This document shows positions 1-64,000 of a stretch of 64,000 nucleotides of DNA, piece by piece. The notes under the pieces were generated by a model. It saw only the letters and a list, made by a program, of their open reading frames with translations, did not search any database and was not told the DNA's origin. The first letter of the stretch is position 1, and each line of letters begins with the position of its first letter. The DNA comes from Octopus sinensis. Lineage: Eukaryota. The stretch lies in the NCBI RefSeq assembly GCF_006345805.1, contig NC_043019.1, positions 26,597,360-26,661,359 of the forward strand, written 5' to 3'. The position numbers and the translations under genes are program-made.

Positions 1-90
1 TCTACCAGTATACGAAGTTCAAAAGTGTTTAGTTAACTAGAAATTGTGTTGAAAACTGCCGTTCAAAAGGAAAAGATCCAAAAATTATTT

Positions 91-481
91 ACTTTTACTC
101 TTTTACTTGTTTCAGTCATTTGACTGCGGCCATGCTGGAGCACCGCCTTTAGTCGAGAAAATCGACCCTGGGACTTATTCTTTGTAAGCCCAGTACTTAT
201 TCTATCGGTCTCTTTTGCCGAACCGCTAAGTGACAGGGACGTAAACACACCAGCATCGATTGTCAAGCGATGCTAGGGGGACAAACACAAACATACACAT
301 ATATATACATATATACGACAGGCTTCTTTCAGTTTCCGTCTGCCAAATCCACTCACAAGGCATTGGTCGGCCCGGGGCTATAGCAGAAGACACTTGCCCA
401 AGGTGCCATGTAGTGGGACTGAACCCGGAACCATCTGGTTGGTTAGCAAGCTACTTACCACACAGCCACTCCTGCGCCTAT
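91..481 (-). mobile_element. tRNA-headed SINE family A (other copies ~7580-7803 -, 8609-9004 +, 33563-33998 -, 35250-35790 +, 56838-57258 +, 59517-59957 +, 60546-60952 -, 62757-62905 +)
   Basis: Head taggcgcaggagtggctgtgtggtaag...ggttcagtccc, internal (TA/CA)n, tail (gagtaaaa)n. Confidence 0.85.
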
Positions 482-1423
482 GTAAAATTTTTTATTTATT
501 TTGTTTTATTTACTTTGCTAGGGCGTCGTTGTAGGATCAACTAGTCACGACTAGCTTGCGCGAGTACGCGCACCGGGACCACTCTTCTTAAGTCGTACCA
601 GTCTTTATCTTCCTATGCATGCATGTATACATGCAGGCAGACAGGTAGAAAGATGTTTGGCGGAACAACTGGGATAAATACGACAAAATGGACATATATA
701 GTTATTTTTAATCAGCAGAAAATACGAAACTGACTCAAGTGAGAGTTTCATACATAGCAATCATAGTGACTTTCTGCCGATTAAAAGTGCGAGCGTGTAA
801 TTGTGTGTAAATTAAGCAGAAAATGGAGATTTGATCCCTGATAAACTCATGTTTATCTTTGCCATTGCCTGTAACCTATGAGCATAATATGCTTGCATAT
901 TTATGTCCAGGGTTAACACGGGTAATTATACTGGTAGTAAAACGGATATTTTTATCCCTCAGACAGTTATTCCAACCTCTGACTCTACTAACCTTTATGC
1001 AGACGATTTGATTTCGTTATTTTTCCTTCTCTTTGCCTGTGTGTTACAAATATTGTTATCTGTGGAGTAATATCTGTAGTAAAAAGGAATGAGCTGTCTT
1101 TGGCTGCTATTTCTAAATTTTCGATACGTGGTTTGCTTAATCCTAATTATATTTATAAATATAAAAAAACTTTTTGTAAAAGTTTCTACCGATAATGGTT
1201 CTCTTTCCATACCGGAACTACTTGGTAAAATTTGTTAATTTTAAATTAATAATTATTTACCCTTATATATATATATATATATATATATATCTTCCGCAGA
1301 GGTCGACTTCGCCTTTCATCCTTTCGAGGTCGATGAATTAAGTACCAGTTACGTACTGGAGTCGACCTAATCGACTGGCCCCCTCCCCCAAAATTTCGGG
1401 CCTTGTGCTTAGAGTAGAAAAGA

Positions 1424-1496
<73 letters not shown>

Positions 1497-1840
1497 ATGA
1501 TATCTGAAATAAGCAGATGTTCTTATGTTCTTCAAGAGCTTGGATTTTAACTCAGTCAGGCAGACGGATGGGTGGATGTGAGTAATATAACCTATATTTG
1601 ATTCTGAGTTCAAATCTCAACTCGATAGATTTCATTCCTCCCAAGGTCGTCGAAATATCAGAAACAGAACCAGAATCAATAAAATCGACGAAAACTCTTA
1701 AACGTGTTCTTCTAACATTAAAAGAACAACGAATTAATATCAAGTATATTTATCTAAAATGACTAAATTTCTTTTCTCTTTCGTGTTCGTTTTGCTTAGA
1801 TCCCAATAAATAACTGCTTGGAAAATAAACCTAGACTTAT

Positions 1841-2374
1841 TTAATTTGGAATGAGTTTTGGTAATTTGTATGAGAGAAATTGATGCTGAGCAATAAATTT
1901 TAGTATCCGACTTACTTCAACCACAGATTGGCCATTGTCATTCAAGACAGGAATCACTTGCAAGCGGCTTTCCAGAAATTTCAGTTGGATATTCTGTAGA
2001 GATTCAGTGGCAAAAGAATCGAATACAGAATATCTTAAGATCACGAAACACCTTTGATGAAGTCTGGAAAATTTTTCCATTCTGTTTAGTAGTTCTATGC
2101 TTGTATCAGAATCATTGTGTTCCCCCTGTTCGTTGGTGGAAGCTAATCTGGTCGACTGAGGTGGACATGTTTGTCGTCTGCTGTTAAAGACATCGTAGAC
2201 GATCAAGAAAGCAACGGACGAAGAAGGAAAGATGCAGCTGTCTTTTATCACTGTACTGCTGAAGCGAATGAAGTAATTAGAGTCGCGTAACAGTGCAATA
2301 ATGTCACTGTTCGACAATGATTGATGAATAATAACAGGTTTCGCTTGTTCTCTTCGATCTTCTTGATGATTCAT
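1841..2374 (-). CDS. SPO16: SPO16/C1orf146 (SCRE)-like protein, ERCC4/XPF-like fold; likely start MNHQEDRREQ at 2374 within ORF 1841-2467
   Basis: From memory of human C1orf146, these blocks match: PVIIHQSLSNSDI, FIRFSSTVIKDSCIFPSSSVAFLIV, LLNRMEKFSRLHQRCFVIL, IQLKFLESRLQVIPVLN, ILKFIAQ. Not confirmed by a search. Confidence 0.7.
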   Translation of the reverse strand: MNHQEDRREQAKPVIIHQSLSNSDIIALLRDSNYFIRFSSTVIKDSCIFPSSSVAFLIVYDVFNSRRQTCPPQSTRLASTNEQGEHNDSDTSIELLNRMEKFSRLHQRCFVILRYSVFDSFATESLQNIQLKFLESRLQVIPVLNDNGQSVVEVSRILKFIAQHQFLSYKLPKLIPN

Positions 2375-5300
2375 GTCGTTAACGGAAAACCGTGTTTGTC
2401 CATTCTTCAGACGGAAAGTTATTTTTCTGGAAAATGTGTAACTTTTTTTCTTCTTGGAATGCAACAATTATCTAATTTAGTTGTGAATCATCTTATTTCA
2501 TCATGACCGAATAAAAACTTTATGAATAAAATATTAACAATTTCCGGTACTTCTCGTAGTCAGGCAATGACATTTACACATAATGGAGGTAATACGCAAT
2601 ATTTATATAAAATATAGATACTTTATCCCACTTATAAGTAAATAATTATATTTCTAAGCATTATGTTTGATAATTATAACAAATATGAAAACATTTTAGC
2701 TTACATGGAAAATTACCATTTCGTAATTTTCCACGTAAATATACGGAAATGCGAAATGATCAGAGCTTAAAAACCGAAAGCAGAGATGAAGATTATCTTC
2801 ATTGATTTGTGTTAATATTTCTTAAATTTCACGAATTCAGTCTTCATCTGTTTCATACGTCTTTTATAAAACGTTTCTAATGTTAAAGCAGCTGGACATG
2901 GTGATATTTCGGGGAAATATCCGTAGTCTGCTGTAGCGAACAGTTCTAAAGATTTTCTCTTAGTAAAGATCCCATTTCTTGTCTAGTTGTTACTTACATC
3001 CATGGTACGTTATCAAAGGCATTCCAGCCGTGACCATATAGTTTTAGTTTTTCAGCCAATCTATGTAAGACTATTTACTATACGATATGTCCCATTCATT
3101 AAGATTATAAGATGTGATATGACTGCTATTTCTAGCAAAGTGGGCATCATTGAATCGTCCTGTAGCCTTCTGACCAAGCAAACTTTTGATCAAAAATATT
3201 CCAGCTGTGACTACTTCTATCGACCAGCGTTATATCCCCCACCACTTTTTTAAAGACGTTAAATTGATATACAAGGGAGATTTGACCCCAACAAAAAGGT
3301 TAAAGTCTCGGTCAAACACCTAATATTTGAAGCAGACAGACATGGACAACCATTTTTGAGAATTGATCCGCATAAGTCATGGTTCATTACGCAAGCTTTA
3401 CAACTAATAAACGCTATTTCCTAGTGGAATTAAACGTGCCATTCAGAAAACCTCGCGGGCCGCATTTTAAGCCAGGTCAACCCAGACTTCAAATCAAAAG
3501 GGTTTCATCCACGACTGGTTATCTTTGAGGGAGATTTTGCTACTTGTTCTAGCAGGTCGAACCACTACTTTTTCAAGTGTGTACAATAAACTTGCGGAAT
3601 AACTCCCACATAAGTTGTAACTTTTTTTTTTTTTTTAAAATTTTTTCGAGATTTTCCTCATTTTTCTTGTACCCAACATTTCAAAACAACACAGGTGGGG
3701 GAATGAAACCCTTAAAACAAAAACAAAACAAAATAATAAGATCCAAGTTTTCAAACTTTTTACCCAACCCCACATCCATCATGACTTCCGAACGGCAGCC
3801 TCCACCGATTAAAAAAAAAGTTGAGGTAAAAAACATTCTGTGCCGTATGAATATGTCCTTCGTTTAAGAAACAGATTGGGTTTATTTACATTTGTGAAGA
3901 AAAAAAGATACCCTTCCCCCACCCCTAACCCTAACCCGAAAACAGATTGAAATGCAATAGATCGATACTAGGGTCATAATTACGGGTGACAATTTCATAT
4001 GACACTGCTAGAAAAAACTGCCGTTCAAACCGAAAAGATCCAAAATTTACGTTATTTTTGGTCCTGTTATAAAGATTTCACATTTTGGAACAAATGTCAT
4101 TTGCATTTTTGGAGGGAAAAAAGTTGGCATTCCTTCGATATAACTCGACAAACTCGACATTTGACGACATTTGACTTCGGGTATTTCTGTGACAGTTGCT
4201 GAAATGGGAGGAGAACACATGTGTTGTGGAATATAGATACAACGAAATTATGCCAGTAATGTCTCATTTTAAACTTGAAGAAAAAAAACCCTTGCATATT
4301 CGTTCTTACCTTGCTTCATGTGTGTATGATTCGTAAAATCCGCAAATTTCCAAGCAGAAAGCAGAATCGAAGTTTACAGAGACACAGACAAGAATAAGCA
4401 CGCACGCACGCGCACACACACACACACACGCACGCACGCGAGCACGCACACACCCAGCCACCCTCCCACATACACACACACACGCACACACACACACACA
4501 CACACGCATCCCACACACACCATTAGCTTTCTTCTCCTCCTCCCATTTCAGCAACTGTCACGGAAATACCCGAAGTCAAATGTTGAGTTTGTCGAATTAT
4601 AATCGAAGGAACGGCAAAAAATTTCGTACAGTCCCCATCTTCCTCATCTCCATCGTACTTTTCACGATTAAAATGATTTTTGGCGATCTTTCGTCTCTAG
4701 TAGACCTTTCCATCGATTTCCGTAAAAAATTTTTTTTTTTACATATGAGCTTGCGGGAACTTTTGAAGTAATATACATACATATACACATACACCGAGTA
4801 AAAAATTCCAGTTATCTCTTTCTTTTACACATTACTCTGTCTCTTCACACACACTAACAGAAGCACTTCACTTACACAACATACTGTCTGTCTCCCACAC
4901 CCCATCAAACACGCACACATGTACATCAATGCTTCACATGCACGGTAACTTCAAAAGAACTTCCCTCGTCATACAATCGCTTTCTCTTAGTCTCTTTCGC
5001 TCTCATTACTTCAAAAGTTCCCGCAAGCCCATATGTAAAAAAAAAAAAAATTTTTACGGAAATCGATGGAAAGGTCTACTAGAGACGAAAGATTGCCTGA
5101 TTTTTTTCTCTTTCTCTTGTCATTTTACAATGTTCCATACTCTGAAACACTTAACATACTCGTAATTTGCATTCATGAAAATGTTTTTTTTTCTTCAAAT
5201 TTCCTAACCTTTCTCTATTTCCATCAAATGATGACTATTCAATTGTTGAAAAAAAAAATTAATTCCGTTTTTTTTTTAAACATTTTTCGTTCTCACTATT

Positions 5301-6774
5301 AACCACATGTTTATTCATTTTTTTGTCACCCCTAAATTGCACCCCATCTTCCTCATCCTATAAAATCTTATTTCTCTATGCCCTGGAACCCCTATCTTGC
5401 CCGAAATATAAAAGTTTTATTAAACTTTCTGCATTGTCAAAAGCTTTCCATTTTCTCTCGTTTTTCGTTCACTTGAGTGTTTTTACAATAGCACACTGTC
5501 TGAGACGTCATTCTCCAAGAGGTTATGTCTGTAATAACACACTTGGAAAAAATTTTTCAGCGACTTCAAACATTTTCCGCCACTGAAAACTATTTTTGTT
5601 TTTTTTTAATTTCAAAAAATATCTACTAGAAGTCAATTGTGGCAGGTGCTCTTCTGAGAGGACGTCTGTTTCATTAGCAAGAAATCTGGCAAGACTTTCT
5701 TTTGAACCCCTTTTTATTTATTTTCTTTTCTGCACAAACCACCGTTTTCGGCTATGGAGAATACGAATCTGCAAAAAAATTGGCAAAAATCGGCATTTTG
5801 AAATTCCACCCCCACTTCCCTCATTTAAAACTTTTTTCAGAAATTTTTTTTCAAAATATGCAGAAAAATACGGAGATTATGATTCTGAAAAAAATATTGC
5901 CAAAAAGTTTTGGTAGTTACAGTTACAGTTAGGGTTAGGGTTTGGGTTCTAGGGTTAAGGTTAGGGCTTTAGGGTTTTAGGGTTACGGAAAAAAGTGCAC
6001 TTTGATGATTATATTTTACAGTAATTTACAATTTTGATGTATGATTAAAAATTTAAAGAAAACCGAAAATGGAGAAATATTGATGAACAACAATTGACTT
6101 ACATCAATTATTATTTATTAATTCAATATAAATAGACTGCATCCCATATTGAATTAATAGATAATAATTGATGTAAGTCAATTGTTGTTCATCAATATTT
6201 CTCCATTTTCAGTTTTCTTTAAATTTTGATTCTTGATAAACCCGTGTTTATCCTTGTCTTTACCTATAATTTATGAGCATAATATGCTTATGTGGAGACA
6301 TGGCCTAATGGTTAGAGCAGCCGATTCATGGTCAGGGGATTGCAGTTTCGAATCTCAGACCAGGCGATGTGTGTGTTTATGAGCAAAACACCTTCCGGCA
6401 GAAGGTAATGGTGAACTTCTGCTGACTCCTTCGCCACAACTTTATCTCACTCTTTCCTCCTGCATCTTGCAGCTCACCTGCAATGGACCGGCGTCCCGTC
6501 CAGGTGGGGAACCTATACGCCACGGAAACCGAGAAACTGGCCCTTATGAGCCAGGAATGGCTCAAGAAGGAACATAATATGTTTGCATATGTATGCCCAT
6601 GGTTAAACATAGGTAATATATCAGTAGTGTAATGGATACTTCTGTCCTTTAGATGGTTATTTTAACTTCTAACTCAGCTAACCTTTAATATATGATTAAA
6701 AAGAAATATATCACAAGTAAAAAAAAAAAAAATTAAGGAAATGAATAAATATCTTTTTGTTTTTGCTTTTTCAG

Positions 6775-6930
6775 AAATTTTGTCGCCACTGTCTTTCAGC
6801 CAAATTCGGCAGCAGAAGCTTTCCCTTGTTTTGATGATCCGACAATGAAGGCCATCTTTCAATTAACAATCGTTCGAAGAGCTGACCTTATATCTCTCTC
6901 CAACACTGAGAGAAGCCACTCAGAAGACAG
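6775..6930 (+). CDS. Aminopeptidase module 1 exon ([28 protein letters not shown]...)
   Basis: tttttcAG / GTaaat; 156 nt, phase 2-2; homologous to 39741-39899. Confidence 0.9.
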
Positions 6931-7593
6931 GTAAATGAATGATTATTAACGAACTTCTTAATTATCTCTGCTACATTCTCTTCTTTACCATTATTGTCAT
7001 TGTTCTTGTTGTAATGTCGGAGAAGTGAAATGGTGTGGAGAACTCTCAAACACATCACCATTTAATGTCCATGTTCCATGCTGGAATGGGTTGGATGGTT
7101 TGTCAGAATCCAATGGGTCCAAGAACTGCATTCTTCTCCAGTGTCTGCTTTGGCATCATTTCTATCACTAGATACCCTTCCTAACACCAACCAACATGTA
7201 CTGGGTACTTTTTTATGCAAGTTCTTCTATTTGAGGAGTGTGGTTATTCCACATTACTCTGTAAGGAGCATGGAGCATATTTCCCCCTGGATGGGATGCT
7301 AGTCCCTTGCCGGATTCCTCATTTTTGCCAGCTGAGTAGAGTGGAGCCATGTGAAATGAAATGCTTTGCTCAAGAACATAACGCATTGCCCAATCCAAGA
7401 ATCGAAACCACAATCTTATGATCATTAGTCCAAGACCCTAACCACTAAGCCATGCCCTCCAATTTTGAGGAGTGTAGTATACCTGGTTATATCAACTCCA
7501 ATACTTGATAGGTACTTACTTTATCCACCCTGGAAAAAGGAAAAGCAAAGTTGATCCCAGCAGGGTGGTGGTGGCAGTGGTGTATATACATAC

Positions 7594-7628
<35 letters not shown>

Positions 7629-9294
7629 CATATATATACGACGGGCTTCTTTTAGTTTCTGTCTACCAGATCCACTCACAAGGCTTTGGTCGGCCCGAGG
7701 CTATAGTAGAAAACACTTGCCCAAGGTGCCACACAGTGGGACTGAACCCAGAACCATGTGGTTGGTAAGCAAGCTACTTACCACACAGCCACTCCTGCAC
7801 CTAAGTTCTTTTACTAAATTCTTTGTTATATTTAAAGTTAACTGAAAAAAAAATACAGAGCATCTCAGCAGAAGTATGATAAGAAAAGGGTTAAAACGGG
7901 AGCTACAACAGAAAATAACAGTGCTGATACTTGAAATTAACTGCCAAGATTTCTTTTACTGTTTTTTTTTTTTTACAGGAATCACAGCATGGTGGCAGAT
8001 GTCTACAAGGAAACACCTAGAATGCCTACATATCTTGTAGCATTTGTAATTTGTGATTATAAATACGTTGAGCAAGAAACCAATAACGGTTTGAAAGTAA
8101 GTTTTGGTGATGAGACAGGATATTGTGGAATATTTTTGTCTCTACAATTCAACTATTTCACTTGCTAAGGAATATGTTTTTTTCTGCAATGTCAACCGTT
8201 TTGGTTGCTATAGAATACTTTTCCTGTATAATTTAACTGTGGAACTTTTAATTGCGGAAATTACATATGTCTTCTCGAAATTTCATTGTTCATAACTTCA
8301 CAAAACAATATTATATACCAATCGATCTTTTGTGTGGGGATGTCATGTTTGGAACTTCTTTTTATGTTGAAACATGTCAAGTTTATTGATGCTGGGTGAC
8401 TTGCAGAAAATACCAATTCTATTTTTTTTTTTTTTGGTAGATATTTAACGTCATTACTGGAATAACCATGAATTTACAGCTAAAGAGTTAAGGAACCTCA
8501 TTAAACCTGTGACCAAAGACATTCCATCCATGACCGAACTACTTTTTTTTCAGCTACATTAAATTCAGGGCCACATTATCCAATGTCCCCTGCTTTTATC
8601 TTCACCATTTTGCTTACCAACCACATGGTTCTGGGTTCAGTCCCACTGCATGGCACCTTGGGCAAGTGTCTTCTACTATAGCCTCGGGCCAACCAAAGCC
8701 TTGTGAGTGGATTTGGTAGACAGAAACTGAAAGAAACTCGTCGTATATATGTATATACATATATATATATATGTATGTATGTGTGTGTATATGTTTGTGT
8801 GTCTGTGTTTGTCTCCCCAACATCACTTGACAACCGATGCTGGTGTGTTTACGTCACCGTAACTTAGCGGTTCGGCAAAAGAGACCAATAGAATAAGTAC
8901 TAGGCTTACAGAGAATAAGTCCTGGGGTCGATTTGCTCGACTAAAGGTGGTGCTCCAGCATGGCCACAGTCAAATGACTGAAACAAGTAAAAGAGTAAAA
9001 GAGTATATCCACTCAAATTTTCTTTACCCTTAACTGCAGGAAGCAGTTTTATATACCAATCTATATCTTGTTCAAGAAAGTCATGCTTGGAACTAATTTC
9101 TGTTGAGATATGTCAAGTTTATTGAGGTAACATGGCTTGCAGGAAATAGCGATTCTATTTTTTGGTAGATATTTAACATCATTACTGGAATGCTCATGGA
9201 ATTTAATTCCAGAATTAAGAGGTTAACTATTTCAGTTGCCATGGAATATGTCTTTGCTACCTGGAACTACTTTGGTTGTTTATATGAATGACTA

Positions 9295-9353
<59 letters not shown>

Positions 9354-11611
9354 CATGGTTTATAATCATTCAAAAGAAAGTAAGAAAATGGAGATATAAT
9401 ATTTAATAAAAATTTATTATCTGCAAAAATCAAACATAGTCTCTTACAGCTGTTTCAATTAAGCCTAATAGATTAAATAACAATTATTAAATCATTATAT
9501 TAGGCAAAATCTCTTCAGAGGGGTAGAAAAGAGATTTACCATTAGGTTTTTAAGTGTTGTATTTTATAAATATGTATGTGCGTGTGTGTGTATGTGTGTG
9601 TGTGTGTGTGTGTGTACTAATGCTTATGTATTTATGTTTGCAGTTATGAAGGCGTGTGTATTAATTTGGGTCTATGAATGTGCATTAAAATGAGTGTTTA
9701 TGAAGGCATGTATGTGTGTATATGAATCCATGTGTGTGTTTGTATGTATGTGCGTGTGTGCGTGCGTGTGTGTGTGTGTGTGTATTTATAAACGAGTGTA
9801 TATCATATCTACTTATCTTTTTTTCAGATTCGTTTTTATTCCCCAAAACCAACAGAAGATCTGAAGGCATTCGCTAGTTTTACCAAGAAGTCTCTGGAAT
9901 TCTTCACTGATTACTTTGACATGAACTACACACTGCCAAAATTAGGTAAGAAAAAAAATAGGCTTCGTCTAGTGAGCTTGTTTCTTGTTAAACACGGGAG
10001 AGTTGCTTCATTACCTGTCTCTCTCACACCTTTTTTTTCCTTTCCAAATAATCTTCAAAATATCATTAGGTCACCACAGGAGCAATTCAGATTCTGTCAT
10101 CATGGACCATACCAATGTTTCAAGTTATTCTGGCAGACTTAATCTCTGTTTAAGACCTTGATTACAGCTATGTACTTACATGGCTTTTCGGCATGGATAT
10201 TAAACAAGAGACACTTGAAAAGAAGCTTGGTGCTATTTACATGAAAGTGCTTCATGAAGTTCTCAATCTTTCTTGGCAGCAACATTTTTCCAAGCAGCAA
10301 CAGTATGGTGATCTTCCTATCATCAACTCAGTAATCAGAAAAAGAAGAGCACCTTATAATAATAATAATAAAACATTGTGTACAGTGCTCAGGTGCACTA
10401 CAACTCATCTAAAGTGTATGTATAGTACATAGGGTAATGTACAAGCATCAGGAAAAGAACAGTGCATGAGTCATGACATGCATATATGTGTATGAGTATG
10501 GAAGGGGGACAATCAGGTGTAGTTTCGGCGGATTTCGGAAAGCATGAGGGCCTTAAAGGATGCAGTGTCATGGCAGTCAACAACTGACGCAGGCAGTTTG
10601 TTATGCAGGACATTTCACCACAACATTCTCTCTCTCTTTCTTCCTGTTTCTGTTGTACCTGTATTTCAAAGGGGCCAGCCTTGTCACACACTGTGTCACA
10701 CTGAATCTGCCCGAGAACTACATTAAGGGTACACGTAACTGTGAAGTGCTCAGCCACTTACACGTTAAATTCACAAGCAGACTGTTCCATTGATTGGATC
10801 AACTGGAACCCTCATTATTGTAACTGACGGAGTGCCACAATGCTGTATCTAGGTCAATTTAATCAACTATGACCCCAACTTGAAAATTTAAGGCCTTATT
10901 TCAGTGCTAAAAACCATTATCTAAGGGATGCGAGAAAAGAGATGATAGGTGGGGGTGTGATGAGAGCCATGTCGTCTTTTAACCCTTTCAATACCAACCC
11001 GGCTGAAAACATCTCTAGATCTGTAGTACAAATGCCTTGTTTTCAAAAGTTCTGAATTAAAATCTTCCACCAAACCTTAGTCATATTTTATGTTCATAAC
11101 ACTAGCTGAATGATAACTAAGTTATTTTACTAAATTCTTTGTTATATTTAAAATTAATTGAAAGAAACACAGAACATCTGTTAACGAAAGGGTTAATTAG
11201 ATTTCTTTTAATTGACAAACTAATACATTTTCTCTCTGCTTATTTATTTATTTGTATCTTTGTCTATTTGTTCGTTTGTAATCTTTCAAACTTTTGATTT
11301 ATTTGACAGATGTTGTGCCTGTGAACATGTACCCTTTAGCTGGTATGGAAAACTGGGGTCTCATTCTGTTGTCCGAATCTTTTCTGCCTGATGTGAAGGA
11401 TGTTAATGGAAGGGTATTGGAGGTTGGCATCAGTGATACTAGTGGAACCAGTAGCATCATGCCATTAGAACAACTTACAAAGAGTTTGAAACTGGTCTTG
11501 CATGAAGTCATTCATCAGGTTTGGACATCATGAATTGATTGATTTATTGATTGATTGACAGATAAATAGAGAGAAATATAGAGAGGAAGATAGATAGATA
11601 CATAAATAGAA

Positions 11612-11667
<56 letters not shown>

Positions 11668-11778
11668 TAGATAGATAAATAAAGAGAGCGAAAGATAAAT
11701 AGATAGGTAGAGAGAGAGAAAGATAGATAGATAGAGATAGAGAGAGAGAGAGAGAAAGAGAGAAAGAGAGAGAGAGAG

Positions 11779-11837
<59 letters not shown>

Positions 11838-11858
11838 TAGATAAATAGATAGATGGTT

Positions 11859-11893
<35 letters not shown>

Positions 11894-13566
11894 TAGATAG
11901 ATAGACAAACAGACAGACAGACAGATAACTTGCAAGCAGCTTGGTGATCTAACTGGTTCTGGCACCTTGTAAAAAGTACTGGTGTTAGTGCCACATAAAT
12001 AGCACCCTGTATACTCTGTGAAGTGGTTGGCATGAGGAAGAACATCCAGCCAATTCAGACAAGCAGAGCTTGGCATGGTTCTCTCGGCTTTGCCAGCTCT
12101 TGTCAAACCATCTGATCTATGCTAGCACGGAAATTGATGATGATAAAGATGAGAATATTGTGGAGAAAAGCCTGACATTCATGATGTTGGTGAGCATCCA
12201 AAACATGTCGTGAAAGTGGAACCAGTAAGATAATTTCTTAGTAGTTGTTTGATGTAGACACCAATCTGCTCTGTCAATGTAGCCAACCAAATGTGGTTAA
12301 GAAGTTCATTTCATAATCAGATGGTTTCAGGTTCAATCCCTGTATGCAACTCTTTGAGTTTTAATGTCTTCAATTATGGCCACAATTTTACCTTGTGTAT
12401 AAAGTTTGTTCAACCCAGGTGCAACATTCATTGAGTAGAACAGGATTTGAACTCTGATAATTAATTAATTAATTTCCCCAAGTTTTTGTTTATTTTTGTT
12501 TTTGCTGCTTTTACAGTGGATTGGTAATGTGGTGACCCCCAATAACTGGAAGAACAACTGGTTAATTGAAGGATTGACTGAGTACCTCACCTTGCGTTAT
12601 GTCTACAAGCTTGACGACCGTTTCTTAAAGGTATTCCACACTTTATTCTACTTGAGTCTTTATATAGGGAGATGGGTGTCTTCAGATGAATTTGTTGTGT
12701 TGAGGACAGCTGAGAGAATAAACTATTGGTCAGCTGCCTCATATTTTTCATGAGATCAAATCTGTTGGCAGCATTTCCTTCTGTTCCTGGCCAGAACAGC
12801 CTTGACTTAGTTAGCTGTGTGCATAATGTAATACTTATCATCATCGTCGTGGTTGTGGTCATCGTAGTCATCGTAGTCGTCATCGTTGTCATCGTTGTCG
12901 TCATCGTCATCATCATCATCATCATCATCATAATAATAATAATGATAATAATAATAATAAATGCCCTGATGCGGTACCAGACAGTGGCTCTCATGGCTTC
13001 TCATCTTAACTGATTGGAAGTGTTATCATGTACATAATTTTGTCTTGGTATAATATTGAGCAAATATTCTGCTCCATACCACAGATTTGCTTGTCAGTTG
13101 TTTGATCTTAACCAGACGAGCATGTCCCTTTATGGCTGACGATATGTGCATCTCTGATCATGAGCAGAAGTAGTGGGGGAGCATCATAGCCATGTGTTGA
13201 GAGGGATTCTTTGGGGTTTGAATAATTCACCTCTGGAGAAATGGGTGTTTCGTTCAACATTCTTAAACAACCCTTATTCAGGGACCTTTTGGACAGGATG
13301 GGTTACTCAACTAGAAGAAAATTCTAACTGGGCCCCACCTGCAAGGTCATGTGATGTTTATCTTGATATTTTGCTGTAAGAACAGCCATTTTGGGGGAGG
13401 GGATGAGTTGATTACATTGACTCCAATATTTCACTGGTACTTAATTTATTGACTCCGAAAGGATGAAAGGCAAAGGTGACCTCAGCAGAATTCGAACTCA
13501 GAACAGTGGCTGACGAAATACCGCAAAGCATTTTGCCCAGCATGCTAATGATTCTGCCAGCTTGCC

Positions 13567-13603
<37 letters not shown>

Positions 13604-16600
13604 GTTTCTTTATTTGCCACAAGGTCAATATATGAGAGGACATTAAAATAACCCAATTTGTATTTGCCGTTTATTTCTATAGAACAAAGAAGATTTGGAC
13701 TTCATAAGATTAAGAGCTATGTTTGATGTTCATCTTGTTCCTGTCAATGAATTAGCTTTCACCCAAGCGATAAACATACAAGTGAGTAACAACTCTATTT
13801 ATTATCTTTTATGTTTTGTTTCAGCCATTGGGCTGTGGTGGTACTGGGGTACTGTGGTGATGCTGGGGTACTGTGGTAATGCTGGAGTACTGCGGTGATG
13901 CTGGAGTACTGTCATGATGTTGGGGTACAGTGGTGATGCTGGGGTACTATGGTGATGCTGGGGTACTGTCATGATGTTGGGGTACAGTGGTGATGCTGGG
14001 GTATTGTGGTGATGCTGGGGTACTGTCTTGATGTTAGGGTACAGTGGTGATGCTGGGGTACTGTGGTACTGCTGGGATACTGTGTAATGCTGGGGTACTG
14101 TGTGATGCTGGGGTACTGTGGTAATGCTGGAGTACTGCGGTGATGCTGGAGTACTGTCATGATGTTGGGGTACAGTGGTGATGCTGGGGTACTATGGTGA
14201 TGCTGGGGTACTGTCATGATGTTGGGGTACAGTGGTGATGCTGGGGTATTGTGGTGATGCTGGGGTACTGTCTTGATGTTAGGGTACAGTGGTGATGCTG
14301 GGGTACTGTGGTACTGCTGGGATACTGTGGTAATGCTGGGGTACTGTGGTGATGCAGGGGTACTGTGGTGATGCTGGGGTACTGTGGTAATGCTGGGGTA
14401 TTGTGGTGATGCTGGGGTACTGTCTTGATGTTAGGGTACAGTGGTGATGCTGGGGTACTGTGGTACTGCTGGGATACTGTGGTAATGCTGGGGTACTGTG
14501 GTGATGCAGGGGTACTGTGGTGATGCAGGGGTACTGTGGTGATGCAGGGGTACTGTGGTGATACTGGGGTACTCTGGTGATGCAGGGGTACTGTGGTGAT
14601 GCTAGGGTACTGTCTTGATGTTGGGGTACAGTGGTGATGCTGGGGTACTGTGGTGGTGCTGGGGTACTGTGGTGGTGCTGGGGTACTGTGGTGGTACTGG
14701 GGTACTGGGGTAATGCTGGGGTACTGTGGTGATGCTGGGGTACTATAGTAACTTGCTACTCTTGTGAGGAGGGTGTCTGGACATTTAGCTGGATTAAAGA
14801 CATGTTGAAGGATGGATGAACTTCTTGTGGGTCAATAATGGCCATCCAGTTAAAAAAGGGCAATGGCAAACCAGTCCAAGAAACCACTATGAGAAAGTCA
14901 GAACAAATTAATGCTATGGCTAAATATTTTCTATACAGTTTAATATCTAAAATAATTTCTTTCTTCATATTTCAGGGACCTTTGGCGTTTTTAATTTTGG
15001 AAGAAATTGTTGGAGAAGAGAAACTGAAAGAAGGCATCAGGGTAAACATTTAGAAATATTTTCCTTAAGTGAGATCAAAGTAAATCTAGATAAATTTTTT
15101 CCACCACTGTCTAGGGGAAAAAGGACTGGCCACATTAAGGAGCCCTGCTCTATACAATGGCAAATATATTCAGATATATTCAGTTATGTAACAAACAGAA
15201 ACATCAGCCATTTGATGAAGTTATTTGTTTTTAAGCTTGCTTCCCTTCTTTACAGATATTTTTGAAAAAATATAAATTGGAAAATGCTGGGGAAGAGGAA
15301 TTCTGGGATTGCTTTGAAAAGGTGAGTATGAATGAGTTAAATGCAGTAATTGTTTTGTTTTCACTTTTCATAAATAATTCTACACCAAACATAACAACCA
15401 AGAAGAAACTAAGGTCAGCTGGAATATGAGTTTTTTAGATGGCAGGCTCAACTCTACTGTAATATATTTGGCATGGGTTTTAGTTGCTAATCTTTGTTGG
15501 TAGTTCACAGTATTAAGTTCACTACATGTGAAGACGAGAATGTCCACACTAATTGATTGATTGATTGATTGATTCTAGTTTCAGCTCACGAGCTGTGGCC
15601 ATGCTGGGGCACTGCCATTTGGTGTTGCTACATGGTTTTACTTCACGAATGCTTTTTAGCAACTGCCATTTGGTGCATGAGAGAGTTCGATGCAGTTGCC
15701 CTCATCTGCACCTCCTGCCGTGAAGTTGGTTCATCTGGGATACCTGACAAGAAGAGATCCAGTTTCATTTTAAAGACATCTGCATCCACCCCATGCAGGT
15801 CTCTTAGGTTCTTCGGGAGGATATTGAAGAGCTGTGGGCCTCGGAAGCCCAGGCTATCACAGTATCTTGTCCTACATCTTGATGGCAAATTTGGAGTCCT
15901 TGGCACCACACAGTGGCGCCCAGTTCTTTCTATTATTAACCCACATTGTTTATTGTTACATGTGTACATGTGTTTGATTAAATGGAATTACATTCATGGG
16001 ATAACAAACATTACAGTTTGAAATCTTCAGTTAGTTTAAAAGATGTACTGGGATCATCTGTTGCTGGAAAATTACTAATTAACTCATAATATTAACCCTT
16101 TAGCATTTAAACCGGCCATAGCCGGCCCAGATGTTCTACCTGATTTATGTTTAAAACAGCCAGATCCAGCCTCTCACACCTATCCTACAATGTCATTCTA
16201 AAAATGAGTAGCGAGATCATCAAAATCTCAAAGCAATGAAATTATGAATGATTAATTGAAAACAGTGTGATTAAATAATCATTGCAGTTGATGGAATAAT
16301 CTGGCGTAATGGTTACGAGCTTGGGCTACTAACCTCAAGATTCTGAGTTCGATTCCAGGCAGTGACCATAATAATAATAATAGGGGTTTGAATAGTTCAC
16401 CTCTGGAAACATGGGTGGTTCTTTCAACATCCTTAAACAACCCTTATTCAGGGACCGTTTGAGCGGGATGGGCTACTCAACCTGAAGAAAATTCTAACTG
16501 GGCCCCACCTGCAAGGTCATGTGCTGTTTATCTTGATATGAGATCACCATGTTGCACACATATGGTTGTGATGCATGTGCCTGGTGTACCTTTATCAGAC

Positions 16601-16679
16601 GGGTAGTCATGATGGGTATATTGGGCTTCGTATATTTTACCCCAGTGTCACTTTGATGGCATGAACTGCTCTCTCACTC

Positions 16680-16720
<41 letters not shown>

Positions 16721-18103
16721 CAACAACAACATTGAAAACTACCTTAAGAATGAGAACCCAGGTTTGAAATTTCCCGAAGACACCTGATGAAGGCTGGAGG
16801 GTATATCAGCCGAAACGTGTTAACAACAAACAAGATGAGGACAAATATCTGTCAAATGTAAATAATGTACATAATTCATCTCTTAAATATAGAACTGAAA
16901 TACTTTCCTCTCTGGCCAATCTAAATTCTAAATGGTCAAACATAAATTTTTATCTTTTAGTTTATGGAGAGAAAAGATCTATCAGTGAAAGAAATAATGA
17001 AACGATGGACAAGTCAAGAAAATTACCCTCTTGTTACTGTGAGTGGGATTAATTCAGGACAAACAGTACACGTCATGCAGGAGGCATTTTCATATGTAGA
17101 AGAAGATCAGTAAGTATGGATAGATTCTTTGTTTGATGGCAGCCATTGGGGGGGGGGGTCAAGAACCTAATTCAGGTCACAGGAAGATTTTATGAAAATG
17201 ATTACAAATAGCCTGGGCAAAGTTTAGAAAGCTTCTACCCCTACTGGTGACAAAGGGTCTCTTGCTCAGAGTAAAAGGTAGATTGTACGATGCATGTGTG
17301 CGAACTGCCATGCTTCACGGTAGTGAAACATGGGCTGTGACTGCAGAGGACATATGTAGGCTTGAAAGAAATGAAGCTAGCATGATCCGCTGGATGTGTA
17401 ATGTCAGTGTACACACATGACAGGGTGTAAGCGCCCCGAGAGAAATGCTGGAAAATACGAAGCATCAGATGTGGTGTGCAAGAGAGACGTTTGTGCTGGC
17501 ATGGTCATGTACTGCGGATGGATGAGGAGAGATGTGTGAAGAAGTACCACTCCCAAATGGTTGAAGGTATCAGGGGAAGAGGTAGACCCAGGAAGACATG
17601 GGATGAGGTGGTCAAGCATGACCTTCAAATGTTGGGCCTGACAGAGGCAATGACGAAAGACCTGACAAATAATGTGAGTTCATGGCTGTTTCCTGCACCA
17701 GTTTCGCATAGCCCCAGCCCATCCAAAGTACCTTGGATTGCAGAACAACCTGCTGTGCTTACCTTGGATCGTAGGGTGACCTGCTGTGCTTCAGGAGACC
17801 TATTGAGTCAAGTACATCAACATCAAAATAAATATCAAATGGAAATTGTAGCTGTGATACCTGTGGCAGTGGCACGTAAAAAGCACCATCCAAACGTGGC
17901 CAATGCCAGTGCCACCTTGACTGGCTTCTGTGCCGGTAGCACGTAAAAAGCACCCACTACACTTACGGAGTAGTTGGCATTAGGAAGGGCATCCAGCTGT
18001 AGAAACACTGCCAGATCAGACTGGAGTCTGGTGCAGCCTCCTGGCTTCCCAGACCCCGGTCGAACCGTCCAACCTGTGCTAGCACGGAAAACGGATGTTA
18101 AAC

Positions 18104-18134
<31 letters not shown>

Positions 18135-18378
18135 AGGCCCTTGCACAATGTGGCTTTAACCTTTTATGTGTTTCCTTCATTGGACAGTGATCACACTGGG
18201 GCACCAACATGAAAGGGTTCAGTCAAATGAATGGACTCCAATAGTTTTTTTTTTTTTAAAGCCCTGGTGCTTATTCTCTTGGTCTCTCTTGCCAAACTGC
18301 GAAGTTACAGGAGCATAAACAAACCAACACTGGTTGTCAAGTAGTGGTTGGAGACACGCAAACATAGAGATGTGCATG

Positions 18379-18412
<34 letters not shown>

Positions 18413-20156
18413 AGCATACACATGTATATATTCACACACATACACATGATGGGCTTTTTTCAGTTTCTCTTCACCAAATCCATTCATGAGTCTTTGGTCA
18501 GCCATGGGCTATAGTAGAGGACACTTGTCCAAGTTGCCACACAACGAAAACAATTAATTGCTTCTGACCCTAGAGGAAGTAGGTTTTCCTTGGACTGGGT
18601 CTGTCGCAGGTGAGCTGCTAGATGCAGGAGGAAGGAGTGAGAGAAAGTTGTGGCAAAAGAGTCAGCAGAAGTTTGCCATTACCTTCTGCTGGAGCCGCAT
18701 GGAGCTTAGGTGTTTCGCTCATAAGCACACACATCACTTGGTCTGAGATCTGAACCCACGATCCCTCGACCGCAAGTCCGCTGCTCTAATCACTCTGCCA
18801 TGTGCCTCCACAGCTACAAAGTTTGGCTTGATTAATTCAAATCAATATGGAAAATTAAGTATTCATCATCATCATCGTCGTTTAATGTCCATTTTCCATG
18901 CTGGCATGGGTTGGATGGTTCAACTGGGGTCTGGGAAGCCTGAAGGTTGCACCAGGCCCAGTCTGATCTGGCAATGTTTCTATGGCTGGGTGCCCTTCCT
19001 AACGCCAACCACGATTGGATGGTGCTTTTTATGTGCCACCGGCACGGGGGCCAGGCGAAGCTGGCAACGGCCACAAATGGATGGTGCTTTTTATGTGCCA
19101 CCGGCACGGGGGCCAGGCGAGGCTGGCAATGGCCACAAACGGATGGTGCTTTTTATGTGCCACCGGCACGGGGGCCAGGCGAGGCTGGCAACGGCCACGA
19201 TTGGATGGTGCTTTTTATGTGCCACCGGCACGGGGGCCAGGCGAGGCTGGCAACGGCCACAAATGGATGGTGCTTTTTATGTGCCACCGGCATGGGGGCC
19301 AGGCGAGGCTGGCAACGGCCACAAACGGATGGTGCTTTTTATGTGCCACCGGCATGGGGGCCAGGCGAGGCTGGCAAATGGCCACGATTGGATGGTGCTT
19401 TTTATGTGCCACCGGCACGGGGGCCAGGCAAGGCTGGCAAACGGCCACGAACGGATGGTGCTTTTTATGTGCCACCGGCATGGGGGCCAGGCGAGGCTGG
19501 CAACGGCCACGAACGGATGGTGCTTTTTATGTGCCACCGGTACGAGGCCAGTCGGGGCAATATTTGATGAAGTAATCTGAATGCCAAGAGGTTAACATAA
19601 CTAAATAATAGAAGTCAATTAGTAGGGTACTTATGCAGTTCTTTAATTATCAGAATAAAAACCTCCTCTGAAGTATCACAAAGTTCCTGTCCCTAATCTT
19701 TTGAATATATATTTCAAGTACTTTTAAGTGTTTCAGTCAAAAGTTCAACATTTTTTACAATAATTGAACCTGTCTCATTAGATAAATATGTGACTCTCAG
19801 GTTACTCAATTGCCACCTGCTTCTCCTCCACCGTTTGTCTTTATCATTTTCGTTTTACACTTTCACTGCAATGGTTTTCTTCCACTTTTATCTTTTTGAC
19901 TGCATTATTTTTTTATCAGGTGAATAACCTGCCAAAGTTGATCTTAGCTTTAATCTTTGTGGGTGGGGTCAGGTTGGGGGTGGGAGTATGGGGGAGTCAA
20001 TAAAACAAGTACCAGTTGAATACTGGGGTCGATGTAACTGACTTAGCCCCTCCCCCAACAATTTCTGGCCTTGTGCCAAAATTTGAAACCATTACTTTAT
20101 CAGGTAATGTGTGTGTGTGTGATTGTGTGTGTGTGTTGTGTGTGTGTGTGTATGTA

Positions 20157-20188
<32 letters not shown>

Positions 20189-20204
20189 TGTGTGTGTGTG
20201 TGTG

Positions 20205-20238
<34 letters not shown>

Positions 20239-21408
20239 AACAGGCTTCTTTCGGTTTCTGTCTACCAAATCCACTCACAAAGCTTTGGTTTGACTGAGAC
20301 TATAGTAAAGGCACGTGCCCAAGGTGGCACACAGTAGGACTGAACCCAGAACCATGTGGTTGGGAAGCAAGTTTCTTACCATTATATATATATATTTTTT
20401 TGACTGTGTGAAGGAAAACCTGACGAAACTGGATATGAACAAAAGTGATTGGGAAAATGATGTTCTAGATTGGAACAAGTGGAGAGGTGCTGTTAGGACT
20501 GGTAGCAATGCCTAGGAGCAAAAGATGATTCAGCACTCTGAGCTTAAAAGGGCCTGTCACAAAGGAACCAAGATCAACAATGAACAAGGGTGGCGAGCTG
20601 GCAGAGTCGTTAGCACGCCGGGCGAAATGCTTAGCGGTATTTCGTCGGCCGTTACGTTCTGAGTTCAAATTCCGCCGAGGTCAACTTTGCCTTTCATCCT
20701 TTCGGGGTCGATTAAATAAGTACCAGTTAGGCACTGGGGTTGATATATTCGACTTAATCCGTTTGTCTGTCCTTGTTTGTCCTCTCTGTGTTTAGCCCCT
20801 TGTAGGTAGTAAAGAAATAGGTATTGTGTCTGTCGTTACATTCTGAGTTCAAATTCCGCCGAGGTCAACTTTGCCTTTCATCCTTTCGGGGTCGATTAAA
20901 TAAGTACCAGTTACGCATTGAGGTCGATATAATCGATGTAATCCGTGTGTCTGTCCTTGTTTGTCCCCTCTGTGTTTAGCCCCTTGTGGGTAGTAAAGAA
21001 ATAGAGATCAACAATGAATATTGGATATGTATTATGTATGACTGGGTTCTGTTGTCAAAAGCAGGATACGTTAACCATAAGAAGTCACATGAAAAGTGAA
21101 ATGCCCAGGTAGGTGATGATCTTGGACATCAACGGCCTCTTACGACTTGTGTCATATGTCACAAAACTTGTAAGACAATATCTGGACTTGAAAGACATGT
21201 GCTAGGTCACAAAAACACTCCTACAGAATCAGATTACAAAGGGCAAAGATGTAGAAGAAACTTGAATTGTATCTGTTACTTGTGTTTTAAAACTTGTCAG
21301 TCTGCAGCTGATCTTAACAGTCATCTAATGGCTCATCGATGAAGTGATTGTGTGGGGTGATGGGGTGTAATGTGTGTGTTCATCTGTCAAGATGAAGCAA
21401 TCATCATT

Positions 21409-21478
<70 letters not shown>

Positions 21479-22136
21479 TGTATATGTACATATATGTATG
21501 TATATGTATGTATATGTATATATATATGTATATGTGGTGATATGATGACCTCCTTCGCTCAGACACTGACCATGGGTTTGCACCTAGAGAGTTACCCTCT
21601 GAGGCACAAGTCTGGGCAAGGTTGTTTTTTTGTGGAAGACCAGCAGTCGCCCATGCATACCGGCCTCCCCTCTCCATGTCACCGATGTTGTCCAAGGGAA
21701 AGGCAATGGCCGATACAGCTTGGCACCTGTGACGTCGCAACTCATTTCTACAGCTGAGTGAACTGGAGCAACGTGAAATAAAGTGTCTTGCTCAAGAACA
21801 CAACACGCAGCCCTGTCCGGGATTCGAGCTCACAACCTCACGATTGTAAGCTCGATGCTCTAACCACTGAGCCATGCGCCTTCACTTATCAAAATGTATC
21901 AAAAATATATCAAATATATCAGTCTAACTCATGTTTGGTATAAACCCATTTACAGCAGCTTTTGATACAATCTCACTATGGTCAATTAAGTAAACACTTG
22001 TTGATAAGAGTGAAATGGTGCCATTTCACAGCAAAGTTGTACAAACATGACAGGTGTTTATCACCATTTAATGTATCGAATGGATTTAACTCAGTGATGA
22101 CTAAAATCTATGCACTTACCACACAGTAAAGTTTAT

Positions 22137-22169
<33 letters not shown>

Positions 22170-25100
22170 CCCCCACTCAAATGACATACTTTTCAAATTT
22201 TTAGTGGTAAATGGATCATCCCATTCACTTTGTCTGATTCTGAAAACAGGACCGGAAGACATTTCTATCTCCAACCTGAAACCAGTAAGAAAATCCTTTT
22301 ATTTGTTGCAATTATTTCAATGAATTGATTGAGCTTGCTTTTTCTCTTTTTCCTTTTTTTTTGAATTCTTTTGTTTTTACACTCCTCCTCCTCTTACTCC
22401 CCTCCTCCTCCTCCTTCTCCCCCTCCCCTCCCCCTCCTCCAACCCATCCCCAACTCCTCCCTCCTCCTCCTCCTCCTCCTCCTCCTCCTCTTCTTTCATC
22501 CCACCCTCCTCCCCTTCTCATCTTCCTCTGCTTTCTCCTTCTTCTCTTTCTCCTCCACTTCCCCTTTCTCTTCCTCCTCCTCTTCTTTCTCCCCACCTCT
22601 CCTCCTCCTCCTCCTCCACTTCCTCTTCCTCTTTCTCCCTCACCTCTCCCCATCCTTCTTCTTTATCCCCTCTTTTCCTTCTCCTCCTCCTACTCTTCTT
22701 CCTCCTCCTCCTCTTTCTCCTTCACTCTCTTTTTCTCCTTCACTCTCTTTTTCTCCTCCTCTTCTTTCATCCCACCCTCCTCCCCTTCTCATCTTCCTCT
22801 GCTTTCTCCTTCTTCTCTTTCTCCTCCACTTCCCCTTTCTCTTCCTCCTCCTCTTCTTTCTCCCCACCTCTCCTCCTCCCTTTTTTCCTCTTCCTCTTCC
22901 TTCTCCACCACCACCACCACCGGCCTCAGCAGCTCTGGCAGAAGGTATTGGTGAACCTCTGCTAATGTTCAGTCCTTGAGGTTTAACACTCTCTAATTTC
23001 GTGACCTTTTGACCCTCAGTGAACTTCCCTTGCCTCAAGTCAGGAACCACCCATTGCTAAATCTCCGTCCTTTTGCCCTTTCAGGTACAGACATCTCTCT
23101 GAATAAACCACAATGGTACATTGCCAATAACCACGGCTTCTATCGTGTTAACTATGACACCACCAACTGGCAGAACCTCATACACCAGCTCATGCAAGAT
23201 CACACGGTCAGTGAAAGGACATCACCTACTTTCTCACTATTGTTCATTATGTTCCGACTGTTCCCCTCTCTCTCTCTTTCGGAGAGGCACAAGCACCTAC
23301 ACGCACACATACACACACGGCAGTAACTTCCACCTACCGAATTCAATCACAAAGCTCCGGTCAGCTCGGGGCTATAGTGGAAGACACCTACCCAAAGTGC
23401 CACGCAGTGGGACTGAACCCGAAACCATGTAGCTAGGAAGCAAGCTCCCTAACCACACAGCCATTACTTGTGGAGGTACGTGGCTTAGTGGTTAGGGTGT
23501 TGGACTTATGATTGTAATATTGCGGTTTCAATTCCTGGACTGGGCAATGCATTGTATCCTTGAGCAAAACACTTCATTCCGTGTTGCTCCAGTCCACTCA
23601 GCTGGCAAAAAGAAGTAATCCTGTAATGGACCGGTGCCCCCATCCAAGGCCGGTGGTGGGGGGGATATATATGACATAAAACTGGGAAATCGGCCCTTAT
23701 GAGTCAGCATAACTCAAGAAGGTAACTTACCTTTTTAAGTAGAGGCACATGGCTCAGTGGTTAGAATGTTGGGCTCACAATCATGAGGTAGTAAGTTTGA
23801 TTCCCGGACTGGGCTGTGTGTTGTGTTCTTGAGTAAGACACTTTATTTCACGTTGCTCCAGTTCACTCAGCTGTAGATATGAATAGTGATGCTGCTGGTG
23901 CCAAGCTTTATCAGCCCCTTTGCCTTTCCCTTGGATAACATCAGTGGTATGGAGAGGGGAGGCTGATATGCATGGATGACTGCTGGCCATCCATAAACAA
24001 CCTTACTTCTTTATTGCCCACAAGGGGCTAAACATAGAGGGGACAAACAAGGACAGACAAAGGGATTAAGTTGATTACATTGACCCAGTGCGTAACTGGT
24101 ACTTTATTTATCAACCCCGAAAGGACGAAAGGCAAAGTTGACCTCGGCAGAATTTAAACTCAGAACATAAAGACAGGTGAAATACCTATTTCTTTACTAC
24201 CCACAAGGGGCTAAACATAGAGGGAACAAACAAGGACAGACAAATGGATTAAGTCGATTATATTGACCCCAGTGCGTAACTGGTACTTATTTAATCGACC
24301 CCGAAAGGATGAAAGGCAAAGTTGACCTCGGCAGAATTTGAACTCAGAACATAACAGCAGACAAAATACCACTAAGCATTTCGCCTAGCGTTCTAATGTT
24401 TCTGCCAGCTCACTGCCTTAACAACCTTGTCCAGACTTGTGCCTTGGAAGGGAACTTTCTCATGGACATTCATAACTAAAGAGGGTCTTAACCCTTTACC
24501 CTACATACATATTATGATGTGGAGCAGGGAGACTGGCATGCATGGGAGACTGCTGGTCTTTCATAAACAACCTTGCTTGGACTTGTGCCTCAGTGGGGAA
24601 CTTTCTATGTGCAATACCATAGTCATTCATGACCGAAGGGGGTCTTTACCTTTTTTGCATTTTTTCTTACAATCCACCACCATCACCACCACCACCACCA
24701 CCACCACTAAATCACCATTCACCAATTATAATTTCAGGCCATCACGCCGGTCCAGAGAACCAATCTTATATCTGATTCATGGGCCCTGGTCAAGTAAGTA
24801 AAACCCAAATACTGTAACCTTACAAGGACTCAGTGAGGGGTTCACATTTTTAATCTCATGATTACCAAAAGTTTTGCTGTTGTGTTGTTGTTGTCAGTCT
24901 TCATATCAGCCTAGATCCATTGAGGCCATTCCAGCTGTGACCATCCTGTCTTCTTTCACCAAACAACATAATCCAACACATCTTTATTTTAAGACTTGTG
25001 GTCGAGGGATCGTGGATTCAGATCTCAGACCGGGCAATGTGTGTGTTTATGAGTGAAACACCTAAGCTCCATGCAGGTCTGGCAGAAGGTATTGGTGAAC

Positions 25101-28100
25101 CTCTGCTGACTTTTTCACCTCAACTTTCTCTCACTCTTTCCTCCGGCGTCTAGCAGTTCACATGTGATGGACCGGTGTATCATCCAGGTGGGGAACCTAT
25201 ACGCCAATGAAATCAGGAAACCGGCCCTTATGAGCCAGGCATGGCTAACAACAATTTCATTAGTTACCCAACTGCAGCAGTATATGCTACCCAACAACAT
25301 AGGCTACCCAACTGCATCATCATCATCGTCGTCGTCGTCGTCGTCGTCATCATCATCATCATCATCATCATCAACATAAACTAATGAGAGCCTCTACATG
25401 ATTGCACAATCTGTTAAAAACAGCAGCCAAATTTTTCCCTCAAATAACACTATACTGTCTTAATAAAAAAAATTAACACACTTGATAGTGTAGTCCTAGA
25501 TACACCATGTCTGACAAAAAGTGATAGACGGACATGGACAGAGCATCTTTCGCTATTAGTCTACTTGTTCAGGGCTGGCCTAGGGATAAACTACTGCCAC
25601 TGCTATCACCACCAATACTATCCCCCCACCACCTTCACCACCACCTCCACCACCCATGGACTTGGGGACAGCAAGAGACCCTCCACATGACCATCCCATA
25701 TATAGCACCAAAATCTTTATCAATTCAAATAATCATCTCAGAAAAGGAAGGACACATTAGCTAGCGTAGTCCTTGGTAGACTGTGTCTAAATGAGAAGAG
25801 ACAGGAAATGATCATAGAATCATAAGTTTGATTATAAGTCAGCTGGATTATCTGACCTGGGGCCAAACAATAACAATTACAAAAAGCACAGCTGCCCTAC
25901 TACCACCGCTACCGCCACCACCCTGACCATACTACCATCATCATCACTATATCACCACCACCATACACCACCACACACTACCTATAACACTACACCACCA
26001 TTACCATCAAACATTGCCTTCACCATCACCACCACCACCACCACCACCACCACCACCCTGACCATACTACCATCATCATCACTATATCACCACCACCACC
26101 ATACACTACCTACAACACTACACCACCACTACCATCAAACATTGCCTTCAGCATCACCACCCTGACCATACTACCATCATCGTCACTATATCACCACCAC
26201 CATACACCACCACACACGACCTACAACACTACACCACCACTACCATCAAACATTGCCTTCACCATCACCACCACCACCACCACACACCACCACACACCAC
26301 CTACAACACTACACCACCACTACCATCAAACATTGCCTTCACCATCACCACCACCACCACCACCATTACCACACTTTCTAACATGTCCATGTTTGCCTCT
26401 GGTACTCTTTTACAGATCCAATAAGTTAGATGTGAACATCTTCCTGAGTCTTCTTGACTATATGAACAAAGAAACTGAGTACTTACCCTGGATGGCTTTC
26501 TTTGGGGCCACTTCTGAACTCTTCAGTTACTCAAGCCAATCTGAGAATCTTCCCACTTATTTGGTATGCTTGGCTTTTGTCTTTATTGTCCACCCATCCA
26601 TTACTGTCTTTATTGTCCATCCGTCAATTTTTGTCTTTATTGTCCATCCATCCATTGTTGTCTTTATTGTCCACCCTTCCATTTTTTTCTTTATTGTCCA
26701 TCCGTCCATTTTTGTCTTTATTGTCATAATTTAAAGAGAAATCATTAATGTTGATGACAATTTCAGTCAGAAAAGGGCAAGGGAGGGAACTTTGAAATTT
26801 AAATGAATTAAAAATTAAATGATGACAAGCTGTGCGAAGTGTGCCTAATGTTTAGCAAGTAAGGGAGATGACTGTGAACATGTTTGAGTCATATTAGACC
26901 TCATCAATGTCATATAGTGGAAACAAGTGGGAACCAGATTTTAGTATGACCTGAGTTGGATCATCAATTTTGCAGTCTGTGGCTGCTTTGAGAGTTTTAC
27001 TTCCATCACTTACTTTTCTAACCCAATTATTTAATTTTTACAGTATTTCTTCCAAGAAAAGATTAAAAATATTTACCAAAAAGTGGCTTGGATTGATCAC
27101 GGCTTGAGTTTGAATGACAGGTAAGGAAAATCAGATTTTCTTTGTTGTATAACTTGGTAAAAGCAAGCAAAATCTCCCATTACACTCAATGATGAGTATC
27201 TTAGTTATTTGAGCAATGGAACTGCCTACTCACTGTACTATAGTAACCGAGTATTCCACATACCCTTGTATGCTTAATGTAATCTCCTCCACCCAAATAT
27301 TGTGTGTGAAATGGTTGGCCCTTTAGTTGCAAATAAAACCTGTCTTGTATTGGTATAATTATACTATAACCAGTCTTGTATAGTTACACTGTTGAAGGTG
27401 GTGGCAAGCTGGCAGAAACGTTAGCACGCTGGGTGAAATGCTTTGTAGTATTTCGTCTGCCGCTACATTCTGAGTTCAAATTCTGCCGAGGTCGACTTTG
27501 GTTTTCATCCTTTCGGAGTTGATAAATTAAGTACTATTTACATACTGGGGTCGATGTAATCGACTTAATCCCTTTGTCTGTCCTTGTTTGTCCCCTCTAT
27601 GTTTAGCCCCTTGTGGACAATAAAGAAATAAGAAACGTTAGCACGCCGGGTGGAATGCTTAGCAGTATTTCATCTGTCTTTATGTTCTGAATTCAAATTC
27701 TGCCAAGGTTGACTTTCATCCTTTAAGGGTTGATAAATTAAGTACCAGTTCCATACTGAGGTTGATCTAATTGACTGGCCCCCCCTCCCTAAAAATTTCA
27801 GGCTTCAAAGAAATCTAAGAAAATGTGACTAGACAGCTGCTCGTTATCCAAAGAAAACGAGTTTCAGGAATACTTCCATCAACGGAAATGACACTGGATA
27901 AAATGTGTAGCTTTGGAAGGGAACAACTTTGAAGGGGATTAAATGCTGAAGTAATAGGTGTTGTAGTTTTGCCGAGCTCTAATTGTGGAGGGAACCTGTG
28001 GAAGGGGTAGTGGGACGAGGTGGTGAAAAAGGAAGTTCAGATGCTGGGACTCACTGAGGAAATGACAAGGGACCAGGAGATGTGGCAATTTGCTGTACTT

Positions 28101-29422
28101 GAAAAGAAGCGTCAAGCTAAGCAAAATCTCTGTCTTCCATATATACAGGCTTGCCCTTTCAGGTGTCAGTGCTGCATAAACACACCTGTGCCAGTTCTGT
28201 GTAAAAACACCTGTGCCAGTGCTGTGGAAACACACCTGTGGCAGTGTTACATAAAAAGCACCCAACCACACTCTGTTAAGTGGTTGGCATTAGGAAGGGC
28301 ACCCAGCTGTAGAAACCATGCCACAACAGACAATGGGAGCCTGGACAGCTCTCAGCTGGCCAGCTCCATGTCAAACCTATTTCTTTACTACCCACAAGGG
28401 GCTAAACACAGAGGGGACAAACAAGGACAGACAAACGGATTATGTCGATTATATCGACCCCAGTGCGTAACTGGTACTTATTTGATCGACCTCGAAAGGA
28501 TGAAAGGCAAAGTCGACCTCGGCGGAATTTGAACTCAGAATGTAGCGGCAGACGAAATACCTCAAAGCATTTAACGTTTCTGCCAGCTCGCCGCCTTCTG
28601 CCAGCTGACCAGCTACATGTCAAACCGTCCAACCCATGCCAGCATGGAAAACAGCGTATTTTTAATGGTGATGATGATGATAATGATGAACATCCGCCCT
28701 GATACTTTTTGACCAGACCTCGTATGCAGCCGGTTGAAGGACTTCCATACATTTTCTATCCACTCAGTTCTATTCTGAAGGATTAGCATGACCTACATTT
28801 AGTCTGGCAAGGTGGGAACAAGAGGACATTGAATGTGTTGCCTTGTGGTATTAGCTCCAATTTTTTTTTGTGGTCTGAGTTCAACTCCTGCTGTGGCCTA
28901 CCTGGCTGGTAGACTTGATTGGCCACCCAGGTTACCCCACTCCCCCACCATCACCACTCGATACTCTAAGGATACTTTTGAGTGAAATCCACCCTGTTGC
29001 AAGCATTTGTATCAGGACTCCAGTTTGAAGATACTCTTCTCCCTCTTTACTCCTCCGCCGCCCCCATGTCCCCACCGTCCTTATAAGTGTCATGACTACC
29101 TTGTCTCCTTCCTGATTAAACAACAAAACCCGAATGTTTCCTCTCTGGTAACAGAACTGTTTCAACAACCCACCCCACCCTACTGTGACCCCGCGCACAC
29201 TTGGTGGTGGTGGTGGTGGTGGTGTTGAGACTCTGATAGTGGCTAGAAATAGCAGGGATTACTTGTCTGACCAATGTATACTGATGCATATTTCTTTCTT
29301 CTAGAATGCTCCAGAATGGAGTCATCAATGAAGCTTGTAGGATGGAACATCCTTCCTGTTTATCAAAAGCCAATCATCTATTCAAAAGATGGAAGACAAA
29401 TCCTAAAGAAAACAAGTGAGTA

Positions 29423-29453
<31 letters not shown>

Positions 29454-31646
29454 TATTATTATCTTCATCATTGTCATCATCATTATCATCATCATCATCA
29501 TCATCATTTAGGCAGCGAGCTGGCAGAATCGTTAGCACACCGGGCGAAATACTTAACGGTATTTCATCTGTTGCTACGTTCTGAGTTCAAATTCCGCCAA
29601 GGTCAACTTTGCCTTTCACCCTTTCGGGGTCGATAACTTAAGTACCAGTTGAATCGGGGGGGGGGGTCAATGCAATCAATTTACCCCACTCTCCTGAAAT
29701 TACATTATATTATTTTCCATCATACTATTAGTTTTGTTTTCATTTTGAAAAGTCAAAATATATTTTGTGGTTTATTATTGTTTAGTGCACCTGTGCTGGT
29801 GACACATAAAGAACACCTTTGGAGGCCTCATGGAGGCAAAATGGTTGTGTTCTTTTTGAGTGTTGGGCCTCATGGAGGCAATGACTGTGACCTTTGGAAT
29901 TATGTTGGCCTCACGGAGGCAAAGTGGCTGAGTTTCTTTTGAGTGTTGGGCCTCACAGAGGCAAAGTGACTGAGTTCTTTTCAAATGTTGGGCCTCACGG
30001 AGGCAAAGTGACTGAGTTCCTTTTGAGCACAGGGTCTCATGGAGGCAAAGTGGCTGAGTTCTTTCGAGTGTTGGGCCTCACAAAGACAATGACTGTGACC
30101 GTTGGAATTATGTTGGCCTAACAGAGGCAAAGTAGCTGAGTTCCAGCAAGCACTGGGCCTCACGGAGGCAAAGTGGCTGAGTTCCTTTTAGAGCACTGGG
30201 CCTCATGGGGGCAAAGTGGCTGAGTTCCAGCAAGCACTGGGCCTCATAGAGGCAAAGTGGCTGAGTTCTTTTTGAGCACTGAGCCTCACAGAGGCAAAGT
30301 GACTGAGTTCCTTTCAAGTGTTGGGCCTCACATAGCAATGACTGTGACCTTTGGAATGATGTTGGCCTCATAGAGGTAATGTGGCTGAGTTCCTTTTGAG
30401 TGTTGGGCCTCATGGAGGCATGACATTATGTCATGCTTGAAAAGAAGACCCATTAAGCCAAGCAAAATTGCAGTCATGGCAGATACCATATCATGCAAAT
30501 TGTCACCCGTACTGGTGGCATGAAAAAGCACCCCGTGGTCATGCAAATGGCACTTGTTCCAGTGGCATGTAAAAGCACCCATTGCACTCTTGGAGTAGTT
30601 GGTGTTAGGAAAGGCATCCAATCATAGAAAACCATGCCAAATCAGACTGGTGTCTGGTGCAGCCTTCTAGCATGCTAGCCCGGTCAAACCATCCGATCTA
30701 TGCCAGCATGGACAACGATGATGATGATGATGATGATGAGGAGGAGGAGGATGAAGACAGCGATGATGATGATAATTATATGTTATACTTTTATTGCATT
30801 TAGCTGTGTTGCAATTATTATTTTCTACTTATTTTGACCAAACTCATTTGATTTCCGACTTAAACAAAAAAATAATTTAGAGACGGCAAAATGAATTCAA
30901 TAGAAATAACTTGGAGGGAACCATGATGGAAATCCTTAAGACTCTCGGGCAACAAACTTTAGAATTTGAAGATTGTCTATTATAAACAATATTTTGAATT
31001 ATTTTTTATACCTGCATTTTCTCTCTGTATCTATCTATCTATCCACCCACCCACCTACCAGTTTCCTGCCTCTCTCTACTCCATCAATCTCTCCTTCTCC
31101 CCTTTCTCTCTCTCTCACTCTATCTCACTCTCTCTCTCTATACAAATTCATAACTCATATCTCCCATGACCCAGCTTATTCTCCACCTCTCTGTACACCA
31201 TTACTCTCATCTTTTAAAAATAATTTAATCAAACTTAAACCCAATACACTGCATATTTCGTCCACAGCACCTGAGACACTCTAGGTAGCATTAAAATACA
31301 CATCATTCTTCCTTTGTTTCTTTTACACATGAAGATGAGGAGGATGCTGGTGGTGGTGATGATGATGATTGTTGTCATAAGTTTTAACAACCTTCAAATG
31401 TTTTTTTAAATATTTTTCTGACATCATTCTTATTGTTTGTTTTTATTCTATTTTTCTGCTTCTAGAATCCCGACTCAATTTTTGAGACAAGTCATGTGTA
31501 TTGGTATCAGACAAGGTGGCACCAGGGATTGTCTGTTTGTCAAAGACCAATTGAAGACACAGCCTGCCTCCATTGCCATTAGGATGCATTTTGCAATAAG
31601 TTGCTCAAAAAAACCCTGGGTTCTTCAAAGGTATGGCTGTTCAATA

Positions 31647-31678
<32 letters not shown>

Positions 31679-32805
31679 GGGCTGATTGCTATTTAGCTCA
31701 GATACCAGGAAACCCCAAAATGGCAGAAATTCAAAAGATAGTACTCATGGGAACTGCCCATATCCTACGCAAAATACTTCTATGTGATCTCAAATTTTAA
31801 AACAAACACATAATTTTCTTATGGTATTTTAAACATTCTTTAGAACAACACTATGTACAAAACCAAATATATGGCACCCTAGGCATAACACCAACATGAA
31901 CTTCTAACTTGTTGTCTCTTGAGGTCTCTGGGTGAGACTTGGAGCCAACTTGTACAAATATAAAGCAAAAGTCAAGCATAGAATAATAATAATAATAATG
32001 ATAATAATAATAATAATAATAATAATAACGTGTCTCTAAAAGAAATGGAGAAACTTTCAAAATACGAAGACCTGGAAATAGAGGTAACCAGAATGTGGAA
32101 TCTAAAAACAGAAACAATTCCTATCATAATAGGTGCATTAGGCATGATAAAAAAAATATTCAGACAAATACATAACAAAAACACCAGGACTTACAAACAC
32201 ATATAACATACAGAAAATTGCGCTACTGGGCACTGCACACATCCTACGCAGAACACTTTCCATACAATAACCATCAGAGCATCACAACAAATCACAGCAC
32301 ATACCCAAGGCACACAGAGCTGTGCTCGGTAGTGAAGTGAAAGCACGATATAAAAAATATACTACTGAATGATAATAATAATAATAATAATATAATAATA
32401 ATGCTGATAACAGTCACACTCTTCTTATTGTTCTTTTACCTTTGAGAGGAGTATCATCAATCCTTAAATATTACCAAAATGAAGCAGATTGAGGTGTTTA
32501 TTTTGAACTTGTGGAAGACACACGAAATGTCAAAATATTGTTCATTTGATAACAGTTGCACTCTTCTTATTGTAAAAATTAATAATAATAAAGTACTGCC
32601 CACGTCCTTAGAAAAACCCTATCCATTTAAATGTCTGTGTTGTATTACATGAAGATATTTCGCTATTGCCCCTGCTGCTTCCTCACCCCAAGTTTTCAGT
32701 CATACTGTAACATCTCTTATCCTTCACTCGCCCCAGGATGCTGGGTGTGCCTTGGCAAGAGACAGTAACAAAGATGCAGATTAAAAATTTAAAAAAGTAA
32801 TAATC

Positions 32806-32839
<34 letters not shown>

Positions 32840-34462
32840 TAATAATAATCCTTTCTGCTAAAGGCACAAAGCCTGAAATTTTGGGGGAGGGGACTAGTTG
32901 ATTACATCAACCCCAGTGCGTAACTGGTACTTATTTTATCGACCCTGAAAGGATGAAAGGTGAAGTCGACCTCGGCAGAATTTGAACTCAGAATGTAAAG
33001 ACGGACAAAAACACCCCTAAGTATTTTACCTGGCATGTTAGCGATTCTGCAATCTCATCACCTTACAGGTGCAAAGCATTGATGATGTAACCGTGTATTT
33101 TTAGAACGACATTGCGGGGTTGATGTGAGAGGCCAGATCTGGCCAGCTTGAGCATAAAATAGAATATTCGAACCAGATGTGGTTGCTTTGAATGCTAAAG
33201 TGTTAATATTTGCATATTTTTGCATATTTTTGCATGCGGTTTTTTTCTTTGTTTTTTCTTTTTGCATTGTCCATGCCATCTTTCTTTGCATGTCTTCCGC
33301 ATCTTTCCTGCAGTTTCATCATTTCTTTATTCCTGTCATTTACTCAACCAGCATCTCCTCTATTGTCTTCTAATATTCTGTCTTGTCACCATATTAGCTA
33401 CTTGAATGATATAACCCACTCTGATAACTTCGATATCCGTCTGCTAGTAACTGCTGTCGTACATCTTGCACGGAACCCTTGCAGCACGACTCTTGTTAAG
33501 CGTTTCTTTGCTGACAAATGTGCCACAAACACTTCATTCTTCATCAGTTCCAAGTAAGTAAATACTCTTTACTCTTTACTCTTTACTCTTTTACTTGTTT
33601 CAGTCATTTGACCGCGGCCATGCTGAAGCACCGCCTTTTTTTTAATCGAGCAACTTGACCCCGGGACTTATTCTTTGTAAGCCCAGTACTTATTCTATCG
33701 GTCTCTTTTGTCGAACCGCTAAGTGACAGGGACATAAACACACCAGCATCGGTTGTCAAGCAATGCTAGGGGGACAAACACAGACACACAAACATACACG
33801 CACACACACACACATATATATATATACATATATACGACGGGCTTCTTTCAGTTTCCGTCTACCAAATCCACTCACAAGGTTTTGGTCGGCCCGAGTCCAT
33901 AGTAGAAGACACTTGCCCAAGGTGCCATGCAGTGGGACTGAACCCGGAACCACGTGGTTGGTAAACAAGCTACTTACCACACAGCCACTCCTGCGCCTGG
34001 GACATTTTTTTCACTAAAAACGTTTACTTTGAGGTTGTTTTGTTTTGGGATTTGGTTTGCAAGATTCTTTATGTGAGTTTGTGTGTTGAAGCATGTTTTG
34101 TTGCGTCTGTGGAGGGTCATTCTCTTTTAGTACCTTATTATTTAACACACTCACTGGTAAAGTTTCCACTCATTTACTTATTTATTTTTCCTAAAATTTT
34201 CATTGCATCTTGTAATCTTTTCAATAGTTGTTTTACATTTATACTTGTTTTTTTAAATATTTTTGTTGTTTTTTTTTATTTATTTAATAACATTTCCCTC
34301 TTTTTATTTCTTTCTTTCTTTCTCTCTTTCTGTCTGTCTGTCTGTCTTTCTTTTTTCTTCCTTCCTTCCTTTCTCTCTTTCTTTGTTAACTCCTTCACAA
34401 TCCATAAGTTACTACTACTACTACTACTACTGCTGCTGCTGGCGCCGCTGCCGCCACTACTG

Positions 34463-34509
<47 letters not shown>

Positions 34510-34757
34510 ACTGCTGCCGCTGCCACTACTACTACTACTACTACTATTACTACCACTGCTGCTGCTGCTAACTCATTCAGTTCTGTAACTGCTGCTACTA
34601 CTTGTACTACCACTGCCGTCTTCACCACCACCACCACCACCACCACCACCAAAACCATCACCATCACCACCGCTGCCACTGCCGCCACTGTCACTATTGC
34701 TGTCACCACTACTACACTACTACTACTACTACTACCACCACAAAGACGGCGACGACC

Positions 34758-34788
<31 letters not shown>

Positions 34789-35441
34789 TCACCATAGCTA
34801 CTATTTCTAACAGGTCTAGTGAATGTGTAAAGGTTTCCTTCACTGGTTCATACATACATGAAATATATTTTCCAGCATCCAAGTCAGCTGTATTTTATGC
34901 TATATAGCAATAAACATGTAGTGTAAACATTCAAACATCATCATAATCTTTCCAAATCCAGCTGCATTTCACATGGAGTGTTTGGTACACCAATCCTGTC
35001 TTGGTGTATACGTTGAGTTATCATTTTTGGCTGTAAATTTTGATCTGAATAATTCAAATTGTCTGCCAGAAAATCTGGTAATTCCATTGATTAAAATTAC
35101 AATGTCGGTTCTTCTTTTCCCTTACAGTTACTCATCAGTGCCATGTAAGAATGTGATTAAAGCTGTGAATACAGCAACAGAAATCCAGCATTTTGACAAT
35201 GTAAGTTGCTTTTTAAATTCGTTAACTAATAGTATTGCATTGATGAACATGCAGGAGTGGCTGTGTGGTAAGAAACTTGCTTCCCAGCCACATGGTCCCA
35301 GGTTCAGTTCCACTGTGTGGCACCTTGGACAAGTGTCTTTTATTATAGCCTTTGGATGACCAAAGCTTGTGAGTGGATTTGGTAGACGGAAACTGGAAAA
35401 TGCCAGTTGTATATACATATATATATATATGTGTGTGTGTG

Positions 35442-35472
<31 letters not shown>

Positions 35473-35499
35473 ATATATATACATACATATACATATACA

Positions 35500-35540
<41 letters not shown>

Positions 35541-37574
35541 ATATATATATATGTATACACACACACACACACACACATATATATTTGTGTGTGTGTGTCT
35601 GTGTTTGTCCCTCCTCCATCACTTGACAACCGATGCTGGTGTGTTTACATCCCTGTAACTTAGCAGCTCGGTAAAAGAGACTGACTGAATAAGTACTAGG
35701 CTTACAAAGAATAAGTCCTGGAGGCAATTTGTTCGACTAAAGGTGGTACTCCAGCATGGCCGCAGTCAAATGACTGAAACAAGTAAAAGAAAGATATAAA
35801 AGAAAAAAGATAAAAATTTCATTTACTGATGAATCAATTAAATTCATTTTATTGTCTGTGTGTCTAAATGCAGTCAACATTTATATAGGGGTCAATGTGT
35901 GTGTGTGTGTGGGGGGGGGGTGTAATTAAAGTATTTACATGTAATGTCTATATAATAGGCACATGGATGGCTGAGGCGGTAGAGCATCAGGTGAAATTCC
36001 ATCAACACTTGTTGCCTTTCTACCCTTCAGCTATTCTATAGACTTGACGATCCATTCTTTGGTCGGAATCCTGTCCAGGTCTGTGCACAAGATAAACCCA
36101 GGATGGTCATGGCTGAGATTCTCTTGATCATAGGTCTGTTCAATCAAGGTTGACCTGGGGTTAAACAACAACAACAATAGCAACAACAAAACTGCTGGAG
36201 CTAATAAGGATGCCCCTTGCAGTGATGTGACCTGTTAGAAATAACAGTCAAATAGGACCCTAATATCTTTAAAAGAAGGACGGACACATTAGATAATATA
36301 GTCCTAGATACTACTAAAAGACAGGAAATTCTCTTGATCATAGGTCTGTTCAATCAAGGTTGACCTGGGGTTAAACAACAACAACAGCAACAACAAAACT
36401 GCTGGAGCTAATAAGGATGCCCCTTGCAGTGATGTGACCTGTTAGAAATAACAGTCAAATAGGACCCTAATATCTTTAAAAGAAGGACGGACACATTAGA
36501 TAATATAGTCCTAGATACTACTAAAAGACAGGGTAGGTATGCAGTTCTATATTTAAGAGATGAGGAATTATGTACATTATTTACATTCGACGGATATTTG
36601 TCCTCATCTTGTTTGTTGTTAACACAACGTTTCAGCTGATATAATAATAATAATAATAACAACAACAACATTGAAAAATACCTCAGGAACGAGAACCCAG
36701 GTTCGAAATTTCCCCAAGACATCTGAAGAAGGCTGGAGGGTATATCAGCCAGAACATTGTGTTAACAACAAACAAGATGAGGACAAATATCTGTTGAATG
36801 TAAATAATATAAATAATGTAGGATGGGTATGGTTGGAAAGCCTTTGATCACCTGTCTGTTTGAGAGGGCCTTGAGGCTAAATAACAGCAACAAATGGTAT
36901 CATTATTAATTTGTGTGTATGTAACTTTTATTTATGAAACTTTTTTATTTCAGATAAATATTGGTGATGCTGGTAGTATCTTTGAGAGAAAACAAATGAT
37001 AATACATCAAATTAAGGACTCTTGGAGCAAGTATAACCTTGAGAAAGGAGTGGAGGGCATCAAAGAACTGTCTTACAAGTAAGAATTTTTATTTTTTTCC
37101 ATTTTGGTGTATCAGTGGAAGAGAAACTGAGAAAAAATGTATAAATTCTTAAAATTTTTTTTTATAAAGCCAAAACAAGTTATAAGAAAGAATATAAGTT
37201 AATGATTTGTGCTTTTACATTGTACTTCAATATTTTGGGTTTAATTGCTCTTCTTCAGGATACATTGGAATTCTAGGTAAAAACACAAACCATCAACCCT
37301 ATGATCGATGCCAGTGCCACCTGACTGGCTACCATGCTGGTGGCATGTAAAAAGCACCATTCAAGCATGGTCATTGCCAGTGCTGCCTGACTGGCTCCCA
37401 TGCCAGTGACATGTAAAAAGCACCCATTACACTCACGGAATGGTTGGCGTTAGGAAAGGCATCAAGCTGTAGAAACATTGCCAGATTGGATTGGAGCCTG
37501 GTGCAGCCTCCTGGTGTACCAGTCCTCAGTCAAACCGTCCAACCCATGCCAGAATGGGAAGCGGACGTTAAACA

Positions 37575-37607
<33 letters not shown>

Positions 37608-37635
37608 TTGCATTGTTTTGGCTTTATAAGCAAAA

Positions 37636-37672
<37 letters not shown>

Positions 37673-40600
37673 ACGCGCATGGGTGTGTGTGTTTAGGAGC
37701 AAATGTGACTCTGTGGTAAGAAGTACACTTTCCCAGCCCCTGATTTACCTGTTCTTTTGTATGATGATTGTACAATAATTAGTCCTTTTACACTAATTAA
37801 AGATGGAGTTTGACGGTCTTTTTTTTTTCTTTTGTCTTTTTAAACATTCCTTTAGCCTTCCCCACTTCATAAATTTTGTTTGTCTTTTAGGAAGAAGAAA
37901 ACCTTAAGTGCCAAAATGAGACTGCCCAAAGACCTGATTCCTTTGTCATACGATATAAAAGTCCAACCAGAAATTTATGGTGGTGACCCAACAAAATTCT
38001 ACTTCCACGGGACCGTTCAGATGCACATAATATCTCTAAAACCTGTTAGGACTATTACCTTCCATGCAGACAATTTGGAAATTTCAAACTTAACCGTATA
38101 CACAAACAATGAAATATCATCCCGCGTTCCGATTCTGTCCACATCCATTGATAAAGAAAAGCAGATGTTTAACATTCTTCTTGGAACAGAAATTGCTGCC
38201 AATACCAGTGTCACAGTGAAATTAAACTTCAGGGGTAACCTGAAGAAACAACTGAGTGGTCTCTACCTTAGTTCTTATTACAAAAGAGGAAAAGAGATGT
38301 AAGTATTTGTTCCTTCTTTATTCTAAAGAAAAAAATAAATTATTGTTGTTGAAACCCACATCAGCCTTAACAAGGATAACAAATGATAAAAGCCACTCCT
38401 GTTCTAACTATTGTGTCTCTGTTGTACAATGTAAAGGGTTCATTATTTGCATTATTTACATTATTTACATTTGACGGATATTTGCCCTCATCTTGTTTGT
38501 TGTTAACACAACGTTTCGGCTGATATACCTTCCAGCCTTCATCAGGTGTCTTGGGGGAAATTTTGAACCTGGGTTCTCATTTAATGGGTCTGAAGAAGGC
38601 TTGTTAAGATATTACAGCAATGCATGTATTCAGTCCTTGAATTAATATATATGGAAGCACTCCGTCAGTTACGACGACGAGGGTTCCGATTGATCCGAAT
38701 CAATGGAACAGCCTGCTCATGAAATTAACGTGTAAGTGGCTGAGCACTCCACAGACACGTGTACCCTTAACGTAGTTCTCGGAGAGATTCAGTGTGACAC
38801 AGAGAGTAACAAGGCCGGCCCTTTGAAATACAGGTACAACAGAAACAGGAAGTAAGAGTGAGAGAAAGTTGTGGTGAAAGAGTACAGCAGGGATCACCAC
38901 CATCCCCTGCCGGAGCCTCGTGGAGCTTTAGGTGTTTTCGCTCAATAAACACTCACAACGCCCGGTCTGGGAATTGAAACCGCGATCCTATGACCGCGAG
39001 TCCGCTGCCCTAACCACTGGGCCATTGCGCCTCCACGAATTAATATCTAGACCAACGCATAACCATGCATTATCAATCCAGTGGGTTACAAGCTCTCATA
39101 AGTGAACCACTATAATGGATTTCAACTGATCAATTACTCATATCGAATCAATTGGGTTACAAAGTATTTGTGTATTATTTGCTGGCTTGGTGGGGTTACA
39201 GGATGTTCCACTGAACAAGTGGGCTACAAAGACAAGTAACCCAGTGGGTTACACCAATCTGTGGGTTAGAACATGTATATGAGCATGTATGTGTGTATGA
39301 GTGTATATGTGTGTGTATATATAAGTATGTGTGGGTATATATGTGTGTGTATATATATGTGTGTATGTGTGTATATGTATATGTGTGCATGTATGTATGA
39401 ATGTGTGTGTGATTATATGTGTATGTTTGTGTGTGTGTATGTATATATATATATATGTGTGGGTGTATGTATATATATGTGCGTGTGTGCATGTATATAT
39501 ATATGTGTGTGTGTTTGTGCATGTATATATTGTATTACTTGTTTGAAATGACACAATAGGTTACAGTGGCTTACAATGGTACCATTTGTTATTTATTTAC
39601 TAAGACAATGAGTCACAGAATATAACAATGTAGGTTTTCAAGACATTAGATCGTCATCTTCAAATCTCTGTCTCAAAAAACTTGAAAAACCTCTCCAGGT
39701 GAAATAAATTCCAAAAGACACTATTTCCATTCTGTTTCAGATATTTGGCTACAACCCAGTTTGAACCAACGTCTGCCCGAAAAGCCTTCCCCTGTTTTGA
39801 TGAACCTCAGATGAAGGCCAAATTCAATGTGAAGATTGTCAGAAAGAAGCATTACAAGTCCATATCTAACACCAATGTGAAGAGCACGGTGAAACTGGAG
39901 TAAGGTTTTTTACCATTTTCTCAAATAGTTGCCATTATATATGATGATGATGATGACGATGATGATGACGATGACGACGACGACGTCGACGATCACCATC
40001 ATCATCGTCATTTAACATCTGCTTTCCATGCTGGCATAAGTTGGACGGTTTGACTGAGGACTGGCAAGCCAGGAAGCTGCACCAGGCTCCAATCTGATTT
40101 GACAAGGTTTCTACAGCTGGAAGCCCTTCCTAATGCCAACCACTCTGAGAGTGTAGTGGGTGCTTTTTATGTGCCACCATCATGGGAGCCAGTCAGGCAA
40201 CACTGGCATTGGCCATGCTTGAATGGTGCTTTTTACATGGTCGTCAGACAGAGAGCCACCTGCTACTCACCATTGTCCTAGCAGGTGACCCAAGCAATTA
40301 AGATTTGAATTGATGTTGCTGCTATATCAATAACACCATGTGGCTTGTGTTGACCAATAGCAGAACAATATCTAAAAGCCATCTTGGATTTGTCTCATTT
40401 GGTCTCTACAAGCCTGATGCGACAGGTCCATTTCATGAGCCTTTAAGGTCCATTTTATGAAGCCATACAACATTATCTTCATCATCATCATTTAATGTCT
40501 GTTTTCCATGCTGGCATGGGTTGGACGGTTTGACAGGAGCTGGCAAGGTTTCTATGGCTGGATTCCCTTCCTAATGCCAACCACTTTACAGAGTGTACAG

Positions 40601-42511
40601 GATGTTCTTACAAAGCATTAGTATGGGTGCATTGATATTGGATCAGCATGAGTGCCTTTTATGTGGCACCAGCATCCACGAGCTTGCATATACTCAGCTG
40701 GAGAAGGATGTAGCGGACATGCCTGTGTGACAGGACAACCTTGATTTTAGTTAGCTTGACATGTCTTCTCAAGCACGACAAACCACCAGGAGTCTCGGTC
40801 CTCTGTCATCCCCTTTATGAGGTCCAGTGTCTTAAGATCCTTTCTCACCACTTCATCCCATGTCTTCCTGGGTCTACCCCTTCCACATGTTCCCTCCACA
40901 TGTGTAACATAGTAACATAATATATAGAGCATTTCAATAATGTGAGAAAAGTACGCTTCAGTATTCATCACTGAATATAGAAACGTATGTAACAGATGAA
41001 ATAAAGAAATACTAAATTCATCCCCATTATTTTCCTTTTTTCTCTCAGTATAAGGCGTTTGTCATCTTCGTCTGCTGCAGATGACCTGGCTTTGCTTAAT
41101 GAATCCATAGGAACTTTTATTATTATATACACCTGTGACTTCATGGATCTTTATGATTTATGAACTTGGTTATGACATAATCCACAGTTACAACATAATC
41201 CACAGTTACAACATAATCCACAGTGCTCCCGAAACAGCTGTCAAGAAACTATTACATAACTCCTTTTGTTTATTTTGTATTCTTTATTCAATACCCTCTA
41301 TTTTGTATTTCATGTAAATATTTGCATTAAGTCAGTCTGTTTTTATCTGCCTTTCTACTTATATATATGCTAGTATTGAACAGTGAGAAGGAGCATTCAA
41401 CATTGCATTGGTAGATAAATTTTCTTTATTTGTGGATCAACAAGGCAACCAATGGTTTTATGTATGAAAGGTCTCCACAGTTGTTCAAATGAACAACTTG
41501 GGAATGTTGGTACTTATCTCTATTGTGGAGATCTCTTCCAAATGAAACCTCTGGTTGCCTTGTTAATCCATAAATAAAATATATACATATATATATGAGC
41601 ATGTATGTGTGTATGTGTATATATGTGTGTGTGTGTGTGTGCATTTGTGTATGTATGGATGTGTGTATATATAATTATGTGTGGGTATATGTGTGTGTGT
41701 ATATATATGTGTGTGTATGTGTATATGTGTGCATGTATGTATGTTTGTGTGTATATGTATGTGTGTGTGATTATATGTGTATGTATGTGTGTATGTATAT
41801 ATATATATATATGTGGGTGTATGTATAGATATGTGCGTGTGTGTATGTATGTATATATATGTGTGTGTGTTTGTGTATGGATATATATGTGTGTTTGCAC
41901 GTATATATATATGTATATGTGTGTGTATGTGTATGTGTGTGTATGTATATATATATGTGTGTGTGTATGTATATATATGTGCGTTTATGTGTATGTGTAT
42001 GTATATATGTGTGTGTGTGTGTGTGTGTGTCTGTGTGTATATATATATACATATCACCTTGACCACCTTGACCGACCAGTCCATCGGGCGTCCATTTGAC
42101 ACCGCTGGACACAGCATGCTGTCCACTCCTCTCTGGATCTGCGCGATCCAGATATATATATACATATATATAGATATAATATGCTTGTAGTAATGGCTGT
42201 AAAAATGTCACGTACCTCACACACTCTTCTGCTGTCTTCTACGTATTTGCAGGGACGACTGGATCGAAGACACATACCACACAACCCCTAAAATGTCCAC
42301 CTACCTCCTCGCCTTCATCGTCTGTGACTTCAGTTACACGTCACAAATGGGTTCCAGCAACAAAACACTGGTGAGACCTTTCTCTTAGTTTCCTCATCAA
42401 TTCCACCACCACCACCACCACCAACCACCACCACCAACCACCACCACCACCACCACCACCACAACAACAACAACAACAACAACCACCACCACCACCACCA
42501 CCACAACCACC

Positions 42512-42543
<32 letters not shown>

Positions 42544-43775
42544 CAACCACCAACCACCACCACCACCAACCACCACCACCACCAACCACCACCACCACCA
42601 CCACCACCACCACCAACCACCACGACCACGACCACCACCACCACCACCACCACCAACCACACCACCACCACCACCACCACAACCACCACCAACCACCACC
42701 ACCACCACCAACCACCACCACCAACCACCACCACCACCACCACCATCACTACCATTTAAGAGATGAGGAATTATGTACATTATTTGTATTATTTACATTT
42801 GACGGATATTTGTCCACATCTTGTTTGTTGTTAACACGTTTCGGCTGATATACCCTCAAACTTTCATCAGGTGTCTTGGGGAAATTTCGAACTTGTGTTC
42901 TCATTCCTAAGGTATATTTCGATCTTCTTCTTCTTCTTCTTCCTCCTCCTCCTCGTCTTCGTCTTCTTCTTCTTCTTCTTCTTCTTCCTCCTCCTCCTCC
43001 TCCTCCTCCTCTTCATCTTCTTCTTCTTCTTCTTCTTATTATTATTATTATCATTATCATTATTATTATATTATTATTATTATTATTCAGGTCATTGCCT
43101 GGAATCGAACTCAGAATCTTGGGGGTTAGTAGCCTGTGCTCTTAAACCACTAGAAACAAGATGACGACAAATATCCGTCAAATGCAAATAATATAAATGT
43201 TTGACTTTACATTATATTCTACATTGACTTGTTTGTTAAAAAGCACAGGAATCGTTGTATTTCTTTTCATTTACTGATCTCTTTATTCAGGTTGGCGTTT
43301 GGGTCAGGGAAGATTTTATGAATGAAACTAGCTTTGCTTTAGAACGAGCAAGGACTGTGCTGGAATTTTATGCAGGCTATTTTCAGTCTCCATTTCCTCT
43401 GGAGAAACTCGGTAAGAAATTAAAATCAAACTCTGTTTTTTATTCTATCAAGTTTAATTACAGTTTTTATCATGTGTAAACCTAGTTATAGATAGAACAA
43501 ATACGCTGTTTCTCGGCATGTCATAAGAGGCAGCTTAAAAGGGTGAGTGACAAGAAGAGCGTCCAGCTGTGAGACATTGCCACAGGGAAAGGTGGCAATG
43601 GGTAAGGTGTAAAAGAGTGATGGTGGTGGAGGTGATGGTTATGAAGGTGGTGGTGGGGGTGAATAGTTGATCATAGCAAATTGAATTCTTTGAGAGAATT
43701 TATTATATAGTTGCTGAGAAAAGAAAACTTAAAGTAAACCCAAGATGTAGTATTTGAGCTCTGACAAGTCAACAG

Positions 43776-43819
<44 letters not shown>

Positions 43820-43971
43820 ATAATAATAATAATAATAATAATAAGAAGAAGAAGAAGAAGAACAACAACAACAACAATCCTTTCTACTATGGGCACAGGA
43901 CCAGAAACTTAGGAAAATGGTGGCTAGTCAATTACATCAACCCCAGTGATCCTGGAAGGATGAAAAGCAAA

Positions 43972-44005
<34 letters not shown>

Positions 44006-45465
44006 GGTGGTGGTGGTGGTGGTGGTGGTGCTGCTGCTGCTGCTGCTGCTGCCGCCGCCCTGAAGACATAGCATTTGTACTACAGGGCCAGGTTGGTATC
44101 AGCCAGGTTGGTATCAAAAGGGTTAATTATAATAATGAAAATAGTAATAATTAATGATGATAATAATAGAAGGATGATTTCTAACAGTGACAAAAAAGGT
44201 TGTAGATCTGAAAGGAAGGTGTTAAATCAGTTAATGGGCTCCAACTTAAAACCGTGTAGTTGTTGAGCAACATGTTAAACTTGCAGTCATCTCTTAGCTT
44301 GTTTGACAGCATCGGTGTTGAAATTCTCATCAGCAACATAATAAGAGGGTGAGTCAAAAAGTAATGCCATTTTGTTTAGGACAGGTATAATTACCAACAC
44401 AGGAACATATGTCGTACATCAAAATGAAGCTGGTTCTCTATGGATCACATCTCTTCTCAGCATAATCACCGTTTCTCTCAATAGCAATGTTCCACCTTCA
44501 AATAAGAGCATGTGTCCCTGCCCCGTAAAATTCTGTTGACTGTTCTTTGAGCCACTTCTTCACTACAGTTTTCACTTCCTCGTCACTGGACTATCATCAT
44601 CACTGGACTATCATCTCTTCAGCCCCATGAAAGAGGGTTTGAGAGGCAAACATTATTCCGGTGATGAGGAAGTGAAAACTGTAGTGAAGAAGTGGCTCAA
44701 AGAACAGTCAACAGTCAGTGTCCCAGCATGCTCCAGCATAGCCATAGGTCCATGATTTGTGACCTGTTATGATGGATTTCAAAGATCTTTTGTCTTTCTT
44801 GACACAATCAGGAAGATCCTTTGCAGCTGAAACTTGATCTCCTTTTTGAGATGACCCCACTCTGCACACTATATTTCTAAGAACTGCCATGAACAACAGA
44901 AGGGAGCAAGAACATGCAAGGTCAATCTGTGCAAAGTGATGTACTTTAGCTGTGTTACCATAGCAACAGTCCTGACACTTTTTGATCAGACCTTCTATTT
45001 TGGAAAAGAAAGGTTTTCAGTACATGAAAGCATGTAATATGGACCCAATTTTGCTTAAATGATTCAGGATGGGTCGTTTTTCAGAGACCTTTTTTGGTAA
45101 AAAGTGCGCCTTATATGCTATCAAATATGGTAACTTACCATAATTCTCTTTCTTTCTCTCTCTCTCAGATCTGATAGGTATCCCAGATTTCGCAGCTGGA
45201 GCCATGGAGAACTGGGGCCTGATAACTTACAGGGAGACAGCACTGCTCAATGATCCCTTAATGAACTCAATATCTCAATCTGAACGGGTCACATTAGTGG
45301 TGGCTCATGAGCTTGCACATCAGGTGAGTACCTCAGGGTATCATAGACAGATATGGAGGAATACAATGTACACATACACACATACATATACATTTGTATC
45401 GACATATATATGTATGCATGTATGTATGTGTGTGCATATTATATATTTATGTATGTAATCTTTTA

Positions 45466-45504
<39 letters not shown>

Positions 45505-45831
45505 TCAATATAGGGAGGCAAAAAAATTTTGTAGAATTCATTTGGTCAGATATTGGCGAGGCATGGACGAGAATGCCTCGTGAAAAATATCTGTTCCGAT
45601 TTGGCTATTCCTTACTGATGAATCTAAGGGCCTATGGTAGATTGGCTTGATTTAATTTAATCAGGTTAGTTTACCATTAAACAGTAGAAGAAACGGTGCA
45701 TCGTATAAGGAATTCAGGGTAAATGTTTTTTAATTTTCTCCTGGTTTACGGAATTAATGTTATTTTGCGGTTGAAGCTTTTTGGCTGTTATTTCTAGTGG
45801 GTGAATGGCCTATTATGGCCGTTCCTTGATT

Positions 45832-45885
<54 letters not shown>

Positions 45886-48800
45886 AATATATATATATAT
45901 ATACACACACATACATACACCCGTGCTCATAGACATACACACCTATGTATGTATACAAATATATATTTATGTACCTCACCATTGCTTGACAGCTCATGTT
46001 AGCTTGTTTATGGCCCTGTAACTTTGCAGTTCAGCAAAGGTGACTGATGAAATAACTACCCAGCTTATTCTATCAAAATAGAAAAAAAAATTCTGTGGTT
46101 GATTTGCTTAAGTAAACCCTTGAAGGCTGAGCCCCTGCATGGCTGCAGTCTATGATTGAAATGAAAAAAGATATGCTCTGTCCACATGGACCTGTAACCA
46201 TGAAGCAGACATGTAGCCCTCCGTCTAGCAAAGTACATGTGAACATCCATCTAAGGCATCAGATCAGGACTAATTTATACAATGTTCAATTAGTGTCTAT
46301 ATGTTATATTAAACTTTGGCAAGTACAGTAAAATTGTGCTTTGCTGAGGAGGTTAACATAAAACTAAAACATGTGAAGAGTTATCTTCCATGCCAGATAC
46401 ATGAAAATAATATTACTAATTGGTTATACTGTTTGTTTGTTTTTTTCCATGCATAAATATTTTTAATTAACATATTAAGTGTTCGCTGATTTTAACATGT
46501 TAATTAGTTTTTTGATTATTGTTTCGATATGGATAATTATTTCATTTTGAAATACTTTCTCTTTTGTTATGCCAATAAATATAAAACCTTATCTACTTAA
46601 TTATCCCTCCATCATTATTTCAGAAGATGAAAGCAATGCTTCATTGATAAGGCTTGAATAAGGCAAAAAAAAAAAAAACTATCTTGAATAAGGCAAAAAA
46701 AACAAAAAAAAAACTATCATTTTTTTTTTTGCCTTATTCAAGCCTTATCATCTCTTTTGTTTTATACATTTTTTTATATAACCATTTACAAATCTTTGTT
46801 TGTTGTTTGTGTTTCTTTCAGTGGTTTGGAAATTTGGTAACCATGTGTTGGTGGAATGATCTCTGGCTCAATGAAGGATTCGCAACTTATATTTCCTATT
46901 TTGGAATAGAACACGCATCAAAAGATCCAAAAACAGTCAGTGAAAACTTTTCTTTTTTTTTTTCTCTTCTTCTCTTTCAATCAAATTCTTTTTGAAAACC
47001 AAGAAGGAATCAAACTCTTTTTCAAAAATACAGCTTTTTGGTGGTCTTATTCATGCTGAGCACCAAACAGATATTTGCATTGAACCAGATAGAGTGGGCT
47101 GCGAAAACAAACGAAGGAACCAAAGACAATTTCTGCATGACAGGTCCTTTTGCTTAGCCCCAGGTCAGGTCTGACTGAGAATACCTCCGATCAGATGGTT
47201 TCTAGCCATGACCATCCCATCCCATCCCATCCCATTCAATTTTCTGCATTAGAAATAACATTATGAAATGTGTTTTTCCTTTGTATAGGAACTGCAGCAG
47301 CCCCTATTTCTACTCGATATTATCGATAACATTCAATATAACAAATCCTTTTGTCTTTAATTCTTTCTTTATACTTGTACATTATATAATCCTTAAGCTC
47401 AATATTAGTAGCCATTCCCTAGTTTATGAAAAAAATACAAAAATCCTTGTATAGAACCATATGCTTCACAGTTCCAGTGACACGGTATTTGGCTGTTGTG
47501 TGCATGCTCACATGTCCAAGATAGGAAGCTCTATGCTAGGGAAAGAGTGCACTGTGGTTTACACAGTGCCGCTCCTGGTGTGCTGGTGGAAGGTAGTGTT
47601 TCTTTTTGACTCTACCTGTGTTGTGCTTAAAAATGTGTTTATATTCTTGAATGTGATAAAATGTAGAATTAGATTATTATCCTGCTTCCAGCTTCAGTGT
47701 CGCTGCCAGGATTTGAAAAATAGGGCAGATTTTCCTCCTTTATTTTGTGATTTAGGTGGGATTTTGGAAAAACAAGGGGGAATTCGTGGCAGTGTTCAGT
47801 GAACAAATTAAACACACTGCCCGGCAGTGGCTAAAACGCAAACCAATCAAGTTTATGTGTAAATATTCTTTTTATATGTTTGTTTCCTTTTACACAATAT
47901 TAAAACAACGGATAAAAATTTTCTGAAGCAGCAACCCCACTGGTTTTATCTACAAGCTGCAGCTTCCATCTACATTGCATTCTTCTGGGGTCGATAAAAT
48001 AAAGTACCAGTCAAGTTTCTACCTTATGTCTTCACATCAACAAATGGCAAATAATGATTTCTTCAGCAATTTCTATTGGCCTTAACATTGGAATGTTTGT
48101 GTGAAACTACAAAGATGGTCTCCTGTTGCTATCCTACAAGGGATTCTTGCATGACCCCACTTTACTAGCTAGGGTAAATTCTGAGAAAGAGGGAAAGAGA
48201 GAGGGGAATTGTTTCTAGTACATATTTGACTGGGAACTTATTTATTGATTCGAAAACTGATGAGCATGAAAGTTCAAGTTGACCTGAGTAGAATTTGAAC
48301 TCAGAGCTCATGGGAAAATATTGTTGAGGTTTTTTTTTTGTTTAATTTTTGTTTTTTATCTTTGACAGTTTGATTATTTTGTCATTGACACCATCCATAT
48401 AGCCCTGGAATCGGATGGTTCTTCAGCATCTCATCCATTGAATGTTCCAATCAGGAATCGACATGACATTATGTCTGCCTTTGATGACATCAGCTATAAT
48501 AAGGTAACGACTTCTGACTCCTTATTTGGTTATAGAGTAGAATTTATTTGAAAGGGTTAAATGAACACAATTAAAGACCCTTAGATTTATTTAGTGTATG
48601 TTATATGTGTATATATACTGTATACTGTATGTAAGGGTAAAAGAGCTCCTTTGGTCATGAATGACCATGGGATGGCACCTAGAAAGTCCCCCGCCAAGGC
48701 ACAAGTCCAGGCAAGATTGTTTATGGAAGACCAGCAGTCACCCGTGCATGCCAGTCTCCCCTTTCTACACCATAATATGTCCACAGGGTAAAGGGTTAAG

Positions 48801-49277
48801 ACCCCCTTCGGTTATGAATGTCCATGGGATGGCACCTAGAAAGTCCCCCACCAAGGCACAAGTCCGGGCAAGGTTGTTTATGGAAGACCAGCAGTCGCCC
48901 ATGCATACCAGCCTCCTCTCTGCCTGCCACCGATGTTATCCAAGGAAAAGGGAAAGGGGCCGATGCAGTTTGGCACCAGTTATGTCGCAACTCATTTCTA
49001 CAGTTGAGTAAACTGGAGCAATGTAAAATAAAGTGTCTTGATCAAGAACACAACACACAGCTCAGTTCAGGAATTGAACTCACTACCCCACTACTCTAAC
49101 CACTGAGCCATGTCCCTTCATATACTGTATGCATGTGTTACATATATGTGTATATATCATATATGCTGTATGTGTATATATGTGAATATAATGTATATTG
49201 TATGTGCATTAGAATACACTGTATGTGTACATATAGTGTATATTGCATGTGTATATATTGTGCATACATTGTGTATA

Positions 49278-49314
<37 letters not shown>

Positions 49315-51651
49315 TTGAGTTGTGGGGTATCGCACGAGTGGAATTATATACGAAAGAAGGTTTGAAAATGCAATTTAAAAGATGTTTATTTACTTAACCG
49401 GTTTCACTCTTTGGTAAAAGATTGTCAAAAGTAACATTGAATAATATGGGTTCAAAAAAGTTTTTTACATAATTGTCACATTGAATATTATGAATTCAAA
49501 AATGTTTTTTTATACATAATTGTCACATTACATGTATAAATATAGTGTTTGGTAACAGAGAAGTTCAATAGTGTGATGAGAATATTTGGAAAAATTGGCA
49601 GAAAAGAATAAAACAAATATATTATTGGAAATTTGGTTGCGTTAATTATTGGTTGTCGCAAATTGTCACATTACATGTATATATATACAGTCTTTGGTAG
49701 AAAGGACATGTTAAAGACATAAGGAAGTGCAATAGTTTGGTGAGAAAATTTGTAATATTGACAGAAAAAATGGATATTTTATACATCTCAGAATATTTTG
49801 AGTTGAAGGCGAGAATTTGTTTTTACTGACCTGTTGGCTTTAGCAGAAAAGTTGAATTGAGAGAAAAAAATGTTGTACCCAGTTTTGTTTATGGTTCCCC
49901 TTCACTGATGCTTGAAGGGGAACCATAAACAAAACTGGGTACAACATTTTTTTCTCACAATTCAACTTTTCTGCTAAAGCCAACAGGTCAGTAAAAAGAA
50001 ATTCTCGCCTTCAACTCAAAATATTCTGAGATGTATAAAATATCCATTTTTTCTGTCAATATTACAAATTTTCTCACCAAACTATTGCACTTCCTTATGT
50101 CTTTAACATGTCCTTTCTACCAAAGACTGTATATATATACATGTAATGTGACAATTTGCGACAACCAATAATTAACGCAACCAAATTTCCAATAATATAT
50201 TGTTTTATTCTTTTCTGCCAATTTTTCCAAATATTCTCATCACACTATTGAACTTCTCTGTTACCAAACACTATATTTATACATGTAATGTGACAATTAT
50301 GTATAAAAAAACATTTTTGAATTCATAATATTCAATGTGACAATTATGTAAAAAACTTTTTTGAACCCATATTATTCAATGTTACTTTTGACAATCTTTT
50401 ACCAAAGAGTGAAACTGGTTAAGTAAATAAACATCTTTTAAATTGCATTTTCAAACCTTCTTTCGTATATATATATATATTATATATATATATATAAAAG
50501 TTGAGTTGTGGGGTATCGCACGAGTGGAATTATATACGAAAGAAGGTTAGAAAATGCAATTTAAAAGATGTTTATTTACTTAACCGGTTTCACTCTTTGG
50601 TAAAAGATTGTCAAAAGTAACATTGAATAATATGGGTTCAAAAAAGTTTTTTACATAATTGTCACATTGAATATTATGAATTCAAAAATGTTTTTTTATA
50701 CATAATTGTCACATTACATGTATAAATATAGTGTTTGGTAACAGAGAAGTTCAATAGTGTGATGAGAATATTTGGAAAAATTGGCAGAAAAGAATAAAAC
50801 AAATATATTATTGGAAATTTGGTTGCGTTAATTATTGGTTGTCGCAAATTGTCACATTACATGTATATATATACAGTCTTTGGTAGAAAGGACATGTTAA
50901 AGACATAAGGAAGTGCAATAGTTTGGTGAGAAAATTTGTAATATTGACAGAAAAAATGGATATTTTATACATCTCAGAATATTTTGAGTTGAAGGCGAGA
51001 ATTTGTTTTTACTGACCTGTTGGCTTTAGCAGAAAAGTTGAATTGAGAGAAAAAAATGTTGTACCCAGTTTTGTTTATGGTTCCCCTTCACTGATGCTTG
51101 AAGGGGAACCATAAACAAAACTGGGTACAACATTTTTTTCTCACAATTCAACTTTTCTGCTAAAGCCAACAGGTCAGTAAAAACAAATTCTCGCCTTCAA
51201 CTCAAAATATTCTGAGATGTATAAAATATCCATTTTTTCTGTCAATATTACAAATTTTCTCACCAAACTATTGCACTTCCTTATGTCTTTAACATGTCCT
51301 TTCTACCAAAGACTGTATATATATACATGTAATGTGACAATTTGCGACAACCAATAATTAACGCAACCAAATTTCCAATAATATATTTGTTTTATTCTTT
51401 TCTGCCAATTTTTCCAAATATTCTCATCACACTATTGAACTTCTCTGTTACCAAACACTATATTTATACATGTAATGTGACAATTATGTATAAAAAAACA
51501 TTTTTGAATTCATAATATTCAATGTGACAATTATGTAAAAAACTTTTTTGAACCCATATTATTCAATGTTACTTTTGACAATCTTTTACCAAAGAGTGAA
51601 ACTGGTTAAGTAAATAAACATCTTTTAAATTGCATTTTCAAACCTTCTTTC

Positions 51652-51704
<53 letters not shown>

Positions 51705-54700
51705 GTATATATTGTATGTATTGTGTCTGTATACATTGTAAATCTAGTGTATATTGTGTATATAGCATAGAGAAACAAACTTTCCAGGTACAAATATAAA
51801 ACACAGTTTACTCTTACTGAATCTCTTGAGCCATGACCTATGACCTAAAACAAGACACATAACTCTGCCTCCACCAGTTTGCCTGGCTGATAAAAACAAG
51901 TTGGTTTTGGTGGATTGGCAAAATCCTTTACAACAGCAGATAAAATACCAAATGATTATCTGGTGTTTTGGTGCCTTATCAACTTGATTCCCTCTGATTT
52001 TTGTGCTATCTCATCATCGTCGTCAGTGGTGGCAGTGGCATTATTTCGTATCTGAGAAATTTGTTTCTTCTTTGCTGAATGTGTCCTTTATGGTGATGGT
52101 GTTGGTGACTTTGTAGACCAATTCTTGCAAAGAAGTGTTACTGACATTGACTGCATGGCAATGTTGGTAGAAGACAAGATTTATTTTGTCAGGCCTTTCT
52201 CACCTCTCATTTGATTTCTTCCTTTTCTCTTCTGGTGGTTTCAAAGATTTGGTTTCAATGGTGATGGAACATTATCCCTTGGTACGGTTTCAGGTTTGTG
52301 TTTCAAAGGATTCAGGCTCAATTCTAGTGGCTTTTGGTGTTATCCAGGTTGCAACTATTTTAGTGTGTGTGTGTGTGTGTTACAGCTCTGGTTTTACAGA
52401 CATGCAATTACAATGTCGCAGGAAATAGTTGCAAGATGAATTCTTCAAGCTGAGTCAATCGCAGAAGATAAAGTGGGTAAACCAAGAATGAAATGGTAGG
52501 ATAATACCCATAATCTCATTTGATCATGCTTAGGAATCTAACAGAAAAGCATAATGACAGTTGCATCTGATGGGATCTTATGGAGGTGGTATCTCAGGAC
52601 TCTAATCCTTCCACTCAGGAATTGTAGGTGGAGAAGATGGACAGACATGTGTGTGTTTGTGTGTGGTTTTCTTGACTTCAATACATAGCAGAGATTCTCT
52701 CATTCACATATGTTTGTAATATCACAAAAATAACTACAATAAACATCTCAGTTCTTGTTTTTTCCTGCATAGAAAGAAAGTGTTTTAGTATTGTCATTGA
52801 AGAGAATATTAAACAAAAACAAAATTTAAAAAATAAAGGCCCTGCTCTTCACCCTTAGGTTAAGGGCTGTAAAATAATCCAAAGAGACTAATAGTAACCC
52901 CATTGGTTTTACATTAGAGTTTTTTCTCCCTAGAGCTGACATGGGCAATTTTTTTTTTTTTTTGAGAAGCAGACCACATGAGACATGACACATCATCAGG
53001 TGCCCTACGCTACCAAAAAGAAATTCAAGGTTATTTTTTGTTAGATGAGCCATTTAGAAAATCTTATGGGCCACAGTTTGCCCCTGACTGCCCAAGACTG
53101 ACACATTTTCCTTCTATTCAGCCATTACAACTGTACCTTAATAACTTTTATTGTGTCACTCTTTTTAAGGGAGCTTCCATACTTCACATGTTGCGATTCT
53201 TTCTTGGAGACGAGATCTTTCAAAAAGGTTTACAAGTAAGTGGTCCATTATTTCACTGCTTCTTATTTTATCGTATTTTCTGTTAGACTAACTCATGAGG
53301 GTTGAACAGGTTTCAGCTGCCAAACCAGCTTCAACTATTTCTATCTGTAAATATTGAAATTTCTAACTTTGGCACCAAACCATGCAGGGAATGGATGGAT
53401 GGGTTGAGTCGATTGAACCAAATTTGATGTATTTACTGGTATATAGTTTACTGACCCAGGAGGGGTGAAAAATAAATAAAGTAAACTCTTGTGTTTGAAC
53501 TGTAATGAGGGATGAACAAAGGTGTGATGAGGGTGCAATGATGTTGAGGGTATTTATGAAGGCCATTCAAGGCTGGAGGTGCATTGTATTGATTCATAAA
53601 AAGGGGTGTGAGAGAGGCATAAAGTTTATTTTATTCAGAAATGTTGTGTTGGGGGCCTTAATCCATTTCTTACTTTAATTCTTCCAATACCACCATCACC
53701 CACCATGACCTCCACCACCACTACCAAAACCACATATACATATACACACACAACACATATATATACCCACACACACTTATATATACACACACTTGTACAC
53801 ACACACACACACACATTCACACACACACATGCACATATATTTTAGTGCAAATGGTTTCTTATATGGGGCTGTTTTTACAATCCTGTAAATAATAATAATG
53901 GTATTTTTATATAAGCTTAGAGCTTATGGCGATCACCATGCAATGACTGAGGAAAATAGTCTAATAAAGGGGCATATAAGCCATAAACCTTCTTTTTTCT
54001 GTCAAGGGCTTATATGCCCCTCTATTAGACTATTTTTCTTAGTTGTTGTATGGTGATTGGCATAAGATTTAAGCTTATATAAAAATACCGTATATATATA
54101 TATATATATATATATATAGGTTTCTTTCAGTTTCAATCCACCAAATCCACTAACAAACAAGACTTTGGTCAGCCTGAGGCTACAGTAGAAGACACTTGCC
54201 CAACGTGCCTCACAGTGATACTGAACTCAAAAGCATGTGGTTGGTAAGCAAGCTTCTTACCACACAGCCACAGCCACACCTCATGTTTAATTTTCCCAAA
54301 TGTCTTTCAAATCTTTAATGCCAGATGGTTTTTCTTTTAAAACTTTTTTTGTAATTTTTCTCTTCCAGAGATATATTTCACAACATTCTTACAGGAATGC
54401 CCAACACAATGATCTCTGGATGGCTCTTACTCAGGTATGGCACCGACATTTTTCTTTCGAGTTTTTTTTTTTTTTTCCCACTTTTTCCTGTTTCTCAGAT
54501 GGTTCTTTCCCATATTTGATCACCTTTGACTTGTGTTTCAGTCACTGGGCTGTGGCCATGCTGTGGCACCACCTTGAAAGTTTTAGTTCAATAAATCGAC
54601 CCCATTACTTAGATTTTTTTAAAGTTTGATATTTATTCTCTTGGTTTCTTTTGTTGAACCGCTAAGTTACTGGAACATAAACACACAAACATCAGTATTC

Positions 54701-56586
54701 AAGTGGTGGGAGGACACACACATATACACAGGTGTATGTAGGTGTGTGTATTGTGCGTGTGTGTATATATGTATACACACACAGACACACACACATAACT
54801 GTGTGTTGAGGCACATGGCCTTGTGGTTAGAGCAGCGGACTCACGGTCAAGGGATCACGGGTTCAAATCTCAGACCGGGTGATGTGTGTGTTTATGAGCG
54901 AAAACACCTAAGCTCCACATGGCTCCAGCAGAAGGTAATGGCGAACTTCTGCTGATTCTTTCGCCACAACTTTCTCCCACTCATTTTACAGCTTTCTGTG
55001 CATGTCCAGGAAAGAATTGTTCCATGTTCTCTTGAAAGTTTATAAATTCTTCATATCATATCATATACCCAGGCCTATTCCGCATTTTCTTTTTTTTTAG
55101 GAGGGGTTAGCCATAACAAGACACACACCAAGTATTCCATTAACTTCCCAGCTCAAAGAGGCGAGCCCCTTCCTATGCTCGGGTTAAGGCATAGGGCAGA
55201 ACTCCCAAAATCTGCAGCGAGGCTCGACAGCATATGCTGGTTTTCCCCTGCCGCATCACGCTGCTTCCATACTCCTTGAGCAACATCAGATTCACTCATC
55301 CATCCACAAACACTCTCCAGGCTTTCCCATCATTTATAAACTCTCTTGCCTTATTCTTAGAATTAATTGATAACTATAAAGACCATCAGAATCCTTTATG
55401 TTATGTTTTTCCCCCTCTGCTCCTCTACCTATTTCTTTATTACCCACAAGGGACTAAACATAGAGGGGACAAACAAGGACAGACATAGGTATTAAGACGA
55501 TTATATCGACCCCAGTATGTAACTGGTACTTAATTTATTGACCCCGAAAGGATGAAAGGCAAAGTAGACCTCGACGGAGTTTGAACTCAGAACGTAAAGA
55601 CAGACGAAATACCTATTTCCTTATTACCCACAAGGGGCTAAACATAGAGGGGACAAACAAGGACAGACATAGGTATTAAGTCGATTATATCGACCTCAGT
55701 GCGTAACTGGTACTTAATTTATTGACCCCGAAAGGATGAAAGGCAAAGTAGACCTCGACGGAGTTTGAACTCAGAACGTAAAGACAGACGAAATATCTAT
55801 TTCTTTATTACCCACAAGGGGCTAAACATAGAGGGGACAAACAAAGACAGACATAGGTATTAAGTCAATTATATCGACCCCAGTGTGTAACTGGTACTTA
55901 ATTTATTGACCCCGAAAGGATGAAAGGCAAAGTCGACCTCGGCGGAATTTGAACTCACAATGTAACGACAGATGAAATACGGGTACGCATTTTGCCTGGC
56001 GTGCTAACGTTTCTGCCAGCTCGCTCGCTCCTCTACCATGTTGTCTACATCTATTACAGGAAGCCGAAGTGCAAAACCAGACAATCGACATCAGTACAAC
56101 AATGTCTGAATGGATCTCTGAGAAGAATTACCCAGTTGTCTTCGTCCAATGGAACAATTCGGAACTGATCTTGTCGCAGGAGATATTTCTTTATGATGAC
56201 AGTCTCTCTAGCTGCAGCAAAACATCCAGGTAAGCCACATTTTTTTAGTCATCATCATCATCATCATCATCATCATTGCCGTCGTCATCCATTACATTTT
56301 ACTTGTTTCATTCATTGGACTGTGGCCATGCTGGGGCATCGCTTGAAGGGTTTTGTCCCATAAATTGAATACAGTACTTCTTTTTAAGCCAGGCACTCAT
56401 TCTGTTGGTCTTTTTTTGCCAAACTGCTAAGTTGCAGGGATGTAAACTAAGCAACACCTGCTGTCATGTGGGGATAGGGCACAACCAAAAACATAATGAC
56501 ACACACACACATACATACATATATATATTGTTGCCAGTGCCACCTGACTGGTTCCCGTGCCAGTGGCATCTAAAAAGCACCATTCA

Positions 56587-56619
<33 letters not shown>

Positions 56620-57513
56620 TTTAATGTTTGTTTCTATGTCCAGTTATAATGTAAACAGTTTTACATTAATCTGATAGATCACTCTATATTTTTATAGAGT
56701 ACAAATTAACTATCCTTAAACAAGAATGTTGCTGACAGTAACTTCGAAGTTTTACCAAACTAAGGCATCATCAGGCTGCAGTTTGACAAAGGCTTAGTTG
56801 GCCACACATTCTTATTTAAAAATAATATATCATCATCATAGGCGCAGGAGTGGCTGTGTGGTAAGTAGCTTGCTTACCAACCACATGGTTCCGGGTTCAG
56901 TCCCACTGCGTGGTACCTTGGGCAAGTGTCTTCTACTATAGCCCCAGGCTGACCAAAGCCTTGTCAGTGGATTTGGTAGACGGAAACTGAAAGAAGCCCG
57001 TCGTATATATGTATATATATATATATATGTGTGCATGTATGTTTGTGTGTCTGTGTTTGTCCCCCTAGCATTGCTTGACAACCGATGCTGGTGTGTTTAT
57101 GTCTCCGTCACTCAGCGGTTTGGCAAAAGAGACTGATAGAATAAGTACTGGGCTTACAAAGAATAAGTCCCGGGGTCGAGTTGCTCGATTAAAGGTGGTG
57201 CTCCAGCATGGCCGCAGTCAAATGACTGAAACAAGTAAAAGAGTAAAAGAGTAAGAGTATCATCATCATTCAATGTCTGTCGTCCATGCTGGCATGGGTG
57301 GGATGGTTTAACAGGATCCGGTCAAGTAGAAGAGTACACTAGGCTACTGTGTCTGTTTTGGCCAGGTTTTTTTATGGTTGGGTGTCCTTCCAAACACCAA
57401 CCACCCTGTAGAGTGGCACAAGCACAGGCGAGGTCACCAAGACAAAGAATTTTGAGAGAGGAGGCTTGGGCATTGGAGGAGGGGATATTGTGTTAGAGGA
57501 TGAAGGGTTAGAA

Positions 57514-57545
<32 letters not shown>

Positions 57546-57804
57546 GCAGAAACAGGTGTCTTGGCTACAGAGGAGGTACATGGTTACCCAGCTGAGAGGG
57601 AGAGAGAGGGAGAGAGAAGGAGAAAGAGAAGAAAAAGAGAGGGAAAAGTGAGGGAGACAGAGGGAAAGGAAGAGGGAGGGAAAGAGAGAGAGGAGGGGAG
57701 TGGGGGAGAGGGAAAGAGATAGAAAGGGAGAGAGGAAGAGAGAGGGAAAGAGAGAGAGAGAGAGGAGAGGGAGAGAGTGGTAACAAGAAAGAGGACAGAA
57801 ATAC

Positions 57805-57850
<46 letters not shown>

Positions 57851-59680
57851 TGATGATGATGATGATGATGATGATGATAAGCCAGTTAATTGCAGCTTCT
57901 GATTGTTGGTGTTTAAGTTTATCAGGATCTGTCTTACCTTGATGACAAATTATGTTTCAGGGATGTTATCTGGAAAGTTCCATTTACTTATACGACTGAC
58001 CAAGAAAAGAAGTTTAATAAAACATCTCAGGATGTTATTTGGCTGAACTCGGAAACAAGGACATTAAATGGTATGTATGCCAGCATATAGATACACCATC
58101 ACCACCACCATTACCACCACCATCACCACCACCATCATCGCCACCTCCACCATCACCACCACCACCATCATCACCCCCACTATCATCATAATCACCACCA
58201 CCATCATCATCACCATCATCACCACCACCACCATCATCACTACTACCACCATCATCACCACCACCATCATCGTCACCACCACCACCATCCCCACCACCAC
58301 CACGACCACCACCATCATCATCACTACTACCATCACCACCATAAACTACCACGACCACCACCATCATCACGACTACCATCACCCACCATCATCATCACCA
58401 TCATCATCATCAACACCACCACCACCATCACCACCTTCATCATCATCATCATCATCATCACCACCATCACCATTACCACCCTCACTACCACCATTCCCAT
58501 TGCCTTACTCTTTCTCCGATTTCCACAGTGACCGAGAAATGGCAAAGTAATCGATCATGGGTGATGGGAAATTTAAAGCAATTTGGATTTTACCGCGTGA
58601 ACTATGACCTCTCCAACTGGGAAGCCCTGATTAACCAGCTCAAGACTAACCACACAGTAAGTCTCACTATATCTTTGTGGCACTGTGCCATTCACTCCCC
58701 TTTTCTTTCTCTCTCTGTGTCACTGTCACTGTTATAATTGCCCCTACTCCTTTCAGGGATCTGGCAGTATTCACCTCTCCTCCACTGAAACCATCTCCAA
58801 GAAACAATTGCATCTTGTTTCAGCCATTAGATTGTGGCCATGCTGGGGCAGAGCCTGGAAGAATTTTAAGTCAAATGAAATGACTTCAGGATTGTTTTTT
58901 ATTGTTTTAAAACCTGGTACTTATTCTATTGATCCCTTTTGCCAAAACGCTGTGTTATGGGGATGTAAACACACCAACACCGGTTGTCAAGAGGTGGTGA
59001 GGGACAAGAAGTATAAAGATACACACACAACAGGCTTCTTTTCAGTTTCCATCAACCAACTCCACTCAGTTTATCCTCAGTGATGAAGGTGAAAAAAGGT
59101 AGAGCTAAAATTACCTTCTCAAGCCATACTGACCCATAAGGGCCAGTTTCCCAGTTTCCATGGCATATATATTTCCCAATTATTTTTGCCAGCTGAGTGG
59201 ACTGTGGAGCAACGAAAAATGAAGTGTTTTGCTCAAGAACACAATGCACACCCAGTCCAGGAAGTGTTTACATAGATGTTTTTTGTTTATGAATGGTAAC
59301 TTGCAGTGCTGGTTCTGAACTGTATGGGGGAAAAAAAACTGGAGAGGTAACCTTGAAAAGGATGCTGTAAAGTGGTTGGGATGAGGATGGACATCTAGCC
59401 TAGACATCTAGCCAAAGTTGACATGGAGAACAATGCAGCCTTTGGATCCTGTCAAACCATCCAACCTGTGCCAACATGGAAAACTGATATTAAATGATGG
59501 TGATGATGATGATGAGGTGTAGGAGTGGCTGTGTGGTAAGTAGCTTGCTTACGAACCACATGGTTCCGGGTTCAGTCCCACTGCGTGGCACCTTCGGCAA
59601 GTGTCTTCTACTATAGCCTCAGGCCGACCAAAGCCTTGTGAGTGAATTTGGTAGACGGAAACTGAAAGAAGCCCATCGTA

Positions 59681-59725
<45 letters not shown>

Positions 59726-62534
59726 GTATGTGTGTGTATATGTTTGTGTGTCTGTGTTTGTCCCCCCAACATTGCTTGACAACCGCTGCTGGTGTGTTTA
59801 CGTCCCCGTAACTTAGCGGTTCGGCAAAAGAGACCGATAGAATAAGTACTAGGCTTACAAAGAATAAGTCCTGGGGTCGATTTGCTCGACTAAAGGTGGT
59901 ACTAAAGGCGGTGCTCCAGCATGGCCACAGTCAAATGACTGAAAAAAGTAAAAGAGTATGATGAATGTGATATATACATAAAATTTTGTATATGTTATAC
60001 AAGATTTTCAGTGTGGATTTGTATGTTGAAACAGATGTGTATTGGGTACAACATATTTTGACAATAAAACTCTCTCACCAGGTATATTTCACTGGCTTTT
60101 AATCTTTATTAATCAACCAGTCAGCCATTTAACCAATTAACTAAATCGATTGTTTCGCCAATCACTTGATCAATCTATTGGTTGGTTCACCAGAGTTCCT
60201 TTACTGCCATTTGTAACCGTATCAATAAGGTACCCCCGTCTTAGTCCCAGTTTTACCACAGGCTCACACGCAATGCAGATGAGGGCACCTTTGGATGCAC
60301 ATGCATACATACACACGTGTGCTAGCGTGCGCACGCACACACAGATACACACACACATGCACACACACACACATACGCACACACACACACACATGTCGCT
60401 GTTGCTATTTGATTTTGTTTACTTTTTCTTTTACCTCCTCTTCTATTTTTTTTTCCAGGTAATTCCAGCCATTAGCCGTGCTCAACTGATCAACGATGCA
60501 TGGAGTTTAGCCAAGTGAGTCCAATCTTCAGAAGTACTTCATGTACTCTCTTACTCTTTACTCTTTTACTTGTTTCAGTCATTTGACTGCGGCCATGCTG
60601 GAGCACTGCCTTTAATTGAGCAACTCGACCCCGGGACTTATTCTTTTGTAAGCCCAGTACTTATTCTATCGGGTCTGTTGCCGAACCGCTAAGTAACGGG
60701 GACATAAGCACACCAGCATCGGTTGTCAAGCAATGCTAGGGGAACAAACACAGACACACAAACACACACACGCATATATATACATATATACGACGGGCTT
60801 CTTTCAGTTTCCATCTACCAAATCCACTCACAAGGCTTTGGTCGGCCCGAGGCTATAGTAGAAGACACTTGCCCAAGGTGCCACGCAGTGGGACTGAACC
60901 CGGAACCATGTGGTTGGTAAACAAGCTACTTACCACACAGCCACTCCTGCACCTTTAATTTCTCTGCAGACGTTTCTCTGATGTACTCTTCCTTCTTCAC
61001 CTCTTACCAACATGTTTCATTTTGCTCAGCAGTCACCCATTTTCCCACGTCTTTAAATATAGAGGCAAAGATGTAGCTTCATAATATCAGGTCATTAAGA
61101 ATGAAATGTCCGGTTTTCTTACGCACCAAGTTTACCGTTTAAACTGGCCATCATCATCATCATCATCAACATCATCCCTTAGTGTCTGTTGTCCAGGCTG
61201 GCATGGGTTGGATTGTTTGACCAGGGCTGGATTGTAAGCTGAAGGGCTGCACCAAACTCCAATCTGATCTGGCATGGTTTCTACAGCTGGGTGCCCTTCC
61301 TAATGCCAATCACTTTGAAAGTGTAATGGGTGCTTTTATGTGCCACCAGCACGGGTGCCAGTTGTGTGACACCAGTATCTGCCATGACTACAATTTCACT
61401 TGGCTTGATGGCTCTTCTTCTCAAGCCATATCCAGCCAAATTATTCTACTTGTTTTATGCCCAAACTGGCCAGATCCAGCCTTTTACACCAACCCTACAA
61501 CATCCTTTAAAAAATTAAGTTACCTCATCAAAATCTCAAATCTACAAGATCATGTATGACTAATTCAAAGCATTATGAATAAACATACATTGGAAGAATA
61601 ATAGGAATGATTAAAGAATAATGTGACTGATTCAAGCTTAAAGTTAAGTGAATAATGTGGATGCTTAAAGTTTAAAGTCATGTGAATAATGTGAATGCTT
61701 AAAGAATGTGAATGCTCAAAGAATAATGTGAATGCTTAAAGAAAGTGAATGCTCAAAGAATAATGTGAATGCTTAAAGAATAATGTGAACATTTAAACCT
61801 TAAAGTCATGTGAATAATGTGAATGCTTAAAGTTTAAAGTCACGTGAATAATGTGAATGCTTAAAGAATTATGTAAATGCTTAAAGTCATGTGAAAATGT
61901 GAATGTTTAAAGAACAATGTGAATGCTAAAAGAATAATGTGAATGCTTAAAGTTTAAAGTCATGTGAATAATGCGAATGCTTAAAGAATAATGTAAATGC
62001 TTAAAGTCATGTGAAAAATTTGAATGTTTGAAGAATAATGTGAACGTTTAAAGAATAATGTGAATGCTTAAAGTTTAAAGTCATGTGAATAATGCGAATG
62101 CTTAAAGAATAATGTAAATGCTTAAAGAATAATGTAAATGCTTAGTCATGTGAAAAATTTGAATGTTTAAAGAATAATGTGAATGCTTAAAGAATAATGT
62201 AAATGCTTAAAGAATAATGTAAATGCTTAGTCATGTGAAAAATTTAAATGTTTAAAGAATAATGTGAATGCTTAAAGTTTAAAGTCATTAGTCTACCCCT
62301 GACCTTCTGAGACAATGTTAAGAAACAAAAATGATATAAAACAAAGCAAAATGTGGTCAATTAAAGATAATTTCTGATATTTTCAGAGCTGGTATGCTGT
62401 CGAAGGAAATACCATTTAAATTGCTGGAATACCTGGAAAATGAGAAAGACGACATCCCTTTGAGTGCGATTGTCACTGAAACTGACTTTCTTAGGAATCT
62501 TTTGAGAAAGAAACCAATCTTTGGATTATTTCAG
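6775..62534 (+). CDS. Multi-exon M1-family aminopeptidase N-like gene with two tandem peptidase modules (partial: N-terminal exon upstream of window, C-terminus downstream)
   Basis: 33 exons with AG/GT boundaries and matching phases give one open frame of 4162 nt. Motifs: [16 protein letters not shown], MxTYL, GAMEN-like, HExxH-x18-E, FYRVNYD and an ERAP1_C-like tail. Confidence 0.9.
7979..8096 (+). CDS. Module 1 exon ([27 protein letters not shown]...)
   Basis: ttttacAG / GTaagt; 118 nt. Confidence 0.9.
9828..9945 (+). CDS. Module 1 exon (IRFYSPKP...[15 protein letters not shown])
   Basis: ttttcAG / GTaaga; 118 nt; YFxxxYxLPKL motif. Confidence 0.9.
11310..11518 (+). CDS. Module 1 catalytic exon (AGMENWG...LHEVIHQ)
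   Basis: ttgacAG / GTttgg; 209 nt; GAMEN variant and HExxH. Confidence 0.9.
11540..11930. repeat. (GA)n/(GATA)n/(TA)n compound microsatellite
   Basis: Direct inspection; comparable arrays at 34400-34790, 41580-42050, 42400-42750, 57590-57880 and 58090-58490. Confidence 0.9.
12517..12630 (+). CDS. Module 1 exon ([23 protein letters not shown]...)
   Basis: 114 nt, same length as module 2 homolog; third zinc ligand Glu 18 residues after HEVIH. Confidence 0.9.
13683..13781 (+). CDS. Module 1 exon ([33 protein letters not shown])
   Basis: tctatAG / GTgagt; 99 nt, phase 0-0; positional homolog of 48369-48503. Confidence 0.75.
13829..14745. repeat. 20-bp minisatellite (GGTACTGTGGTGATGCTGGG)n with higher-order blocks
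   Basis: Direct inspection; variant runs recur at ~245 bp spacing. Confidence 0.9.
14976..15041 (+). CDS. Module 1 exon ([22 protein letters not shown])
   Basis: 66 nt; homolog of GASILHML exon. Confidence 0.85.
15256..15321 (+). CDS. Module 1 exon ([22 protein letters not shown])
   Basis: 66 nt; tttacAG / GTgagt. Confidence 0.85.
15570..16060 (-). mobile_element. CR1-type LINE ORF2 C-terminal fragment
   Basis: GRHCVVPR...[18 protein letters not shown]...[16 protein letters not shown]. Confidence 0.75.
16730..16900 (+). mobile_element. ~180-bp hammerhead-bearing repeat (copies 36540-36640 -, 36670-36815 +, 38440-38582 -, 42755-42910 -)
   Basis: Shared gagaacccaggtt...gacacctgatgaaggctggagggtatatcagccgaaacg...aacaacaaacaagatgaggacaaatatc; usually next to (AAT/AAC)n. 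Confidence 0.75.
16961..17109 (+). CDS. Module 1 exon ([27 protein letters not shown]...)
   Basis: MxxWTxQxxYPLVTV motif; 149 nt. Confidence 0.9.
17247..18132 (+). mobile_element. RTE-clade LINE 3' fragment with 3'UTR and (GAT)n tail
   Basis: [17 protein letters not shown]...[12 protein letters not shown]...[14 protein letters not shown]; other fragments at 27970-28370 (+) and 40745-40890 (-). Confidence 0.85.
19017..19540. repeat. 62-bp tandem array (~8.5 copies) derived from the RTE 3'UTR/SINE tail
   Basis: ggatggtgctttttatgtgccaccggc starts at 19017, 19079, 19141, 19203, 19265, 19327, 19390, 19453, 19515. Confidence 0.95.
20589..21005 (+). mobile_element. SINE family B with duplicated ~183-bp 3' unit (copies ~23995-24418 -, 27400-27790 +, 28375-28595 -, 29510-29660 +, 32850-33060 -)
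   Basis: ggcgagctggcagaatcgttagcacgccgggc...ttctgagttcaaattccgccgaggtcgactttgcc repeated through the window. Confidence 0.8.
21545..21885 (-). mobile_element. tRNA-headed SINE family E (copies ~23748-24000 +, 48645-49112 -)
   Basis: Head gcgcatggctcagtggttagagc...tcgaatccc; shared body ggaagaccagcagtcgcccatgcatacc. Confidence 0.75.
22205..22284 (+). CDS. Module 1 exon ([26 protein letters not shown])
   Basis: WxIPFT motif; 80 nt, phase 2-1. Confidence 0.85.
22380..22915. repeat. Polypyrimidine (CT/CCT) tract with internal duplication
   Basis: ctttcatcccaccctcctccccttctcatcttcc occurs twice. Confidence 0.85.
23085..23206 (+). CDS. Module 1 exon ([26 protein letters not shown])
   Basis: GFYRVNYD motif; 122 nt. 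Confidence 0.9.
24738..24793 (+). CDS. Module 1 exon ([19 protein letters not shown])
   Basis: 56 nt, same length as homolog 60459-60514. Confidence 0.85.
25900..26365. repeat. Complex (CAC)-rich tandem repeat, ~120-140-bp units
   Basis: ccctgaccatactaccatcatc... and accatcaaacattgccttca recur 3-4 times. Confidence 0.8.
26416..26563 (+). CDS. Module 1 exon ([22 protein letters not shown]...)
   Basis: LxYxxxExxYLPW motif; 148 nt. Confidence 0.9.
27044..27120 (+). CDS. Module 1 exon ([25 protein letters not shown])
   Basis: ttttacAG / GTaagg; 77 nt. Confidence 0.8.
29305..29415 (+). CDS. Module 1 exon ([29 protein letters not shown]...)
   Basis: AC-x5-C-x3-A-x3-F-x2-W pattern of ERAP1_C; 111 nt, phase 2-2. 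Confidence 0.85.
29823..30420. repeat. ~40-bp minisatellite (gggcctcacggaggcaaagtggctgagttc...)
   Basis: Repeated unit visible by eye. Confidence 0.85.
31466..31630 (+). CDS. Module 1 exon ([18 protein letters not shown]...[12 protein letters not shown])
   Basis: ERAP1_C motifs; 165 nt. Confidence 0.85.
31678..32402 (+). mobile_element. Two 3' fragments of R4/Dong-like non-LTR elements (restriction-like endonuclease end) in (AAT)n arrays
   Basis: [16 protein letters not shown] and [31 protein letters not shown]...[17 protein letters not shown]; each ends in (AAT)n. Confidence 0.8.
33398..33553 (+). CDS. Module 1 exon ([27 protein letters not shown]...)
   Basis: 156 nt, phase 2-2; GTaagt donor. 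Confidence 0.8.
35128..35200 (+). CDS. Module 1 exon ([24 protein letters not shown])
   Basis: cccttacAG / GTaagt; 73 nt, restores phase 0. Confidence 0.7.
36118..36533. repeat. 210-bp direct tandem duplication
   Basis: attctcttgatcatagg at 36118 and 36328. Confidence 0.9.
36954..37078 (+). CDS. Module 1 last exon ([14 protein letters not shown]...GIKELSY-K)
   Basis: tttcAG / GTaaga; 125 nt, ends in phase 2. Confidence 0.75.
37891..38298 (+). CDS. Module 2 N-terminal domain exon ([26 protein letters not shown]...GLYLSSY)
   Basis: RLP-x3-P-x2-Y and GLYxSxY M1 motifs; strong pyrimidine tract and AG; 408 nt, phase 2-2. Confidence 0.92.
38505..38550 (-). ncRNA. Minimal hammerhead ribozyme motif in a ~180-bp dispersed repeat
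   Basis: Minus strand: GACAC CTGATGA A GGCTG-loop-CAGCC GAA ACGT T GTGTT; palindromic stem III ACGU. Confidence 0.65.
38652..39034 (-). mobile_element. tRNA-headed SINE family C (related copies ~6293-6572 +, 10610-10840 +, 18585-18812 -, 54808-54985 +)
   Basis: Minus strand head ggaggcgcaatggcccagtggttagggcagcggactc...gtttcaattcccagacc with A/B-box-like motifs. Confidence 0.8.
39741..39899 (+). CDS. Module 2 exon ([28 protein letters not shown]...)
   Basis: Canonical M1 motif; 159 nt. Confidence 0.95.
42253..42370 (+). CDS. Module 2 exon ([26 protein letters not shown]...)
   Basis: MSTYLLAF motif; 118 nt. Confidence 0.95.
43291..43411 (+). CDS. Module 2 exon (VGVWVREDF...[14 protein letters not shown])
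   Basis: 121 nt; YFxxPFPLxKL. Confidence 0.92.
44341..45000. mobile_element. Rearranged Tc1/mariner relics
   Basis: TIR-like gagggtgagtcaaaaagtaatgcc; [31 protein letters not shown] on both strands; minus strand [16 protein letters not shown]. Confidence 0.8.
45169..45323 (+). CDS. Module 2 catalytic exon ([18 protein letters not shown]...VAHELAHQ)
   Basis: GAMEN and HELAH; 155 nt. Confidence 0.97.
45500..45835 (+). mobile_element. ~335-bp element inserted in (TA)n carrying a hammerhead motif (solo Penelope-type terminal repeat or retrozyme-like)
   Basis: Bounded by (TA)n on both sides; contains the 45607-45713 motif. Confidence 0.5.
45607..45713 (+). ncRNA. Type I hammerhead ribozyme-like motif with extended stem II
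   Basis: Stem I ATTCCTTA/TAAGGAAT (8 bp), core CTGATGA, stem II TCTA/TAGA plus ~19-bp inner hairpin, GAAA, stem III ACGG-TGCA-TCGT, GUA cleavage triplet. Confidence 0.65.
46822..46935 (+). CDS. Module 2 exon ([23 protein letters not shown]...)
   Basis: Canonical; 114 nt. Confidence 0.97.
48369..48503 (+). CDS. Module 2 exon (...[13 protein letters not shown]...AFDDISYNK)
   Basis: SHPL and FDxISYxK (catalytic Tyr); 135 nt. Confidence 0.93.
49310..51700. repeat. Tandem dimer (period ~1186 bp) of a ~1.13-kb near-perfect palindrome; probably Penelope-derived foldback
   Basis: Arms ~49345-49904/49913-50471 and ~50531-51090/51099-51657 around an 8-nt loop CTGATGCT; units flanked and separated by (TA)n. 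Confidence 0.92.
49390..49434 (-). ncRNA. Hammerhead-like motif, U3-A8 variant (further copies 50382-50426 +, 50576-50620 -, 51569-51613 +)
   Basis: TTACTT TTGACAA T-CTTTT-ACCA-AAGAG-T GAA ACCGGT T AAGTAA; 6-bp stem I and palindromic stem III. Confidence 0.55.
53170..53235 (+). CDS. Module 2 exon ([22 protein letters not shown])
   Basis: 66 nt. Confidence 0.93.
54369..54434 (+). CDS. Module 2 exon ([22 protein letters not shown])
   Basis: 66 nt. Confidence 0.93.
55430..56025 (-). mobile_element. SINE family B copy with three tandem ~183-bp 3' units
   Basis: ttattacccacaagg recurs at ~55438, 55621 and 55805. Confidence 0.85.
56060..56229 (+). CDS. Module 2 exon (...[15 protein letters not shown]...)
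   Basis: 170 nt; GTaagc donor. Confidence 0.9.
57961..58070 (+). CDS. Module 2 exon ([15 protein letters not shown]...VIWLNSE)
   Basis: WxVPFTY motif; 110 nt. Confidence 0.9.
58529..58656 (+). CDS. Module 2 exon ([28 protein letters not shown])
   Basis: GFYRVNYD; 128 nt. Confidence 0.93.
60459..60514 (+). CDS. Module 2 exon ([19 protein letters not shown])
   Basis: RAQLIxDA motif; 56 nt. Confidence 0.92.
61615..62290. repeat. AT-rich ~20-bp minisatellite (aataatgtgaatgcttaaag)n
   Basis: Direct inspection. Confidence 0.9.
62387..62534 (+). CDS. Module 2 exon ([24 protein letters not shown]...)
   Basis: 148 nt, same length as homolog 26416-26563. Confidence 0.9.
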
Positions 62535-62930
62535 GTAATCTGTCTTCCATTTTTTAAAATTTATATTCATGTATGTATGTGTACATAGGAAAAGGTTGCC
62601 AATGACTTTGAAGTTGTAGCTTGTTTGCCTCCATCAATATCTACTCTTGCAACAAGTATTGAGAAATGCTTCGGCCTAGCATTAAATTGTTCTCATATAT
62701 AACTTAGAAAACACACACACACACACACACCTATACATACATACATAAATATATAATAGGCATAGGAGTGGCTGTGTGGTCAGTAGGTTGCTTACCAACC
62801 ACATGGTTCCGGGTTCAGTCCCACTGCATGACACCTTGGGCAAGTGTCTTCAGGCCAACTCAAGCCTTGTGAGTGGATTTGGTAGATGGAAACTGAAAGA
62901 AGCCTGACATATATATATATATATATATAT

Positions 62931-64000
62931 AATAAATATTAGGGAATATATCCAAATTTACAGGGAAAAAAATCAGATTTAGGATTAAATCCAATTTTAT
63001 AGTAAAATATTATAAAATATTATTTGAGACAAAACCACTATTTTGCAAAACAAACAAGGAAAGACTTAATCAATACATAAAATTTAATAAATAGTCAAAA
63101 AAAAACCGCCACTACAATCGTTTCTTGTCTTGATCGACAATCTTCAGGTGGACTTCCAATCTAAAAAATCAAAATTTTAAAATATAAAAATAATACTTTT
63201 AAATAATTAAAGTATAAATGAAAAAATATAAGTATATAATCCATATATAACCTATATATAATCCATATCGAAAATATAGACTAATTACCACGAATTCCCT
63301 AAAAAAAAACCATATAAAACAAAACTCTTAAAAACATATAACGATAAAATCTCCCAAATAAGAATAATATAAATAAAAATAAATTTAATAATTATTATAA
63401 TAATTATATTGATAAATTTAATAATATTAATAATTCCTTAAATGCTGTACATAGATATAATTCTGATAATAATTTTAATAAAAAAAGAATTATAAATATA
63501 TTTATAATAATGATAATAATAATAAGGTTAATAAGAATAAAATTTGGTTAATAGTTCCTTATGGAGATCAAGTTAAAACGAATATTATTAAAGAGATTTT
63601 AGATGTTATAGAACTATTTATTAGAGATAATCGTAAATATAGAAACATTTTCTCTTTTAATAATTTTGGAGTTGGTTACTCTACCACTAATAATATTGGT
63701 AACATTATTCTTCATTTAATAAATATAAACTGAATAATTTTTATAAAAAGAAATTATTTGATAATAATATTAATAATGATAAGACTTATATTAATTGTAC
63801 ATGTAGAGATAAATCTAATTGTATATTAAATAATAATTGTGATATTAACGATGTAGTGTATAAATGTATAGTTACATTACATGATTATAACTTTAAGAAT
63901 AATAATTACACAAAAGCGGTTTATATAGGTTCTACTTCCTCAAAAATAAAACTAAGAATTGCACAACATATGAATTCTTTTAAAAATAAAAATTAATCAA
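62931..64000 (+). mobile_element. Degenerate Penelope-like retroelement (GIY-YIG end) with inverted terminal segment
   Basis: + strand translation KIWLIVPYGDQVKTNII..., then CTCRDKSNCILNNNCDINDVVYKCIV...YIGSTSSKIKLRIAQH, with frameshift and stops; follows (TA)n. Confidence 0.85.
63109..63151 (-). ncRNA. Minimal hammerhead ribozyme motif in Penelope-like element terminus
   Basis: Minus strand: CCAC CTGAAGA TTGTC-GATCAA-GACAA GAAA C-GATT-G TA GTGG; GUA site. Confidence 0.7.

What the first reader, a model, noticed from the sequence alone, without database searches (positions are those of the whole stretch)
36954..38298. Two complete M1 aminopeptidase modules fused in one reading frame
Seen: the last module-1 exon ends in phase 2 (TAC AA|GTAAGA) and the next acceptor (37891) resumes in phase 2. 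This gives ...[19 protein letters not shown] with no stop. Module 2 has no signal peptide or anchor, yet has many NxS/T sequons. The 812-bp gap is mostly repeats, leaving little room for a promoter and signal exon. Both modules share intron positions and phases, and many exon lengths (118, 114, 66, 66, 56, 148 nt), while the proteins are visibly divergent. Known: vertebrate ANPEP/ENPEP/ERAP proteins have one module. Inference: an old intragenic duplication yielding a protein of more than 1400 aa with two modules, possibly cut at the tetrabasic linker.
Basis: partly seen in the sequence, partly recalled or inferred. Interest (0 to 1): 0.8.

Follow-up and report, generated by a model that had tools for sequence, protein, structure and literature searches.

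The report
Octopus two-module M1 aminopeptidase gene
The junction is a real intron inside one octopus gene whose membrane-anchored protein carries two M1 aminopeptidase units in a row; this gene model is already in RefSeq, and similar tandem proteins are predicted in many invertebrates.

Summary
Exon 36954-37078 ends in phase 2 and exon 37891-38298 starts in phase 2, giving ...[20 protein letters not shown] rebuilt 33 plus-strand exons (6775-62534), all AG/GT, giving a 1387-aa open frame.

That frame matches Octopus sinensis XP_029650204.1 at 1335 of 1335 aligned residues. The only difference is one skipped cassette exon. Isoform X1 (XP_029650203.1) is 1798 aa. So the fused model is already annotated.

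The window holds residues 174-1560 only, so neither module is complete in it.

The same junction appears in models from O. bimaculoides, O. vulgaris and Argonauta hians. Four independent Sepia esculenta RNA-seq contigs carry an unbroken 1827-codon ORF with both modules.

Each module groups with its counterpart across octopods and decapodiforms, so the duplication predates that split. There is one hydrophobic anchor, at the N-terminus.

- Module 2 is a canonical M1 enzyme.
- Module 1 is divergent: AGMEN, zinc ligands kept, catalytic Tyr replaced by Ile in Octopus.

The KKKK linker and the Met before RLP occur only in Octopus, so cleavage or an internal start is unsupported. I had no octopus RNA evidence.

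The finding is correct but already known, and of low to moderate interest.

The parts
6775..6930 (+). Module 1, first exon present in the window (156 nt, phases 2/2), encoding [22 protein letters not shown]... It is the homologue of module-2 exon 39741-39899.
   Evidence: tblastn of P0122 and splice optimisation.
7979..8096 (+). Module 1 exon, 118 nt, phases 2/0. Homologue of 42253-42370, which is also 118 nt.
9828..9945 (+). Module 1 exon, 118 nt, phases 0/1.
11310..11518 (+). Module 1 catalytic exon, 209 nt, phases 1/0. It carries AGMEN (a variant of GAMEN) and HEVIH.
12517..12630 (+). Module 1 exon, 114 nt, phases 0/0, encoding [19 protein letters not shown] with the third zinc ligand Glu.
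13683..13781 (+). Module 1 exon, 99 nt (its module-2 counterpart is 135 nt). It ends in ...AINIQ, where the catalytic Tyr of M1 enzymes is replaced by Ile.
14976..15041 (+). Module 1 exon, 66 nt, phases 0/0.
15256..15321 (+). Module 1 exon, 66 nt, phases 0/0.
16961..17109 (+). Module 1 exon, 149 nt, phases 0/2.
22205..22284 (+). Module 1 exon, 80 nt, phases 2/1.
23085..23206 (+). Module 1 exon, 122 nt, phases 1/0 (start of ERAP1_C, ...GFYRVNYD...).
24738..24793 (+). Module 1 exon, 56 nt, phases 0/2.
26416..26563 (+). Module 1 exon, 148 nt, phases 2/0.
27044..27120 (+). Module 1 exon, 77 nt, phases 0/2.
29305..29415 (+). Module 1 exon, 111 nt, phases 2/2.
31466..31630 (+). Module 1 exon, 165 nt, phases 2/2.
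33398..33553 (+). Module 1 cassette exon, 156 nt, phases 2/2. It is present in isoform X1 and skipped in isoform X2 of O. sinensis.
35128..35200 (+). Module 1 exon, 73 nt, phases 2/0.
36954..37078 (+). Last exon of module 1, 125 nt, phases 0/2, encoding INIGDAGS...GIKELSY + AA. The donor is AA|GTAAGA.
   Evidence: The length and the GT donor are conserved in congener contig L001.
37079..37890 (+). Inter-module intron, 812 nt, phase 2. About 37179-37679 is a lineage-specific insertion: a SINE-like repeat at 37308-37606, (ATG)10 at 37575-37605 and (TG)16 at 37640-37671. There is no credible signal or anchor exon.
   Evidence: The orthologous intron in L001 is about 385 nt.
37891..38298 (+). First exon of module 2, 408 nt, phases 2/2. 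It encodes the linker (K)KKKTLSAKM and then [12 protein letters not shown]..., the start of Peptidase_M1_N.
39741..39899 (+). Module 2 exon, 159 nt, phases 2/2.
42253..42370 (+). Module 2 exon, 118 nt, phases 2/0.
43291..43411 (+). Module 2 exon, 121 nt, phases 0/1.
45169..45323 (+). Module 2 catalytic exon, 155 nt, phases 1/0, carrying GAMEN and HELAH.
46822..46935 (+). Module 2 exon, 114 nt, phases 0/0, encoding [19 protein letters not shown] with the third zinc ligand.
48369..48503 (+). Module 2 exon, 135 nt, phases 0/0. It ends in ...FDDISYNK, so the catalytic Tyr is present.
53170..53235 (+). Module 2 exon, 66 nt, phases 0/0.
54369..54434 (+). Module 2 exon, 66 nt, phases 0/0. It is missing from the O. 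bimaculoides model.
56060..56229 (+). Module 2 exon, 170 nt, phases 0/2.
57961..58070 (+). Module 2 exon, 110 nt, phases 2/1.
58529..58656 (+). Module 2 exon, 128 nt, phases 1/0.
60459..60514 (+). Module 2 exon, 56 nt, phases 0/2.
62387..62534 (+). Module 2 exon, 148 nt, phases 2/0, and the last one in the window. The remaining 238 residues are encoded beyond base 64000.

Best explanation
Bases 37079-37890 are an ordinary phase-2 intron inside a single gene of Octopus sinensis. RefSeq lists its products as XP_029650203.1 (isoform X1, 1798 aa) and XP_029650204.1 (isoform X2, 1746 aa).

Shown: the gene encodes a protein with one N-terminal hydrophobic segment followed by two complete M1 aminopeptidase modules. 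Each module is Peptidase_M1_N, Peptidase_M1 and ERAP1_C. A roughly 10-residue linker ([10 protein letters not shown]) joins them.

Inferred: it is a type II membrane glycoprotein with both modules outside the cell or in the lumen. This explains why module 2 has sequons but no signal of its own.

Shown: the C-terminal module 2 has every catalytic hallmark of the family (GAMEN, HELAH-18-E, Tyr).

Inferred: module 2 is the working exopeptidase.

Shown: the membrane-proximal module 1 keeps the three zinc ligands and the Glu of the exopeptidase motif. It has AGMEN instead of GAMEN and evolves faster. In Octopus it has lost the transition-state Tyr (Ile, next to a 12-residue deletion).

Inferred: module 1 is probably weakly active or a non-catalytic partner.

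Shown: the architecture arose by a tandem duplication older than the octopod-decapodiform split.

Inferred: the upstream copy lost its stop, and the downstream copy lost its anchor exon, so its first ectodomain exon is now spliced to the upstream copy.
For: Gene model and identity:
- 33 AG/GT exons give an uninterrupted 1387-aa frame across the junction.
- There are 0 mismatches in 1335 aligned residues to XP_029650204.1.

The same junction in independent models:
- O. bimaculoides XP_014776693.1 / A0A0L8H0V2.
- O. vulgaris CAI9739507.1. That annotation fragments the locus, but not at this point.
- Argonauta hians GAB1610746.1, which reads ...KELSYDKKKILSASKRLPQD with no Met.

Conservation in a congener (genomic contig L001):
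- It keeps both exon lengths (125 and 408 nt), the GT donor and the acceptor.
- It loses the read-through TAA.
- dN/dS across the two exons is 0.24.

Transcript evidence:
- Four Sepia esculenta RNA-seq contigs from four SRA runs are at least 99.95% identical.
- Each has a complete 1827-codon N-M1-C-N-M1-C ORF, an in-frame stop two codons upstream of the ATG, and UTRs.
- The species assignment of SRR20545812 comes from PMC10466719.
- A second decapodiform transcript, L003, encodes 1820 aa.

Orthology of the modules:
- The module-1 and module-2 clades each have 97% bootstrap support.
- Reciprocal BLAST gives 37% (module 1 to module 1) and 48% (module 2 to module 2), against 26-31% between modules.

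Other points:
- There is a single hydrophobic segment, at residues about 19-50, in six two-module proteins.
- Pfam counts two stretches of each domain.
- The intron holds no credible signal exon. The only hydrophobic candidates are translated microsatellites inside the lineage-specific insertion.
Against: - I had no RNA evidence from Octopus itself. The protein collection returned only a genomic contig for a junction-spanning query.
- The RefSeq and other models are predictions, and predictors are known to fuse tandem paralogs (PMC3927612, listed).
- The O. vulgaris annotation splits the locus into four models.
- In Octopus species an ATG sits one codon before RLP, and an ATTAAA lies at 37796. 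Minor single-module isoforms therefore cannot be excluded.
- The activity states of the two modules are inferred from motifs only.
Confidence: 0.9

Rival explanations
1. The locus holds two tandem paralogous genes. Module 1 ends at the TAA that overlaps the GTAAGA, and module 2 starts at the ATG of AKMRLPKD. The fused models would then be gene-prediction or read-through artefacts.
For: - Read-through gives ...ELSYK-stop.
- A Met lies directly before the RLP motif in four Octopus sequences.
- Predictors often fuse tandem paralogs (PMC3927612, listed).
- I had no octopus junction reads.
Against: - The stop is trivial, because 11 of 12 phase-2 donors give one. It is absent in congener L001, whose donor is GTATGA.
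- The Met is absent in Argonauta (K), Sepia (W) and L003 (P).
- Module 2 would lack any signal although it carries 10-11 sequons.
- Sepia mRNAs carry both modules in one ORF in four independent assemblies.
- Phase compatibility and exon lengths are conserved.
- The module pair is inherited as a unit across cephalopods.
Confidence: 0.04
2. The locus is one gene, but the precursor is cut at the KKKK linker by a proprotein convertase. This would release a soluble module 2 and leave module 1 on the membrane.
For: KKKK sits exactly between the last helix of module 1 and the RLP start of module 2. It is conserved in O. sinensis, O. bimaculoides, O. vulgaris and the L001 species.
Against: - The basic cluster is not conserved in other cephalopods: Argonauta has DKKK, Sepia has KKHLKK and L003 has QQDNNETITKSP.
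- KKKK has no Arg, whereas furin-type sites need R-X-K/R-R (my knowledge).
- Two-module proteins of Haliotis, Solemya and insects have non-basic linkers.
Confidence: 0.08
3. The fused mRNA is the main product, but Octopus also makes single-module isoforms. An anchored module 1 alone would come from intron retention or polyadenylation after 37078. A cytosolic module 2 alone would come from an internal start at Met918.
For: - TAA immediately follows the donor.
- ATTAAA lies at 37796.
- The Met is conserved within Octopus.
- The gene already shows alternative splicing, in the cassette exon 33398-33553.
Against: - None of these features is conserved outside Octopus, and the TAA is not conserved even within the genus.
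- No such isoform is in RefSeq for this cluster.
Confidence: 0.1

Closest known systems
Octopus sinensis RefSeq proteins XP_029650203.1 ('leucyl-cystinyl aminopeptidase-like isoform X1', 1798 aa) and XP_029650204.1 ('thyrotropin-releasing hormone-degrading ectoenzyme-like isoform X2', 1746 aa)
   Same: It is the same gene. The window translation is identical over 1335 of 1335 aligned residues, and the exon junction ELSY|KKKK is the same.
   Different: Nothing differs except that the window covers only residues 174-1560. The RefSeq names are similarity-derived and do not mention the two-module architecture.
Cephalopod orthologues: O. bimaculoides XP_014776693.1 / A0A0L8H0V2 (1692 aa), Argonauta hians GAB1610746.1, and Sepia esculenta transcripts (1827 aa; L004-L007)
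   Same: - Each has one N-terminal anchor, then a divergent module 1 (AGMEN, HExxH-E), then a canonical module 2.
- Module-to-module orthology holds across them.
   Different: - Linker sequences differ.
- Sepia and L003 keep the catalytic Tyr in module 1, whereas Octopus has Ile.
- The O. bimaculoides model lacks one 66-nt exon and its C-terminus.
Vertebrate single-module M1 ectoenzymes (aminopeptidase N, ERAP1/2, IRAP/LNPEP, aminopeptidase A, TRH-DE)
   Same: - Each module aligns end to end with ERAP1, IRAP and APN structures. E-values are 1e-129 for module 2 and 1e-70 for module 1.
- The topology is type II, as in APN, IRAP and TRH-DE (my knowledge).
   Different: The vertebrate enzymes have one module per chain, and APN and its relatives pair as homodimers (my knowledge). 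Here two diverged modules sit on one chain.
Somatic angiotensin-converting enzyme (M2 family), the textbook metallopeptidase with two tandem homologous catalytic domains on one membrane-anchored chain (my knowledge)
   Same: An internal duplication of a whole zinc-peptidase ectodomain, with the two copies divergent in sequence.
   Different: - It belongs to an unrelated peptidase family.
- It is a type I protein with a C-terminal anchor.
- Both ACE domains are active, whereas octopus module 1 lacks the catalytic Tyr.
Predicted multi-module M1 proteins of other invertebrates
   Same: They show head-to-tail repeats of N-M1-ERAP1_C with short linkers and a single anchor or signal.
- Two modules: Haliotis, Mercenaria, Ruditapes, Mya, Solemya, Batillaria, Plakobranchus, Asterias, rotifers and Timema.
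- Three to five modules: Hymenoptera such as Anthophora, Eretmocerus and Chelonus.
   Different: - At least some look like independent duplications. Haliotis modules are 60% identical and sister to each other, and the insect modules form their own clades.
- Most are unverified gene predictions.

Membership tests
MEROPS/Pfam M1 aminopeptidase family, module 2 | Domain order Peptidase_M1_N (PF17900), Peptidase_M1 (PF01433), ERAP1_C (PF11838) | tested here: met
   Pfam E-values are 2e-45, 1e-78 and 6e-24. ERAP1_C is cut off by the end of the window and is full-length in P0391. The module is colinear with ERAP1 residues 51-664.
MEROPS/Pfam M1 aminopeptidase family, module 2 | GXMEN exopeptidase motif, HEXXH-18-E zinc site and the catalytic Tyr | tested here: met
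   The motifs are [35 protein letters not shown] and [11 protein letters not shown].
MEROPS/Pfam M1 aminopeptidase family, module 1 | Domain order Peptidase_M1_N, Peptidase_M1, ERAP1_C | tested here: met
   All three families score above their cut-offs (63, 113.5 and 171 bits). The N domain is cut off by the start of the window. The module aligns to human APN residues 149-823.
MEROPS/Pfam M1 aminopeptidase family, module 1 | HEXXH-18-E zinc ligands | tested here: met
   The motif is [24 protein letters not shown], with the same spacing as in module 2.
MEROPS/Pfam M1 aminopeptidase family, module 1 (as an active enzyme) | Canonical G-X-M-E-N motif and the transition-state Tyr | tested here: not met
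   The motif is AGMEN: Gly and Ala are swapped and the Glu is kept. Tyr is replaced by Ile (AINIQG against ISYNKG), next to a 12-residue deletion. Sepia and L003 module 1 keep the Tyr. Module 1 is therefore a family member by fold but probably not a normal enzyme in Octopus.
Type II single-pass membrane ectoenzyme (as APN, IRAP, TRH-DE) | One N-terminal uncleaved hydrophobic anchor and no other hydrophobic segment, with sequons in the ectodomain | tested here: met
   A hydropathy scan gives one peak at residues about 19-50 in P0278, P0122, P0279, P0147, P0124 and P0128. There are 7 and 11 sequons in the two modules. The anchor exon itself lies outside the window. Topology was not tested experimentally.
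Single transcription unit (as opposed to tandem paralogous genes) | A spliced mRNA that joins the last exon of module 1 to the first exon of module 2 | tested here: inconclusive
   This is met for the orthologue in Sepia esculenta and a second decapodiform, which have continuous ORFs in RNA-seq contigs. For Octopus I have only gene models and conserved splice sites and phase. No octopus reads were available.
Proprotein-convertase-processed precursor | A conserved R-X-K/R-R or dibasic cleavage site in the linker | tested here: not met
   KKKK occurs only in Octopus and contains no Arg. Other cephalopods have non-conserved linkers.

The most novel reading that the evidence does not exclude
Tandem-module M1 aminopeptidases may be an old, widespread and so far undescribed enzyme architecture of invertebrates. 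They are predicted in molluscs, echinoderms, rotifers and arthropods. Seven full-text searches found no paper on them. They would be the M1 counterpart of two-domain somatic ACE.

In octopods the membrane-proximal module has become a pseudo-peptidase: zinc site kept, catalytic Tyr lost. It could act as a built-in partner for the active distal module, in the way the second subunit does in the APN homodimer. It could also act as a substrate-capturing or regulatory unit.
Probability: 0.35. Interest if true: 0.45.

Novelty: already known. Interest (0 to 1): 0.3.

Why it matters
- **For annotation:** the locus should stay as one gene. The O. vulgaris annotation currently breaks it into four models. 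The O. bimaculoides model lacks an exon. The RefSeq names differ between isoforms (LNPEP-like and TRH-DE-like) and hide the architecture.
- **For biology:** this is a clean, transcript-backed case of a whole roughly 880-residue peptidase ectodomain being duplicated and fused. One copy stays canonical. The other diverges and, in octopods, loses a catalytic residue. That makes a natural system for studying how pseudoenzyme modules arise next to their active paralogue.
- **As a discovery:** it is modest, because the protein is already in public databases.

Tried and rejected
1. A junction-spanning 177-aa protein query returned one genomic hit only. The tool appears to list hits of about the query's length, so short queries cannot reveal long fused models.
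I used the single 135-aa exon instead, which worked well.
3. A search for a module-1 copy of the 408-nt first exon within bases 1-6774 found nothing. Module 1 is truncated by the window, not divergent there.
4. Comparing module 1 with module 2 through stop-to-stop ORFs was swamped by SINE-like repeats.
5. I treated the TAA after the donor as a possible true stop and rejected it. It is a general property of phase-2 GTAAG/GTGAG donors, seen at 11 of 12 here, and it is absent in the congener.
6. A scan of the intron for an ATG-initiated, phase-2 signal or anchor exon gave only translated microsatellites: poly-Met and CVCV.
7. The first Biopython bootstrap tree timed out. I redid it with numpy distances. 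That tree cannot resolve whether the cephalopod duplication is shared with other molluscs, because module 1 sits on a long branch.
8. Seven literature searches found no description of multi-module M1 aminopeptidases. One of them identified SRR20545812 as Sepia esculenta.
9. Pfam on intronic ORFs gave only weak C2H2 hits.

Full report
**The observation**

The window is AT-rich and repeat-rich eukaryotic DNA. At the stated coordinates the sequence reads ...GAA CTG TCT TAC AA|gtaagaat... (exon end 37078) and ...ttgtcttttag|G AAG AAG AAA ACC TTA AGT GCC AAA ATG AGA CTG CCC... (exon start 37891). Joining 36954-37078 to 37891-38298 gives [63 protein letters not shown]... with no stop.

**Gene model**

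- tblastn with M1 fragments placed all hits on the plus strand, in two series: 6755-12660 and 37916-53238.
- With the O. bimaculoides protein P0122 as guide, I optimised every donor and acceptor pair.
- This gave 33 exons from 6775 to 62534, all AG...GT. They translate to 1387 residues without a stop.
- Homologous introns in the two modules have identical phases all along.
- The inter-module intron is phase 2 on both sides.

**Completeness within the window**

- No counterpart of the 408-nt first N-domain exon exists in bases 1-6774.
- The first module-1 exon in the window starts in phase 2 at residue 174 of the full protein.
- The last module-2 exon ends at 62534, which is residue 1560 of 1798.
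- Pfam agrees. Module 1 matches Peptidase_M1_N only from profile position 117. Module 2 matches ERAP1_C only to position 98 of 318.
- Neither module is therefore complete in the window, although both are complete in the gene.

**What the gene is**

A full HMMER search with the 135-aa exon (window:37892-38296) returned long multi-module proteins as the best hits. A long-query search then gave P0278 at 100% coverage.

P0278 is XP_029650204.1, 'thyrotropin-releasing hormone-degrading ectoenzyme-like isoform X2' of Octopus sinensis. Its cluster also holds XP_029650203.1, 'leucyl-cystinyl aminopeptidase-like isoform X1', 1798 aa. My reconstruction differs from X2 only by the 156-nt exon 33398-33553, which X2 skips. 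The other 1335 residues show 0 mismatches, and X1 contains that exon. O. vulgaris proteins differ at several residues.

**Is the fusion real or a prediction artefact?**

Predictors do fuse tandem paralogs, so I looked for independent evidence.

1. **A congener genomic contig (L001, Logan SRR11869384)** contains both exons.
   - The exon lengths (125 and 408 nt), the GT donor and the acceptor are conserved.
   - The donor there is AA|GTATGA, so the read-through stop is not conserved.
   - The intron is about 385 nt.
   - dN/dS over the two exons is 0.24.
2. **The TAA in the window is trivial.** 11 of 12 phase-2 donors of this gene give an immediate in-frame stop, because GTAAG or GTGAG in phase 2 reads xxG TAA/TGA.
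3. **Other gene models cross the junction.**
   - O. bimaculoides XP_014776693.1 / A0A0L8H0V2 does so.
   - Argonauta hians GAB1610746.1 reads ...KELSYDKKKILSASKRLPQD, without the Met.
   - O. vulgaris CAI9739507.1 does so, even though that annotation breaks the locus into four models.
4. **Transcripts.**
   - The 1827-aa protein P0279 is encoded on 17 Logan contigs of 6-7 kb.
   - I read four of them (L004-L007, from four SRA runs). They are at least 99.95% identical.
   - Each holds one uninterrupted 1827-codon ORF with the Pfam order N-M1-C-N-M1-C, an in-frame stop two codons before the ATG, and UTRs.
   - SRR20545812 is a Sepia esculenta larval RNA-seq run (PMC10466719).
   - A second decapodiform transcript, L003, encodes 1820 aa and is 67% identical to Sepia.
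5. **Orthology.**
   - In an NJ tree, module 1 of Octopus, Argonauta and L003 forms one clade and module 2 forms another, each with 97% bootstrap.
   - With Sepia added, BLAST gives 37% and 35% for module 1 to module 1, 48% and 46% for module 2 to module 2, and 26-31% across modules.
   - The pair has therefore been inherited together since before the octopod-decapodiform split.
6. **Topology.**
   - The full proteins have one hydrophobic segment, at the N-terminus, and none near the linker.
   - Module 2 carries 10 sequons in the window and 11 overall, so it needs the upstream anchor to reach the secretory pathway.
   - The intron offers no credible signal exon. The only hydrophobic candidates are translated (ATG)n and (TG)n inside an insertion of about 500 nt that the congener lacks.

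The remaining gap is that I had no Octopus RNA reads.

**How it probably works**

Module 2 aligns colinearly with ERAP1, IRAP and APN (E about 1e-129). It has GAMEN, HELAH-18-E and the catalytic Tyr in [11 protein letters not shown].

Module 1 aligns with human APN at E about 1e-69.
- It keeps HEVIH-18-E and the Glu of the exopeptidase motif.
- It reads AGMEN.
- Opposite the catalytic Tyr it has Ile (AINIQG), next to a 12-residue deletion. Its exon there is 99 nt against 135 nt in module 2.
- Sepia and L003 keep the Tyr (LAYEES).

From what is known of M1 enzymes, loss of this Tyr cripples catalysis (my knowledge). I therefore infer an active distal module and a weak or non-catalytic proximal module in Octopus.

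Module 1 is not decaying. It has no stops in 19 exons and is 90% identical to O. bimaculoides module 1. The last-exon comparison indicates purifying selection.

**Cleavage idea**

KKKK is conserved only within Octopus. Argonauta has DKKK, Sepia has KKHLKK and L003 has QQDNNETITKSP. It lacks the Arg that furin-type enzymes require (my knowledge). I rate cleavage as unsupported.

**Wider context**

Two-module M1 proteins are predicted in the following groups:
- gastropods: Haliotis, Batillaria, Plakobranchus;
- bivalves: Mercenaria, Ruditapes, Mya, Solemya;
- sea stars;
- rotifers;
- many insects and crustaceans.

Hymenoptera have proteins with three to five modules. Haliotis modules are 60% identical and sister to each other, and the insect modules form their own clades. 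Several duplications therefore look independent.

Seven full-text searches found no paper that describes this architecture.

**Verdict**

The object is an already annotated gene, and its architecture is common in invertebrate proteomes. It is ordinary as a discovery, with some residual interest in the uncharacterised enzyme class and in the degenerate proximal module.

Noticed in passing
window 33398-33553: This 156-nt exon (phases 2/2, 52 aa in the ERAP1_C domain of module 1) is a cassette. It is present in O. sinensis isoform X1 and skipped in X2, and skipping keeps the frame.
   Followed up: partly
window 13683-13781, with L004-L007 and L003: Octopus module 1 has lost the catalytic Tyr (Ile, with a 12-residue deletion), while Sepia and another decapodiform keep it. 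AGMEN instead of GAMEN is shared by module 1 in Octopus, Sepia and L003.
   Followed up: partly
window 54369-54434: The O. bimaculoides model XP_014776693.1 lacks this 66-nt exon ([22 protein letters not shown]) and the protein's C-terminus. This is likely a model or assembly defect.
   Followed up: no
whole locus (O. vulgaris CAI9739506-CAI9739509): The O. vulgaris annotation splits the orthologous locus into four models of 755, 323, 654 and 628 aa. None of the breaks is at the module boundary, and the 323-aa model crosses it.
   Followed up: partly
window 49300-51667: A tandem duplication of about 1186-1187 nt lies inside the 48503-53170 intron. The compared 300-nt and 281-nt blocks are 100% identical. 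It is either very recent or an assembly artefact.
   Followed up: partly
window 37308-37606 and, for example, 17870-18105, 28278-28666, 30568-30718, 59444-59513: Copies of one SINE-like repeat are scattered through the introns. About 45% of the window has another copy within the window.
   Followed up: no
window 21100-21339 and 17202-17943: There are two intronic ORFs. One has two weak C2H2 zinc-finger matches. The other, of about 240 aa, looks by eye like the tail of a retroelement ORF but has no Pfam hit. Both are probably transposon remnants.
   Followed up: partly
window 62000-64000: GC falls to 25% here. Asn/Lys-rich ORFs (for example 63703-63993) have no significant Pfam match. The nature of this block is unknown.
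   Followed up: partly
P0127, P0130, P0132, P0149, P0180: Hymenopteran predicted proteins carry three to five tandem M1 modules (2623-4087 aa), with a signal peptide and a C-terminal hydrophobic tail. Modules 1 to 3 are orthologous between Anthophora and Eretmocerus.
   Followed up: partly
tool behaviour: the search for homologous proteins listed hits whose length was close to the query's length. A 164-aa query gave only hits shorter than 290 aa, and a 1387-aa query gave hits of about 940-2400 aa. Short queries can therefore miss long annotated proteins.
   Followed up: no
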